Assembly: GCA_963676105.1 (NCBI GenBank) | Contig: OY781039.1 | Span: 1,931,220 to 1,963,219 of the forward strand | Direction of reading: 5' to 3' | Length of the DNA: 32,000 nt | From: Erysipelotrichaceae bacterium | GTDB lineage: Bacteria > Bacillota_I > Bacilli_A > Erysipelotrichales > Erysipelotrichaceae | Shown here: positions 1 through 32,000 of the stretch, piece by piece | How the letters are laid out: every line of letters begins with the position of its first letter | How positions within the stretch are numbered: the first letter of the stretch is position 1 | Notes under the pieces: model-generated | The model's database searches: none | What the model was told of the DNA's origin: nothing | Seen by the model: the letters and a program-made list of their open reading frames with translations, nothing else | Translations under genes and position numbers: made by a program

Positions 1-54
1 AAAGATCAATGGGCACAAGATATTTATGAGGCTTGTGTAGGGGATAATAAGTAA
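1..54 (+). CDS. 3' end of an unidentified upstream gene (partial, runs off window)
   Basis: Frame 1 is open from the window edge to TAA at 52-54 (...KDQWAQDIYEACVGDNK*). The stop lies 1 nt before the next ATG, so the gene is probably co-transcribed with the V-ATPase genes. It is too short to name. Confidence 0.3.
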   Translation, partial: KDQWAQDIYEACVGDNK

Positions 55-55
55 A

Positions 56-1096
56 ATGGGACGTAGTGCTTCTTCAGCTATGGCAACTAAAGCCATCGCA
101 ATGTATGGTCACCATTTAAAAGAAGCAGATTATGTTGAACTACTTCGAAAGAATACGGTTCAGGAAATTGCCGGATATTTAAAAGCTGAAACGGCTTTTA
201 GATCATCACTAAAAGGGATTACTGAGAATACCATTCATCGAGGTTTTTTAGAAACGCTTGTAAGACAAGAATTCTATATTGATTTCATTAAACTGATTCG
301 TTATGGTGATCCAAGTAAAAAAGATTTCTATCGATTTGGCATTGTTCAAATTGAGATTAAACAAATCTTGGTTGCGATAAGAGCACTAACTGAACATGAT
401 CGAACTAATCAATTAGCTCAGTTACCATTATTTGCGAAAAAAATGATGAGTTTCGAGTTAGAGAAACTGGTCAAGGTATTTAGCTTTGATGATTTGTTAA
501 ATGTTTTGAAAAATACCGATTACTATAGAATCTTATTACCCTTAAAACCAATTATAGGTAATGAAGAAATTGATTATGTGGCTTGTGAATTAGCATTAAA
601 GAATTATTTCTTTGATTTAATGAATAAGTTAATCGAAACTAAGTTTAGTGGAAAAGATAAACAATTACTCTTGGATGTCTTTAATTCACGCATTGAATTA
701 GAACATCTTACATATATTTATCGTTTAAAGAAATACTTTAAATTAAGCTCAAGTGAAATTAAAGAATACATAAAACCTATATCTGTTCATATTCCTAAAA
801 AGAAAACCATGCATTGGGTTGAAACAGGTGAAGCTGAAGATATTTTGGAGTTATTGAAAAATTCATACTATCATATTGAGTTTGATTTACATGATTTAGG
901 TCATATTGAGAATATAGTTGATCGTGTACAGTTTAAACAAAATCGAAAAATGTTACGACATACTGGGAATGCAGAAATCGTTCTCATCGCATATATGAAT
1001 CTACTTGAAGTGCAGATTCAAAATATTATCGACATCATTGAAGGTGTGCGCTATCACATCAATCGAGACCGTTTGTCGAAGATATTGATTTATTAG
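56..1096 (+). CDS. ntpC: V/A-type ATP synthase subunit C (V0 d-like)
   Basis: 346 aa, all-helical, with length and sequence pattern typical of bacterial V-type subunit C. It is the first gene of a tightly packed V-ATPase gene string. Confidence 0.88.
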   Translation: MGRSASSAMATKAIAMYGHHLKEADYVELLRKNTVQEIAGYLKAETAFRSSLKGITENTIHRGFLETLVRQEFYIDFIKLIRYGDPSKKDFYRFGIVQIEIKQILVAIRALTEHDRTNQLAQLPLFAKKMMSFELEKLVKVFSFDDLLNVLKNTDYYRILLPLKPIIGNEEIDYVACELALKNYFFDLMNKLIETKFSGKDKQLLLDVFNSRIELEHLTYIYRLKKYFKLSSSEIKEYIKPISVHIPKKKTMHWVETGEAEDILELLKNSYYHIEFDLHDLGHIENIVDRVQFKQNRKMLRHTGNAEIVLIAYMNLLEVQIQNIIDIIEGVRYHINRDRLSKILIY

Positions 1097-1106
1097 GAGA
1101 TATAAC

Positions 1107-3074
1107 ATGGCAATAGAAAAAATGCGCCTGCTTCGCTTAGCAGGAACAAAAGACAATATTGAAGAATTCGTATTACATGCCTTTGCGACTTATGACTTAC
1201 ATGCTGAGTTAGCATCTAAAGTTGTCAATGAAGGTAATGGTGGAAAACTCATGCCTGAGGATTCACGCTATGCAGAATTCTTAAATCGTATTGAAAATAT
1301 TATTTCTCATTTACATGCAGAAGTACGGTGTGCTTATGATGGACATTCATTCTTCACAATTGATGAGATTGAACATGAGATCCATGAAGCAGAAGTTAAT
1401 TTCGAAAAGATTACTGAAACGAAACTTGGTCAATCTAAATTATCTAAAGAAGATTTACAAGCGATTTCTAAACTTCGTGAATTTGATATCTCAGATTTAA
1501 ATCATACTCAGTTTATAGGGATTCACTTTGGTAAAATTCCTGTAAATTCTTTAGAGAAATTAGATTTATATGAATTAAACTCGGCGTTTACTGTACATAC
1601 ATTAGTTGAGAATGATTACTATGCGTGGATCTTAGTGATGTGTATGACTGAAAAACATGAAATGATTGGCAATTTCTTAACATCTTTATATTTTGAACCA
1701 ATTGCAGTGCCTAAGTTTGATGATGAGAAATTATCCTTCGATTGTGAATCAAGACTAGGACGCATCTATGGATTTGTTCACTATAAAGCAGATATTCGTA
1801 AATACTATAAATATATTGCGGTCTTTGGTGAAACCTATGTTATTACAGGGTTTGTGCCGGAAAAGAATGTTCAATATTATAAATCACTCTTTGGCGATCT
1901 GCATAATGTGGTTATTGAAGATAAACCACCAACCCGAGAAGATGAAGGGGCAGAAAGCTTAATTGTTAAAAAGGAAGATGATGAAGGGCATGTCCTTCGA
2001 GTCAAGAACGTAACCACCGAAACCGGAGATGTTGAAGAATTCAAGGTACAAGATTTCCCAGCTGGAATGGAAGAAGGACTAGAACCTCCAACTGTTCTTA
2101 GAAATGGTTGGTTTGCGAAACCATTTGAGCTGTTTGTAGAAATGTATGGATTACCACATTATCATGATTTCGATCCAAGTTTAGTCTTTGCGATCACCTA
2201 TAGTTTACTCTTTGGAATTATGTTTGGAGATTTAGGTCAAGGTGTCTTACTCTTTATATTTGGTAGTTTTATGTATAAACGAAGTGGTGGTCAACTTTGG
2301 GCTATTATTCAAAGAATCTCGATTTCTTCTATGGTATTCGGTCTATTATTTGGCTCTGTCTTTGGCTTTGAACATATCTTAGATCCACTTTATCACTTGC
2401 TCGGGTTCCGTGAAAAACCAATTGAAGTTATGAGTAATGCATTTACAATGCCACTTCTACTCAGCGCAGTTGGACTTGGCGCACTTTTGATTTTTGGAGC
2501 GATTGCTTTAAATACCATTTTGAACTTTAGACATAAGAAATATGGTGATGCTTTCTTCAGTCCGAATGGTATTGCAGGACTTGTGTTCTATGGTTCAATT
2601 ATTGGATTTATCGTATTGGAAATGGGTTTAGGTTATGAAGTTACAAACTCATTTACGATCGCAATATTCATTGTCTTACCACTACTTGTTATCTTATTCC
2701 ATGCGCCACTTGATAGTGCGATGCATAAAATGAAATATCAACCACATGAAGGATGGGTTGGTTATATTGTCGAAGGTATTTTTGAACTATTAGAGATTGT
2801 GTTAAGTTTCTTAACTAACACTATGAGTTTCCTTCGTGTAGGTGGCTTCGTATTAAGTCACGCCGGAATGATGCTAGTTGTCATGACTCTTCATGAAATG
2901 ACTGGTCAATTCGGTATTATTGTTGTAATTCTTGGCAACATCTTCGTGGTGGGCCTTGAAGGCTTAATTGTAGGTATTCAAACCCTACGTTTAGAATATA
3001 ACGAGATGTTTAGCCGATATTTCGAAGGCGGGGGTAAAAAATATATCCCTACAACGCTATTAAACAATGATTAG
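1107..3074 (+). CDS. ntpI: V/A-type ATP synthase subunit I (stator a-subunit)
   Basis: 655 aa with a soluble N-terminal half and a multi-TM C-terminal half. It has the typical PPTxLxN...KPFE...DP segment and the LRLxxxE-type C-terminal region (IQTLRLEYNEMF). Confidence 0.92.
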   Translation: MAIEKMRLLRLAGTKDNIEEFVLHAFATYDLHAELASKVVNEGNGGKLMPEDSRYAEFLNRIENIISHLHAEVRCAYDGHSFFTIDEIEHEIHEAEVNFEKITETKLGQSKLSKEDLQAISKLREFDISDLNHTQFIGIHFGKIPVNSLEKLDLYELNSAFTVHTLVENDYYAWILVMCMTEKHEMIGNFLTSLYFEPIAVPKFDDEKLSFDCESRLGRIYGFVHYKADIRKYYKYIAVFGETYVITGFVPEKNVQYYKSLFGDLHNVVIEDKPPTREDEGAESLIVKKEDDEGHVLRVKNVTTETGDVEEFKVQDFPAGMEEGLEPPTVLRNGWFAKPFELFVEMYGLPHYHDFDPSLVFAITYSLLFGIMFGDLGQGVLLFIFGSFMYKRSGGQLWAIIQRISISSMVFGLLFGSVFGFEHILDPLYHLLGFREKPIEVMSNAFTMPLLLSAVGLGALLIFGAIALNTILNFRHKKYGDAFFSPNGIAGLVFYGSIIGFIVLEMGLGYEVTNSFTIAIFIVLPLLVILFHAPLDSAMHKMKYQPHEGWVGYIVEGIFELLEIVLSFLTNTMSFLRVGGFVLSHAGMMLVVMTLHEMTGQFGIIVVILGNIFVVGLEGLIVGIQTLRLEYNEMFSRYFEGGGKKYIPTTLLNND

Positions 3075-3086
3075 GAGGAACTTTAA

Positions 3087-3533
3087 ATGTTAACATTGTT
3101 TCAAATCTTTGGCCCTATGGTCGTAATTGCATTAGTGATGATTCCACTTTATTTCATCTTAAAGGGGAATGTAAATTCTAAAAATGCAAAGTTTAGAGTA
3201 TTAACTCAAATTTCAGTTTTCAGTGCTGTTTTTCTTGCTGTATTTTTATTCCAATTAAATGGTTTAGTTGCTCAAGCAGCTGAAACAACAAGCGCAACAA
3301 CTGGTTTTGTTGGATCTAACGCTCAAGGTATGGGCTTCTTAGCGGCTGCTTTAGCGACTTCTGCATCAGCCATTGGTGCTGGTTTAGCGGTTGCATCTGC
3401 TGCTCCTGCTGCGATTGGCGCAATCAGTGAAAACAGCGAAAACTTTGGTAAAGCAATGATCTTTGTTGCTTTGGCTGAAGGGGTTGCGATTTACGGTTTA
3501 TTAATCTCAATTTTAATTATCAACGCATTATAG
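3087..3533 (+). CDS. ntpK: V/A-type ATP synthase proteolipid subunit K (c-ring)
   Basis: AGGAGG lies 8-9 nt upstream. The C-terminal hairpin GAGLAVASAAPAAIG...FVALAEGVAIYGLLISILI carries the conserved ion-binding Glu. The N-terminal ~65 aa add two further hydrophobic helices. Confidence 0.85.
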   Translation: MLTLFQIFGPMVVIALVMIPLYFILKGNVNSKNAKFRVLTQISVFSAVFLAVFLFQLNGLVAQAAETTSATTGFVGSNAQGMGFLAAALATSASAIGAGLAVASAAPAAIGAISENSENFGKAMIFVALAEGVAIYGLLISILIINAL

Positions 3534-3541
3534 GAAACGAT

Positions 3542-3850
3542 ATGAAGTTTTATGTAATTAGTGATAATACAGATACGCAAATGGGCTTGCGTTTAGCAGG
3601 TATCGAAGGTGTTGTTGCGCATACGCGTGATGAAGTGTTAGAGGAGCTCAACAAAGCAATTGCGATGGATGACGTAGCGATTATTTTAATGACGACTTTA
3701 GCGATTAACACCTGCGCTGATGTGGTCGCTGATTTAAAACTGACACTACAACGTCCACTGATTGTGGAAATTCCAGATCGTCATGGTAGTGCGAAAATAT
3801 CAGAAGTGATTGACTCGTATATATCAGAAGCGATTGGCATCAAGATTTAA
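3542..3850 (+). CDS. V/A-type ATP synthase subunit F
   Basis: 102 aa; the MKFYVISD...GLRLAGIEGV pattern is typical of V-type subunit F. Operon position also fits. Confidence 0.85.
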   Translation: MKFYVISDNTDTQMGLRLAGIEGVVAHTRDEVLEELNKAIAMDDVAIILMTTLAINTCADVVADLKLTLQRPLIVEIPDRHGSAKISEVIDSYISEAIGIKI

Positions 3851-3861
3851 GAGGTAGACAC

Positions 3862-4458
3862 ATGGAAGATTTAGAAAAAAGAACACAAGATTTAGTCGAT
3901 GAGATTAATCGAAAAGTCGATCAATTGATTGAAGAGTCGAATCAATATTTTGAAGACGAGAAAAAACGTTTAATTACAGAATATGAGAACGAAGCACGAG
4001 AAGAAACTAGTGTCTATTTAGAACAGGAACTTAATGAACTTAAGATTAATGTTCAACTCAAAGAATCTCAAGCCAAATGGAAAGCACGTAAAGATTTATT
4101 TATTCAACGTCAAACGATGGTCGATGAATTATTTAATGATATTTCTAAAAAATTAATTGCCTATTCACAAAGTACTAAATATGATTCTTGGTTAAAAGAC
4201 TCATTAACAAAAGTGCTTGAAAAAGTAAGTAAAGAAAATCCAGTCGTAATCGAATATAAACCAATTGATCAACCAATGGTTGAACGTTTATGTAAGGACT
4301 ATCAAGATGTTGTGACAATTGAAAGTCGTGAAACGATTTTTATTGGTGGTTATATTGTGACTTATACCAATCTTGGATTAGAGGAAGATAATACCATCGA
4401 TGTTAAGTTAAAGGATCAGAAGGAATGGTTTGCAATCAATTCCGGTCTAGATTTCTAA
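3862..4458 (+). CDS. ntpE: V/A-type ATP synthase subunit E (peripheral stalk)
   Basis: 198 aa with a long charged N-terminal coiled-coil helix and a C-terminal globular part. It sits between F and A. Confidence 0.8.
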   Translation: MEDLEKRTQDLVDEINRKVDQLIEESNQYFEDEKKRLITEYENEAREETSVYLEQELNELKINVQLKESQAKWKARKDLFIQRQTMVDELFNDISKKLIAYSQSTKYDSWLKDSLTKVLEKVSKENPVVIEYKPIDQPMVERLCKDYQDVVTIESRETIFIGGYIVTYTNLGLEEDNTIDVKLKDQKEWFAINSGLDF

Positions 4459-4468
4459 GGAGGGTCAT

Positions 4469-6217
4469 ATGGAAGCTACAGTCTATTCAATAAACGGACC
4501 TGTTGTTAAGGTCAAAGACGTTAAAACATTTCAAATGTTAGAAATGGTTTACGTTGGTGAAAAAGAACTGATGGGTGAGGTCATTAAAATTGATGATCAC
4601 TATACGACCATTCAAGTTTATGAAAGTACCACTTCTGTCAAAGTTGGTGAACCTGTTTTTAAAACAGATAATCCACTTAGTGCTAGTTTAGGTCCTGGTA
4701 TTATTTCAAATATTTTTGATGGAATTCAAAGACCACTGAAAGAAATGGCTCAAACATCAGGTATGTTTGTTTCGGCTGGACGTGGTATTGAATCTTTAGA
4801 TGATAAACGTAAATGGGAAATTACATTTACAGTTAAAAAAGGTGATGTTTTAAAATCTGGTGAAATCTTTGCGACATGTCCTGAGACTTCATTGATTGAA
4901 CATCGATTTTTAGTCCCAAATGGTATTTCTGGTACTGTAACTAGCATTAAAAAAGATGGTTCTTATACCATTAATGAAGAGCTTATAGTATTGACTGATG
5001 ATCATGGTTTGACACATCCTTTAACCATGGTTCAAAAATGGCCAATTAGACAAGCACGTCCTACAGCACATCGTAAAGTTATTTCGATGCCGCTTATTAC
5101 TGGGCAACGTGTTATCGATACTTTCTTCCCGATTGCGAAAGGTGGAGCTGCGGCTGTACCTGGAGGCTTTGGAGCTGGTAAAACAATGACTCAACATCAA
5201 CTTGCGAAATGGTGTGATGCTGATATTATCGTTTACGTTGGTTGTGGTGAACGTGGAAATGAAATGACTCAAGTTCTTGAAGAATTCTCAGAACTAGTTG
5301 ACCCAAAATCACAAAAACCACTAACGGATCGTACAGTGCTTATTGCGAATACATCTAATATGCCTGTTGCGGCTCGTGAAGCAAGTATTTATACCGGTAT
5401 TACCTTAGCTGAGTATTATCGTGATATGGGTTATCATGTCGCGCTAATGGCGGATAGTACATCACGTTGGGCTGAAGCCTTACGTGAAATCTCAGGTCGT
5501 TTAGAAGAAATGCCAGCTGAAGAAGGGTTCCCAGCTTATCTACCTTCACGTATTTCTCAATTCTATGAACGTGCTGGTTATGTTGAAACTTTAGCGCATA
5601 ATGAAGGTTCAGTTACCTTAATTGGTGCTGTTTCTCCACAAGGCGCAGACTTCTCAGAACCTGTTACTCAAAATACAAAACGTTTTGTCCGTTCATTTTG
5701 GGCATTAGATAAATCATTAGCTTATGGTCGTCACTTTCCAGCGATTAACTGGAATCAATCTTATTCTGAATATTTAGATGATTTAAAGAAATGGTTTGAT
5801 ACAAATGTTGATCGTCGTTTTGTTGGTTTACGTCGAGAAATGATAGCGATTTTACATGAAGAAACACAACTCATGGAAATTGTTAAACTGATTGGTTCTG
5901 ATGTATTACCAGATGATCAAAAATTAACGCTAGAGGTCTCTCGTGTTATTCGTGTTGGATTCCTTCAACAAAATGCATTCCACCCTGAAGATACCTATGT
6001 ACCTTTGGAAAAACAATTAAAAATGTTGCTGATTATTTCATATCTTAATGAAAAATGTAAAGAAGTTATTGCGGAGAAGAAACCAATTCGTTCGATTGTC
6101 GAAACAGATATCTTCGAAGATGTGATTAAGATTAAATATGATGTTAAAAATAGTGAACTCGAAGTCCTCGATGGATACTTTAATAAGATCGATCAAGCAC
6201 TTGCGAGCATTCAGTAA
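4469..6217 (+). CDS. ntpA: V/A-type ATP synthase catalytic subunit A
   Basis: 582 aa with Walker A GGFGAGKT, the non-homologous insert typical of A subunits, and the ...SRWAEALREISGRLEEMP... motif. Confidence 0.97.
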   Translation: MEATVYSINGPVVKVKDVKTFQMLEMVYVGEKELMGEVIKIDDHYTTIQVYESTTSVKVGEPVFKTDNPLSASLGPGIISNIFDGIQRPLKEMAQTSGMFVSAGRGIESLDDKRKWEITFTVKKGDVLKSGEIFATCPETSLIEHRFLVPNGISGTVTSIKKDGSYTINEELIVLTDDHGLTHPLTMVQKWPIRQARPTAHRKVISMPLITGQRVIDTFFPIAKGGAAAVPGGFGAGKTMTQHQLAKWCDADIIVYVGCGERGNEMTQVLEEFSELVDPKSQKPLTDRTVLIANTSNMPVAAREASIYTGITLAEYYRDMGYHVALMADSTSRWAEALREISGRLEEMPAEEGFPAYLPSRISQFYERAGYVETLAHNEGSVTLIGAVSPQGADFSEPVTQNTKRFVRSFWALDKSLAYGRHFPAINWNQSYSEYLDDLKKWFDTNVDRRFVGLRREMIAILHEETQLMEIVKLIGSDVLPDDQKLTLEVSRVIRVGFLQQNAFHPEDTYVPLEKQLKMLLIISYLNEKCKEVIAEKKPIRSIVETDIFEDVIKIKYDVKNSELEVLDGYFNKIDQALASIQ

Positions 6218-6229
6218 GGAGGCGTAAGC

Positions 6230-7669
6230 ATGAGTATTCAATATAAAGGCTTAAAAGAGATTAAAGGTCCCCTTATTGTTTTAGACAATATTAAAAATGT
6301 TGGTTTTGAAGAAATGGTCGAAATCGAACTTGATAACGGCTCAACAAGAACAGGCCGTGTCATCATGATTGAAGGGGATAAAATTGTTGTTCAAGTATTT
6401 GAAGGAACATCAGGTTTATCTCAAATCAATACAAAAACAAAACTCTTAGGACATCCAATGCAAATCGCGTTATCCAAAGAAATTTTAGGTCGTGTCTTTA
6501 ATGGTGCAGGAACTCCGATTGATGGTTTAGGTGAAGTTTTTGCGAATGAATATGCCGATATTAATGGTAGTTCATTAAACCCTGTTATGCGTAAATATCC
6601 ACGTAACTATATCAATACTGGTGTGTCTGGCATTGATGGTTTGAACACTCTAATTCGTGGTCAAAAACTACCAATCTTTTCAGGCTCAGGTTTACCTCAT
6701 AATCAATTAGCGGTACAAATTGTACGTCAAGCGAATATTGCGGCTGAAGCGGGTCAAGAATTTGCGATTGTTTTTGGCGCAATGGGTGTTAAAAATGACG
6801 TAGCGGATTATTTCAGACGTTCATTTGAAGAAACAGGTGTTATGGAAAAAGTTGTTATGTTTATGAACTTATCCAATGACCCAATTATTGAGCGTATCTT
6901 AACGCCACGCTGTGCTTTATCTGCCGCTGAATATCTAGCCTATGATGTAGGTATGCACGTTTTAGTTATATTGACTGATATTACATCCTATTGTGAAGCT
7001 TTACGTGAGTTCTCTTCATCAAAAGAAGAAATTCCAGGACGTAAAGGATATCCAGGTTATATGTACTCTGACTTAGCATCATTATATGAAAGAGCAGGGA
7101 TTGTTGAAGGGCGCAAGGGTTCTGTAACTCAAATTCCTATTCTTACTATTCCTAATGATGATATTACCCATCCAGTTCCTGACTTAACTGGCTATATCAC
7201 AGAAGGTCAAATTGTTTTAGATCGTAATCTTCATCAGAATGGTTTATATCCACCAATTGGTATCTTACCGTCACTGTCTCGTTTAATGAAAGATGGTATT
7301 GGTGAAGGGTATACCCGTAAAGATCATTCATCTCTTGCGACACAACTCTTCGCATGTTATGCAAAAGTTCAAGATGCGCGTTCACTCGCATCTGTTATTG
7401 GTGAAGAAGAGTTATCTGAAGTTGATAGAAAATATATGGCTTATGGTCGTTTATTTGAAAAAGTATATATTGCCCAAGGATTTGAAAATAATCGAGCAAT
7501 CGAAGAAACATTAAATCTCGGTTGGCATTTATTATCCTTATTACCTAAGAAAGAACTCGATCGTATTCCCCAGGAATTAGTGGATGAATACTATGACAAT
7601 CACAATGCGATTGCATACTTCATGGCTGCCATGGGTGGCGATGTCGACGAGATTTTAAAAGAGGCTTAA
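6230..7669 (+). CDS. ntpB: V/A-type ATP synthase subunit B
   Basis: 479 aa with ...[44 protein letters not shown]..., typical of the non-catalytic B subunit. Confidence 0.97.
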
Positions 7670-7672
7670 AAG

Positions 7673-8302
7673 ATGGCCGCAACAAAAATTTCTCCAACTA
7701 AAGGGAACTTATTACATTCTAAAAAATCCCTACAACTTGCGAAACTCGGTTATGATCTAATGGATCGTAAGCGTAGTATTTTAATTCGCGAAATGATGAT
7801 GTTGGTTGATAAAGTCAAACTGTTGCGTGATGAAATCACTGAAGTTTATGCAGAAGCTTATCTTGCGCTTCAAGCAGCTAATATTTCATTAGGGGTTGTT
7901 TCTGAAATTTCCTCTGCCGTTACCATTGAAGATGGTGTGAAAATTGTCTATCGTTCAGTTATGGGCGTTGAGATTCCATCTGTTAGTTGTAGCGATAAAC
8001 CGATTCAATTTGAGTATGGATTTGAAGACTCTAACTCTAAATTAGATGAAGCAACCATCAAGTTTAATCAAGTAAAGAAAATGACCATTTTACTCAGTGA
8101 AATTGATAACTCTATTTATCGATTAGCTCGCGCCATTCAAAAGACTCAAAAACGTGCAAATGCACTTCAAAATATTGTTCTTCCTAATTTAAAAGCTGAC
8201 ATTAAATTCATTGCGGAAGCATTAGAAGAAAAAGAACGTGAAGAGTTTACACGCTTGAAAGTTATTAAGTCACAAAAAGAAAATGCAAAGAATGCAGCTT
8301 AA
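7673..8302 (+). CDS. ntpD: V/A-type ATP synthase subunit D (central stalk)
   Basis: 209 aa. The N-terminal ...SPTKGNLL..KKSLQLAKLGYDLMDRKR... and C-terminal helix are typical of subunit D. Confidence 0.9.
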   Translation: MAATKISPTKGNLLHSKKSLQLAKLGYDLMDRKRSILIREMMMLVDKVKLLRDEITEVYAEAYLALQAANISLGVVSEISSAVTIEDGVKIVYRSVMGVEIPSVSCSDKPIQFEYGFEDSNSKLDEATIKFNQVKKMTILLSEIDNSIYRLARAIQKTQKRANALQNIVLPNLKADIKFIAEALEEKEREEFTRLKVIKSQKENAKNAA

Positions 8303-8354
8303 AAAGTTGCATTTTTTTTTAGGACTATTTGAATTTAATGCGTTTATATATAGT

Positions 8355-8690
8355 ATGAAGGTCTATCAATTTGAAGAACTAGATACATTGGTACGGTTCC
8401 ACTTACGCTTTTATAAGAAGCAAAAAAGCAAAGAAGACTTCTATGCGAATAACATGGAGGTGTGTGAGGCACAAACGCATCGTCCGCTTGAGAAAGTTTA
8501 TGTTTTTTGTATTGAACAATCCCTATCAGAATTGAGTGAAGATGAGCGATTAATACTCACCAAAGAGAATCTCGAATCAACTAATAAAAACTGGTGGATG
8601 GAGTACTTTTCTAAGAGTACATATTATCGATTAAAGTATAAGGCTATGGACCGTTTTATTCATTGTTTACATTCAGAAAGCGTGGTATGA
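8355..8690 (+). CDS. hypothetical small protein with a C-terminal sigma-70 region-4-like helix-turn-helix
   Basis: The ORF track gives 8283-8690; I prefer the ATG at 8355 (MKVYQFEE...) because 8283 overlaps ntpD. The C-terminus ...LSEDERLILTKE...WWMEYFSKSTYYRLKYKAMDRF... resembles small sigma-r4/ArpU-like HTH proteins. No clear SD precedes either start. Confidence 0.4.
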   Translation: MKVYQFEELDTLVRFHLRFYKKQKSKEDFYANNMEVCEAQTHRPLEKVYVFCIEQSLSELSEDERLILTKENLESTNKNWWMEYFSKSTYYRLKYKAMDRFIHCLHSESVV

Positions 8691-8709
8691 TGTTTGTGAA
8701 AATTTCGAC

Positions 8710-8737
8710 TTGAAAATATTTTTTAAGTCGCTATTAA
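8710..8737 (+). promoter_or_regulatory. candidate sigma-70 promoter for ptsI
   Basis: TTGAAA (8710-8715), a 16-nt spacer, then TATTAA (8732-8737), with AAGGAGA before the ATG at 8756. Confidence 0.4.
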
Positions 8738-8755
8738 AAATCTAAGGAGAAACAC

Positions 8756-10465
8756 ATGCTAAAAGGTATTGCTGCAAGTAGTGGCGTAGTCGTCGCGAAA
8801 GCTTACAAAATGGTTCAACCCGTTTTTGAAATCACAAAGAAGACTGCTAATGTTGAGGAAGAATTAGCTAAATTTGAAGCTGCTATTCTAAAGACTCGTG
8901 AAGACATTGAAAGAATTAAAGCGAAAGCTGTTGGAAAACTATCTGACGAAGAATTAGCGATTTTTGATGCTCACATTATGGTTACCATGGATCCTGAGTT
9001 TACAGGTCAAATGGAAGAAATGATTAAGAGTGATAGCGTTAATGCTGATTATGCTTGTCACGAAGTTTCAAGTATGTTCATCAATATGTTTGAAGGAATG
9101 GATGACCCATACTTTAAAGAACGTGCTGCTGATATTAAAGACGTTAGTTACCGTTTAACATGCCATATCTTAGGCTTAGAAATGGCTGACTTATCACTTA
9201 TCAATGAAAAAGTTATTATCGTTGCTCACGATTTAACTCCTTCTGATACAGCTCAGTTAAATAAAGAATTTACATTAGGTTTCGCTACTGCGATTGGTGG
9301 ACGTACATCTCACTCCGCAATTATGGCACGATCACTTGAAATTCCTGCAATCGTTGGTATTTCTGGTTTACTAGAACAAGTTAATCACGGTGATTTAATT
9401 GCTTTAGATGCGATTGATGGTGAGTTACACTTAAATCCTACTGAAGAACAAATCAAAGACTTTGAGAAAAAAGCTGAACGTTACGAAAAATTAAAGGAAA
9501 GCTTAAAAGTTCTTAAAGATGCTGAATCTATCACAACTGATGGACATCACGTTGAATTGGTTGCCAATATCGGTACACCAAATGATGTTGACGGTGTTCT
9601 AAATAATGGTGGTGAAGGTGTTGGTTTATACCGTACAGAATTCCTTTACATGGATGCTAAAGACTTCCCAACAGAGGAAGATCAATATACTGCTTATAAA
9701 ACTGTCCTTGAAAGAATGGGTAAAAAACCTGTTGTTGTTAGAACATTAGATATCGGTGGTGACAAAGAGTTAAGTTACTTAGACCTACCACATGAAATGA
9801 ATCCATTCTTAGGTTATCGTGCGATTCGTTTATGTTTAGATCGTCCAGAGCTTTTTAAAACTCAAATTCGTTCATTACTACGCGCATCAGTACATGGAAA
9901 CCTCTGCATCATGTTCCCAATGATCGCAACGCTTGATGAATTTAGAGCGGCTAAGAAATTTGTAAAAGATACTGAAGCTGAATTAAAAGCAGAAGGAATT
10001 GAAGTGGCTAAATATCAATTAGGTATTATGGTTGAAATTCCTGCAGCTGCAGTACTTGCTGATCAATTTGCGAAAGAAGTTGACTTCTTCTCAATTGGAA
10101 CAAACGACTTGATCCAATACTCAATGGCTGCTGATAGAATGAGTGAAAAAGTTTCTTATCTCTATCAACCATTCAACCCATCATTACTACGTTTAATCAA
10201 AATGACCATCGATGGTGCTCATAAAGAAGGTAAATGGTGTGGAATGTGTGGTGAAATGGCTGGTGAACCATATGCTGTACCTCTACTACTTGGTTTAGGT
10301 TTAGATGAGTTCTCCATGTCTGCAACATCAATCTTACAAGCTCGTAAAATTGTTCGTTCATTAAGCTATAAAGATATGCAAGATTTATCTGCTAAAGCAA
10401 TTAATCTTTCTACAATGGAAGATGTACTTGATTTAGTTAAAAAGAACGTTAAATTTGACGATTAA
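8756..10465 (+). CDS. ptsI: phosphoenolpyruvate-protein phosphotransferase (PTS enzyme I)
   Basis: 569 aa with the active-site His region [21 protein letters not shown] and C-terminal ...[12 protein letters not shown]... Confidence 0.97.
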
Positions 10466-10479
10466 TCTTTAATTATAAT

Positions 10480-10513
10480 GTCTCACTTTAATAACAAAGT
10501 GGGACTTTTTTTA
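10480..10513 (+). terminator. rho-independent terminator after ptsI
   Basis: The 10-bp stem gtctcacttt/aaagtgggac (one G-U pair) has a 6-nt loop and is followed by a T-run at 10506-10512. Confidence 0.8.
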
Positions 10514-10590
10514 TCTATAATAGACATGACTTAAATAACATATTTAGCCCATTAAAAAAAATTTTTTAATGAATTCGCTTACATTACTTT

Positions 10591-10610
10591 AATGTGATTT
10601 ATATCACATT
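10591..10610. promoter_or_regulatory. perfect inverted repeat TGTGA-N6-TCACA (Rex or Crp/Fnr-type operator candidate) upstream of pflB
   Basis: aaTGTGAtttataTCACAtt has 7-bp perfect arms. It is immediately followed by TATACAAT (10611-10618), a -10-like element, about 50 nt before the pflB start. Confidence 0.6.
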
Positions 10611-10659
10611 TATACAATGAAAAAGTATGTTAAATTTGTATTGGAAAAGAGGACTTGTT

Positions 10660-12885
10660 ATGAAAGATGCTTGGAAAAACTTTAAATCTGGAGCTTGGGA
10701 AAGTGAGATTAATGTTGAGGATTTTATTCAAACAAATTATACATACTATACAGGTGATGATTCATTTTTAGCGCCAATTACCGCAAAGACAAAAGCGGTT
10801 TGGGGACGTTGTGAAGAATTATTAGCTGAAGAGTTAAAACTAGGTGTTTTAGACATTGAAATGGATGCGATATCTGGTGTTAATAACTTCAAGCCTGGTT
10901 ATATATTAAGAGAATCTGAATCTATTGTTGGTTTACAAACAGATGCACCATTAAAGCGTATTATTAATCCTTATGGTGGTATTCGTTTGGCGGCTAAAAT
11001 TCTAAAAGTTTATGGTCGAGAAATGAAACCCGAATTTATGACATTCTTTGATGAATATGGAAAAACACATAATCAAGGTGTCTTTGATGCTTATACAGAT
11101 GATATGCGTAAAGCTCGTCATACAGGTTTATTAACGGGTTTACCAGATGCTTATGGACGTGGACGTATCATTGGTGATTATCGTCGTGTTGCCTTATATG
11201 GTATTGATGCCTTAATCGAAGATAAGAAACAAGATTTAAACTTCATCAAAGATATTAATGCTGAAAGCATTCAACTTCGTGAAGAAGTGAGTGATCAAAT
11301 CAAAGCATTAGGCGATATTAAAAAAATGGCCGCAACTTATGGCTTAGATATTTCTGAACCTGCCAAAACAGCTCAAGAAGCAGTTCAATGGTTATACTTT
11401 GCTTACTTAGCAGGTGTCAAAGAAAATAATGGTGCTGCAATGTCATTAGGACGTACATCAACTTTCTTAGATATCTATATTCAAAGAGATTTAGAAAATG
11501 GAAAGATTACTGAAGATCTTGCTCAAGAATACATAGACCAATTCATTATTAAATTACGTTTAGTACGTCATTTAAGATCACCTGAATATGATGAGTTATT
11601 TGCGGGAGATCCAACCTGGGTTACTGAATCTATTGGCGGTATGTCACGTAATAAAACACCTCTAATTACAAAAAATTCTTTTAGATACTTACACTCACTC
11701 ACAAACTTAGGGCCAGCACCTGAGCCTAATATGACAGTTTTATGGTCCGAAAGTTTACCTGAAAACTTTAAGAAATATGCCGCTAAAATGTCAATTGAGA
11801 CAGGTGCAATTCAGTATGAAAATGATGACTTAATGTCACCAATTTATAATAGTGATTATGCCATTGCATGTTGTGTATCTGCGATGGGTATTGGTAAGCA
11901 AATGCAATACTTTGGCGCAAGAACTAATATGGCGAAAGCGTTACTCTATTCGATTAATGGTGGATTAGATGAGGTCTATAACGAAAAAGTTGTAGATGGT
12001 ATCGAAATGATGAATGATGAAGTTTTAGACTATGACAAAGTCATGGCTTCATATACTCAAATTTTAGAAAAAGTTGCGAAACTTTATGTTGATACGATGA
12101 ATATCATTCACTATATGCATGACAAGTATGCGTATGAAAAATCTCAAATGGCTCTACATGATACATATGTTGAACGTATGATGGCATTTGGTGTTGCGGG
12201 CTTATCTGTCGTTGCGGACTCTTTATCAGCTATTAAATATGCTAAAGTAAAACCAATTCGTAATGAATTTGGAGTTGCGACTGATTTTGAAATTGAAGGA
12301 ACATTCCCTAAGTTTGGTAATGATGATGATCGTGTCGATGATATCGCGGTAGAAGTTGTCACGATGTTTTCCAACATGTTAAAGAAACATCCTTTAATTC
12401 GTAACGCAAAACATACGCTATCTATCTTAACCATTACGTCAAATGTGGTCTATGGTTTGAAAACAGGCTCAACACCAGATGGACGTAAAAAAGGTGAACC
12501 ATTTGCGCCTGGCGCAAACCCAATGCACGGACGTGATATTGATGGCGCTATCGCATCATTAAACTCTGTCGCAAAAATCCCTTATGAAGATATTTGCCAA
12601 GATGGTGTTTCAAATACATTCTCAATTATGCCTGAAGCTTTAGGTAAAACTAAAGGTGAACAAGTTGATAATACGGTTTCAATTTTAGATGGTTACTTTA
12701 AATCAAATGCACACCACTTAAATGTTAATGTCTACTCTCGTGAAGTCTTAATGAAAGCGATGGAACATCCTGAACTTTATCCGAATTTAACGATTCGTGT
12801 TTCAGGGTATGCGGTTCATTTCCACCGTCTTACAAAGGCTCAACAACTCGAAGTGCTTAATCGTACTTTTCATGAGTCTATCTAA
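10660..12885 (+). CDS. pflB: pyruvate formate-lyase (formate C-acetyltransferase)
   Basis: Contains the glycyl-radical motif RVSGYAVHF near the C-terminus and the active-site Cys-Cys pair (IACCVSAMG). I moved the start from the track's 10627 to the ATG at 10660 (MKDAWKNF...), which follows AAGAGGA. Confidence 0.96.
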
Positions 12886-13618
12886 TACAGCTTATATACA
12901 AAAAATTGAAAAGCTAGGAACCTTTGATGGACCGGGTATCCGAACAGTATTCTTCCTTTCAGGCTGTCCTTTAAGATGTCTTTATTGTCATAATCCAGAA
13001 ACTTGGAAAGCCAATCAAGGACAAACAATTTCAGTTGAAGAAGTTTTGAGGATTGCTAGACGAAACAAGAATTACTATGGGCTCAAGGGTGGTATTACTT
13101 TAAGTGGTGGTGAACCCTTAATGCAGGCAGACTTTGTATTACAATGTTTCAAAGCATTAAAGGCTGAAGGTTTCCATACTGTTTTAGATACCTCCGGGCA
13201 TAGTTCGAGTCCGTTAATTGATTTAATCTTAGATTATACAGATCTCGTTTTATATGATTTAAAAGCTGCAGACAAGGACATGTATCATTCGATTACTTTA
13301 GGTCAAAAAGATATTACTGATGCTTTTTTGAAAAAGACTCAAGACCATGACTGTAAATTATGGATACGACAGGTATTAGTACCAGGTATTAATGATAATG
13401 TTGTTAATCTAGAACAAAGCGCACAAGTCATTGCCAAGTTAAATAATGTCGAAAGAATCGAAGTCTTGCCTTATCATACTTTAGGCTTAGCTAAATATGA
13501 AAAGATGAATATTGAATATCCGTTAAAAGGATTAAAACCAATGGACATGATACAAGCAGAAGAATTTCAAACAAAACTTAATGTTCGCATCGCACAGTTA
13601 AAAAAAGCTCACCAGTAA
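12872..13618 (+). CDS. pflA: pyruvate formate-lyase activating enzyme (radical SAM)
   Basis: [30 protein letters not shown] contains the CxxxCxxC cluster. I chose the start at ATG 12872 ([10 protein letters not shown]...), which overlaps the pflB 3' end by 14 nt. The track's 12797 start would lie deep inside pflB. Confidence 0.9.
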
Positions 13619-13632
13619 TGGTGGGCTTTCTT
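13601..13632. terminator. bidirectional rho-independent terminator between convergent pflA and azlD
   Basis: The stem gctcacca/tggtgggc (13607-13614 / 13619-13626) has loop gtaa. It is flanked by an A-run on the left and ttt on the right. Confidence 0.65.
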
Positions 13633-13960
13633 ACGTAAAGATGAGATTTACTAAAATAAGATAAATGACTAATCCAATAAAGATACTAACAAGCGTGTTT
13701 TTCTTCCAAAGGTGAATAAAGGTAATCGAAACAAGGGATATTAACTCGGGTATGCCATAAGGATAAACCATCGGAGATATACCTTTTAAAGCATAGACCA
13801 CTAACATACCTAAAGAAGCGAGTGGCAAAGTATCACCTAATTTCCTTAACCAATGTGGAATGGGTTTATTTTCTGGAAAGAATAAGAAGGGGGTAAAACG
13901 GGTTAAGATGGTTCCGCCTGCCAAAGCAAAGACCATTAGCCATCTTTGTAGATCAGTCAT
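13631..13960 (-). CDS. azlD: AzlD-family branched-chain amino acid transport protein
   Basis: 109 aa, 4 TM, with ...GGTILTRFTPFLFF... typical of AzlD. It overlaps azlC by 8 nt. Confidence 0.8.
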   Translation of the reverse strand: MTDLQRWLMVFALAGGTILTRFTPFLFFPENKPIPHWLRKLGDTLPLASLGMLVVYALKGISPMVYPYGIPELISLVSITFIHLWKKNTLVSIFIGLVIYLILVNLIFT

Positions 13961-14630
13961 GTTTTGGTTCCTTCTTAAATAAGATTCCGACTAAGATTAA
14001 AACCATACTTCCCAATAAGAAGTTAGAAGAACCTAATATGAGAAGAGAAATAAAGGTTGCGAGTACGCCTATAATCAAGAAAGGTCTATTTTCTTGCTGT
14101 TCCCATTGATTTAAAAAGAGAATATAAAACAAAGCGGTTAAAACAAAATCAAAACCTTGAATGGATGATGGGACAAGTTGACCTAAGAAATAACCCAATA
14201 AACTAAAACTATTCCAATAGATATAACAAACAATCCCAATCCAAAAATAAAACCATGATGAATCAGTGTCTTCAGGGATATCAACCGCTGCTTGAACCGA
14301 AAAGGCTTCATCAGCCAATGTGTAAATCGCAAAGAATTTCTTAATTCCCATATTTCGATATTTAGACAACATAGAGATGCCGTAAAATACATGACGGATA
14401 TTTACGAGGACTGCAAGTGTAAAGGCCGCAATTGGGTTAAAAACACCAATTAATAAGGGAATAGCCGCAAATTGTAGAGCACCTGCAAATACAATCCCGC
14501 TCATCGCCATGACCCAATAGAATGAAAGACCACTACGATTCATGAGCAAGCCATAAGCTAAACCTAAAAAGGCATAACCTGTCAAAATAGGTAAAGTATG
14601 AGGGAGTGCTTTTTTAAGACTTTGGTGCAT
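13953..14630 (-). CDS. azlC: AzlC-family branched-chain amino acid permease component
   Basis: 225 aa, multi-TM, with ...LPILTGYAFLGLAYGLL...MSGIVFAGALQFAAIPLL... typical of AzlC. Confidence 0.85.
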   Translation of the reverse strand: MHQSLKKALPHTLPILTGYAFLGLAYGLLMNRSGLSFYWVMAMSGIVFAGALQFAAIPLLIGVFNPIAAFTLAVLVNIRHVFYGISMLSKYRNMGIKKFFAIYTLADEAFSVQAAVDIPEDTDSSWFYFWIGIVCYIYWNSFSLLGYFLGQLVPSSIQGFDFVLTALFYILFLNQWEQQENRPFLIIGVLATFISLLILGSSNFLLGSMVLILVGILFKKEPKHD

Positions 14631-15432
14631 AAAGAGAACTCAATTCATCTTGAATTTCAGCTGCACGATTTTGCGTCGCTTCAAAGGTATCTAATATTAA
14701 TTGGTCAATGCTTTGATCTAAGATAGCCAAACCTTCAACTGTTGTACCATTTTTAGAGCTAACATTTTTAATTAATAGATCTAAATCAATATCATTGGCT
14801 TTTGCCATTTCAGCTGCCGCTACAAATGTCTGTGCAACTAAAGCTTTCGCATCAAGTTCCTCAATACCATTATCCATAGATGCTTTGACAAAAGCTGCCA
14901 TTAAACGATATACAAAAGCGATGCCAGATCCACTATTAGATACAAAGACATTCATATCACTTTCTTGGATTGGCGTTAATAAGGCAACCGATTCAAAGGT
15001 TGAGTGAATTTTTTGAAGATCACTGGTATTAATCTTTTGATTACAACATAAAGCGATACTACCTTTTTTAATGGATACCGCTGTCGTAGGCATCATGCGA
15101 ATAAGTTTATGATTGCGTCCTAACCAAGATTCTAAAAGTTCTAAACTAATACCTACCGCAATTGAAATAACGAAGGCATCTTCAGGGACATAATCTTTAA
15201 TTTCTAAACAGACATCGTGAAGTTGTTGAGGTTTCACAGCTAAAACAACTATATCTGCATTTTTAACACAGTTAACATTGTTTCTTTCCGCAACAAAATG
15301 ATAATCTTCGCGTAATTTATCTAATGATTCACTACGTCTTGATGATACATGGTGAACAAGATCATATTTACCTTTAAAACCTTCTAGAAAGGCTTTTGTC
15401 ATATTGCCTGCACCAATCCATGAAATTTGCAT
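14614..15432 (-). CDS. proC: pyrroline-5-carboxylate reductase
   Basis: 272 aa with an N-terminal Rossmann motif (ISWIGAGNMTKAF), ...VVLAVKPQQ..., and C-terminal ...SKNGTTVEGL... GGAGG lies upstream of the ATG. Its 3' end overlaps azlC by 17 nt. Confidence 0.9.
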   Translation of the reverse strand: MQISWIGAGNMTKAFLEGFKGKYDLVHHVSSRRSESLDKLREDYHFVAERNNVNCVKNADIVVLAVKPQQLHDVCLEIKDYVPEDAFVISIAVGISLELLESWLGRNHKLIRMMPTTAVSIKKGSIALCCNQKINTSDLQKIHSTFESVALLTPIQESDMNVFVSNSGSGIAFVYRLMAAFVKASMDNGIEELDAKALVAQTFVAAAEMAKANDIDLDLLIKNVSSKNGTTVEGLAILDQSIDQLILDTFEATQNRAAEIQDELSSLYAPKS

Positions 15433-15529
15433 AATGTGAACCTCCGTAAATGTAAATATAATTTATCATATCTTAGGTCTTTAGTCATTTCACTTGAATA
15501 TGCATGTTTCAATCCCTTAATTTAAAGAT

Positions 15530-15937
15530 ATGAACAATACGATAGAATTTACACTCTCAACCCCAACACTTTTATTTTCAGCAATATCACTTTTAATGTT
15601 GGCTTATACCAATCGTTTTGTGGTCATTGCGAATTTAATACGCGAACTCTATGATCGCTATGAAAAAGAACCAAGTGATATCATATCAAATCAATTAATT
15701 AATCTTAGAAAACGGATGAAAATTATCAGGAATATGCAAGTTTTTGGTGGCTTTAGCTTTTTCTTTTCAGTGCTTAGTTTATTATTGATTTTAATACAAT
15801 TGATTGGACTTGCTGAAATAAGTTTTGCGATTAGTGTATTATTCTTGTTGATCTCATTAGCCCTACTCATTATTGAACTGAACATTTCAGTCAATGCCTT
15901 AAATATTCAATTAAAAGATTTCAAAGAAAAAGACTGA
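15530..15937 (+). CDS. DUF2721-like membrane protein
   Basis: 135 aa. ...PTLLFSAISLLMLAYTNRF...ANLIRELY... followed by two C-terminal TM helices matches the DUF2721 pattern from memory. No obvious SD. Confidence 0.65.
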   Translation: MNNTIEFTLSTPTLLFSAISLLMLAYTNRFVVIANLIRELYDRYEKEPSDIISNQLINLRKRMKIIRNMQVFGGFSFFFSVLSLLLILIQLIGLAEISFAISVLFLLISLALLIIELNISVNALNIQLKDFKEKD

Positions 15938-15957
15938 TCGCTCAGTCTTTTGTGTTT
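15929..15957. terminator. bidirectional terminator between convergent DUF2721 and DUF3048 genes
   Basis: The stem aaagactga/tcagtcttt has loop tcgc and is followed by tgtgttt. The DUF2721 TGA stop lies inside the left arm. Confidence 0.7.
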
Positions 15958-16999
15958 ATTCCCAGTTGATATAGTCAGCATCTGTTTCAACAACTTGAAT
16001 CCAAGTGTTTCCTGGTTGCATCACGAGTTCAGTACCATCATCTAACCACCAGTGTGTAGTATCGTCTTCAAAGTCTTTTGTCCATGTACCGGACATATGT
16101 TTTCCATCAATAAAGAAATCGGCTTTTCCAGCGTATTTAAATTCTACAAGGACATAAACTTTAATTTGAGAATGTTCTGCATATTGAACGATGATATTCG
16201 TTGCACTGATTTGTTTGTCATACAGTGCGTCAATATGTTCTTTACCTTCAATAAAACGTAGATATTGCCCAGTACTTTCATCAAATTCATAAGTGACTAA
16301 ATTTGGTGTTTCTGTTGGATAGTCAATATTGATTGTTGTTGCTGATTCAGTACTTGTACTATACGCTTCCTCATCCCATGCAAAGTGTTCAGGTGGCCAC
16401 ATATCAATATCTTCTAAATCTTGAAATGCTTCTGCTAATGAAATATAAGCATTATGAGGTGATGGTTTATCAGTTGTTCTAAAGAAGTATTCATCATTAA
16501 TCCCAGCCACCGCATCATAACGATAAGGAACAAATAATTCTTGGAGTTGAGCTAGTGCATTAACTTCATCAGGATTGGCTGTTCCATCTTGACCCACTGG
16601 CCCAGCACCTCCGTAATGAACTAATGCGGTTCGCCATTCATTGTAGATTCGTACAAATGGAACACGAATAGATCTAAGTGGTCCAACTTTTTCTGGGATT
16701 TCACCTTCGAAAATAGCCATAAACCGAGTTTCATAGTATTCATCTTTGATAACTTCATAGACAATATCTGCTTCACTAATACCGTATTGAGGTCTCGCAA
16801 CAGCAGAATTATTGATCATAACAGCCACCGCTTTATACTTAATTTTTTCATTTTCATCTAAAGCAGAACCATCGAAGATATTTCGACTTATTTCAATCTC
16901 AGGCTCAGGCTCTGGCTCTTCCACAACTTCTGGTTCTGCTTCACTACAAGCCACAAGTGTGAATGCAATTAAACTAATTAAAAATAATTTTTTAAACAT
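15956..16999 (-). CDS. DUF3048-family lipoprotein (YerB-like)
   Basis: Signal peptide with lipobox (LIAFTLVAC|S), a Glu/Pro-rich linker, then ...AVMINNSAVARPQYGISEADIVYEV...TRFMAIF... as in DUF3048 proteins. Confidence 0.75.
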   Translation of the reverse strand: MFKKLFLISLIAFTLVACSEAEPEVVEEPEPEPEIEISRNIFDGSALDENEKIKYKAVAVMINNSAVARPQYGISEADIVYEVIKDEYYETRFMAIFEGEIPEKVGPLRSIRVPFVRIYNEWRTALVHYGGAGPVGQDGTANPDEVNALAQLQELFVPYRYDAVAGINDEYFFRTTDKPSPHNAYISLAEAFQDLEDIDMWPPEHFAWDEEAYSTSTESATTINIDYPTETPNLVTYEFDESTGQYLRFIEGKEHIDALYDKQISATNIIVQYAEHSQIKVYVLVEFKYAGKADFFIDGKHMSGTWTKDFEDDTTHWWLDDGTELVMQPGNTWIQVVETDADYINWE

Positions 17000-17109
17000 A
17001 GATTATCCCCTTATTCTTAAGTTCTATTATAAACACAAAAAGACAACAATAACTAAAAAGCATCGTTTTGATAGTGATATAATGTTTCATATTAGAAAAG
17101 GTGTTTAAT

Positions 17110-18012
17110 ATGGCTAAAAACAAGACATTATTAACAGCGCTCGCTTTTTTTTCGGTTTATCTTTTTTGGGGTGGAACTTATATTGGAATGAAGTTTGCTT
17201 TAGAATCATTTCCACCTTTTTTTATGGCGGGAGTCAGACACTTTAGTGCAGGATTAATTCTACTTACTTATGCTTTAATTAAAGGTGAAGAAAAACCTAG
17301 TTTAAAACAATGGGGACATGGTGCGGTTGTAGGTGTTGTCATGTTGATGTTTGGTAATGGTTTAGTCGCATATGCTGAACAAGTTATTCCATCTTCAATT
17401 GCGTCACTTGTGATAACCACAACACCTTTTTGGATCTTACTTTTAAACTGGAAGTTTGGAGATCGTTCAAAACCTAAGCGCATAGAAATTATCACTTTAC
17501 TGATTGCCTTTATAGGTATCCTTTTACTTATTTTCCAAGGCGAAAGTTTAAACGTTGAATCACTAGATAGTATTGGCATGATGATTATTGCGTTTGCGGC
17601 ATTTTGTTGGTCAGCAGGATCACTCTATTCACGCTATAAACCGGTTCCTAAATCATCTTATTTCAATATTGCTTCACAAACCATTAGTGGAGGCATCATA
17701 CTATTAATCTTTTCATTTTCAATTCAAGAAGCTCAAACTTTTGATATCCATAGCATTACAAATAATGCCATGATTGCGATGGTCTATTTAATTGTATTTG
17801 GTTCTATTATTGGCTATAGTTCTTATATCTGGTTAATGAAGAATGTAAGTCCAAGTTTAGCTAGTTCTAATGCCTTTATTAACCCAGTAGTAGCCTTAAT
17901 ATTAGGCTATCTTTTGGCAAATGAAGTATTAAGCACACAATCACTCTTTGCGGCATTTATTATTATTTCTGCCGTTACCATTTTAACTTTAAGCAAACGT
18001 AAAAAAGCATAG
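17110..18012 (+). CDS. EamA/DMT-superfamily transporter
   Basis: About 10 TM helices in two repeated halves typical of EamA. I prefer ATG 17110 (AAAGGTG 6 nt upstream) over the track's GTG at 17101. Confidence 0.85.
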   Translation: MAKNKTLLTALAFFSVYLFWGGTYIGMKFALESFPPFFMAGVRHFSAGLILLTYALIKGEEKPSLKQWGHGAVVGVVMLMFGNGLVAYAEQVIPSSIASLVITTTPFWILLLNWKFGDRSKPKRIEIITLLIAFIGILLLIFQGESLNVESLDSIGMMIIAFAAFCWSAGSLYSRYKPVPKSSYFNIASQTISGGIILLIFSFSIQEAQTFDIHSITNNAMIAMVYLIVFGSIIGYSSYIWLMKNVSPSLASSNAFINPVVALILGYLLANEVLSTQSLFAAFIIISAVTILTLSKRKKA

Positions 18013-18027
18013 AAGGAGATTACAAAA

Positions 18028-19521
18028 ATGAATAAAGAAGAAGCTTTAAAACAATACGAAGAAACACGTCAAAAAATTGCAGCATATCGATTAGCCTTGA
18101 ACACAACCGCTTGGGATAATGCGACTGTTGCGCCTAAAAAAGGAGCAGCCTATCGTAATCAAATGATGGCGATATTAGCGGGAGAACTTTTTAGTATTGA
18201 AACAGATAAAAGTTATTTGGATCTGATTGAATCACTCAGTCAAATGGATTTAGATGATGATTTTAAAAGAGAAATCAATCAAATCAAACTTGAACAAGAT
18301 AAATCTAAATATATCCCAAAAGAAGTCTATGTAGAATATTCGCAACTACTACATGATGGGGAAACTTTATGGGAAGAAGCTAAAGATAAAAAAGATTATG
18401 AATTGTTTAAACCAATCTTGAAACAACTCATTGAGATGACTAAAAAGGTTGTTTCATATCGAAAAGATGATCGCAGTGTTTATGATCAATTACTTGATGA
18501 TTTTGAACCTGACTTTAATGTTGAGAAATATGATGTTTTCTTTGAAAAAGTAAAAGCTGATTTAGTCCCTTTAATTCATCAAATCAATAATTTAAACACA
18601 CAGCGCTTTGCTTGGTTGGATGAAAAGGTATCGGTTGATGTACAAAGAAAATTAGTTAACAAACTTGCGGAGTTCTTAAACTTCTCAAAAGAAACAGGTT
18701 TAATCTCAGAAAGTGCGCATCCATTTAGTGAAGGATTTTCAGCTTATGATAATCGTGTAACTGTTAAATATCATGAAGACAACTTTACGTCTTCATTATT
18801 TGCATTAATTCATGAAGTGGGGCATGCGACTTATAATGGCCAAGTAGATGAAAAATATAATGGTCATCATGTGGCTAATTCTATGTCATTTGGGATGCAT
18901 GAATCTCAATCACGTTTATTTGAAAATATGTTAGGCAGATCAAAAGCCTTTTGGACAAGCTTATATCCATTCTTTAAAGAAGAAGTGTCATGTTTAAAAA
19001 ATGTAGGTTTGGAAGAATTTATATTTGGCGTTAATTTCGTAGAAAGTTCGCTTATACGTATTGAAGCAGATGAATTAACTTATCCACTACATATCTTAAT
19101 TCGTTATGAAATTGAAAAAGAACTCTTTAATGGCACATTAGAAGTTGAAGGCTTAGATAAAGTCTGGGCTGACAAATATGAAGCTTACTTAGGTATTCGA
19201 CCACAAAACGTAGCTGAAGGTGTACTACAAGATATTCATTGGTCAGGTGGTGCCTTTGGTTATTTCCCAACTTATGCACTTGGTTCAGCTTATTCTGCAC
19301 AATGGATGCATCAAATGCGAAAAGAATTAGAGGTAGATGCTTACCTAGAAAAAGGTAGTACCAGTGAAATCTTAGCTTGGCTAAAATCTAAGATTCATCA
19401 AACGGGTGGTCTATATAAGGCTGAAGAACTCTTATTAGAAGTTACAGGGGAAAGCTTTAATCCTCAATATTATGTAGATTATTTAGTCAATAAATTCAAA
19501 ACTCAATATAAACTAAAGTAA
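18028..19521 (+). CDS. M32-family (Taq-type) metallocarboxypeptidase
   Basis: Motifs HEVGH (HExxH), GMHESQSRLFEN and IHWSGGAFGYFPTYALG. GAAGGAGA lies upstream, 15 nt after the EamA stop. Confidence 0.9.
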   Translation: MNKEEALKQYEETRQKIAAYRLALNTTAWDNATVAPKKGAAYRNQMMAILAGELFSIETDKSYLDLIESLSQMDLDDDFKREINQIKLEQDKSKYIPKEVYVEYSQLLHDGETLWEEAKDKKDYELFKPILKQLIEMTKKVVSYRKDDRSVYDQLLDDFEPDFNVEKYDVFFEKVKADLVPLIHQINNLNTQRFAWLDEKVSVDVQRKLVNKLAEFLNFSKETGLISESAHPFSEGFSAYDNRVTVKYHEDNFTSSLFALIHEVGHATYNGQVDEKYNGHHVANSMSFGMHESQSRLFENMLGRSKAFWTSLYPFFKEEVSCLKNVGLEEFIFGVNFVESSLIRIEADELTYPLHILIRYEIEKELFNGTLEVEGLDKVWADKYEAYLGIRPQNVAEGVLQDIHWSGGAFGYFPTYALGSAYSAQWMHQMRKELEVDAYLEKGSTSEILAWLKSKIHQTGGLYKAEELLLEVTGESFNPQYYVDYLVNKFKTQYKLK

Positions 19522-19572
19522 GAATATCCTATTGAGTTAAAGAAAGTTATATATTCATTTGAATGTCTAAAG

Positions 19573-19606
19573 AGATAAGTGCATGTGGGCCTTATCTTTT
19601 TTCTTT
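19573..19606 (+). terminator. rho-independent terminator after the carboxypeptidase gene
   Basis: The 7-bp stem agataag/cttatct has an 11-nt loop and is followed by ttttttctttt. Confidence 0.55.
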
Positions 19607-19683
19607 TGTTTAAGATTAAGTCTAATGGTATAGATGTGGATATACGCAAATCTTAATTCTTGTAATGATATAAAAATCGATTT

Positions 19684-20268
19684 TTAATATTCTTGATAAG
19701 AATCTTTTTCATAAATAAGTTTAGCTTTAGATATAAAATAGTTTGAGTCGTCATAATCTAGATTTAATGTTTTAAATTTTTGAATCATCTCATCAATTGT
19801 TTTAAATTCATAATCATGTCTAGGTGACGTATTTTCCATTTCTATCATAAGGTGTTCATTATTGACCCATTGGCTTATTAGACTGAATTCACCATTATCA
19901 TAAACGGTACACTCATCATAAACACGAATGAAAACTTTATAGTTTAATGTTTCAAAAGCTCTAATGACATACTCAGGATCATGGACTTCATAGTTTATAT
20001 CCATTTGGTCAAGGATATCACCATTGTTTGCATAGTCTTTTTGTTTATATACAATTTTGTAGTTGTCATTGTTTTTACGTAAAATAAGACATCTTTTCAA
20101 GACATTGTGGAATTTTAAGATTTGTGGATTTGTTGATTGGGGAATGAGATAGATATCATCTAAAACAAAATACGCAACTTGTTTGAAACCTTGTTTCTTT
20201 AAATCGTTATCAAGTTCTTCCATACTAGAATTTATTAATACAGTTATTTCATTTTTCATATTCAGCAT
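19684..20268 (-). CDS. CYTH-like (triphosphate tunnel / class IV cyclase fold) protein, tentative
   Basis: 194 aa. The secondary-structure-like pattern parallels CyaB/CYTH proteins (EITVLI...DDIYL...LILRKN...INYEVHD...ECTVYDNGEFSLISQWV...MIEMEN). The N-terminal ExExK signature reads E-I-T-V-L instead. No SD precedes either ATG (20268 or 20259). Confidence 0.4.
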   Translation of the reverse strand: MLNMKNEITVLINSSMEELDNDLKKQGFKQVAYFVLDDIYLIPQSTNPQILKFHNVLKRCLILRKNNDNYKIVYKQKDYANNGDILDQMDINYEVHDPEYVIRAFETLNYKVFIRVYDECTVYDNGEFSLISQWVNNEHLMIEMENTSPRHDYEFKTIDEMIQKFKTLNLDYDDSNYFISKAKLIYEKDSYQEY

Positions 20269-20275
20269 TTATAGT

Positions 20276-20312
20276 ATAAAACAAAAAGAATGAAACATAA
20301 GGTTCCATTCTT
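20276..20312 (-). terminator. rho-independent terminator directly after the GGDEF/HD-GYP gene
   Basis: On the minus strand: aagaatggaac-cttat-gtttcattctt (10 bp, one mismatch) followed by tttttgtttt. The hairpin starts at the stop codon. Confidence 0.7.
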
Positions 20313-22861
20313 TAAGCTCTTAATTCAACATCTACTGTCGCAGCACGGGTTGGTTCGATCATCACATCACCTTGATCAATTAAATTGATAAAGATTTGTG
20401 ATAATTCTGGATCAAATTGTCCGCCGGCATTTCGTCTGATTTCTTCAACCGCATATTCAACCGTATGATAAGTTTTATAGTGACGATCAGATGTAATCGC
20501 ATCAAAGGCATCAGCTAAGCAAATACATCTTGCGCCAAATGGAATGTTTTCACCTCTAAGTTGACGAGGATAACCACGACCATCATATCGTTCGTGATGT
20601 CCAATAACGGCAGGTATAACTTTATTAAAAGTAGGTAAATACTTAATAATGGTGACGGATAAATCTACATGACGTTTCATCACTTCAAATTCTTCATTGG
20701 TTAAACGAGTTGTCTTGGTTAAAATATGTTCTGGTATACCAATCTTACCAATGTCATGAAGAAGTGAAGCTTGTCGAATGATTTCAATATCACTCTCACT
20801 TGCGCCTGCCGCCTGAGCGATGGCAGTCGCGTATTTCGCAACCCGTTGAGAATGACCAAAGGTAATATGATCTTTCGCATCAATGGTTGCGGTTAAGGCA
20901 TAAATGGTTGCCCATTGGTTTTCGCTTAAATCAAACTCTGCGACGGGTGTATCTGCCACTTCGGCAGTATAGATGGTCGTACGGTTACGACCATTACGTT
21001 TTGAGTATATTAAGGCCGTATTGGCATTCTTTAATAAACTAACCGCATCTGCACAGGCACTTGGATACACACATAAACCTACTGACACCGTGACATAACG
21101 TGTACTTTCATTAATGTTTGAAACAGATAAGTCTTCAATTTGAGTTCTAATTTTTTCAGCTAAATCATAACTTTGTTTAGTATCAGAATTATTGAGTAGA
21201 ACACCAAAGATGTCACCTGCATATCTAAAGACTAAGGTCGATTCATGAACACTTCGTTTGATTCGATCTGCAATCTTTGTTAAGACAAAGTCGCCAGATA
21301 GATGACCATAGATATCGTTGTACACCGTTAATGAATCGATGCCAAATAAGATAAGGGATAAACTTATGGGTTTCGCATCCACATGTTTATTTAATGCTTC
21401 CATGAAATAGCGGTGATTATACGTTTGGGTTAATGAATCCGTAATCGCTTCTGTTTGTGTCTTTTCGAATAATAAGGCATTTGTTAAAGCCATCGCCGCA
21501 GTTGAACACATGAGTTCAATTGATTCAATATGATGGAAAGCTTCAACAGATCTGTGATCAGTGTGACAGATTAACATAAAACCAATTAAGTCATGATGAA
21601 CTTTTAAAGGTATCGCAATCTCAAATAATAGTTCGTTTAAATGGTCAAAATCTTCTTCCCACATGGATTTAAAGAGTGGGTGTTGATAAAGATCTTCCCC
21701 ATGTATAGGTTTATCATCATTTTCGAACCATTTCGCAAATGGATGATTTAAATTAAATTTGAGTTTTTTACGTTCAAGTTTCTTAGATGATGCATAACAT
21801 TCATACTCTTCTTGAACTGAATTTTTAAGATAAAGATAAATTTTTCCATGTTCTAGGATAGATTGAGAGATTTTGATCAATTCTTCACTGATTTCTTTCG
21901 CATTTAAATTATTTGCGACTGATTGGGTAAAGTTATGAATTTCTGTTTCTCTTCTCATTTCATCTTTATAGAAGAATTGATTAATGAGTTTATGAATTAA
22001 AGAAAAGATAGGTTGGAAAATTAAAATCCCAATAATAATCGCTAGCACAAAGACAATTGAATTATCAATGCCAGTATTGAGAGATTGAAAGAATGACCAA
22101 GCTTTATTTAAGACAAACGAGGTTGTGATAGAAAGTGCAACCAAGGCAACACTTAAAGTTAATGCTTTTGTGATGACTATTTTTAGTTCAATAACACGAT
22201 TTGCGTAGACTGCTTTCATCATCATTAATACAGCTATTGATCCCGCAAAGAAGTCAAATGGATATTTCCCAATGATTGGGACAAGATTTATTCCCATTCC
22301 GATAAAGATAATAAAGAGAGACACAACAATCTGTTTCAAACCTTTATTAATGGAGAGTGATTTCTTAATATGGTTATGAGCAATCAAGAAACAAGACATT
22401 AATTGTAAGAAAATTAAACCATAAGAAACATAAGCTCCCCAAGATAAGGTGTAGTTTAATTGAGTGTATGGGGCAATATCTAAAGCCATCATGTGGGCTT
22501 CTGATGTGACATGTCCTGTAAAGATAAGTCCAACCATAAAGATGGTGATTAGACCCCACATTGTGATTGGAATCCAACGTCTACGATCAATATAAACATT
22601 TAAGAATATATATGCTGCATATGGAAGGATCGCACTTCCCATAATCATGATTCGATTATAAAATAGGGTACCAGGATAAACATCTAACTTCATTAATAAT
22701 GAAGAAGCACTCCATATAGCCATTGAAAATACGACTAAGACAAAGGATTTAATCATCGCATCTTTCTTAGATAAAACTAAAATCGCAAGTAAAGTTAAAC
22801 TCAATAAAAAGGCAGTGGTTGGAAGTCCCCAATAGAATAGGGTTAGGCCATAATCACTCAT
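20312..22861 (-). CDS. multi-TM sensor with GAF-like region, degenerate GGDEF domain and HD-GYP phosphodiesterase domain
   Basis: 849 aa with about 8 N-terminal TM helices (residues 1-290). The GGDEF-domain core is ...DSLTQTYNHRYF...GDFVL...FRYAGDIFGVLL (signature AGDIF). The HD-GYP core is ...FGHSQRV...LLHDIGKIGIP...GHHERYDGRGYP... GGGAGGA SD upstream; ATGA overlap with the GH3 gene. Confidence 0.9.
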   Translation of the reverse strand: MSDYGLTLFYWGLPTTAFLLSLTLLAILVLSKKDAMIKSFVLVVFSMAIWSASSLLMKLDVYPGTLFYNRIMIMGSAILPYAAYIFLNVYIDRRRWIPITMWGLITIFMVGLIFTGHVTSEAHMMALDIAPYTQLNYTLSWGAYVSYGLIFLQLMSCFLIAHNHIKKSLSINKGLKQIVVSLFIIFIGMGINLVPIIGKYPFDFFAGSIAVLMMMKAVYANRVIELKIVITKALTLSVALVALSITTSFVLNKAWSFFQSLNTGIDNSIVFVLAIIIGILIFQPIFSLIHKLINQFFYKDEMRRETEIHNFTQSVANNLNAKEISEELIKISQSILEHGKIYLYLKNSVQEEYECYASSKKLERKKLKFNLNHPFAKWFENDDKPIHGEDLYQHPLFKSMWEEDFDHLNELLFEIAIPLKVHHDLIGFMLICHTDHRSVEAFHHIESIELMCSTAAMALTNALLFEKTQTEAITDSLTQTYNHRYFMEALNKHVDAKPISLSLILFGIDSLTVYNDIYGHLSGDFVLTKIADRIKRSVHESTLVFRYAGDIFGVLLNNSDTKQSYDLAEKIRTQIEDLSVSNINESTRYVTVSVGLCVYPSACADAVSLLKNANTALIYSKRNGRNRTTIYTAEVADTPVAEFDLSENQWATIYALTATIDAKDHITFGHSQRVAKYATAIAQAAGASESDIEIIRQASLLHDIGKIGIPEHILTKTTRLTNEEFEVMKRHVDLSVTIIKYLPTFNKVIPAVIGHHERYDGRGYPRQLRGENIPFGARCICLADAFDAITSDRHYKTYHTVEYAVEEIRRNAGGQFDPELSQIFINLIDQGDVMIEPTRAATVDVELRA

Positions 22862-24489
22862 GATACAGTCCTCCCAAACGCACGTTTTAATATTTCTACC
22901 ACATCAAAGTGGTTTGGATTGACTTTCGCTAGTTTATGATGAATTGTTTTTTGATAAGCATCAATGGTCCCAAAAGGTAAGATTGTGATTGTTAGTGGAT
23001 CAATCCCTAACATCTTTTTAAGATTTTTAAAGTCTTGATCTACATAGGCAAAGTTTAATTCTAATTGAGCTTGAATAAGATCCACACGGTCCCAACCTAA
23101 ATCATCTTGTTTATGATTGAGTTCAATCGCTAAGTTAAGATAAGGTCTTTGTTGGTCATCATATGATTTACGTGCAAACCAGTTAGAGATTGGTAATCGA
23201 GATAACTTAATAACTTCGGTTAAGGTTTCTTCAGTAATACGGGTAAATCCAGCTAAATCTACGACAGGATCAACACGGTCAATATATCGCAGATGTGGTA
23301 AAGCAATGCCATCTTTCATGCGTTCTAGTACTTCGCATTTAAAGACATCACCTACACGATAGCGTGCAAATGCCCCGCCTTTAAAGGTAGTGATAACGAG
23401 CTCATAAGATTCATCTTCTTTAAGTTCATCCATTAAATATGTTTTTGGTTGATAAGATGGATCTTCTAAGTTCTTATAAAATTCATGCATCGGAATGAAT
23501 TCATAGAAACATATATGGGGTAGGAAGATTAGACCGTCTTTTTCCCATGATTCCACCCCAATGCACGTTGGCTCGGTTCCACCAAATACTTCAAGTGGAA
23601 CAACTCCCCAATAATCTGCAATCTTCTTTTTAAAGTGCAGAGTATCAGTTCCTATACAAACAAAACCTTTTAAATCAAAGACATCCTTTGGATAAATGGC
23701 TTCTTTCGTAAATGTACTTTTTATTTTTGCGATCGCAAATTTACTGAGTTGTGATAATTTAAAGTCTAATAAATTAATGCTTCCAGATGAACCAGAAGCG
23801 AATTGTTCAGACATGCGAACAATGACAGAACTTAAACCATAAAAAAGATCTAAGCCTTGTTGAACACCCATCTTAAAGCCTTCTTTATTTCTTTGAGAAA
23901 AGCCCATTTTTAAGCCTTCATCAATTGGAGGAAAATAGTTAACACTAAAATCATCACGAATGACATCTGGTAATAAACCTGTTAGATAAGGTAAAGGTGC
24001 CATTCCGTTTAAGAAATTCATACCTGGTTTTAAATCAAAGTGACCTTTTTTGCGTGATGATGCTAACATAATGCACGTAAATGCGGAGTCACGATAATTT
24101 CTAATCATAGCTTCTGTGTAAGGAGCTAGTTTTACAGGTGCTTTACCACCAACCCAGGTTGTTTCAATCCAAATGGCTGCAGGGGCTGGTAACATGTTTT
24201 CTTGTTTACTTAAAAGAATATCTGCGTAATCCTCATAATGGGTTAGAGGAACTTTTTCTCTGAATTCCTGCATCGTTTTAATGGTTTGACCATTAAATAA
24301 TTTTTGCCCAAGTTCACAGTTATTAAAGAGTTGAATTTGTTCTAAAAGGAGTTGTTCTTGAATAGCCATGAACTCAGGTACGGATAAATCTAAAAACCCA
24401 CAGTAACGATTCCATAGTTCTGTGTAATTCTTACGTTTTAAATGTTCATCAAAACTTAAGTGAGATGTGCTTAAGACGGATTCTGACAT
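22858..24489 (-). CDS. GH3-family (acyl-acid amido synthetase-like, ANL superfamily) protein
   Basis: 543 aa with FREKVPLTHYEDYADIL, VFGGTEPT, and YELVITTFKGGAFARYRVGDVF...LPHLRYIDR, the GH3 pattern. AAGGAG lies 8 nt upstream. The start lies inside the 3' end of the upstream gene (19-nt overlap). Confidence 0.8.
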   Translation of the reverse strand: MSESVLSTSHLSFDEHLKRKNYTELWNRYCGFLDLSVPEFMAIQEQLLLEQIQLFNNCELGQKLFNGQTIKTMQEFREKVPLTHYEDYADILLSKQENMLPAPAAIWIETTWVGGKAPVKLAPYTEAMIRNYRDSAFTCIMLASSRKKGHFDLKPGMNFLNGMAPLPYLTGLLPDVIRDDFSVNYFPPIDEGLKMGFSQRNKEGFKMGVQQGLDLFYGLSSVIVRMSEQFASGSSGSINLLDFKLSQLSKFAIAKIKSTFTKEAIYPKDVFDLKGFVCIGTDTLHFKKKIADYWGVVPLEVFGGTEPTCIGVESWEKDGLIFLPHICFYEFIPMHEFYKNLEDPSYQPKTYLMDELKEDESYELVITTFKGGAFARYRVGDVFKCEVLERMKDGIALPHLRYIDRVDPVVDLAGFTRITEETLTEVIKLSRLPISNWFARKSYDDQQRPYLNLAIELNHKQDDLGWDRVDLIQAQLELNFAYVDQDFKNLKKMLGIDPLTITILPFGTIDAYQKTIHHKLAKVNPNHFDVVEILKRAFGRTVS

Positions 24490-25022
24490 GTGCTTTGCTC
24501 CTTAAGTTTAAATAGAAGAAATGGGACTCGTTTTTGATAATCACTATAACCATCAATTGAGTATGGGAAAATGAGCTGATCTTGAATTAAGATATGGATG
24601 AAGTCAAAGGCTGTCCATAAAATGGCTGCCCATAAAACCAGTGTGCTACCTGTACCTAAAGAAAATCCAATCGCCATTAATATAAATCCCCAAAGACCTG
24701 GATGACGGCATAATCCATAGATACCTGTATCAACTACCGATACTTTATCTAACTTTGTGTATGTATCTGATGCAGGTAGTGCAAAAAATAATGCATAGAA
24801 TTGTTCAATTGCACCAATAATGACTAAAGTAAAAAACCAAGGATTTGAGTTAAAGGCAATAGAATGATCTTGTGAAATTAGAACCATCACAAGTGCGTAA
24901 ATTAATAAAATAATGGATAGTGGAAATAAGAGGTTAAATGATCTATGCCACTTATAAATTTTATTCAAGTCAAAAAGAGTTAATAAAACAAATGATGTAC
25001 AGCCAAGATAAATCCAGCTCAT
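24471..25022 (-). CDS. ICMT/PEMT-like integral-membrane methyltransferase family protein
   Basis: 183 aa, 4-5 TM. VVDTGIYGLCRHPGLWGFIL...IHILIQDQLIFPYSIDGYSDYQKRVPFLL matches the (V/T)xGxYxxxRHPxYxG...EE..L...FG..Y..Y core of isoprenylcysteine carboxyl / phospholipid methyltransferases. AGGGAAGGG SD upstream. Confidence 0.7.
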   Translation of the reverse strand: MSWIYLGCTSFVLLTLFDLNKIYKWHRSFNLLFPLSIILLIYALVMVLISQDHSIAFNSNPWFFTLVIIGAIEQFYALFFALPASDTYTKLDKVSVVDTGIYGLCRHPGLWGFILMAIGFSLGTGSTLVLWAAILWTAFDFIHILIQDQLIFPYSIDGYSDYQKRVPFLLFKLKEQSTCQNPS

Positions 25023-25150
25023 CTTACAACCCTTCCCTAAGGTCTAATAAAAAACCGACCCAAAAATGTGGCCGGTTACGCTACGAGCTCATACAGGGGA
25101 TAAGCGTCCAAATGTACCCTGTAATCAAGGCTTCCAGAAAATGACTAGTA
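25023..25150 (-). promoter_or_regulatory. structured, locally GC-enriched 5' leader of the methyltransferase-GH3-HD-GYP operon (riboswitch/attenuator candidate)
   Basis: Lies between a consensus promoter and the first ATG. It contains a 7-bp helix (25092-25098 with 25117-25123). A 5-nt loop segment (25103-25107) is complementary to 25078-25082. A terminator hairpin lies just before the SD. Confidence 0.5.
25045..25077 (-). terminator. leader-internal rho-independent terminator (attenuator)
   Basis: On the minus strand: aaccggcc-acattttt-gggtcggtt (8 bp including one G-U) followed by ttttttatt. It lies about 25 nt upstream of the operon's first start codon. Confidence 0.6.
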
Positions 25151-25155
25151 TTGCC

Positions 25156-25184
25156 ATTATAGAATCAAAAAAACGCCTATTCAA
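25156..25184 (-). promoter_or_regulatory. sigma-70 promoter (TTGAAT-17 nt-TATAAT)
   Basis: On the minus strand, TTGAAT (25184-25179), an exact 17-nt spacer, then TATAAT (25161-25156). Confidence 0.7.
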
Positions 25185-25371
25185 GCCTTTTTAAGCCAAA
25201 TTTGTATGTTTATCGTAAAGATTTTTTATGAATTGTATGAATCTAAATAAATGTAGACATCTATTGTGGAAAAATAAGTTTTTTTGTAATAGAAACAAGA
25301 ATTTATGTGACTTCACTGTAAGTTTTAAAGTCTATCCTTTACAATAATAAAAAAGAGTGAGGAATTGATTT

Positions 25372-26235
25372 ATGAAACTATGTACGTTTATAGAAGATAG
25401 TCAAAAACAATTAGGGATTAAAACGGAATCAGGAATCATTCATGTCGCAAAATCTTGTGCACAAAATGACATGGAATGCATAAATGATCTAGAAACTGTG
25501 ATAGCCCAAGGTGATAAAGCACTTATTACTTTAGCTGAGCTATTAAATAAGGACTGCGTTATCTTAAGTGAAGATGATATTGAATTTGCACCAGTTGTAC
25601 AAAATCCAGAGAAAATATTATGTGTGGGTTTAAATTATCAAAGTCATCAAGAAGAAACTAAAATGGCTAAGCAAGATTATCCAACGATCTTTTCAAAATT
25701 TAATAATGCTTTAGCTGCGCATAACGAAGATATTCAAACATTGGATGTCGCAAGTCAATATGACTACGAAGTTGAGCTAGTTATTGTCATGGGACAAGAA
25801 GCGAAGAATGTTTCTGAAGACAATGCGTTAGACTATGTCTTTGGCTATACCATCGGTAATGATGTCAGCGCAAGAGATCTTCAAACCCGTACCACTCAAT
25901 GGTTGATGGGTAAAACATTTGATGGATTTGCGCCAGTTGGTCCATATCTTGTGACTCGAGATTCAATTGATCCAGCAAACCTAAAAATAAGCACAAAAGT
26001 AAATGGTGAAATTCGTCAAGATGGTCATACATCAGATTTGATTTTTGATTGTAAATACATCGTCAGTTATCTATCAAAATACATGACTTTAAAACCAGGT
26101 GATATTATCTTCACAGGAACACCAAGTGGTGTCATCTTAGGTTATCCTGAAGATAAGAAAGTTTGGTTAAAAGCAGGGGATGTTATGGAAGTAAGTGTTG
26201 AAGGTATCGGAACTTTAATTAATAAACTAGTATGA
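25372..26235 (+). CDS. fumarylacetoacetate hydrolase (FAH)-family protein
   Basis: 287 aa with KILCVGLNYQSH, YDYEVELVIVMG, GYTIGNDVSARDLQ, GKTFDGFAPVGP and PGDIIFTGTPSGV. AGTGAGGA SD upstream. Confidence 0.9.
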   Translation: MKLCTFIEDSQKQLGIKTESGIIHVAKSCAQNDMECINDLETVIAQGDKALITLAELLNKDCVILSEDDIEFAPVVQNPEKILCVGLNYQSHQEETKMAKQDYPTIFSKFNNALAAHNEDIQTLDVASQYDYEVELVIVMGQEAKNVSEDNALDYVFGYTIGNDVSARDLQTRTTQWLMGKTFDGFAPVGPYLVTRDSIDPANLKISTKVNGEIRQDGHTSDLIFDCKYIVSYLSKYMTLKPGDIIFTGTPSGVILGYPEDKKVWLKAGDVMEVSVEGIGTLINKLV

Positions 26236-26564
26236 TTTTTAAAGATGAAATTAAAAAACCATATTATGCTGTTATATTTAGTTCAGTGCGGACAAATGGT
26301 GATAACGAATATTCAAACATGTCTAGAATCATAGGAGAGAAAGTCTCAAGATTACCAGGGTTTTTAGGCGTAGAAAGCATGCGCAATGAAAATGGTTTTG
26401 GGATTACCATTTCTTATTGGGACAACCTTGATAGTATACAAACCTGGAAAATGGATGAGGAACATAGAAAGGCAAAGTTTTTAGGTAAGAAAATCTGGTA
26501 TAAAGAATATAAAATTAGAATATGTAAAGTTGAAGAAGATAATTATTTTGTAAACGAATCATAA
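26232..26564 (+). CDS. antibiotic-biosynthesis-monooxygenase (ABM)-like small protein
   Basis: 110 aa. YYAVIFSS...LPGFLGVES...ITISYWDNLDSIQTWKMDEEHRKA fits the ABM ferredoxin-like fold pattern. ATGA overlap with the FAH gene. Confidence 0.7.
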   Translation: MIFKDEIKKPYYAVIFSSVRTNGDNEYSNMSRIIGEKVSRLPGFLGVESMRNENGFGITISYWDNLDSIQTWKMDEEHRKAKFLGKKIWYKEYKIRICKVEEDNYFVNES

Positions 26565-26587
26565 AAAGGAGTTGTCACTCCTTTTTT
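26563..26587. terminator. bidirectional terminator between the convergent ABM gene and pilT
   Basis: aaaaaggagt-tgtc-actccttttt, a GC core with A/T extensions, gives a T-run on both strands. Confidence 0.75.
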
Positions 26588-26589
26588 AC

Positions 26590-27633
26590 TTATTTAAATG
26601 TTTCTGGATCAAAAGCGTGCTTCATAGCCACATCCTTTGTGACTTGATTATCATCAACCAATTTCTTTATGCTCTCGTCCATTGTAATCATACCCGCATC
26701 TTTGGATACACGTATCGTCGCATTAAGCTGATGTGTTTTGCCTTCACGAATTTGATTGCGAATAGCTGTATTGTTAACCATAACTTCAAAAGCTGGAAGG
26801 ATTCGTTGATCAACAGTTGGAATAAGTTGTTGAGATACAACCGCTTGAAGTACCATTGCAAGTTGGATACGTACTTGGTGTTGTTGCTCAGCAGGGAAAA
26901 CATCGACAATTCGATCAATGGTGTTTGATGCGCCCAAAGTATGCAGCGTTGAAAATACAAGGTGCCCTGTTTCAGCAGCGGTAAGTGCTAATGAAATAGT
27001 TTCTAGATCACGCATTTCACCTACAAATAATACATCAGGACTTTGTCTTAATGCTGAACGTAAAGCAATTGCAGTACTTTCACAATCGGTACCAATCTCG
27101 CGCTGTGTAACAACCGATTGATTATGTCTAAATAGGAATTCAATTGGATCATCAATGGTAATGATATGACCTCTACGATTATTGTTGATTGCACTTAGAA
27201 TCATAGCCATTGTGGTTGATTTACCACAACCAGCAGGTCCACTTACAATGACTAAACCTTTTGTAAGATTAGAGAAACGCATGACGTTTTCTGGAACGTG
27301 CATATCACTTGGTTGAGGAATATCAAATCGTACAATTCTAAGAACTGCTGCTAAACTTGATCGTTGAGTATATACGTTAGCTCTAAATCTAGCAACTTTT
27401 GGGATTGAAAATGAAAAATCATCATCACCCGTATCATTAACTTTATCCATTGAACGATTTGCGACTTCGTAGATATGTTCAATAAGCTCACGCGTATCAT
27501 TAGGTGTTAATCGATCACCATCCATTTGTTGCATTTCGTTTTTAATTTTTAGCGCAACACTTGTACCGGCAACGATAAATAAATCTGATGCGCCAAGTGA
27601 CATGGCTTTTTCAATGAGTTGATCTAATTTCAT
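26590..27633 (-). CDS. pilT: PilT-family type IV pilus retraction-type ATPase
   Basis: 347 aa with Walker A GPAGCGKST, DDPIEF, Walker B DVLFVGEMRD, His box AAETGHLVFSTLHT and the PilT-specific AIRNQIREGK (26737-26766). GGAGG SD upstream; TAATG overlap with the upstream gene. Confidence 0.93.
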   Translation of the reverse strand: MKLDQLIEKAMSLGASDLFIVAGTSVALKIKNEMQQMDGDRLTPNDTRELIEHIYEVANRSMDKVNDTGDDDFSFSIPKVARFRANVYTQRSSLAAVLRIVRFDIPQPSDMHVPENVMRFSNLTKGLVIVSGPAGCGKSTTMAMILSAINNNRRGHIITIDDPIEFLFRHNQSVVTQREIGTDCESTAIALRSALRQSPDVLFVGEMRDLETISLALTAAETGHLVFSTLHTLGASNTIDRIVDVFPAEQQHQVRIQLAMVLQAVVSQQLIPTVDQRILPAFEVMVNNTAIRNQIREGKTHQLNATIRVSKDAGMITMDESIKKLVDDNQVTKDVAMKHAFDPETFK

Positions 27634-28064
27634 TATTGACCTCCATAGACTGGATTACCATCTTGTGTGTAATCTTGATTGTTTAATATACTTAGTCTCT
27701 TTGATTCTAAAATTAATGTTTTGTTTGTCACATCCATTGATAATAATACTTCAATGTTTAAATGATTATTTGTTAATTCAATGATAATGGTTTCTGTATC
27801 TTTATCGTAAGACACCATCTCTAAATTGTCTATGACCACAAATAATTCATCACTTTGATAATATTCATTTACTTCTTGAATAATTTGTTCAGCTTCAGTT
27901 TCTATGTTGTATGTATCAGATATAAAATTCATGCTTTTAAGAATACTATTACGTGTTTGTCGTACATCTACAAGTAAGACTGAAACGACTGAATAAACCA
28001 AAATTAAAATGAGAATAGACAATAGGGTTGGTAAGCCAAATGGATTAAAACCACGTTTTTTCAT
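27633..28064 (-). CDS. small N-terminally anchored protein, ComGG-like minor pseudopilin candidate
   Basis: I prefer ATG 28064 (GAGGT 6 nt upstream, ATGA overlap with the previous stop) over 28085. MKKRGFNPFGLPTLLSILILILV resembles the ComGG N-terminus (..RGF.. with no Glu5). Confidence 0.45.
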   Translation of the reverse strand: MKKRGFNPFGLPTLLSILILILVYSVVSVLLVDVRQTRNSILKSMNFISDTYNIETEAEQIIQEVNEYYQSDELFVVIDNLEMVSYDKDTETIIIELTNNHLNIEVLLSMDVTNKTLILESKRLSILNNQDYTQDGNPVYGGQ

Positions 28065-28414
28065 CGTGATACCTCGACTTCCCAAGAAGTAATCAGATTG
28101 TCATCACTATCTTTTAAACTTAGAGTTATCCAATCAAAATCATTCACACTATCTTTTTTTAAATAAAGTGTATACGATGGATTCACATTAGTTATTTGTC
28201 CATTTTCATCAAATCTTAGTGCAGACAAAGATGTTTCACTGTTAAGTGTTTCTGATAAACTTATCATATGATTTTGAATGTTTGATAATGCCATGTTCTC
28301 TTGATGTGTTCTATTGGCTGAAAGTAATAGGAAAAAGGCTACAAACAATCCAAGACTTAGAAAAATAACATTTAAGCTGATTTCCAGCATGAAGTTCTTT
28401 TGTGTCTTATTCAT
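28061..28414 (-). CDS. small N-terminally anchored protein, ComGD/GE-like minor pseudopilin candidate
   Basis: I prefer ATG 28414 (AGGTGA 5 nt upstream) over GTG 28429. MNKTQKNFMLEISLNVIFLSLGLFV resembles a degenerate KGFTLLESL prepilin motif (Asn for Gly-1, Glu at +4). Confidence 0.4.
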   Translation of the reverse strand: MNKTQKNFMLEISLNVIFLSLGLFVAFFLLLSANRTHQENMALSNIQNHMISLSETLNSETSLSALRFDENGQITNVNPSYTLYLKKDSVNDFDWITLSLKDSDDNLITSWEVEVSR

Positions 28415-28850
28415 AAACTTCACCTGCACTTAATTTATATAAAAGATTTATCGTTTCATTGGCTTCATTTTGATAATGAATATTTAATAAATTATTATCT
28501 AATGACAATTTCAAATCGTAAGCATAGGCAATCGTTTCTCCACCATTTTCAAAGCGGGTAGGGTTAGTTGACACTTGTTCTTTTAGCTGATGATCTTCTT
28601 CATAAATTAAAATGTAATAAGATTCTAAATTAAAGACAAGCATAGACTCTTCAATGCTAATTGAATCTATAAAATCATTTTGTTTAATACGGTTATTAAA
28701 ATAAAGACGAATACTACGATCATTTAGTTCAACTTGTGTTTCAGTTTGGATTTTTTGACTAAGATTTGCACCATAAGAAATAAGCAAACTAGAAGCAATT
28801 ACTAAGATCAAAATCATTAAAAGAGAAAGGGCAGCACTATTTTTTTTCAT
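28407..28850 (-). CDS. small N-terminally anchored protein, ComGF-like candidate
   Basis: 147 aa. MKKNSAALSLLMILILVIASSLL anchor followed by a beta-rich domain whose layout recalls ComGF. AGGAGGGG SD upstream; TAATG overlap. Confidence 0.4.
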   Translation of the reverse strand: MKKNSAALSLLMILILVIASSLLISYGANLSQKIQTETQVELNDRSIRLYFNNRIKQNDFIDSISIEESMLVFNLESYYILIYEEDHQLKEQVSTNPTRFENGGETIAYAYDLKLSLDNNLLNIHYQNEANETINLLYKLSAGEVYE

Positions 28851-29140
28851 TAGTCATCCCCTCCTATTCGATAGATATGGATGGTAGGTCTGAAATTTGA
28901 TGCGAAAGCTTTATAAGTAACGACAAAGGAATCATCAACAACAATTCCATAGTTCTCAATTAAATAATCTAATTGTGCAGGATAAAAACCTTCTTGTGCA
29001 TAACAAAGTGTCAGCGCATTTTGTATCGCTGTTTCTAAGCTTTTTTGATTCAATGCCTTTTGTTCATCTTCCATTCTCATAATTAGAAAGAAACTTAGAA
29101 CTAAGGCAAGGATGAAGACAAGAACGGTTGTTTTTTTCAT
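28850..29140 (-). CDS. GspG/ComGC-like pseudopilin candidate lacking a class III (prepilin) signal
   Basis: 96 aa. MKKTTVLVFILALVLSFFLI anchor, a long helix, then YAQEGFYPAQLDYL (28961-29002), matching the Y...G.YP..L..L motif of GspG/ComGC-type pseudopilins. An in-frame TAA just upstream excludes a longer N-terminus. Confidence 0.5.
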   Translation of the reverse strand: MKKTTVLVFILALVLSFFLIMRMEDEQKALNQKSLETAIQNALTLCYAQEGFYPAQLDYLIENYGIVVDDSFVVTYKAFASNFRPTIHIYRIGGDD

Positions 29141-29143
29141 ACT

Positions 29144-30166
29144 TTATCCTAAGGTAGACATAACGTTTAATAATGGTAAGATCATTGAGAATACAATCGC
29201 AAAGACCATAGCCGTTAAGAGTGTAATTAACCATGGTTCAATTTTATTTAAACTCGTATTGAGTTGATTTTGGGCTTTTTGATTCAAAGAAACTGCTAAG
29301 TCCTCTAAAGCGTTTTCTAATTGACCTGCTTTAGCGGCGATATTTATAGTACTTAAATCAAGGGCTTCATATAAGGTGTTATTCAATAAGAGTTCATATA
29401 AACCTTCGGCAGGATCTAATTTTGATTTTGCGAGTTTAAGTTTTTCATCAAAGTTCTTACTACTATCATTTGCTTTAACTAAATCTAAGGCAGTGCGATT
29501 ATCAATCCCACCAGAGAGTGCCATATGAGCCATTGATGTATAATAGGCAACTTGTGTTGTTTCGTAGGCTTTTGGAAATAAACGCAAAATACGTGTTTCC
29601 CAGGAAGGATGATTTGATGGATCATTTTGATGATTGATTTCACCTAAACCAAACCAGATAACTAAAACCATATAAACAGCCATTAATGCGACACTAAATC
29701 CTTTAAGTATATATAAGAAGGCGCTTAAACTTGCGCTTTGACTGATGCCCAATTGGCTAAACAAATTTTGAAATAGCGGTAATATTGACCAAGCCATTAA
29801 AACTAAGATGACGCCAAAGATAGCCAATAAAATAATCGGTAAACTCAAACTCTCTTTTAAGAACTGTTTAAGTTCTGATTGACGATTGAAATGCTTAGTC
29901 ATTTGTTTAAAGAGCTTTTCTTCTTGACCAACTTTTTCTGCGATTTCTAATGAGTCAATAAAATACTGAGGAAAAGCTCCATCTTGTTTAAAGACATAGG
30001 ATAATTGAGGATTTTCATAGAAAGATACTTGCCAGGATTTAATGTCATAGAGTTCTAGATTTTCAAGTAGACTTAAACCTCTTTCAACATCTGTACCAGA
30101 TGCATAGAGATAAGATAATTGATGACATAAACTAGATAGTTCTTGTGCGGTATATTGTTTTTTCAT
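29144..30166 (-). CDS. PilC/ComGB/GspF-family platform protein
   Basis: 340 aa with two repeated cytoplasmic T2SS-F-like helical domains, each followed by TM segments. C-terminal ...MILPLLNVMSTLG. AAGGAGA SD upstream. Confidence 0.85.
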   Translation of the reverse strand: MKKQYTAQELSSLCHQLSYLYASGTDVERGLSLLENLELYDIKSWQVSFYENPQLSYVFKQDGAFPQYFIDSLEIAEKVGQEEKLFKQMTKHFNRQSELKQFLKESLSLPIILLAIFGVILVLMAWSILPLFQNLFSQLGISQSASLSAFLYILKGFSVALMAVYMVLVIWFGLGEINHQNDPSNHPSWETRILRLFPKAYETTQVAYYTSMAHMALSGGIDNRTALDLVKANDSSKNFDEKLKLAKSKLDPAEGLYELLLNNTLYEALDLSTINIAAKAGQLENALEDLAVSLNQKAQNQLNTSLNKIEPWLITLLTAMVFAIVFSMILPLLNVMSTLG

Positions 30167-30174
30167 AGGTCTCC

Positions 30175-31110
30175 TTAATAGTGATCTTGATCTTGATAAG
30201 TACCATCGTATTCACCCATGGAATCGAAGGTAGGATCAACTCTTTTCCATTCTTCACTTTCAAAATAGATACTTGGATTTATCCATCCTTTATCATCTAA
30301 ATAAACTTCAACCCATGCATGATAGCCCACATCAGTCATGCCTGTTATGATTCGAGTTGGAATATGTTGCGCTCTAAGCATTGCGGTCATTAAGGCTGCA
30401 TAATCAAAGCAGATACCTTTTTGGCTAATATAGGTTTCATCTACAATAGGTAAAATAAAGGTTTTTGAAGCCACCTCAGCCTTATCGTAATCATAAGTAA
30501 TATTCTCAGTAATGTAGGTATAGATTTCATAGACTCGTTGAAGATCACTTGTTGCTTCTTCTGTGAGTGTGAAGGATTCTAAAACTGCTTGTGTATTTTC
30601 ATCATAATTAATGATTTGATTCGGATAAAGATAAGGACTATTTTCATCATCTAGACTGACTTCAATATTTGTAGAAGCTAAAATACTATAACTTGTCCCA
30701 TCAACATTTCGTAATGCTCGAATGGTATATTCACCATTACCCATTTGAAGAGGTACAATAACATATTCATTTACCACTAAATCATACGTGTATATTAGAT
30801 CATCTAAGATAACTTGAACTTTTTGTTTTTGAGTACTATCAGGTGCTTTAATACTGACATAACCATAAGCTGCATTAGAGTAGTCGATAAGTATGCCATT
30901 ACTTTCAAAGATTGATGAGCCTGGCTGAGTCGGTAATAATAAATCATTAATGGTAAAAGAAGGTGAAGGTGTTCCAGCTTCTGGGTATTCATTTGAACTT
31001 ACTGTGGATGTACTTGGTTTTTCTTGTATTGTTCCACTACTTTCACTACAGCTACTTAAAAAGAGTAGAGTGCAAACGATTAAGTTGATATAAGTAAATG
31101 ATTTGTGCAT
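30175..31110 (-). CDS. transglutaminase-like (Cys-His-Asp papain-fold) lipoprotein
   Basis: Lipobox LLFLSSC|S. The catalytic core is GICFDYAALMTAMLRAQHIPTRIITG...GYHAWVEVYLDDKGWI...VDPT, giving the Cys, His, Asp triad in canonical order. Confidence 0.85.
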   Translation of the reverse strand: MHKSFTYINLIVCTLLFLSSCSESSGTIQEKPSTSTVSSNEYPEAGTPSPSFTINDLLLPTQPGSSIFESNGILIDYSNAAYGYVSIKAPDSTQKQKVQVILDDLIYTYDLVVNEYVIVPLQMGNGEYTIRALRNVDGTSYSILASTNIEVSLDDENSPYLYPNQIINYDENTQAVLESFTLTEEATSDLQRVYEIYTYITENITYDYDKAEVASKTFILPIVDETYISQKGICFDYAALMTAMLRAQHIPTRIITGMTDVGYHAWVEVYLDDKGWINPSIYFESEEWKRVDPTFDSMGEYDGTYQDQDHY

Positions 31111-31135
31111 AAATACCTATGTTTTTCTTAACTTA

Positions 31136-31144
31136 ATTATAGCA
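31136..31144 (-). promoter_or_regulatory. extended -10 promoter element (TGcTATAAT) for the pilus-like operon
   Basis: On the minus strand, gTGcTATAAT lies about 25 nt upstream of the ATG at 31110, directly downstream of the preceding gene's terminator. I found no good -35. Confidence 0.45.
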
Positions 31145-31145
31145 C

Positions 31146-31172
31146 TGAAAAAAAAGAGCCCGAGGGCTCTTT
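31146..31172 (-). terminator. rho-independent terminator after the surface-protein gene
   Basis: On the minus strand: aaagagcc-ctcg-ggctcttt followed by a T-run (tttttt). Confidence 0.85.
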
Positions 31173-31179
31173 CATATGA

Positions 31180-32000
31180 TTATAGTTGAATCATTGTATT
31201 GTATTCTTCGTCATAATCAGCTGGAATTACAACACTGTGAACAAGGTGGCCGCGAAGCACGAAGTTAACCGTTAAGTTACCTAAGTGTTTTGCGAGACGT
31301 TTGTAGATTGTCACATCAATAGTAGTGATATCAATTAAGTCTTTATCATTGAGTTCAACAATATAAACCGTTTGATCATCATCAGGTTTTGATAGACGTC
31401 TACGTAATGTCTTTTCAGTACCATCTTTTGTTTTGAGTGTGTATTTAATATTAGGTCTGATAAAGGCGAGAAGTAAAGGTAATAATCCTAGTAACCAATA
31501 CAACCAACTAAAGTCCATTGGAAGTGCTGCAAGAGGTGTTTCTTCAGGTTCTTCAACTTCAATCACACCTTGTGTAACACTAATTACAACATTGGCTGTA
31601 TTAGAATCTAATTCACCATCATTAGCGATAAAACTAAAGCTATCGCTGCCTACAAAACCGGTATTTGGTGTATAGGTGAATGATCCATCCTCATTGAATG
31701 TCAACGTACCATTTGATACATCTGATGTTAGTGAGAAGGTTAATGCATCACCATCAGCATCACTCGCGTTTGCTTGTCCACTAATAACTGTTTCATATTC
31801 TGTGGAGATATTTCCATCATTAGCAACTGGAGCTGTATTTAATGCAGCTAGAGGCGTAGGTGTAGGAGTGACTGTAACTGTTACTGGAGGTGTAGTAGGA
31901 GGAGTGGTAGGAGGTGTAACTGGAGGAGCAGGAGGAGCTGTAACAGTGATTGTAACTGTAACAACATTAGAATCTAATTCACCATCATTTGCATGATATG
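31180..32000 (-). CDS. large surface protein with cadherin-like/Ig-like tandem repeats, C-terminal part (5' end outside window)
   Basis: The track's TTG start at 31704 is internal; I translated the same frame and it stays open to 32000. Repeat unit: APVANDGNISTEYETVISGQANASDADGDALTFSL...NGTLTFNEDGSFTYTPNTGFVGSDSFSFIANDGELDSNTANVVISV. It also has a Pro/Thr linker, one TM helix (FSWLYWLLGLLPLLLAFI) and a ~95-aa tail. Confidence 0.8.
   Translation of the reverse strand, partial: YHANDGELDSNVVTVTITVTAPPAPPVTPPTTPPTTPPVTVTVTPTPTPLAALNTAPVANDGNISTEYETVISGQANASDADGDALTFSLTSDVSNGTLTFNEDGSFTYTPNTGFVGSDSFSFIANDGELDSNTANVVISVTQGVIEVEEPEETPLAALPMDFSWLYWLLGLLPLLLAFIRPNIKYTLKTKDGTEKTLRRRLSKPDDDQTVYIVELNDKDLIDITTIDVTIYKRLAKHLGNLTVNFVLRGHLVHSVVIPADYDEEYNTMIQL
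31601..31989. repeat. in-gene tandem repeat (366-nt period) of the surface-protein domain
   Basis: An identical 23-mer ttagaatctaattcaccatcatt occurs at 31601-31623 and 31967-31989. This corresponds to ...NDGELDSN... in successive repeat units. Confidence 0.7.

Follow-up and report, generated by a model that had tools for sequence, protein, structure and literature searches.

The operon and its three proteins

In the window, by which we mean the whole analysed stretch of 32,000 nucleotides from an Erysipelotrichaceae bacterium, we found three overlapping minus-strand genes that code for proteins of 183, 543, and 849 amino acids (Table 1). Direct reading of the sequence shows that genes 1 and 2 overlap by 19 nt (24471–24489), while genes 2 and 3 share an ATGA (22858–22861), and a Shine–Dalgarno-like motif is present at all three starts (GGGAAGGG, AAGGAG, and GGGAGG). 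The junctions are tight or overlapping in about 80 orthologous loci as well. The three genes are translationally coupled in one operon. A promoter-like site lies upstream, and its −10 box is conserved among the orthologous leaders; a weak terminator with only three G–C pairs follows gene 3. Both were found by a consensus scan, in which terminator-like sites are not commoner in the window than in shuffled sequences and promoter-like sites are rarer; taken by themselves such matches thus carry little weight. An earlier note on this DNA had described three overlapping genes with one promoter and one terminator, and its coordinates and overlaps proved to be exact.

Table 1. Position of the operon features in the window.
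Feature	Position	Strand	Basis
Sigma-70-type promoter-like site, TTGAAT–17-nt spacer–TATAAT	25156..25184	-	10/12 consensus match
Predicted class-II c-di-GMP riboswitch aptamer (P1, P2, P3, pseudoknot)	25061..25144	-	RF01786 full-length match
Leader intrinsic terminator, AACCGGCCA / UGGGUCGGU + U-run	25049..25077	-	forms in MFE fold
Gene 1, 183 aa, ~5-helix ICMT/PEMT-superfamily membrane enzyme, putative SAM-dependent methyltransferase	24471..25022	-	Pfam PEMT
Gene 2, 543 aa, soluble GH3-like ANL-superfamily adenylating enzyme	22858..24489	-	Pfam GH3_M, GH3 N
Gene 3, 849 aa, 7TM-GAF-GGDEF-HD-GYP protein	20312..22861	-	Pfam domains
Gene 3 residues 1–295, multi-TM sensor (HisKA_7TM + two further hydrophobic helices)	21977..22861	-	Pfam HisKA_7TM E = 2.3e-8
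Gene 3 residues 301–465, GAF domain	21467..21961	-	GAF_2 + 4mcw profile match
Gene 3 residues 472–627, GGDEF domain, degenerate site AGDIF, no RxxD I-site	20981..21448	-	Pfam GGDEF 114 bits
Gene 3 residues 660–820, HD-GYP phosphodiesterase domain, HD + HHERYDGRGYP intact	20402..20884	-	Pfam HD_5 125 bits
Operon terminator, 12-bp AT-rich stem + T-run, begins at stop codon	20275..20313	-	consensus scan

The product of gene 1 is assigned at the superfamily level only, as a putative ICMT/PEMT-type enzyme. It matches Pfam PEMT with 30.3 bits (cut-off 25), while ICMT, with 17.7 bits, stays under its 24-bit cut-off; among 18 relatives, 15 match PEMT and 11 match ICMT. The family profile also finds Ma-ICMT (4a2n, E = 8e-4) with the GxYxxxRHP motif aligned, so that GIYGLCRHP of gene 1 falls onto GIYKNIRHP of Ma-ICMT. 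At the position of the acidic EE pair of ICMT, ahead of the C-terminal helix, the family has an invariant QD, and it carries two signatures of its own, YALFFALP and CRHP. A structure model (pLDDT 82.6) gave only weak Foldseek matches, namely SRD5A2 (E = 0.04), PbSRD5A (0.07), Ma-ICMT (0.19), and ICMT (0.4) with TM-scores of 0.34–0.52, which fit the same superfamily without discriminating inside it.

For gene 2, Pfam reports GH3 N (PF03321, 30.9 bits) and GH3_M (PF23571, 54.4 bits), both above the cut-off of 23.6, while the C-terminal GH3 domain was not detected. The nucleotide-binding motifs TTWVGGKAPVK, FGGTE, and YRVGD can be aligned with those of AtGH3.15, and their key residues do not vary among 23 homologs (TTWxGGxxPxK, FGGTE, and YRxGD). 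Hydropathy gave no transmembrane segment. The relationship to the plant GH3 proteins is nevertheless very distant (E = 6e-5, central domain only), and the sole NCBIfam match, to the GH3 enzyme OlsH, reaches 18.8 bits, far from the equivalog cut-off of 620 bits. We also have to consider that the protein is a CoA ligase of the PaaK/F390-synthetase type, which would feed a thioester into metabolism and be regulated by, or co-regulated with, the receptor. With the structure model (pLDDT 84), Foldseek indeed returned BT_0428 and PaaK1/2 at E ~1e-18 and a target-normalised TM-score of 0.71, comparable to the plant GH3s. When the TM-score is normalised to the query, GH3 is favoured, with 0.62–0.65 against 0.58, the ranges being 0.57–0.65 for the plant GH3s and 0.55–0.58 for PaaK/BT_0428. 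Additionally, the Pfam search gave neither an AMP-binding nor a PaaK family match, OlsH as the sole NCBIfam match points in the same direction, the length of 543 aa is that of a GH3 enzyme and not that of a PaaK ligase (~430 aa), and no conserved thioester-using genes follow nearby. We consider a CoA ligase to be very unlikely. The earlier note had named a PaaK-type ligase as the identity that would undo its reading; the sequence profiles, and only these, favour GH3, while the fold search does not separate the PaaK-type ligases.

Gene 3 starts with a multi-TM sensor, for which hydropathy gives 8–9 segments. The 7TM+GAF module is a reusable sensory input, which is found also at the N-terminus of histidine kinases and of GGDEF-only proteins. 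GAF_2 is matched by 16 of 16 orthologs, and the GAF profile finds the corresponding domain of the GAF-HD-GYP protein 4mcw with E = 2.3e-9. The GGDEF domain has lost its signature, and the window shows HEST five residues upstream of the motif, where the RxxD inhibitory site would be expected. This loss is specific to the lineage of the window: in a motif census, GGEEF is kept by 24 of 68 orthologs, all of them outside the Erysipelotrichaceae, with a canonical site in the clostridial branches. The HD-GYP domain, in contrast, has LLHD[IV]GK and HHERxDGxGYP in all 68 orthologs; its nearest solved structures are V-cGAP3 (5z7c, cGAMP-specific) and PmGH (4mcw, c-di-GMP). Because the GGDEF site is degenerate and the HD-GYP site is intact, the gene 3 protein most likely only hydrolyses in this genome, as judged from its motifs.

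The earlier note had proposed HMM searches, and these verified PEMT/ICMT, GH3 N and GH3_M, HisKA_7TM, GGDEF, HD_5, and GAF. Its assignments of an ICMT/PEMT-type enzyme and of a GH3 adenylating enzyme thus stand on Pfam matches above threshold, and the multi-TM sensor, the GAF region, and the degenerate GGDEF domain of gene 3 were all recovered. The degeneration has to be restricted to the window and its lineage, as the clostridial orthologs have GGEEF. Its view that hardly anything had been characterised among the bacterial GH3 homologs no longer holds, since with OlsH such an enzyme has been described (PMC12493201).

A predicted riboswitch in the leader

The earlier note had rightly seen a leader but missed what it contains, namely a predicted class-II c-di-GMP riboswitch with a terminator of its own. 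RF01786 is the sole RNA family that matches in the window, with 48.2 bits and an E value of 8.3e-8 for the entire stretch. The element lies in the 5'-UTR, between the promoter (25184–25156) and the ATG of gene 1 (25022). The score is about 5 bits under the curated Rfam gathering score of 53.5 bits, and P1 is weak and short with several mismatches, as one would expect if the match were due to chance or to a decayed relic without c-di-GMP function. We regard this as hardly credible. Apart from the E value, full-length matches to the model also come from seven orthologous leaders, with 47–54.6 bits, and one of them (L082, 54.6 bits) exceeds the gathering score, the others reaching 47.1–52.5 bits. 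The loop and junction core of the aptamer is invariant, while P3 varies with double, compensatory changes at four pairs; P1 and P2 are invariant within the clade. In the alignment, 94.9% of the cells are paired compared to 30–46% with slid partners, and the covariation is 0.190 versus 0.076 in shuffles, with none of 500 shuffles attaining the observed score. The pseudoknot that joins the P3 loop to the 3' tail is preserved as well: ACGC pairs with GCGU in all seven sequences, which amounts to two compensatory double changes relative to GCAC/GUGC of the Rfam consensus, where we assigned the partners by reading the sequence and not from a curated annotation. Finally, the element sits between promoter and first gene, overlaps a terminator, and precedes the gene of a predicted c-di-GMP phosphodiesterase.

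The 5' arm of this terminator (leader nt 74–82) lies within the aptamer model, where it makes up the conserved 3' end. The hairpin has −13.8 kcal/mol in the window and −10.8 to −13.4 kcal/mol in the leaders L001, L082, and L085; in two of the seven orthologous leaders the terminator is degraded. Because the same nucleotides serve the aptamer and the terminator, the leader is predicted to be a transcriptional ON switch, as are the class-II c-di-GMP riboswitches of C. difficile (PMC11477304). With the riboswitch in the leader, c-di-GMP would be both input and output of the operon. The operon thus carries its own predicted c-di-GMP effector, which answers the condition of the earlier note that its reading would fail if the organism had no c-di-GMP synthase or effector at all. 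The riboswitch is limited to the Erysipelotrichaceae clade of the window and absent from most of the cassette family.

Conservation of the trio and its possible function

The three genes form a conserved cassette of the Bacillota, inherited together and with unchanged gene order in distant families and in many anaerobic Gram-positive bacteria. The receptor gene follows the GH3 gene in all 69 assessable loci. A PEMT-like gene precedes the GH3 gene in 68 of 70 loci, and some methyltransferase in 69 of 70; these counts refer to assessable loci, with about 440 further genomic matches outside them. The loci belong to Erysipelotrichaceae, Desulfotomaculaceae/Pelotomaculum, Syntrophomonadaceae, Oscillospiraceae, and Anoxynatronum, and the genes that flank the trio vary from locus to locus. 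The earlier note had made its claim depend on co-localisation in other genomes, and its proposed neighbourhood survey found the trio syntenic in essentially every assessable locus. To the first reading we add the riboswitch with its predicted ON polarity, the strict synteny of the trio, and the invariant HD-GYP domain with lineage-specific loss of the GGDEF site. Some lineages have a second methyltransferase, a class-I SAM enzyme, inserted between the first two genes, in keeping with a product that is a methylated small molecule. Some variant loci carry an added ThiF/E1-like enzyme.

We propose, with a probability of roughly 0.4, that the biosynthetic pair makes a methylated lipophilic acid with an amide linkage, a membrane molecule that is sensed by the receptor, and that in this genome c-di-GMP induces its own phosphodiesterase. 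The substrate of the GH3-like enzyme would be a lipophilic carboxylic acid, in the simplest case a free fatty acid, as for OlsH; the enzyme would adenylate this acid and couple it to an amino acid. On the cytoplasmic side of the membrane, the gene 1 enzyme would then methylate the conjugate, either at the new free carboxylate (ICMT-like) or at a head-group amine (PEMT/OlsG-like). The 7TM/GAF input of protein 3 would respond to this single-chain, membrane-resident molecule, and the protein would adjust how fast c-di-GMP is hydrolysed. In the genome of the window, c-di-GMP bound to the leader would prevent formation of the terminator, so that high c-di-GMP would induce both enzymes together with its own phosphodiesterase, giving a ligand-gated negative feedback loop.

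That the signal is made and sensed by one cassette is plausible, the link between enzymes and receptor being one of gene context alone; the ligand of the receptor could equally be external. The receptor may, for example, detect a carboxylic acid of the environment or host (fatty, aromatic, or bile-type), which the two enzymes conjugate and methylate to inactivate it, as plant GH3s do with auxin or jasmonate. Plant GH3s conjugate hormone acids, the closest folds of gene 2 are structures solved with JA-Ile and IAA analogues, and according to the record titles the hosts are anaerobes of fatty-acid-rich and aromatic-rich habitats (syntrophs, digesters, gut). In the compared loci, however, there are no transporter or catabolic genes among the conserved neighbours of the cassette, and a membrane-embedded methyltransferase suits an endogenous membrane substrate at least equally well. 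We consider inactivation of an external acid distinctly unlikely. Highly improbable, in our view, is that both enzymes act on a protein carboxyl group, be it of the receptor itself, a lipoprotein, or a peptide. ICMT enzymes do methylate C-terminal carboxylates of proteins, the gene 1 profile aligns with Ma-ICMT, and ThiF/E1-like enzymes as in the variant loci typically adenylate protein or peptide C-termini; but the cassette has neither prenylation machinery nor an obvious peptide precursor gene, and all characterised GH3 enzymes use small acids (PMC12493201).

A role in membrane remodelling deserves more weight, even if we judge it unlikely. The enzymes would make and methylate a structural amino-lipid of the sessile state, switched on through the riboswitch, while the receptor monitors the membrane state or an unrelated cue and its phosphodiesterase damps the signal. 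A precedent exists in the OlsH-OlsG operon (PMC12493201), gene 1 matches the PEMT family in Pfam, and the riboswitch places the enzymes under the control of c-di-GMP; class-II riboswitches usually govern surface and adhesion functions (PMC11477304). On the other hand, most of the cassette family has no riboswitch, and the receptor, co-inherited in 69 of 69 loci and translationally coupled, is tied more tightly to the enzymes than an unrelated regulator would predict. Moreover, neither the three operon genes nor the called genes of close relatives include an O-acyltransferase or alpha/beta-hydrolase (OlsI/OlsA-like) for a two-chain lipid, from which we infer that a single-chain, signal-like product is favoured over a bulk lipid.

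A more specific form of the preferred reading, in which the pair makes a sensed membrane molecule, sees the cassette as a signalling system of anaerobic Bacillota that is complete in itself. The joint product of the GH3 and ICMT-like enzymes would be either the methyl ester of an N-acyl amino acid or a lipoamino acid that is N-methylated, and as an autocrine or quorum signal it would act through the cognate 7TM-GAF receptor directly on c-di-GMP hydrolysis. As stated in this form the idea is unlikely; if true, the GH3 family would gain its first signal synthase from bacteria.

Comparison with known systems

A close parallel for the enzymes is the OlsH-OlsG-OlsI ornithine-lipid system of Singulisphaera acidiphila, where a GH3-like, ATP-dependent acyl-acid amido synthetase and a lipid-directed SAM methyltransferase are encoded in one operon and the substrate of OlsH is a free fatty acid that is joined to an amino acid (PMC12493201, PMC12971839). 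OlsH, a lyso-ornithine lipid synthetase, makes N-acyl ornithine from a free fatty acid and ATP; OlsG, encoded in the same operon, is an N-methyltransferase of lipids (PMC12493201). Gene 2 is not an equivalog of OlsH (18.8 vs 620 bits), the cassette of the window has no OlsI-type O-acyltransferase, its host belongs to the Bacillota, which are not reported in the published OlsH surveys, and its third gene, the c-di-GMP receptor, has no Ols counterpart. With the plant enzymes JAR1, GH3.5, GH3.6, and GH3.15, gene 2 has in common the two Pfam domains GH3 N and central, all three motifs for nucleotide binding, and an overall fold of two domains; it is shorter, about 15% identical, and its C-terminal GH3 domain goes undetected by Pfam. 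Gene 1 resembles Ma-ICMT (4a2n), Ste14, and PEMT as a small multi-helix membrane protein with GxYxxxRHP and a predicted C-terminal cofactor-binding helix block, and departs from ICMT in QD for EE and in its two own signatures. Among its weak structure matches are steroid reductases of this superfamily, which depend on NADPH.

Like RF01786 and Cdi2 of C. difficile, the leader combines P1, P2, P3, and a pseudoknot in a 5'-UTR with a terminator platform predicted to be ON (PMC11477304). It differs in the ACGC/GCGU pseudoknot, the short P1, and scores that straddle the curated threshold, and compared to known class-II riboswitches the downstream operon encodes two biosynthetic enzymes in addition. 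The GAF and HD-GYP halves of gene 3 both have their best solved relative in PmGH of Persephonella marina (4mcw); this protein is soluble and has no 7TM and GGDEF domains. Finally, the Xanthomonas DSF/Rpf system (RpfB, RpfF, RpfC, RpfG; PMC3749722) has no orthologous components, its synthase chemistry is that of a crotonase instead of GH3 plus methyltransferase, and our sensor and HD-GYP domain are united in one polypeptide without a phosphorelay. The likeness is one of logic only: there too, a fatty-acid-derived signal is the product of enzymes encoded in a cluster, among them an acyl ligase of the ANL family, and is passed by a multi-TM sensor to c-di-GMP hydrolysis by an HD-GYP domain (PMC3749722).

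The three-gene cassette and its conservation

The ORFs of the minus-strand trio coincide exactly with those of the earlier note (see the table), and its description of overlapping genes is confirmed: the overlap between genes 1 and 2 is 19 nt, and genes 2 and 3 have an ATGA in common. A Shine-Dalgarno-like motif precedes all three start codons, and the stop codon of gene 3 marks the start of an AT-rich 12-bp hairpin followed by a T-run. Because promoter- and terminator-like sites are no more numerous in this region than in shuffles, we take the consensus scans as weak evidence. The −10 box is kept in the orthologous leaders, and overlapping or tight gene junctions are seen again across about 80 orthologous loci.

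Features of the window, followed by genes found in variant cassettes (L-numbers denote fetched loci with relatives of the cassette; coordinates after them are those of the locus)
Feature	Location	Strand	Basis or content
Gene 1, PEMT/ICMT-like membrane enzyme	24471-25022	−	ORF, 183 aa
Gene 2, GH3-like	22858-24489	−	ORF, 543 aa
Gene 3, 7TM-GAF-GGDEF-HD-GYP receptor	20312-22861	−	ORF, 849 aa
Promoter-like site TTGAAT-17-TATAAT	25184-25156	−	Consensus scan
Class-II c-di-GMP riboswitch	25061-25144	−	Rfam match over whole 84-position model, between promoter and start codon
CYTH-like gene	19684-20268	−	194 aa
Type IV pilus-like cluster	26590-30166	−	PilT-type ATPase, T2SSF platform protein, DUF4860, small pilin-like ORFs
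FAA-hydrolase-family and ABM-monooxygenase genes	25372-26564	+
Apparent V-type ATPase operon	56-8690	+	Three ORFs scanned (AC39, I, A subunits); rest by size
PTS enzyme I, pyruvate formate-lyase and its activase	8756-13618	+
Inserted class-I SAM methyltransferase	L045 6036-6728; L066 6324-6965; 8 other loci		Methyltransf_11, 84-91 bits, 213-230 aa
Syntrophomonas variant cassettes	L052 220-2492; L064 716-1528; L077; L080		ThiF/E1-like (117 bits) and class-I SAM methyltransferase

In a large protein database, more than 1,600 relatives of the GH3-like protein were found. A set with one genome per species gave 517 matching stretches, the best 80 of which were fetched with their flanks, and host taxa were taken as named in the record titles. 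Among these best 80 of 517, the closest come from Erysipelotrichaceae (94%), and at about 50% identity we find Desulfotomaculaceae/Pelotomaculum, Peptococcaceae, Syntrophomonadaceae, Oscillospiraceae/Ruminococcaceae and Anoxynatronum; cultured carriers include Pelotomaculum propionicicum, Anoxynatronum and Yanshouia hominis. Searches with the window proteins (tblastn) showed identical gene order and strand at all of these loci. The co-localisation on which the earlier interpretation depended indeed extends to other genomes: the 7TM-GGDEF-HD-GYP gene lies directly 3' of the GH3-like gene in 69/69 loci with enough downstream sequence, and of the 70 loci with enough upstream sequence, 68 carry a PEMT-like gene and 69 some methyltransferase upstream. 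The flanking CYTH-like, M32 peptidase, FAA hydrolase and PilT genes are common to the nearest relatives only and hence are not part of the unit. The component domains and the riboswitch class described below are known; new is their conserved combination, which is apparently undescribed. The library searched gave no paper linking a GH3-like gene to an HD-GYP/GGDEF gene in Bacillota; a search of it for GH3 together with HD-GYP/GGDEF gave only Xanthomonas papers, whose titles and abstracts apparently do not use "GH3" for this enzyme family.

Variants of the cassette exist. In ten loci, Syntrophomonadaceae and Pelotomaculum among them, a class-I SAM methyltransferase separates genes 1 and 2, and a ThiF/E1-like gene is present in four. 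In the Syntrophomonas variants, extra genes upstream of the GH3-like gene replace or accompany the PEMT-like gene; at one such locus gene 1 gives way to genes for a ThiF-like protein, a class-I methyltransferase and a HisKA_7TM protein that stands alone. The stand-alone HisKA_7TM protein of L052 (191 bits) is reminiscent of RpfH in the Rpf cluster. One Syntrophomonadaceae MAG (JAXDBN01) holds three separate GH3-like/receptor pairs on the contigs L059, L063 and L064, so the cassette is able to expand by paralogy. A Bacillota-type pair (about 49% identity) also appears on L057, a 3.5-kb contig (JAQUIZ010000216.1) binned as Fermentimonas, which is a Bacteroidota genus; so short a contig has probably been misbinned, unless the pair was transferred. 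Seven further MAG loci (L028, L033, L034, L062, L069, L036 and L047) show an early-stopping receptor ORF (235-646 aa) or broken GH3-like or PEMT-like frames, representing either assembly frameshifts or decaying copies.

Around the operon, the CYTH-like gene directly 3' of the terminator weakly resembles class-IV adenylate cyclase/CyaB (24 bits vs a 58-bit cut-off). It is present in the window and in its relatives L001 and L081, but absent from the close relatives L082-L086, and thus comes and goes beside the cassette; this absence, together with its position beyond the terminator, led us to reject it as a fourth member. The FAA-hydrolase/ABM-monooxygenase pair is divergent, has a 350-nt intergenic region in common with the riboswitch promoter, and keeps its place beside the cassette only within the clade that has the riboswitch (L001, L081, L082). 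The operon has a type IV pilus-like cluster 1.5 kb upstream. In C. difficile, type IV pili are under class-II c-di-GMP riboswitch control (PMC11477304); at the window's cluster, Rfam run on the whole window gave no riboswitch at E ≤ 0.1. The V-type ATPase, PTS and pyruvate formate-lyase region is ordinary housekeeping context for the genome (about 34% GC) of an anaerobic member of the Erysipelotrichaceae.

Two predicted enzymes and a receptor

Gene 2 encodes a protein without TM segment in which Pfam finds the GH3 N-terminal and central domains. The three nucleotide-binding motifs of GH3 (TTWxGGxxPxK, FGGTE, YRxGD) are recognisable and are invariant in 23 homologs. Plant GH3s (TMq up to 0.65) and PaaK-type ligases (TMq 0.58), which are shorter, match its model (pLDDT 84) nearly equally well, so the fold indicates an ANL adenylating enzyme and the GH3 assignment comes from the sequence profiles only. 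The earlier GH3 call holds at the level of the sequence profiles; the fold does not separate it from the PaaK type. A CoA-ligase role of gene 2 would agree with this fold, but the profiles disfavour a PaaK-type ligase, and we favour a GH3-type enzyme.

For gene 1, the Pfam family PEMT scores above threshold, with ICMT and NnrU below, and its relatives give a similar pattern. When the family profile is aligned with 4a2n, an archaeal ICMT structure, the match covers the cofactor-binding half of the latter (E = 8e-4); there GxYxxxRHP agrees and an invariant QD of the family sits at ICMT's EE position. The model is confident (pLDDT 82.6) and has five long helices; its best Foldseek matches, all weak, are steroid 5-alpha-reductases and ICMTs, which we take to be one membrane-enzyme superfamily. 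A steroid-reductase-type enzyme, as the top matches might suggest, is disfavoured by the PEMT/ICMT sequence profiles and the RHP motif. Most likely, gene 1 encodes a SAM-dependent methyltransferase with a predicted lipophilic substrate.

Protein 3 begins with HisKA_7TM and two additional hydrophobic helices, followed by a GAF domain (matched in 16/16 orthologs) whose closest relative of solved structure is the corresponding domain of 4mcw, a GAF-HD-GYP enzyme, and then by a GGDEF and an HD-GYP domain. In all 68 full-length orthologs examined, neither the HD nor the HHERxDGxGYP motif varies. The degenerate GGDEF domain proposed earlier is indeed found in the window, which reads AGDIF and is without the RxxD site. 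This degeneracy is lineage-specific: it characterises Erysipelotrichaceae, whereas 24 of the 68 orthologs, from clostridial branches, have GGEEF. Together with the invariant HD-GYP motifs, it makes protein 3 of this genome, as far as its sequence tells, most likely a dedicated phosphodiesterase. In an exhaustive HMMER search with end-to-end alignment, the 7TM+GAF module was also found at the head of histidine kinases, of hybrid kinases and of GGDEF-only proteins; judged by this distribution, it behaves as a sensory input module. Searched against a large database, the TM-rich sensor half matched two fragments and nothing else.

A c-di-GMP riboswitch in the leader

What had been described simply as a leader is, as Rfam and covariation show, a class-II c-di-GMP riboswitch. 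It is the sole RNA family match in the 32-kb window and was detected only under an E-value threshold (E = 1.3e-9 locally, 8.3e-8 for the whole window): at 48.2 bits it lies below the gathering score of 53.5, at which Rfam gives no match in the window. We compared the leaders of the nearest relatives, whose GH3-like proteins are 79-94% identical, and of one metagenome contig, L087, the one further copy that a metagenome scan for the aptamer core turned up. All contain the element at the corresponding position (47.1-54.6 bits), that of L082 above the curated threshold. In the structure-based alignment, paired cells make up 94.9%, vs 30-46% with slid partners; four P3 pairs show compensatory double changes, and 0/500 shuffles reached the observed covariation. 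The loop and junction core is invariant. The pseudoknot between P3 loop and 3' tail is ACGC/GCGU instead of the consensus GCAC/GUGC, so that four of four pairs are retained via two double changes. We consider the riboswitch identity, like the gene-level facts, near certain; though slightly divergent, it is an ordinary representative of its class, which was first noticed adjoining c-di-GMP turnover genes (PMC12564702).

At its conserved 3' end the aptamer reads AACCGGCCA (25077-25069), and this segment doubles as the 5' arm of a terminator hairpin (−13.8 kcal/mol) followed by six U, and hence aptamer and terminator are mutually exclusive. The unconstrained leader fold is dominated by this hairpin (−35.5 kcal/mol); enforcing the aptamer helices gives −17.7 kcal/mol, a figure without pseudoknot or ligand energy. 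Ligand binding should therefore stop termination, and from the structure we expect with good confidence an ON switch, as class-II riboswitches are in C. difficile (PMC11477304). The terminators are weakened in 2/7 orthologous leaders.

The element is not a family-wide feature and was seen only in the window's clade. A custom covariance model trained on six of the clade's leaders picked up three leaders outside its training set (58-75 bits) and gave no credible match in the remaining 78 loci (about 1 Mb; 1.06 Mb of loci scanned). Neither did a strict regex, or Rfam on eight distant loci, find it outside the clade. There the −10 box stands only about 30-40 nt from the start codon, so that the aptamer does not fit; the riboswitch is thus a recent addition specific to this lineage.

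A possible ligand-gated loop and its precedents

The analysis establishes how the three genes are built, coupled and inherited together, which of their motifs are intact, and that the riboswitch overlaps a terminator. From this we propose that the GH3-like enzyme would adenylate a lipophilic carboxylic acid and join it to an amino acid, as OlsH of the Singulisphaera acidiphila ornithine-lipid operon joins free fatty acids to ornithine (PMC12493201); the view that bacterial GH3 enzymes are essentially uncharacterised is thus outdated. The membrane enzyme might next methylate the conjugate, and the additional methyltransferase of some lineages is consistent with a methylated small molecule. The resulting single-chain, membrane-resident molecule would be the ligand of the 7TM/GAF input and set the HD-GYP activity. 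In the window genome, high c-di-GMP would open the riboswitch and induce enzymes and phosphodiesterase, giving a ligand-gated negative feedback loop. We assign this whole chain a probability of about 0.4, and that genes 1 and 2 make the receptor's ligand is itself a tentative, rather doubtful step. The enzymes could alternatively conjugate an external acid, act in protein modification, or modify structural lipids under c-di-GMP control; the cassette is without any O-acyltransferase partner, and this absence points to a signal-like, single-chain product rather than a bulk lipid. The earlier interpretation of a modified acyl-acid signal read out through c-di-GMP hydrolysis is partly supported: it is strengthened by the synteny, and amended by the riboswitch, the OlsH work and the lineage-specific GGDEF decay.

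To our knowledge, c-di-GMP receptors are abundant and their ligands almost never known. Here the putative ligand-making enzymes are physically part of the receptor's operon in many species, which makes the ligand question of the 7TM-GAF sensor directly testable, and because the same module sits on histidine kinases, the answer would apply to these too. The riboswitch offers a simple handle in the window genome, as the operon should switch on with c-di-GMP; given the presumed ON polarity, it would be a clean example of a second messenger that induces its own degradation.

The closest biochemical precedent is OlsH-OlsG-OlsI, a GH3-like enzyme with a lipid N-methyltransferase and an acyltransferase (PMC12493201, PMC12971839). 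The cassette differs in that gene 2 falls outside OlsH membership (18.8 bits vs 620), so that we reject it as an OlsH equivalog, and in that OlsI is absent. In the surveys published so far, OlsH homologs come from Bacteroidota, Pseudomonadota, Planctomycetota and related groups, Bacillota not among them; the cassette would extend bacterial GH3 chemistry, otherwise known from a single lipid pathway of a planctomycete, to Gram-positive anaerobes. In its logic, the nearest precedent is the DSF/Rpf system of Xanthomonas, in which a membrane sensor reads a fatty-acid signal into c-di-GMP hydrolysis via HD-GYP (PMC3749722). As no component is orthologous, the likeness is one of logic only.

Follow-up and report, generated by a model that had tools for sequence, protein, structure and literature searches.

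The c-di-GMP-II riboswitch class, represented by Rfam family RF01786 and by structure 3Q3Z from Clostridium acetobutylicum, is the closest described counterpart of the element reported here. Its aptamer combines helices P1, P2 and P3 with a k-turn, recorded for 3Q3Z in PMC4316175, and with a pseudoknot between the P3 loop and a strand just 5′ of an AACCG core. Thirteen ligand contacts have been listed for 3Q3Z: A13, A14, U37, G39, U60, A61, C68, A69, A70, C71, C72, G73 and A74 (PMC7288161). In C. difficile, Cdi2_3, Cdi2_4 (pilA1) and the cmrRST leader are ON switches: c-di-GMP permits read-through, and in its absence transcription ends at a terminator (PMC6366702, PMC11477304). Their targets are adhesins, type IV pili or a two-component system. 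Two variant families belong to the same clan (CL00127), c-di-GMP-II-GAG (RF03169) and c-di-GMP-II-GCG, and were reportedly proposed by Weinberg and colleagues in 2017 to sense other signals.

The window analysed here is a 32,000-nucleotide stretch of DNA from an Erysipelotrichaceae bacterium. On its minus strand, the leader of a three-gene operon resembles the c-di-GMP-II class far beyond chance (Table 1). The RF01786 match is full-length, with E = 9.1e-10 in a local search and E = 8.3e-8 when both strands of the whole window were searched with 4227 families, and it is the sole Rfam match in the window with E < 1. Its score of 48.2 bits falls 5.3 bits short of the curated gathering cut-off of 53.5, and an Rfam scan of the window at gathering thresholds gave no hits; the aptamer surfaces only in E-value mode. 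Most of the shortfall comes from the outer half of P1, an 11-bp helix in the consensus, where the window sequence largely fails to pair. After clan competition the window keeps the canonical model in preference to RF03169 or the GCG family, a comparison made by model score. An Rfam E-value search of the window turned up no further c-di-GMP aptamer. Matches to Hrs13 (15.7 bits), which merely picks up the terminator, and to mir-1305 (15.9 bits) were rejected as chance.

A preliminary description of this DNA had proposed a riboswitch with the terminator hairpin as its expression platform, and both of these proposals hold. It had found no known class for the leader, and this part falls: a covariance-model scan of Rfam returns RF01786 over its full length, orthologous leaders straddle the family cut-off, and the structure covaries in the manner of class II. 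c-di-GMP was among the candidate ligands that it had named. Judged from its sequence, the leader is a sub-threshold member of the known c-di-GMP-II class and represents no new RNA class or mechanism.

Table 1. Positions in the window of the leader elements and of the operon downstream, written 5′ to 3′ on the strand given.
Feature	Position	Strand	Detail	Basis
Sigma-70-type promoter	25184..25156	minus	TTGAAT 25184-25179, 17-nt spacer, TATAAT 25161-25156	Sequence reading and consensus promoter scan; -35/-10 positions kept in orthologous leaders (alignment A2)
c-di-GMP-II riboswitch aptamer	25144..25061	minus	Model positions 1-84 of 84	RF01786 match
P1, inner part	25136-25134 / 25071-25069	minus	5′ strand UGG with CCA	RF01786 alignment
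Contact A13 equivalent, P2 5′ strand and k-turn 5′ side	25133-25125	minus	A25133; AGC 25132-25130; k-turn bulge CUU 25129-25127; sheared-pair GA 25126-25125	
P3 hairpin	25123-25117 / 25098-25092	minus	UACAGGG / CCCUGUA; loop with U25110, G25108 and ACGCU 25107-25103	
k-turn 3′ side and P2 3′ strand	25090-25085	minus	GA 25090-25089; GCU 25088-25086; then C25085	
Pseudoknot 3′ strand and core	25082-25073	minus	AGCGU 25082-25078, pairing with ACGCU 25107-25103, directly followed by invariant core AACCG 25077-25073	
Intrinsic terminator (expression platform)	25077..25046	minus	AACCGGCC 25077-25070 / GGUCGGUU 25060-25053; U-run 25052-25049, then A, UU	
SD and start codon of gene 1	25038..25020	minus	SD AGGGAAGGG 25038-25030; ATG 25022-25020	Sequence reading
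Gene 1	25022..24471	minus	183-aa membrane protein, PEMT-like methyltransferase	Pfam PF04191, 30.3 bits
Gene 2	24489..22858	minus	543-aa GH3-family (acyl-acid amido synthetase-type) protein	Pfam GH3_M and GH3
Gene 3	22861..20312	minus	849-aa protein; 7TM sensor region, GGDEF, HD-GYP	Pfam
Terminator-like hairpin and T-run	20313..20285	minus	Directly 3′ of gene 3; probably the operon end	Terminator scan

The elements that the preliminary description had picked out lie where it had placed them. The 7-bp helix is identified as P3, and the pairing between its loop and AGCGU, which is central to the aptamer, is the class II pseudoknot; the terminator hairpin with its U-run, the SD and the ATG were likewise located correctly. 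So was the promoter, which was re-read on the minus strand and recovered in a promoter scan with 10 of 12 matches to the consensus. It lies 12 nt upstream of the aptamer, and the predicted transcription start site is at about 25151-25149, 5-7 nt before the aptamer. The leader had also been called richer in G+C than its surroundings, and its segment has 47% G+C versus 34.6% for the window. An AGGG element of the SD is kept in the orthologous leaders (alignment A2). Plain minimum-free-energy (MFE) folding of the leader gave z = -0.95 and a wrong structure; it is uninformative for this aptamer because the key element is a pseudoknot. A 68-aa open reading frame on the plus strand (24938-25144) overlaps both the leader and the 5′ end of gene 1 and is most likely spurious.

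In its parts the aptamer has the same P1-P2-(k-turn)-P3 architecture as RF01786 and 3Q3Z, with all 84 model positions matched, the same P3-loop pseudoknot with its second strand just 5′ of AACCG, and both the core and the paired GA dinucleotides of the k-turn kept. The overall fold is also that of the c-di-GMP-II-GAG and -GCG families. The window differs from RF01786 and 3Q3Z in P1, which has about 3 solid, contiguous inner pairs while the outer part of the 11-bp consensus helix is mostly mismatched; in its pseudoknot, which is ACGC(U)/(A)GCGU and not GCAC/GUGC, with two of the four pairs changed on both sides; and in the C that it carries at the position of A61. The P3 hairpin has a predicted energy of -8.5 kcal/mol.

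Among the homologues of the GH3 protein (1601 with E ≤ 1e-10 among 8000 candidates scored), the closest are 79-93% identical and are encoded on metagenomic contigs (L081, L082/L083, L084, L085 and L086). These contigs carry the same three genes together with an alignable leader that includes promoter, aptamer and terminator. The RF01786 score is 54.6 bits for the leader of L082, which passes the cut-off, 52.5 for L081, 47.6 for L086 and 47.1 for L085. The short P1 and the compensated pseudoknot variant place the orthologous clade around the cut-off, at 47-55 bits. Across these orthologues, whose proteins are 52-93% identical, the aptamer core hardly varies and substitutions in P3 are compensatory, in the series ACAGGG/CCCUGU, UCAGGG/CCCUGA, AUAGGG/CCCUAU and AUUGGGG/CCCCAU. 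This argues for selection on the structure.

A wider set of aptamers was collected from metagenomes with the pattern GAGCNNGTNGCGTAACCG, in which the 3′ pseudoknot strand and the core are the only fixed parts; it returned 120 stretches. Our own model R1, from whose seed L082 had been excluded since MAFFT shifted it by one base, recognised 29 aptamers among the 80 loci listed. GGACGC is present in all but one of the aligned aptamers, either in the P3 loop itself or in sequence inserted there; the exception, L167, has GGGCGCC. With scores of 55.5-73.1 bits, nineteen metagenomic sequences that have an ACGC/GCGU pseudoknot exceed the RF01786 cut-off, and this pairing is therefore a recurrent variant within the family.

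Covariation among relatives, which the preliminary description had put forward as a check on its helices, was examined in an alignment of 30 sequences (A5). The helices are kept: 97.1% of the cells are paired and 14 of the 18 pairs show double changes, where the alignment was fitted by a model to P1, P2 and P3 and the pseudoknot, which lies outside that model, was added for counting. The covariation score is 0.662 versus 0.195 for shuffled alignments, and none of 500 shuffles reaches the observed value; when the registers were slid, covariation was at most 0.142 and pairing at most 50%. P3 is 96.6% paired, with double changes in all 7 of its pairs, and P2 is 93.3% paired with double changes in one of 3 (pair 15-109, which varies as AU, UA and GC). 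The inner part of P1 is 98.9% paired, and double changes occur in two of its 3 pairs (UA/CG, GC/AU and GC). The pseudoknot is 99.3% paired, and its fifth pair is UA in 17 sequences and CG in 7. The k-turn, judged by its sequence signature alone (a 3-nt bulge and two GA dinucleotides), is kept in at least 29 of the 30 sequences.

Several contigs of the metagenomic set have features of their own. L106 carries two c-di-GMP-II aptamers (742-832 and 3939-4028) with the pseudoknots GCAU/AUGC, at 742, and ACGC/GCGU, a natural example of pseudoknot covariation within one contig, and L110 also carries two (2057-2146 and 3348-3437). The aptamers of L115 (2383-2486) and L141 (8652-8742) have the ACGC/GCGU pseudoknot yet score best against RF03169; in L115 the P3 loop is interrupted by an additional hairpin. 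On the bioreactor-metagenome contig L149, an aptamer of the class accompanies a CRISPR array (2836-3595) with 12 CRISPR-DR2 repeats.

Ligand contacts were mapped from the list in the PMC7288161 review through the Rfam consensus, in which positions are the crystal number minus 1. Eleven of the 13 contact positions are kept or compatible in the window, including A13, A14, U37, G39, U60 and the whole A69-G73 core, to which AACCG corresponds. C68 is replaced by U, a change compensated by A at its pairing partner G40. The equivalent of A74 is G in the window, at a position that is itself variable (A in 17 and G in 13 of the 30 sequences). The single uncompensated departure is the C at the A61 equivalent (C25085), where the 30 sequences have A in 24 cases, C in 3 and G in 3. 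C is found there in the window, L081, L084 and L086, and the canonical A in L082 and L085. Because L082 and L085 carry A with all else equal, the position appears to be tolerant rather than a specificity switch.

The intrinsic terminator, with a predicted hairpin energy of -11.1 kcal/mol, shares sequence with the aptamer: its 5′ arm, AACCGGCC, overlaps both the ligand core AACCG and the 3′ strand of P1. A terminator scan skipped this hairpin because its 9-nt loop exceeds the 8-nt limit of the scan. The overlap extends beyond the window. In its clade and in most class members the 5′ arm is the AACCGRCY core, and the majority of the 30 sequences can form a hairpin from this core with a U-run behind it. 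Under a strict test, which asked for a perfect 6-bp stem, the overlap recurs in 17 of 29 members of the class; tolerating one mismatch raises this number. The 3′ arm tracks the core across the class (CCGACC/GGUCGG, CCGACU/AGUCGG and CCGGCU/AGCCGG). Within the close clade the terminator is 92.9% paired and shows conservation only, with no double covariation.

Because the 5′ arm of the terminator consists of the aptamer core and the P1 3′ strand, the ligand-bound aptamer and the terminator should be mutually exclusive. The default state should be termination, given a hairpin of -11.1 kcal/mol set against a P1 of about 3 solid pairs. Since the terminator arm is the ligand core, and since those class II riboswitches of C. 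difficile that work switch expression ON, the direction of control in vivo, which the preliminary description had left open, is most likely ON as well. Both organisms are low-GC Bacillota, and the platform of the window leader would be the standard one of ON-type members. The window leader has neither the tandem arrangement nor the group I ribozyme partner of Cdi2_1.

In the mechanism that we propose, RNA polymerase would initiate a few nucleotides before the aptamer. In the absence of ligand, AACCGGCC would pair with GGUCGGUU, the terminator would form, and polymerase would stop at the U-run, near 25050. With c-di-GMP bound, AACCG(G)CC would be held as ligand core and P1 3′ strand, stacked beside the ACGCU/AGCGU pseudoknot. 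The terminator would thereby be blocked with no need of a separate antiterminator, and transcription would read through into the three-gene operon. High c-di-GMP would thus promote its own degradation through the HD-GYP protein, a negative feedback, along with the expression of two other enzymes.

The gene context of the leader is atypical for the class: where the C. difficile switches named above control adhesins, type IV pili or a two-component system, the window leader precedes genes for a PEMT-like methyltransferase, a GH3 protein and a 7TM protein that combines a degenerate GGDEF with an HD-GYP domain. In the product of gene 3, the GGDEF motif reads AGDIF (residues 546-552) and the I-site position HEST, and the HD-GYP motifs HDIGK and HHERYDGRGYP are intact. 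Homologues all keep the HD-GYP motifs (HDIGK or HDVGK; HHERxDGxGYP) while the GGDEF motif drifts between lineages, as GGEEF, GGKEF, SGKEF, GGDVF and AGDIF. Canonical GGEEF occurs only in a Syntrophomonadaceae/Pelotomaculum-type group; the clade of the window has AGDIF, and L086 GGDIF. In most lineages the GGDEF domain has probably become regulatory. The HD-GYP domain resembles the active phosphodiesterases PmGH (4mcw, 1.3e-36) and V-cGAP3 (5z7c, 1.9e-38). With its GGDEF motif degenerate, its HD-GYP motifs intact and these phosphodiesterase matches, gene 3 most likely encodes a c-di-GMP phosphodiesterase, and an ON switch before such an enzyme predicts negative feedback on c-di-GMP.

The other two proteins of the operon are probably envelope- or lipid-modifying. 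Two NCBIfam similarities, both far below threshold, were seen: a faint one between the GH3 protein and the lyso-ornithine-lipid synthetase OlsH, and a weak one between the PEMT-like protein and lipid, lipid A and isoprenylcysteine methyltransferases. They may hint at synthesis of a methylated aminolipid and are offered as a lead only. No relevant publication on the GH3/HD-GYP cassette emerged from a literature search.

Outside the operon, the next open reading frame past gene 3 (194 aa, within 20313-19684 on the minus strand) is without a Pfam hit; its only similarity, to class IV adenylate cyclases (CyaB/CYTH), is weak, at 24 bits versus a cut-off of 58. The frame is present in L081 and absent from L082. 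Upstream, the minus strand at 28850-26590 encodes a PilT-like T2SSE/T4P ATPase (347 aa) beside three small open reading frames with hydrophobic N-termini that look pseudopilin-like by eye. Neither L081 nor L082 shares this neighbourhood.

The cassette itself is widespread. The PEMT-like, GH3 and 7TM-GGDEF-HD-GYP genes are kept in order in 74-78 of 80 GTDB loci from several Bacillota orders, which span Erysipelotrichales, Syntrophomonadaceae, Peptococcaceae, Lachnospiraceae and Oscillospiraceae. Among the cassette loci examined (L001-L087), the riboswitch occurs only in the close clade of the window. In the 80 more distant GTDB loci no c-di-GMP-II aptamer was found with Rfam (L001-L020) or with model R1 (all 80), in searches that covered a 2.5 kb flank, some operons starting further upstream; these loci accordingly contributed nothing to the covariation analysis. 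As the distant homologues are without the leader, the element appears to be restricted to a lineage.

Taken together, these data make it highly probable that the leader is a transcriptional ON c-di-GMP-II riboswitch gating the PEMT-like/GH3/HD-GYP operon, whose HD-GYP protein is most likely a phosphodiesterase. The same fold might instead have acquired another ligand, such as 3′3′-cGAMP or pGpG, like the variant families of the clan; we consider this improbable. The A61 equivalent is C in the window and in three of its orthologues, although two others carry the canonical A there with the rest equal, and the AACCG core and the equivalents of U37, G39 and A13 are all canonical in the window. The pseudoknot sequence departs from the consensus, and the two metagenomic aptamers of L115 and L141 share its type and score best against RF03169; against this, the canonical cut-off is exceeded by 19 sequences that share this pseudoknot, and for the window itself RF01786 is the best clan member, with no overlapping variant-family match up to E 10. 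Nor does the enzyme decide for another ligand: V-cGAP3, the PDB entry that the HD-GYP domain matches best, is a cGAMP-specific phosphodiesterase, but PmGH, a c-di-GMP phosphodiesterase, matches about equally well. Ligand specificity is nonetheless the main residual uncertainty, because of the A61C change and the variant families in the same clan.

A sub-threshold score and a degenerate P1 could also mark a decaying, non-functional c-di-GMP-II relic whose promoter and terminator set a constitutive low read-through, and of the 16 c-di-GMP riboswitches predicted in C. difficile just 11 are functional (PMC6366702). We find this very hard to credit, as the core is near-invariant and P3 changes are compensatory in orthologues whose proteins have diverged to 52-93% identity, and promoter, terminator and pseudoknot are all retained. 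That the leader might be some unrelated attenuator, or represent a novel riboswitch class merely resembling c-di-GMP-II, would agree with the lack of an Rfam hit at gathering thresholds and has next to no probability in our view. It is effectively refuted by the full-length match at E 8.3e-8, by the covariation, and by a continuous series of relatives that reaches above the RF01786 cut-off, and the helices, pseudoknot, k-turn and core are all common to c-di-GMP-II.

The preferred reading, an ON c-di-GMP-II riboswitch before a predicted phosphodiesterase operon, has consequences for annotation and for physiology. For annotation, it brings out a genuine riboswitch that escapes Rfam scans run at fixed thresholds. 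It would also be an uncommon case of a c-di-GMP riboswitch placed before a c-di-GMP turnover enzyme, and predicts homeostatic negative feedback. A widespread and unstudied PEMT-GH3-HD-GYP cassette would be tied to c-di-GMP signalling, and the leader offers a simple experimental handle on it. More tentatively, and as a possibility that we place somewhat short of likely, an Erysipelotrichales-like lineage may have placed an ON c-di-GMP-II riboswitch before a cassette that, induced by c-di-GMP, would combine degradation of the messenger with acyl-amide and methylation chemistry, possibly of a membrane aminolipid; a more radical version of this tentative reading would have the A61C aptamers shifted in ligand specificity. 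If true, it would give the first regulatory clue to a cassette that is common to many Bacillota families.

Follow-up and report, generated by a model that had tools for sequence, protein, structure and literature searches.

Among the systems closest to the locus described here, the ComG pilus is encoded in operons in which the major pilin genes adjoin the gene of the platform. We know of no precedent for an assembly machine with PilT alone. PilT proteins are retraction motors in the characterised systems (PMC6916266, PMC6668835), prepilin peptidases are often common to several systems (PMC6668835) and canonical comGA-GG loci have been reported for other Erysipelotrichales (PMC12786226).

In the current analysis we have considered a window, the whole stretch of 32,000 nucleotides analysed from an Erysipelotrichaceae bacterium, in which a preliminary description had recognised a type-IV-filament-like cassette with unusual parts. 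That core of the description stands, while its proposals of DNA uptake, of specific ComG identities and of an adjustment to a thin or missing cell wall are unsupported or unproven. The operon is real, and it encodes an uncharacterised relative of the type IV pilus whose only motor is a PilT (retraction-type) ATPase.

Organisation of the operon

Seven minus-strand ORFs span 31110..26590 and have the same starts in the public gene calls (Table 1), where each product has an exact match on a single contig of 1,963,219 bp. TAATG stands at two junctions, 28850 and 27633, and ATGA at a third, 28061-28064; the ORFs of S2 and S3 share 8 nt, and the genes at the remaining two junctions are 8 nt and 3 nt apart. 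The packing, coordinates and junctions given in the preliminary description are thus reproduced, as are the terminators at both ends and the operon's own TGnTATAAT element. Four other loci (denoted by L numbers) have terminator and element in the corresponding spacer, the hexamer of L004 being TATACT. The hairpin at the downstream border is common to the ATPase gene and a convergent ABM-domain gene, and from its sequence is probably a bidirectional terminator.

Table 1. Features of the cassette and its borders, in window positions
Feature	Position	Strand	Basis
Giant Big_9/cadherin-repeat surface protein gene, 3' end, leaving the window	31180..32000	-	Pfam Big_9, Cadherin_4, Cadherin_5
Terminator-like hairpin with T-run, ending the adhesin gene	31152..31173	-	Equivalent hairpin in same spacer in L001, L002, L004, L007
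Extended -10 TGCTATAAT, TGnTATAAT-type, presumed operon promoter	31136..31144	-	Sequence read; element type kept in 5 loci
TGL, transglutaminase-like lipoprotein, 311 aa	30175..31110	-	Transglut_core, 82.6 bits
PilC/GspF/ComGB-family platform, 340 aa	29144..30166	-	T2SSF, 60.4 bits, two stretches
S1, bitopic (MKK, then TM helix), 96 aa	28850..29140	-	Invariant CYAxEGxYPxxLxYLxxxYG; alignments
S2, DUF4860 protein, 147 aa	28407..28850	-	PF16152, 30.4 bits (cut-off 25)
S3, 117 aa from ATG	28061..28414	-	6-residue basic leader, Lys replacing Gly-1, invariant Glu11; alignment
S4, 143 aa from ATG	27633..28064	-	Leader MKKRGFNPFG, ~22 hydrophobic residues, no Glu5; alignment
PilT-family hexameric ATPase, 347 aa	26590..27633	-	TIGR01420, 403 bits (cut-off 319)
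Hairpin between A- and T-runs	26563..26586	.	Common to both convergent genes

The ATPase and the platform

The last gene of the operon encodes the only T2SSE-family ATPase of the window. As the preliminary description had it, this is a PilT-type protein; it carries AIRNQIREGK, and its ATPase motifs are intact. Its scores with other family models are 136.7 bits for ComGA (cut-off 300) and 114 bits for PilB, and it matches the Aquifex PilT structure 2GSZ (E 1.7e-94, as against ~1e-24 for PilB/GspE). The platform has the ComGB model as its best NCBIfam match, at 86.9 bits and under the cut-off of 240, and matches PilC of M. xanthus with an E-value of 1e-9.

Conservation of the cassette

Whether the seven genes are conserved as a unit had been asked in the preliminary description, and they are: the set recurs in at least nine other loci with varying flanking genes, much of the synteny coming from related lineages. 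Set and order are identical in L001/L005, L002/L003, L007, L008/L009, L010/L011, L012/L013 and L016, and the contig-end fragments L004 and L006 are compatible with the cassette. The sampled PilT homologues (51-85% identity) lie, seven out of seven, in the cassette or at its cut end, in differing genomic contexts. About ten loci have all seven ORFs unbroken. The translational coupling and the promoter element are kept as well. The dN/dS ratios, taken against L001 with dS near saturation, are 0.06-0.25 for all seven genes, on each of which purifying selection acts. The recurrence of the set together with these ratios places the operon beyond chance.

The hosts are many gut Erysipelotrichales and at least one species of Clostridia, Acetoanaerobium noterae; Longibaculum also has the cassette. 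Longibaculum and Acetoanaerobium are generally regarded as walled bacteria, which would speak against the suggested adjustment to a thin or missing wall. In A. noterae the order is platform-S1-S2-S3-S4-PilT-TGL, the transglutaminase gene coming last. Its S3 is a canonical prepilin, MNKRNG|FTLIE (Pfam N_methyl 28.4 bits, cut-off 21.2), its S2 reads G|VSKVE and its S4 has Gly-1 and reads G|SSS. From these motifs, and from the homology and synteny that tie the cassette to its Clostridia version, we conclude that S2-S4 have most likely descended from type IV pilins.

The small proteins

No lineage shows a class III signal in S1, and the protein has no significant similarity to any pilin. Its single-sequence model, of low confidence (pLDDT 69), has a helix at 2-49, a second at 54-64 and three short strands. 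S1 is homologous to the S1-like protein of A. noterae (hhalign 99.3%). S1 is possibly the major subunit, and its pilin nature is unproven.

The AF2 model of S2 (pLDDT 90.4) comprises a 56-residue N-terminal helix (2-57) and a beta-sheet domain of eight strands, so that its predicted shape is a pilin-like lollipop. Of the PDB structures, those of the minor pseudopilins XcpW/GspJ match it best, with a Foldseek probability of 0.99 and an E-value of 0.06 that is not significant. Relative to its Clostridia homologue, the DUF4860 protein of A. noterae (97.3% by hhalign), S2 is leaderless. S3 matches its syntenic A. noterae counterpart weakly in direct hhalign (E 0.02); its mechanically called ORF begins at GTG 28429 rather than at the ATG. 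In S4 the Gly that ends the basic leader is invariant, a C-terminal NxQDYTQDGDPVYGG is conserved, and the alignment to the A. noterae S4-like protein (hhalign 82.8%) places Gly on Gly.

The small proteins had been taken for pilin-like, and their pilin ancestry gains support, S1 excepted, from the canonical prepilin that is the Clostridia counterpart of S3 and from the model of S2. The finer labels of GspG/ComGC-, ComGF-, ComGD/E- and ComGG-like proteins found no such backing: among the pilin and ComG models of Pfam and NCBIfam none matches S1, S3 or S4, comparisons of the small proteins by hhalign with ComG sequences are insignificant, and the names ComGF and ComGG are unproven here. The reported lack of class III signals holds strictly for G|F-x-x-x-E, but S4 has its invariant Gly-ended leader and S3 an invariant Glu near the start of its hydrophobic helix.

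Assembly ATPase and prepilin peptidase

No second T2SSE domain and no Peptidase_A24 was found in window ORFs of at least 100 aa, in agreement with the absence of PilB/GspE/ComGA and PilD/ComC noted before. Nor was a PilB/GspE/ComGA protein or a prepilin peptidase found at the nine other loci, in flanking sequence of up to 10 kb on each side of the cassette.

The cassette could be a dependent module of a type IV pilus or Com system that is otherwise canonical and spread over several loci. It would contribute a platform of its own, a tip set of minor pilins and the retraction motor, with PilB or ComGA, the peptidase and perhaps the major pilin encoded elsewhere. We consider this rather unlikely, though several points favour it. 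The conserved Gly of S4 leaves room for dependence on a PilB/ComGA and a prepilin peptidase encoded in trans, and the canonical prepilin of A. noterae presumably needs a peptidase, which its cassette lacks; the A. noterae record holds two further T2SSE-like ATPase loci. The retraction role of PilT (PMC6916266, PMC6668835), the sharing of peptidases (PMC6668835) and the canonical comG loci reported for other Erysipelotrichales (PMC12786226) point the same way. However, a platform of its own would be superfluous in a mere accessory module, and neither PilB nor PilD was found in the flanking sequence (up to 10 kb per side) of any of the roughly ten loci. The conserved S1 gene adjoins that of the platform, as major pilin genes do in comG operons. 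In the lineage of the window the class III signals, judged by sequence, have decayed: S2 is leaderless, S3 is without Gly-1 and only S4 has the Gly. This loss from S2 and S3 in Erysipelotrichales argues against a lasting dependence, and on the reading that we prefer below, processing by a prepilin peptidase would be at most a minor requirement.

The lipoprotein and the giant adhesins

TGL has its lipobox Cys at position 21 and a Cys234/His264/Asp292 triad, all invariant in eight orthologues, and matches 3ISR, a putative cysteine protease, in the PDB (E 1e-4). The Cys-His-Asp transglutaminase-fold lipoprotein of the preliminary description is a conserved and integral member of the cassette.

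The Big_9/cadherin-repeat gene is an associated neighbour outside the operon, parted from it by the terminator. It lies directly upstream of the cassette in three genomic contexts. The C-terminal module of the adhesin, which consists of ETPLAALP, a TM helix and a tail of about 90 residues, is kept in L001, L002, L004, L007 and L015, and far better so than the repeat region. Tandem c-di-GMP-I riboswitches precede its orthologues in L001, L002 and L004, and a GGDEF/HD-GYP protein gene lies 4 kb off in the window and in L001. A giant SpaA-repeat protein is encoded downstream of the cassette in two more contexts (L010-L013). Giant adhesin genes under riboswitch control stand beside many copies of the cassette, which makes a role in adhesion probable.

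These neighbours also suggest an arrangement with no filament at all, in which S1-S4, platform and ATPase would form a membrane complex controlling an adhesin/protease pair, and TGL would cleave or cross-link the giant adhesin, for instance at the juxtamembrane ETPLAALP, under c-di-GMP control as for LapG/LapA and PPEP-1/CD2831. The intact papain-like triad, the lipid anchor that would place TGL on the outer membrane face, the well kept C-terminal module, the riboswitches and the GGDEF/HD-GYP gene all fit. We nevertheless hold it improbable: the linkage is not universal, the cassettes of L008/L009, L016 and L017 being without this adhesin and those of L010-L013 adjoining the SpaA-type protein; S2-S4 trace to pilins, and platform and PilT are the core of a filament machine. 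Cleavage is hypothetical, and TGL matches Transglut_core (PF01841), which we take to be neither the family of LapG nor that of the M34 proteases.

Competence and decay as improbable readings

A rearranged comG operon, with a PilT-type ATPase in the place of ComGA, would make the cassette a competence pseudopilus. The sizes and order of the products (a 340 aa platform, then 96, 147, 117 and 143 aa) resemble ComGB, GC, GD, GE and GF/GG of B. subtilis, and ComGB is the platform's top NCBIfam match. We judge this highly improbable, as both equivalog scores fall far under their cut-offs, ComGC/GF/GG and N_methyl models have no match among the window proteins, comEA, comEC and comFA are not near the cassette in any locus and the neighbouring genes suggest adhesion. 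The proposed role in DNA uptake thus loses ground, the more so with separate canonical comGA-GG loci reported for other Erysipelotrichales (PMC12786226).

The degenerate signals of S2 and S3 and the missing assembly ATPase and peptidase might suggest that the cassette is what remains of a type IV pilus locus in decay and no longer functions. This is scarcely credible given intact ORFs, low dN/dS, preserved ATPase motifs and TGL triad and conserved coupling and promoter element.

Proposed role

The reading that we prefer, and hold to be somewhat more probable than all others together, is that the operon is functional and encodes a divergent machine of the type IV filament (T4F) superfamily, a short PilT-driven pseudopilus probably linked to adhesion. 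The PilT hexamer would dock on the platform and, with ATP, insert S1-S4 into the membrane or extract them from it, a movement that may build and/or retract a short pseudopilus or tip complex; TGL at the outer membrane face would cleave or cross-link a surface partner. A counter-point is that the known work of PilT-family ATPases is to drive disassembly. Surface adhesion or the handling of giant adhesins, rather than DNA uptake, is the likeliest role that we infer.

Comparison with known systems

The Tad/Flp pili offer a precedent in CpaF, a single ATPase that drives extension as well as retraction (PMC11300603, PMC6668835). However, CpaF/TadA is of another ATPase clade, the platform is TadB/TadC and the Flp pilins are processed by TadV.

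With LapA/LapG and CD2831/PPEP-1 the cassette shares, by analogy, a giant adhesin adjoining the gene of a papain-fold or protease-like enzyme and a c-di-GMP riboswitch on the adhesin; it differs in that TGL falls in Transglut_core and the cleavage site is only hypothetical.

The T2SS pseudopilus (GspG-K, GspE/F) resembles it in the concept of a short pseudopilus and in GspJ/XcpW, the nearest structures to S2, and GspK-type subunits lack Glu5 as S4 does. By this likeness a role in secretion or surface display is possible. The ATPase is not GspE, however, GspC/L/M and the secretin are missing, and the host is monoderm.

The ComG pilus (comGA-GG with comC) has in common with the cassette a monoderm host, a two-domain platform of about 340 aa followed by small anchored proteins of similar size, coupled genes and a single ATPase per locus, and ComGG has Gly-1 but no Glu5, as in S4. 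It differs in that the ATPase of the cassette is of the PilT clade and comes last, all ComG-family HMMs score under cut-off, S1-S3 are without a prepilin motif, a transglutaminase-like lipoprotein is obligate and no link to com genes is seen.

The monoderm type IVa pili, as in Streptococcus sanguinis and Clostridia, differ from the cassette, whose locus is much smaller, with only seven genes and no PilB, PilD or PilMNO, and whose candidate major pilin is without a class III signal. Control by c-di-GMP riboswitches also extends to the pili and adhesins of Clostridioides difficile. These pili and the cassette share a bona fide PilT, about 50% identical to that of Aquifex by eye in the alignment, together with a platform of the PilC type and subunits derived from pilins.

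Organisation of the seven-gene cassette

All seven minus-strand open reading frames of the preliminary description have been found exactly as it placed them. The public gene calls match the seven products on one contig, with ATG starts at 28414 and 28064 for S3 and S4, the last two of the four small proteins (S1 to S4). Its junctions, TAATG at 28850 and 27633 and ATGA at 28061-28064, are likewise correct; the S2 and S3 genes overlap by 8 nt and the two remaining junctions are gaps of 8 nt and 3 nt. Four further loci have the upstream terminator and a TGnTATAAT-type element in this spacer as well. The region 56-13618 of the window contains housekeeping genes; these and a G+C content of ~34% fit an Erysipelotrichaceae chromosome.

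Positions of the cassette and associated features in the window and in related loci (L001-L016, related loci; L017, Acetoanaerobium noterae)
Feature	Locus	Position	Remarks
Transglutaminase-like lipoprotein (TGL)	window	30175-31110	minus strand
Platform	window	29144-30166	minus strand
S1	window	28850-29140	minus strand, 96 aa
S2	window	28407-28850	minus strand, 147 aa
S3	window	28061-28414	minus strand, 117 aa
S4	window	27633-28064	minus strand, 143 aa
PilT-family ATPase	window	26590-27633	minus strand
Hairpin and T-run	window	31173-31152	ends gene upstream of cassette
TGCTATAAT	window	31144-31136	TGnTATAAT-type element
Hairpin	window	26563-26586	common to cassette end and convergent gene
V/A-type ATPase operon	window	56-8302	
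PTS enzyme I	window	8756-10465	
Pyruvate formate-lyase and its activase	window	10627-13618	
7TM (HisKA_7TM)-GGDEF-HD-GYP protein, 849 aa	window	20312-22861	minus strand, 4 kb from cassette
Adhesin gene	window	31180-32000	minus strand, runs off window
Adhesin gene	L001	4990-8985	
Adhesin gene	L002	5320-8991	
Adhesin gene	L004	2903-6316	
Adhesin gene	L007	1-1566	
c-di-GMP-I riboswitch, tandem	L001	4686-4768, 4863-4945	
c-di-GMP-I riboswitch	L002	5187-5271	
c-di-GMP-I riboswitch, tandem	L004	2613-2697, 2772-2857	
Cassette	L001/L005		Erysipelotrichaceae MAG OY760660.1
Cassette	L002/L003		
Contig-end fragment	L006		shares its sample with L004, found via its platform homologue
Cassette	L007		
Cassette	L008/L009		
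Cassette	L010/L011		Longibaculum
Cassette	L012/L013		
Cassette	L016		
ATPase of 502 aa, two T2SSE matches	L016	10001-11509	
IS-type genes	L001	13632-14878	downstream of ATPase; window has ABM-domain gene there
IS-type genes	L008	5185-6434	upstream of TGL; adhesin occupies that place in other loci
Longibaculum-type context	L010/L011	1-6473, 11279-21059	
Longibaculum-type context	L012/L013	11234-21056	
Cassette, Clostridia version	L017	8992-13767	platform, S1-like, S2-like, S3-like, S4-like, PilT-like, TGL
TgpA-like membrane transglutaminase, 724 aa	L017	3762-5936	3 kb upstream of cassette

The ATPase, the platform and the lipoprotein

The cassette ATPase is of the hexameric T2SSE-family AAA+ type that characterises the type IV filament (T4F) superfamily (PF00437, 138 bits). 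It scores 403 bits with the PilT family (TIGR01420, cut-off 319) and carries the AIRNQIREGK motif, Walker A/B and the His box of the retraction ATPases of type IVa pili (T4aP). The assembly ATPases are matched at 136.7 bits for ComGA (NF041000, below its cut-off of 300), 114 bits for PilB and 115 bits for GspE (TIGR02533, cut-off 630), which places the protein outside the GspE of type II secretion systems (T2SS). The structure of Aquifex PilT is matched at an E-value of 1.7e-94 and those of PilB/GspE only at ~1e-24. By these sequence comparisons the product of the last gene is a true PilT, as had been proposed from the PilT-specific signature in this sole and last-placed ATPase. In locus L016 the enlarged ATPase apparently arose by internal duplication of part of the PilT-like gene.

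The platform protein belongs to the PilC/GspF/TadB family, with PF00482 (T2SSF) matched at 60.4 bits over two stretches and PilC of M. xanthus at an E-value of 1e-9. Its best NCBIfam model is ComGB (NF041012) with 86.9 bits, yet the cut-off is 240, and the score of 80.8 bits against 424 for TIGR02120 sets it apart from GspF of T2SS. The lipoprotein heading the operon, described earlier as a Cys-His-Asp transglutaminase-fold protein, is indeed a member of that superfamily (PF01841, Transglut_core, 82.6 bits against a cut-off of 23), and its lipobox Cys and the triad C234, H264 and D292 are invariant in 8/8 orthologues. This transglutaminase-fold enzyme may be either a protease or a transglutaminase.

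Pfam scans of every window ORF of at least 100 aa revealed neither a second T2SSE ATPase nor a Peptidase_A24 domain, so that the noted absence of a PilB/GspE/ComGA-type ATPase and of a prepilin peptidase from the window stands. PilB/ComGA and PilD are not encoded around the related loci, and PilM/N/O domains are found neither there nor in the window, in sequence of up to 10 kb per side. Within the same limits, the combination of PilB with PilM/N/O by which a T4aP is recognised is lacking from the window and the related loci.

The small proteins and their counterparts in Clostridia

A class III signal is defined as a hydrophilic leader ending in Gly, followed by ~21 hydrophobic residues with Glu5 (PMC6916266). 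By this definition none of the four small proteins of the window has a canonical signal, as had been claimed, and only S4 comes close. S1 of all lineages begins with MKK followed directly by a TM helix, with no leader, Gly or Glu, and the leader, Gly and Glu are all missing from S2 of the window. In S3 a leader of six residues remains and Glu is invariant at position 11 of the precursor, as in MNKRNG/FTLIE; Gly-1 has given way to Lys in the window and, in other lineages, to Ala, Arg, Val, Leu or Ser. S4 has a basic leader up to an invariant Gly, then ~22 hydrophobic residues, and is without Glu5. The extreme C-terminus of S4 reads N-x-Q-D-Y-T-Q-D-G-D-P-V-Y-G-G in 5/6 aligned lineages, Longibaculum (L011) being the divergent one; this motif may form a tip that binds a metal or a ligand.

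Of the families proposed for the cassette, T2SSE, T2SSF and Transglut_core are found, and N_methyl and the ComG pilin families have no match in any window protein. The labels ComGC, ComGF and ComGG given to the small proteins are unsupported, since for S1, S3 and S4 no match exists among the pilin and ComG models of Pfam and NCBIfam; the general pilin-like reading is supported. Profiles of S1, S3 and S4 gave insignificant hhalign matches to approximate sequences of ComGC, PulG, ComGF and ComGG (E 0.07-0.28 over 15 columns for the three ComG proteins). Against PDB sequences the S1-S4 profiles reached only E ~0.3-2, none significant, TcpA pilin being the first match, without significance, of the 4-sequence S1 profile. 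S2 passes the gathering threshold of DUF4860 (PF16152, 30.4 bits against 25), and its Longibaculum homologue is named a DUF4860 domain-containing protein by PGAP. The S2 model built from a 17-sequence alignment (pLDDT 90.4) has a 56-residue N-terminal helix (2-57) and eight strands. Its top PDB match is XcpW (5bw0; Foldseek probability 0.99, E 0.06, TM 0.44), and GspJ (3ci0) is also matched (probability 0.85, E 0.56); with such E-values the likeness of the model to these minor pseudopilins is suggestive only. The low-confidence S1 model, from a single sequence (pLDDT 69; helices 2-49 and 54-64 and three short strands), gave no meaningful Foldseek match.

A version of the cassette has been identified in Clostridia. 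A tblastn search of a plasmid collection with the platform led to a 2.63-Mb record of A. noterae (NZ_CP154629.1) encoding the same seven genes, with the transglutaminase gene last and not first as in the window. The record is labelled a plasmid but looks chromosome-sized, and it has 4 annotated features only. A second, TgpA-like transglutaminase is encoded upstream of this cassette. The S3-like protein starts MNKRNG/FTLIEIIISIG and matches Pfam N_methyl (28.4 bits against 21.2), a class III signal by definition; this supports the ancestry of S3 and a loss of the signal in the window lineage. The S2-like protein (DUF4860, 93.5 bits) has the N-terminus MKKNNKG/VSKVE with both Gly-1 and Glu5, the S4-like protein reads TRTG/SSSILVILLVV, and the S1-like sequence has no class III signal. 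Homology between the window and A. noterae proteins is supported by hhalign for S1 (99.3%), S2 (97.3%) and S4 (82.8%, Gly on Gly); S3 is linked by synteny and a weak N-terminal match. The S2 alignment starts at window residue 8, and extrapolated back it sets Met1 of window S2 on +1 of the Acetoanaerobium prepilin, on which reading S2 would be leaderless and would have lost Glu5. Given the prepilin signals, homology and synteny in A. noterae, S2-S4 have most likely descended from type IV pilins. The signal was probably lost stepwise, from canonical in Acetoanaerobium to degenerate or leaderless in the window lineage. The transglutaminase and the PilT-only parts list are family-wide traits.

Conservation of the cassette

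All ATPase homologues looked up, at 51-85% identity, lie in the same seven-gene cassette or at its cut end (7/7); this count leaves aside P0089, an ATPase homologue (L014) that is uninformative because its 7.8-kb contig begins ~330 bases from the gene. As the flanking genes vary among the loci, it is the seven-gene set that persists as a unit. Relative to L001, dN/dS is 0.06-0.25 for each of the seven genes, the small ones included, with dS near saturation. PilT homologues form a continuous series from 100% to ~54% identity, and close platform homologues are few. A scan of genome contigs with platform profiles found one species representative, OY760660.1, with patterns too strict to gauge distribution. 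An exhaustive S2 search gave only 17 clusters, but the ATPase-guided look-ups yielded many divergent copies, and the view of the cassette as rare was rejected. Among gut Erysipelotrichales the seven-gene PilT-only system is widespread, and it is found in Clostridia too. IS-type genes (rve integrase and HTH_28) adjoin the cassette in two unrelated loci, L001 and L008.

In Longibaculum the PGAP names run transglutaminase-like domain protein, T2SS F family protein, hypothetical, DUF4860, hypothetical, hypothetical and PilT; such piecemeal naming shows that public annotation is blind to the cassette as a system, 3/4 of the small proteins being merely hypothetical. No published description of the cassette or of DUF4860 was found in literature searches. 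Surveys of the whole superfamily need a recognisable major pilin (PMC6668835), and the cassette is without one.

Adhesins and c-di-GMP

Upstream of the window cassette lies the 3' end of a gene for a giant Big_9/cadherin-repeat protein, the adhesin, whose orthologues carry a Sec signal. Its C-terminal module, ETPLAALP with a TM helix and a tail of ~90 residues, occurs in three different genomic contexts and is far better conserved than the repeats; the tail has no Pfam match. In detail the module comprises ETPLAALPMDFSW, the TM helix, RPNIKYTL...RRRL.KPD and the tail. A metagenome scan with this module found one short contig, where TGL again comes after it. The module may have a docking or cleavage function connected with the cassette. 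Aptamers of the c-di-GMP-I riboswitch (RF01051, 56-64 bits against 35) are found directly upstream of the adhesin gene in L001, L002 and L004; the counterpart of this region in the window falls beyond the window end. The 7TM-GGDEF-HD-GYP protein, whose gene has the same position in L001, is likely to be an enzyme of c-di-GMP turnover.

In the Longibaculum-type loci the cassette is followed by a SARP-family regulator and a SpaA/SdrD_B-repeat protein of 3,500-4,100 aa. A response-regulator-GGDEF gene, CheA, CheW and an HSP70/DnaJ/DUF5685 trio are encoded upstream of the cassette in L010/L011. An adjacent giant protein is missing at L008/L009, L016 and L017, so the linkage to adhesins is not universal.

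The role in DNA uptake raised in the preliminary description is not favoured: comE-type genes are absent near the cassette at every locus examined, and other Erysipelotrichales are reported to have canonical comGA-GG loci (PMC12786226). On both grounds we infer a role in adhesion or surface display.

Proposed mechanism and relation to known systems

A machine of the T4F superfamily is by definition one that has an assembly ATPase, a platform and a prepilin peptidase as well as pilins with class III signals, and PilT is the textbook retraction-only motor. We know of no system whose single ATPase is of the PilT clade. Subunits derived from pilins are encoded in the cassette together with a platform and a hexameric PilT. 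From the behaviour of the superfamily, PilT would drive the insertion and/or extraction of S1-S4, by which a short pseudopilus would be made or retracted (PMC6916266, PMC6668835). Machines with one ATPase for both extension and retraction exist, as exemplified by CpaF of the Tad system (PMC11300603).

The main alternative is that the cassette depends on a PilB/ComGA and a peptidase encoded in trans, as could be suggested by the Gly kept in S4 and by the A. noterae record, where three T2SSE-like places have been counted, two of them besides the cassette; against this dependence, the cassette brings its own platform and Gly-1 is gone from S2 and S3. A more far-reaching reading is less likely than not to hold. 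It would make the cassette a hitherto unrecognised class of T4F machine of gut Bacillota, one that needs no ATPase of the assembly type (PilB/GspE/ComGA) and, in Erysipelotrichales, little processing by a prepilin peptidase. Leaderless pilins would be assembled and/or extracted by a motor of the PilT clade, and the filament or the partner giant adhesin would be covalently processed or cross-linked by a surface enzyme with a transglutaminase fold, under c-di-GMP control.

The cassette offers a natural test of whether a PilT-clade ATPase can power assembly, and a second of whether pilins work without leader cleavage. Its transglutaminase-fold surface enzyme is a new conserved accessory of such a machine, and the cassette is linked to c-di-GMP-regulated giant adhesins of common gut commensals.

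The ComG pilus differs in its ComGA/ComGB equivalogs and its ComGC/GD/GE/GF/GG pilins, none of which is matched at cut-off by the cassette proteins, and T2SS in its GspE/GspF equivalogs, whose cut-offs are far above the scores of the cassette ATPase and platform. T4aP has PilT in common with the cassette, but its PilB and PilM/N/O are not at the cassette loci. The cassette thus falls outside ComG, T4aP and T2SS and, in this lineage, outside the class III signal definition; its membership of the T4F superfamily follows from the ATPase, the platform and the descent of the subunits.
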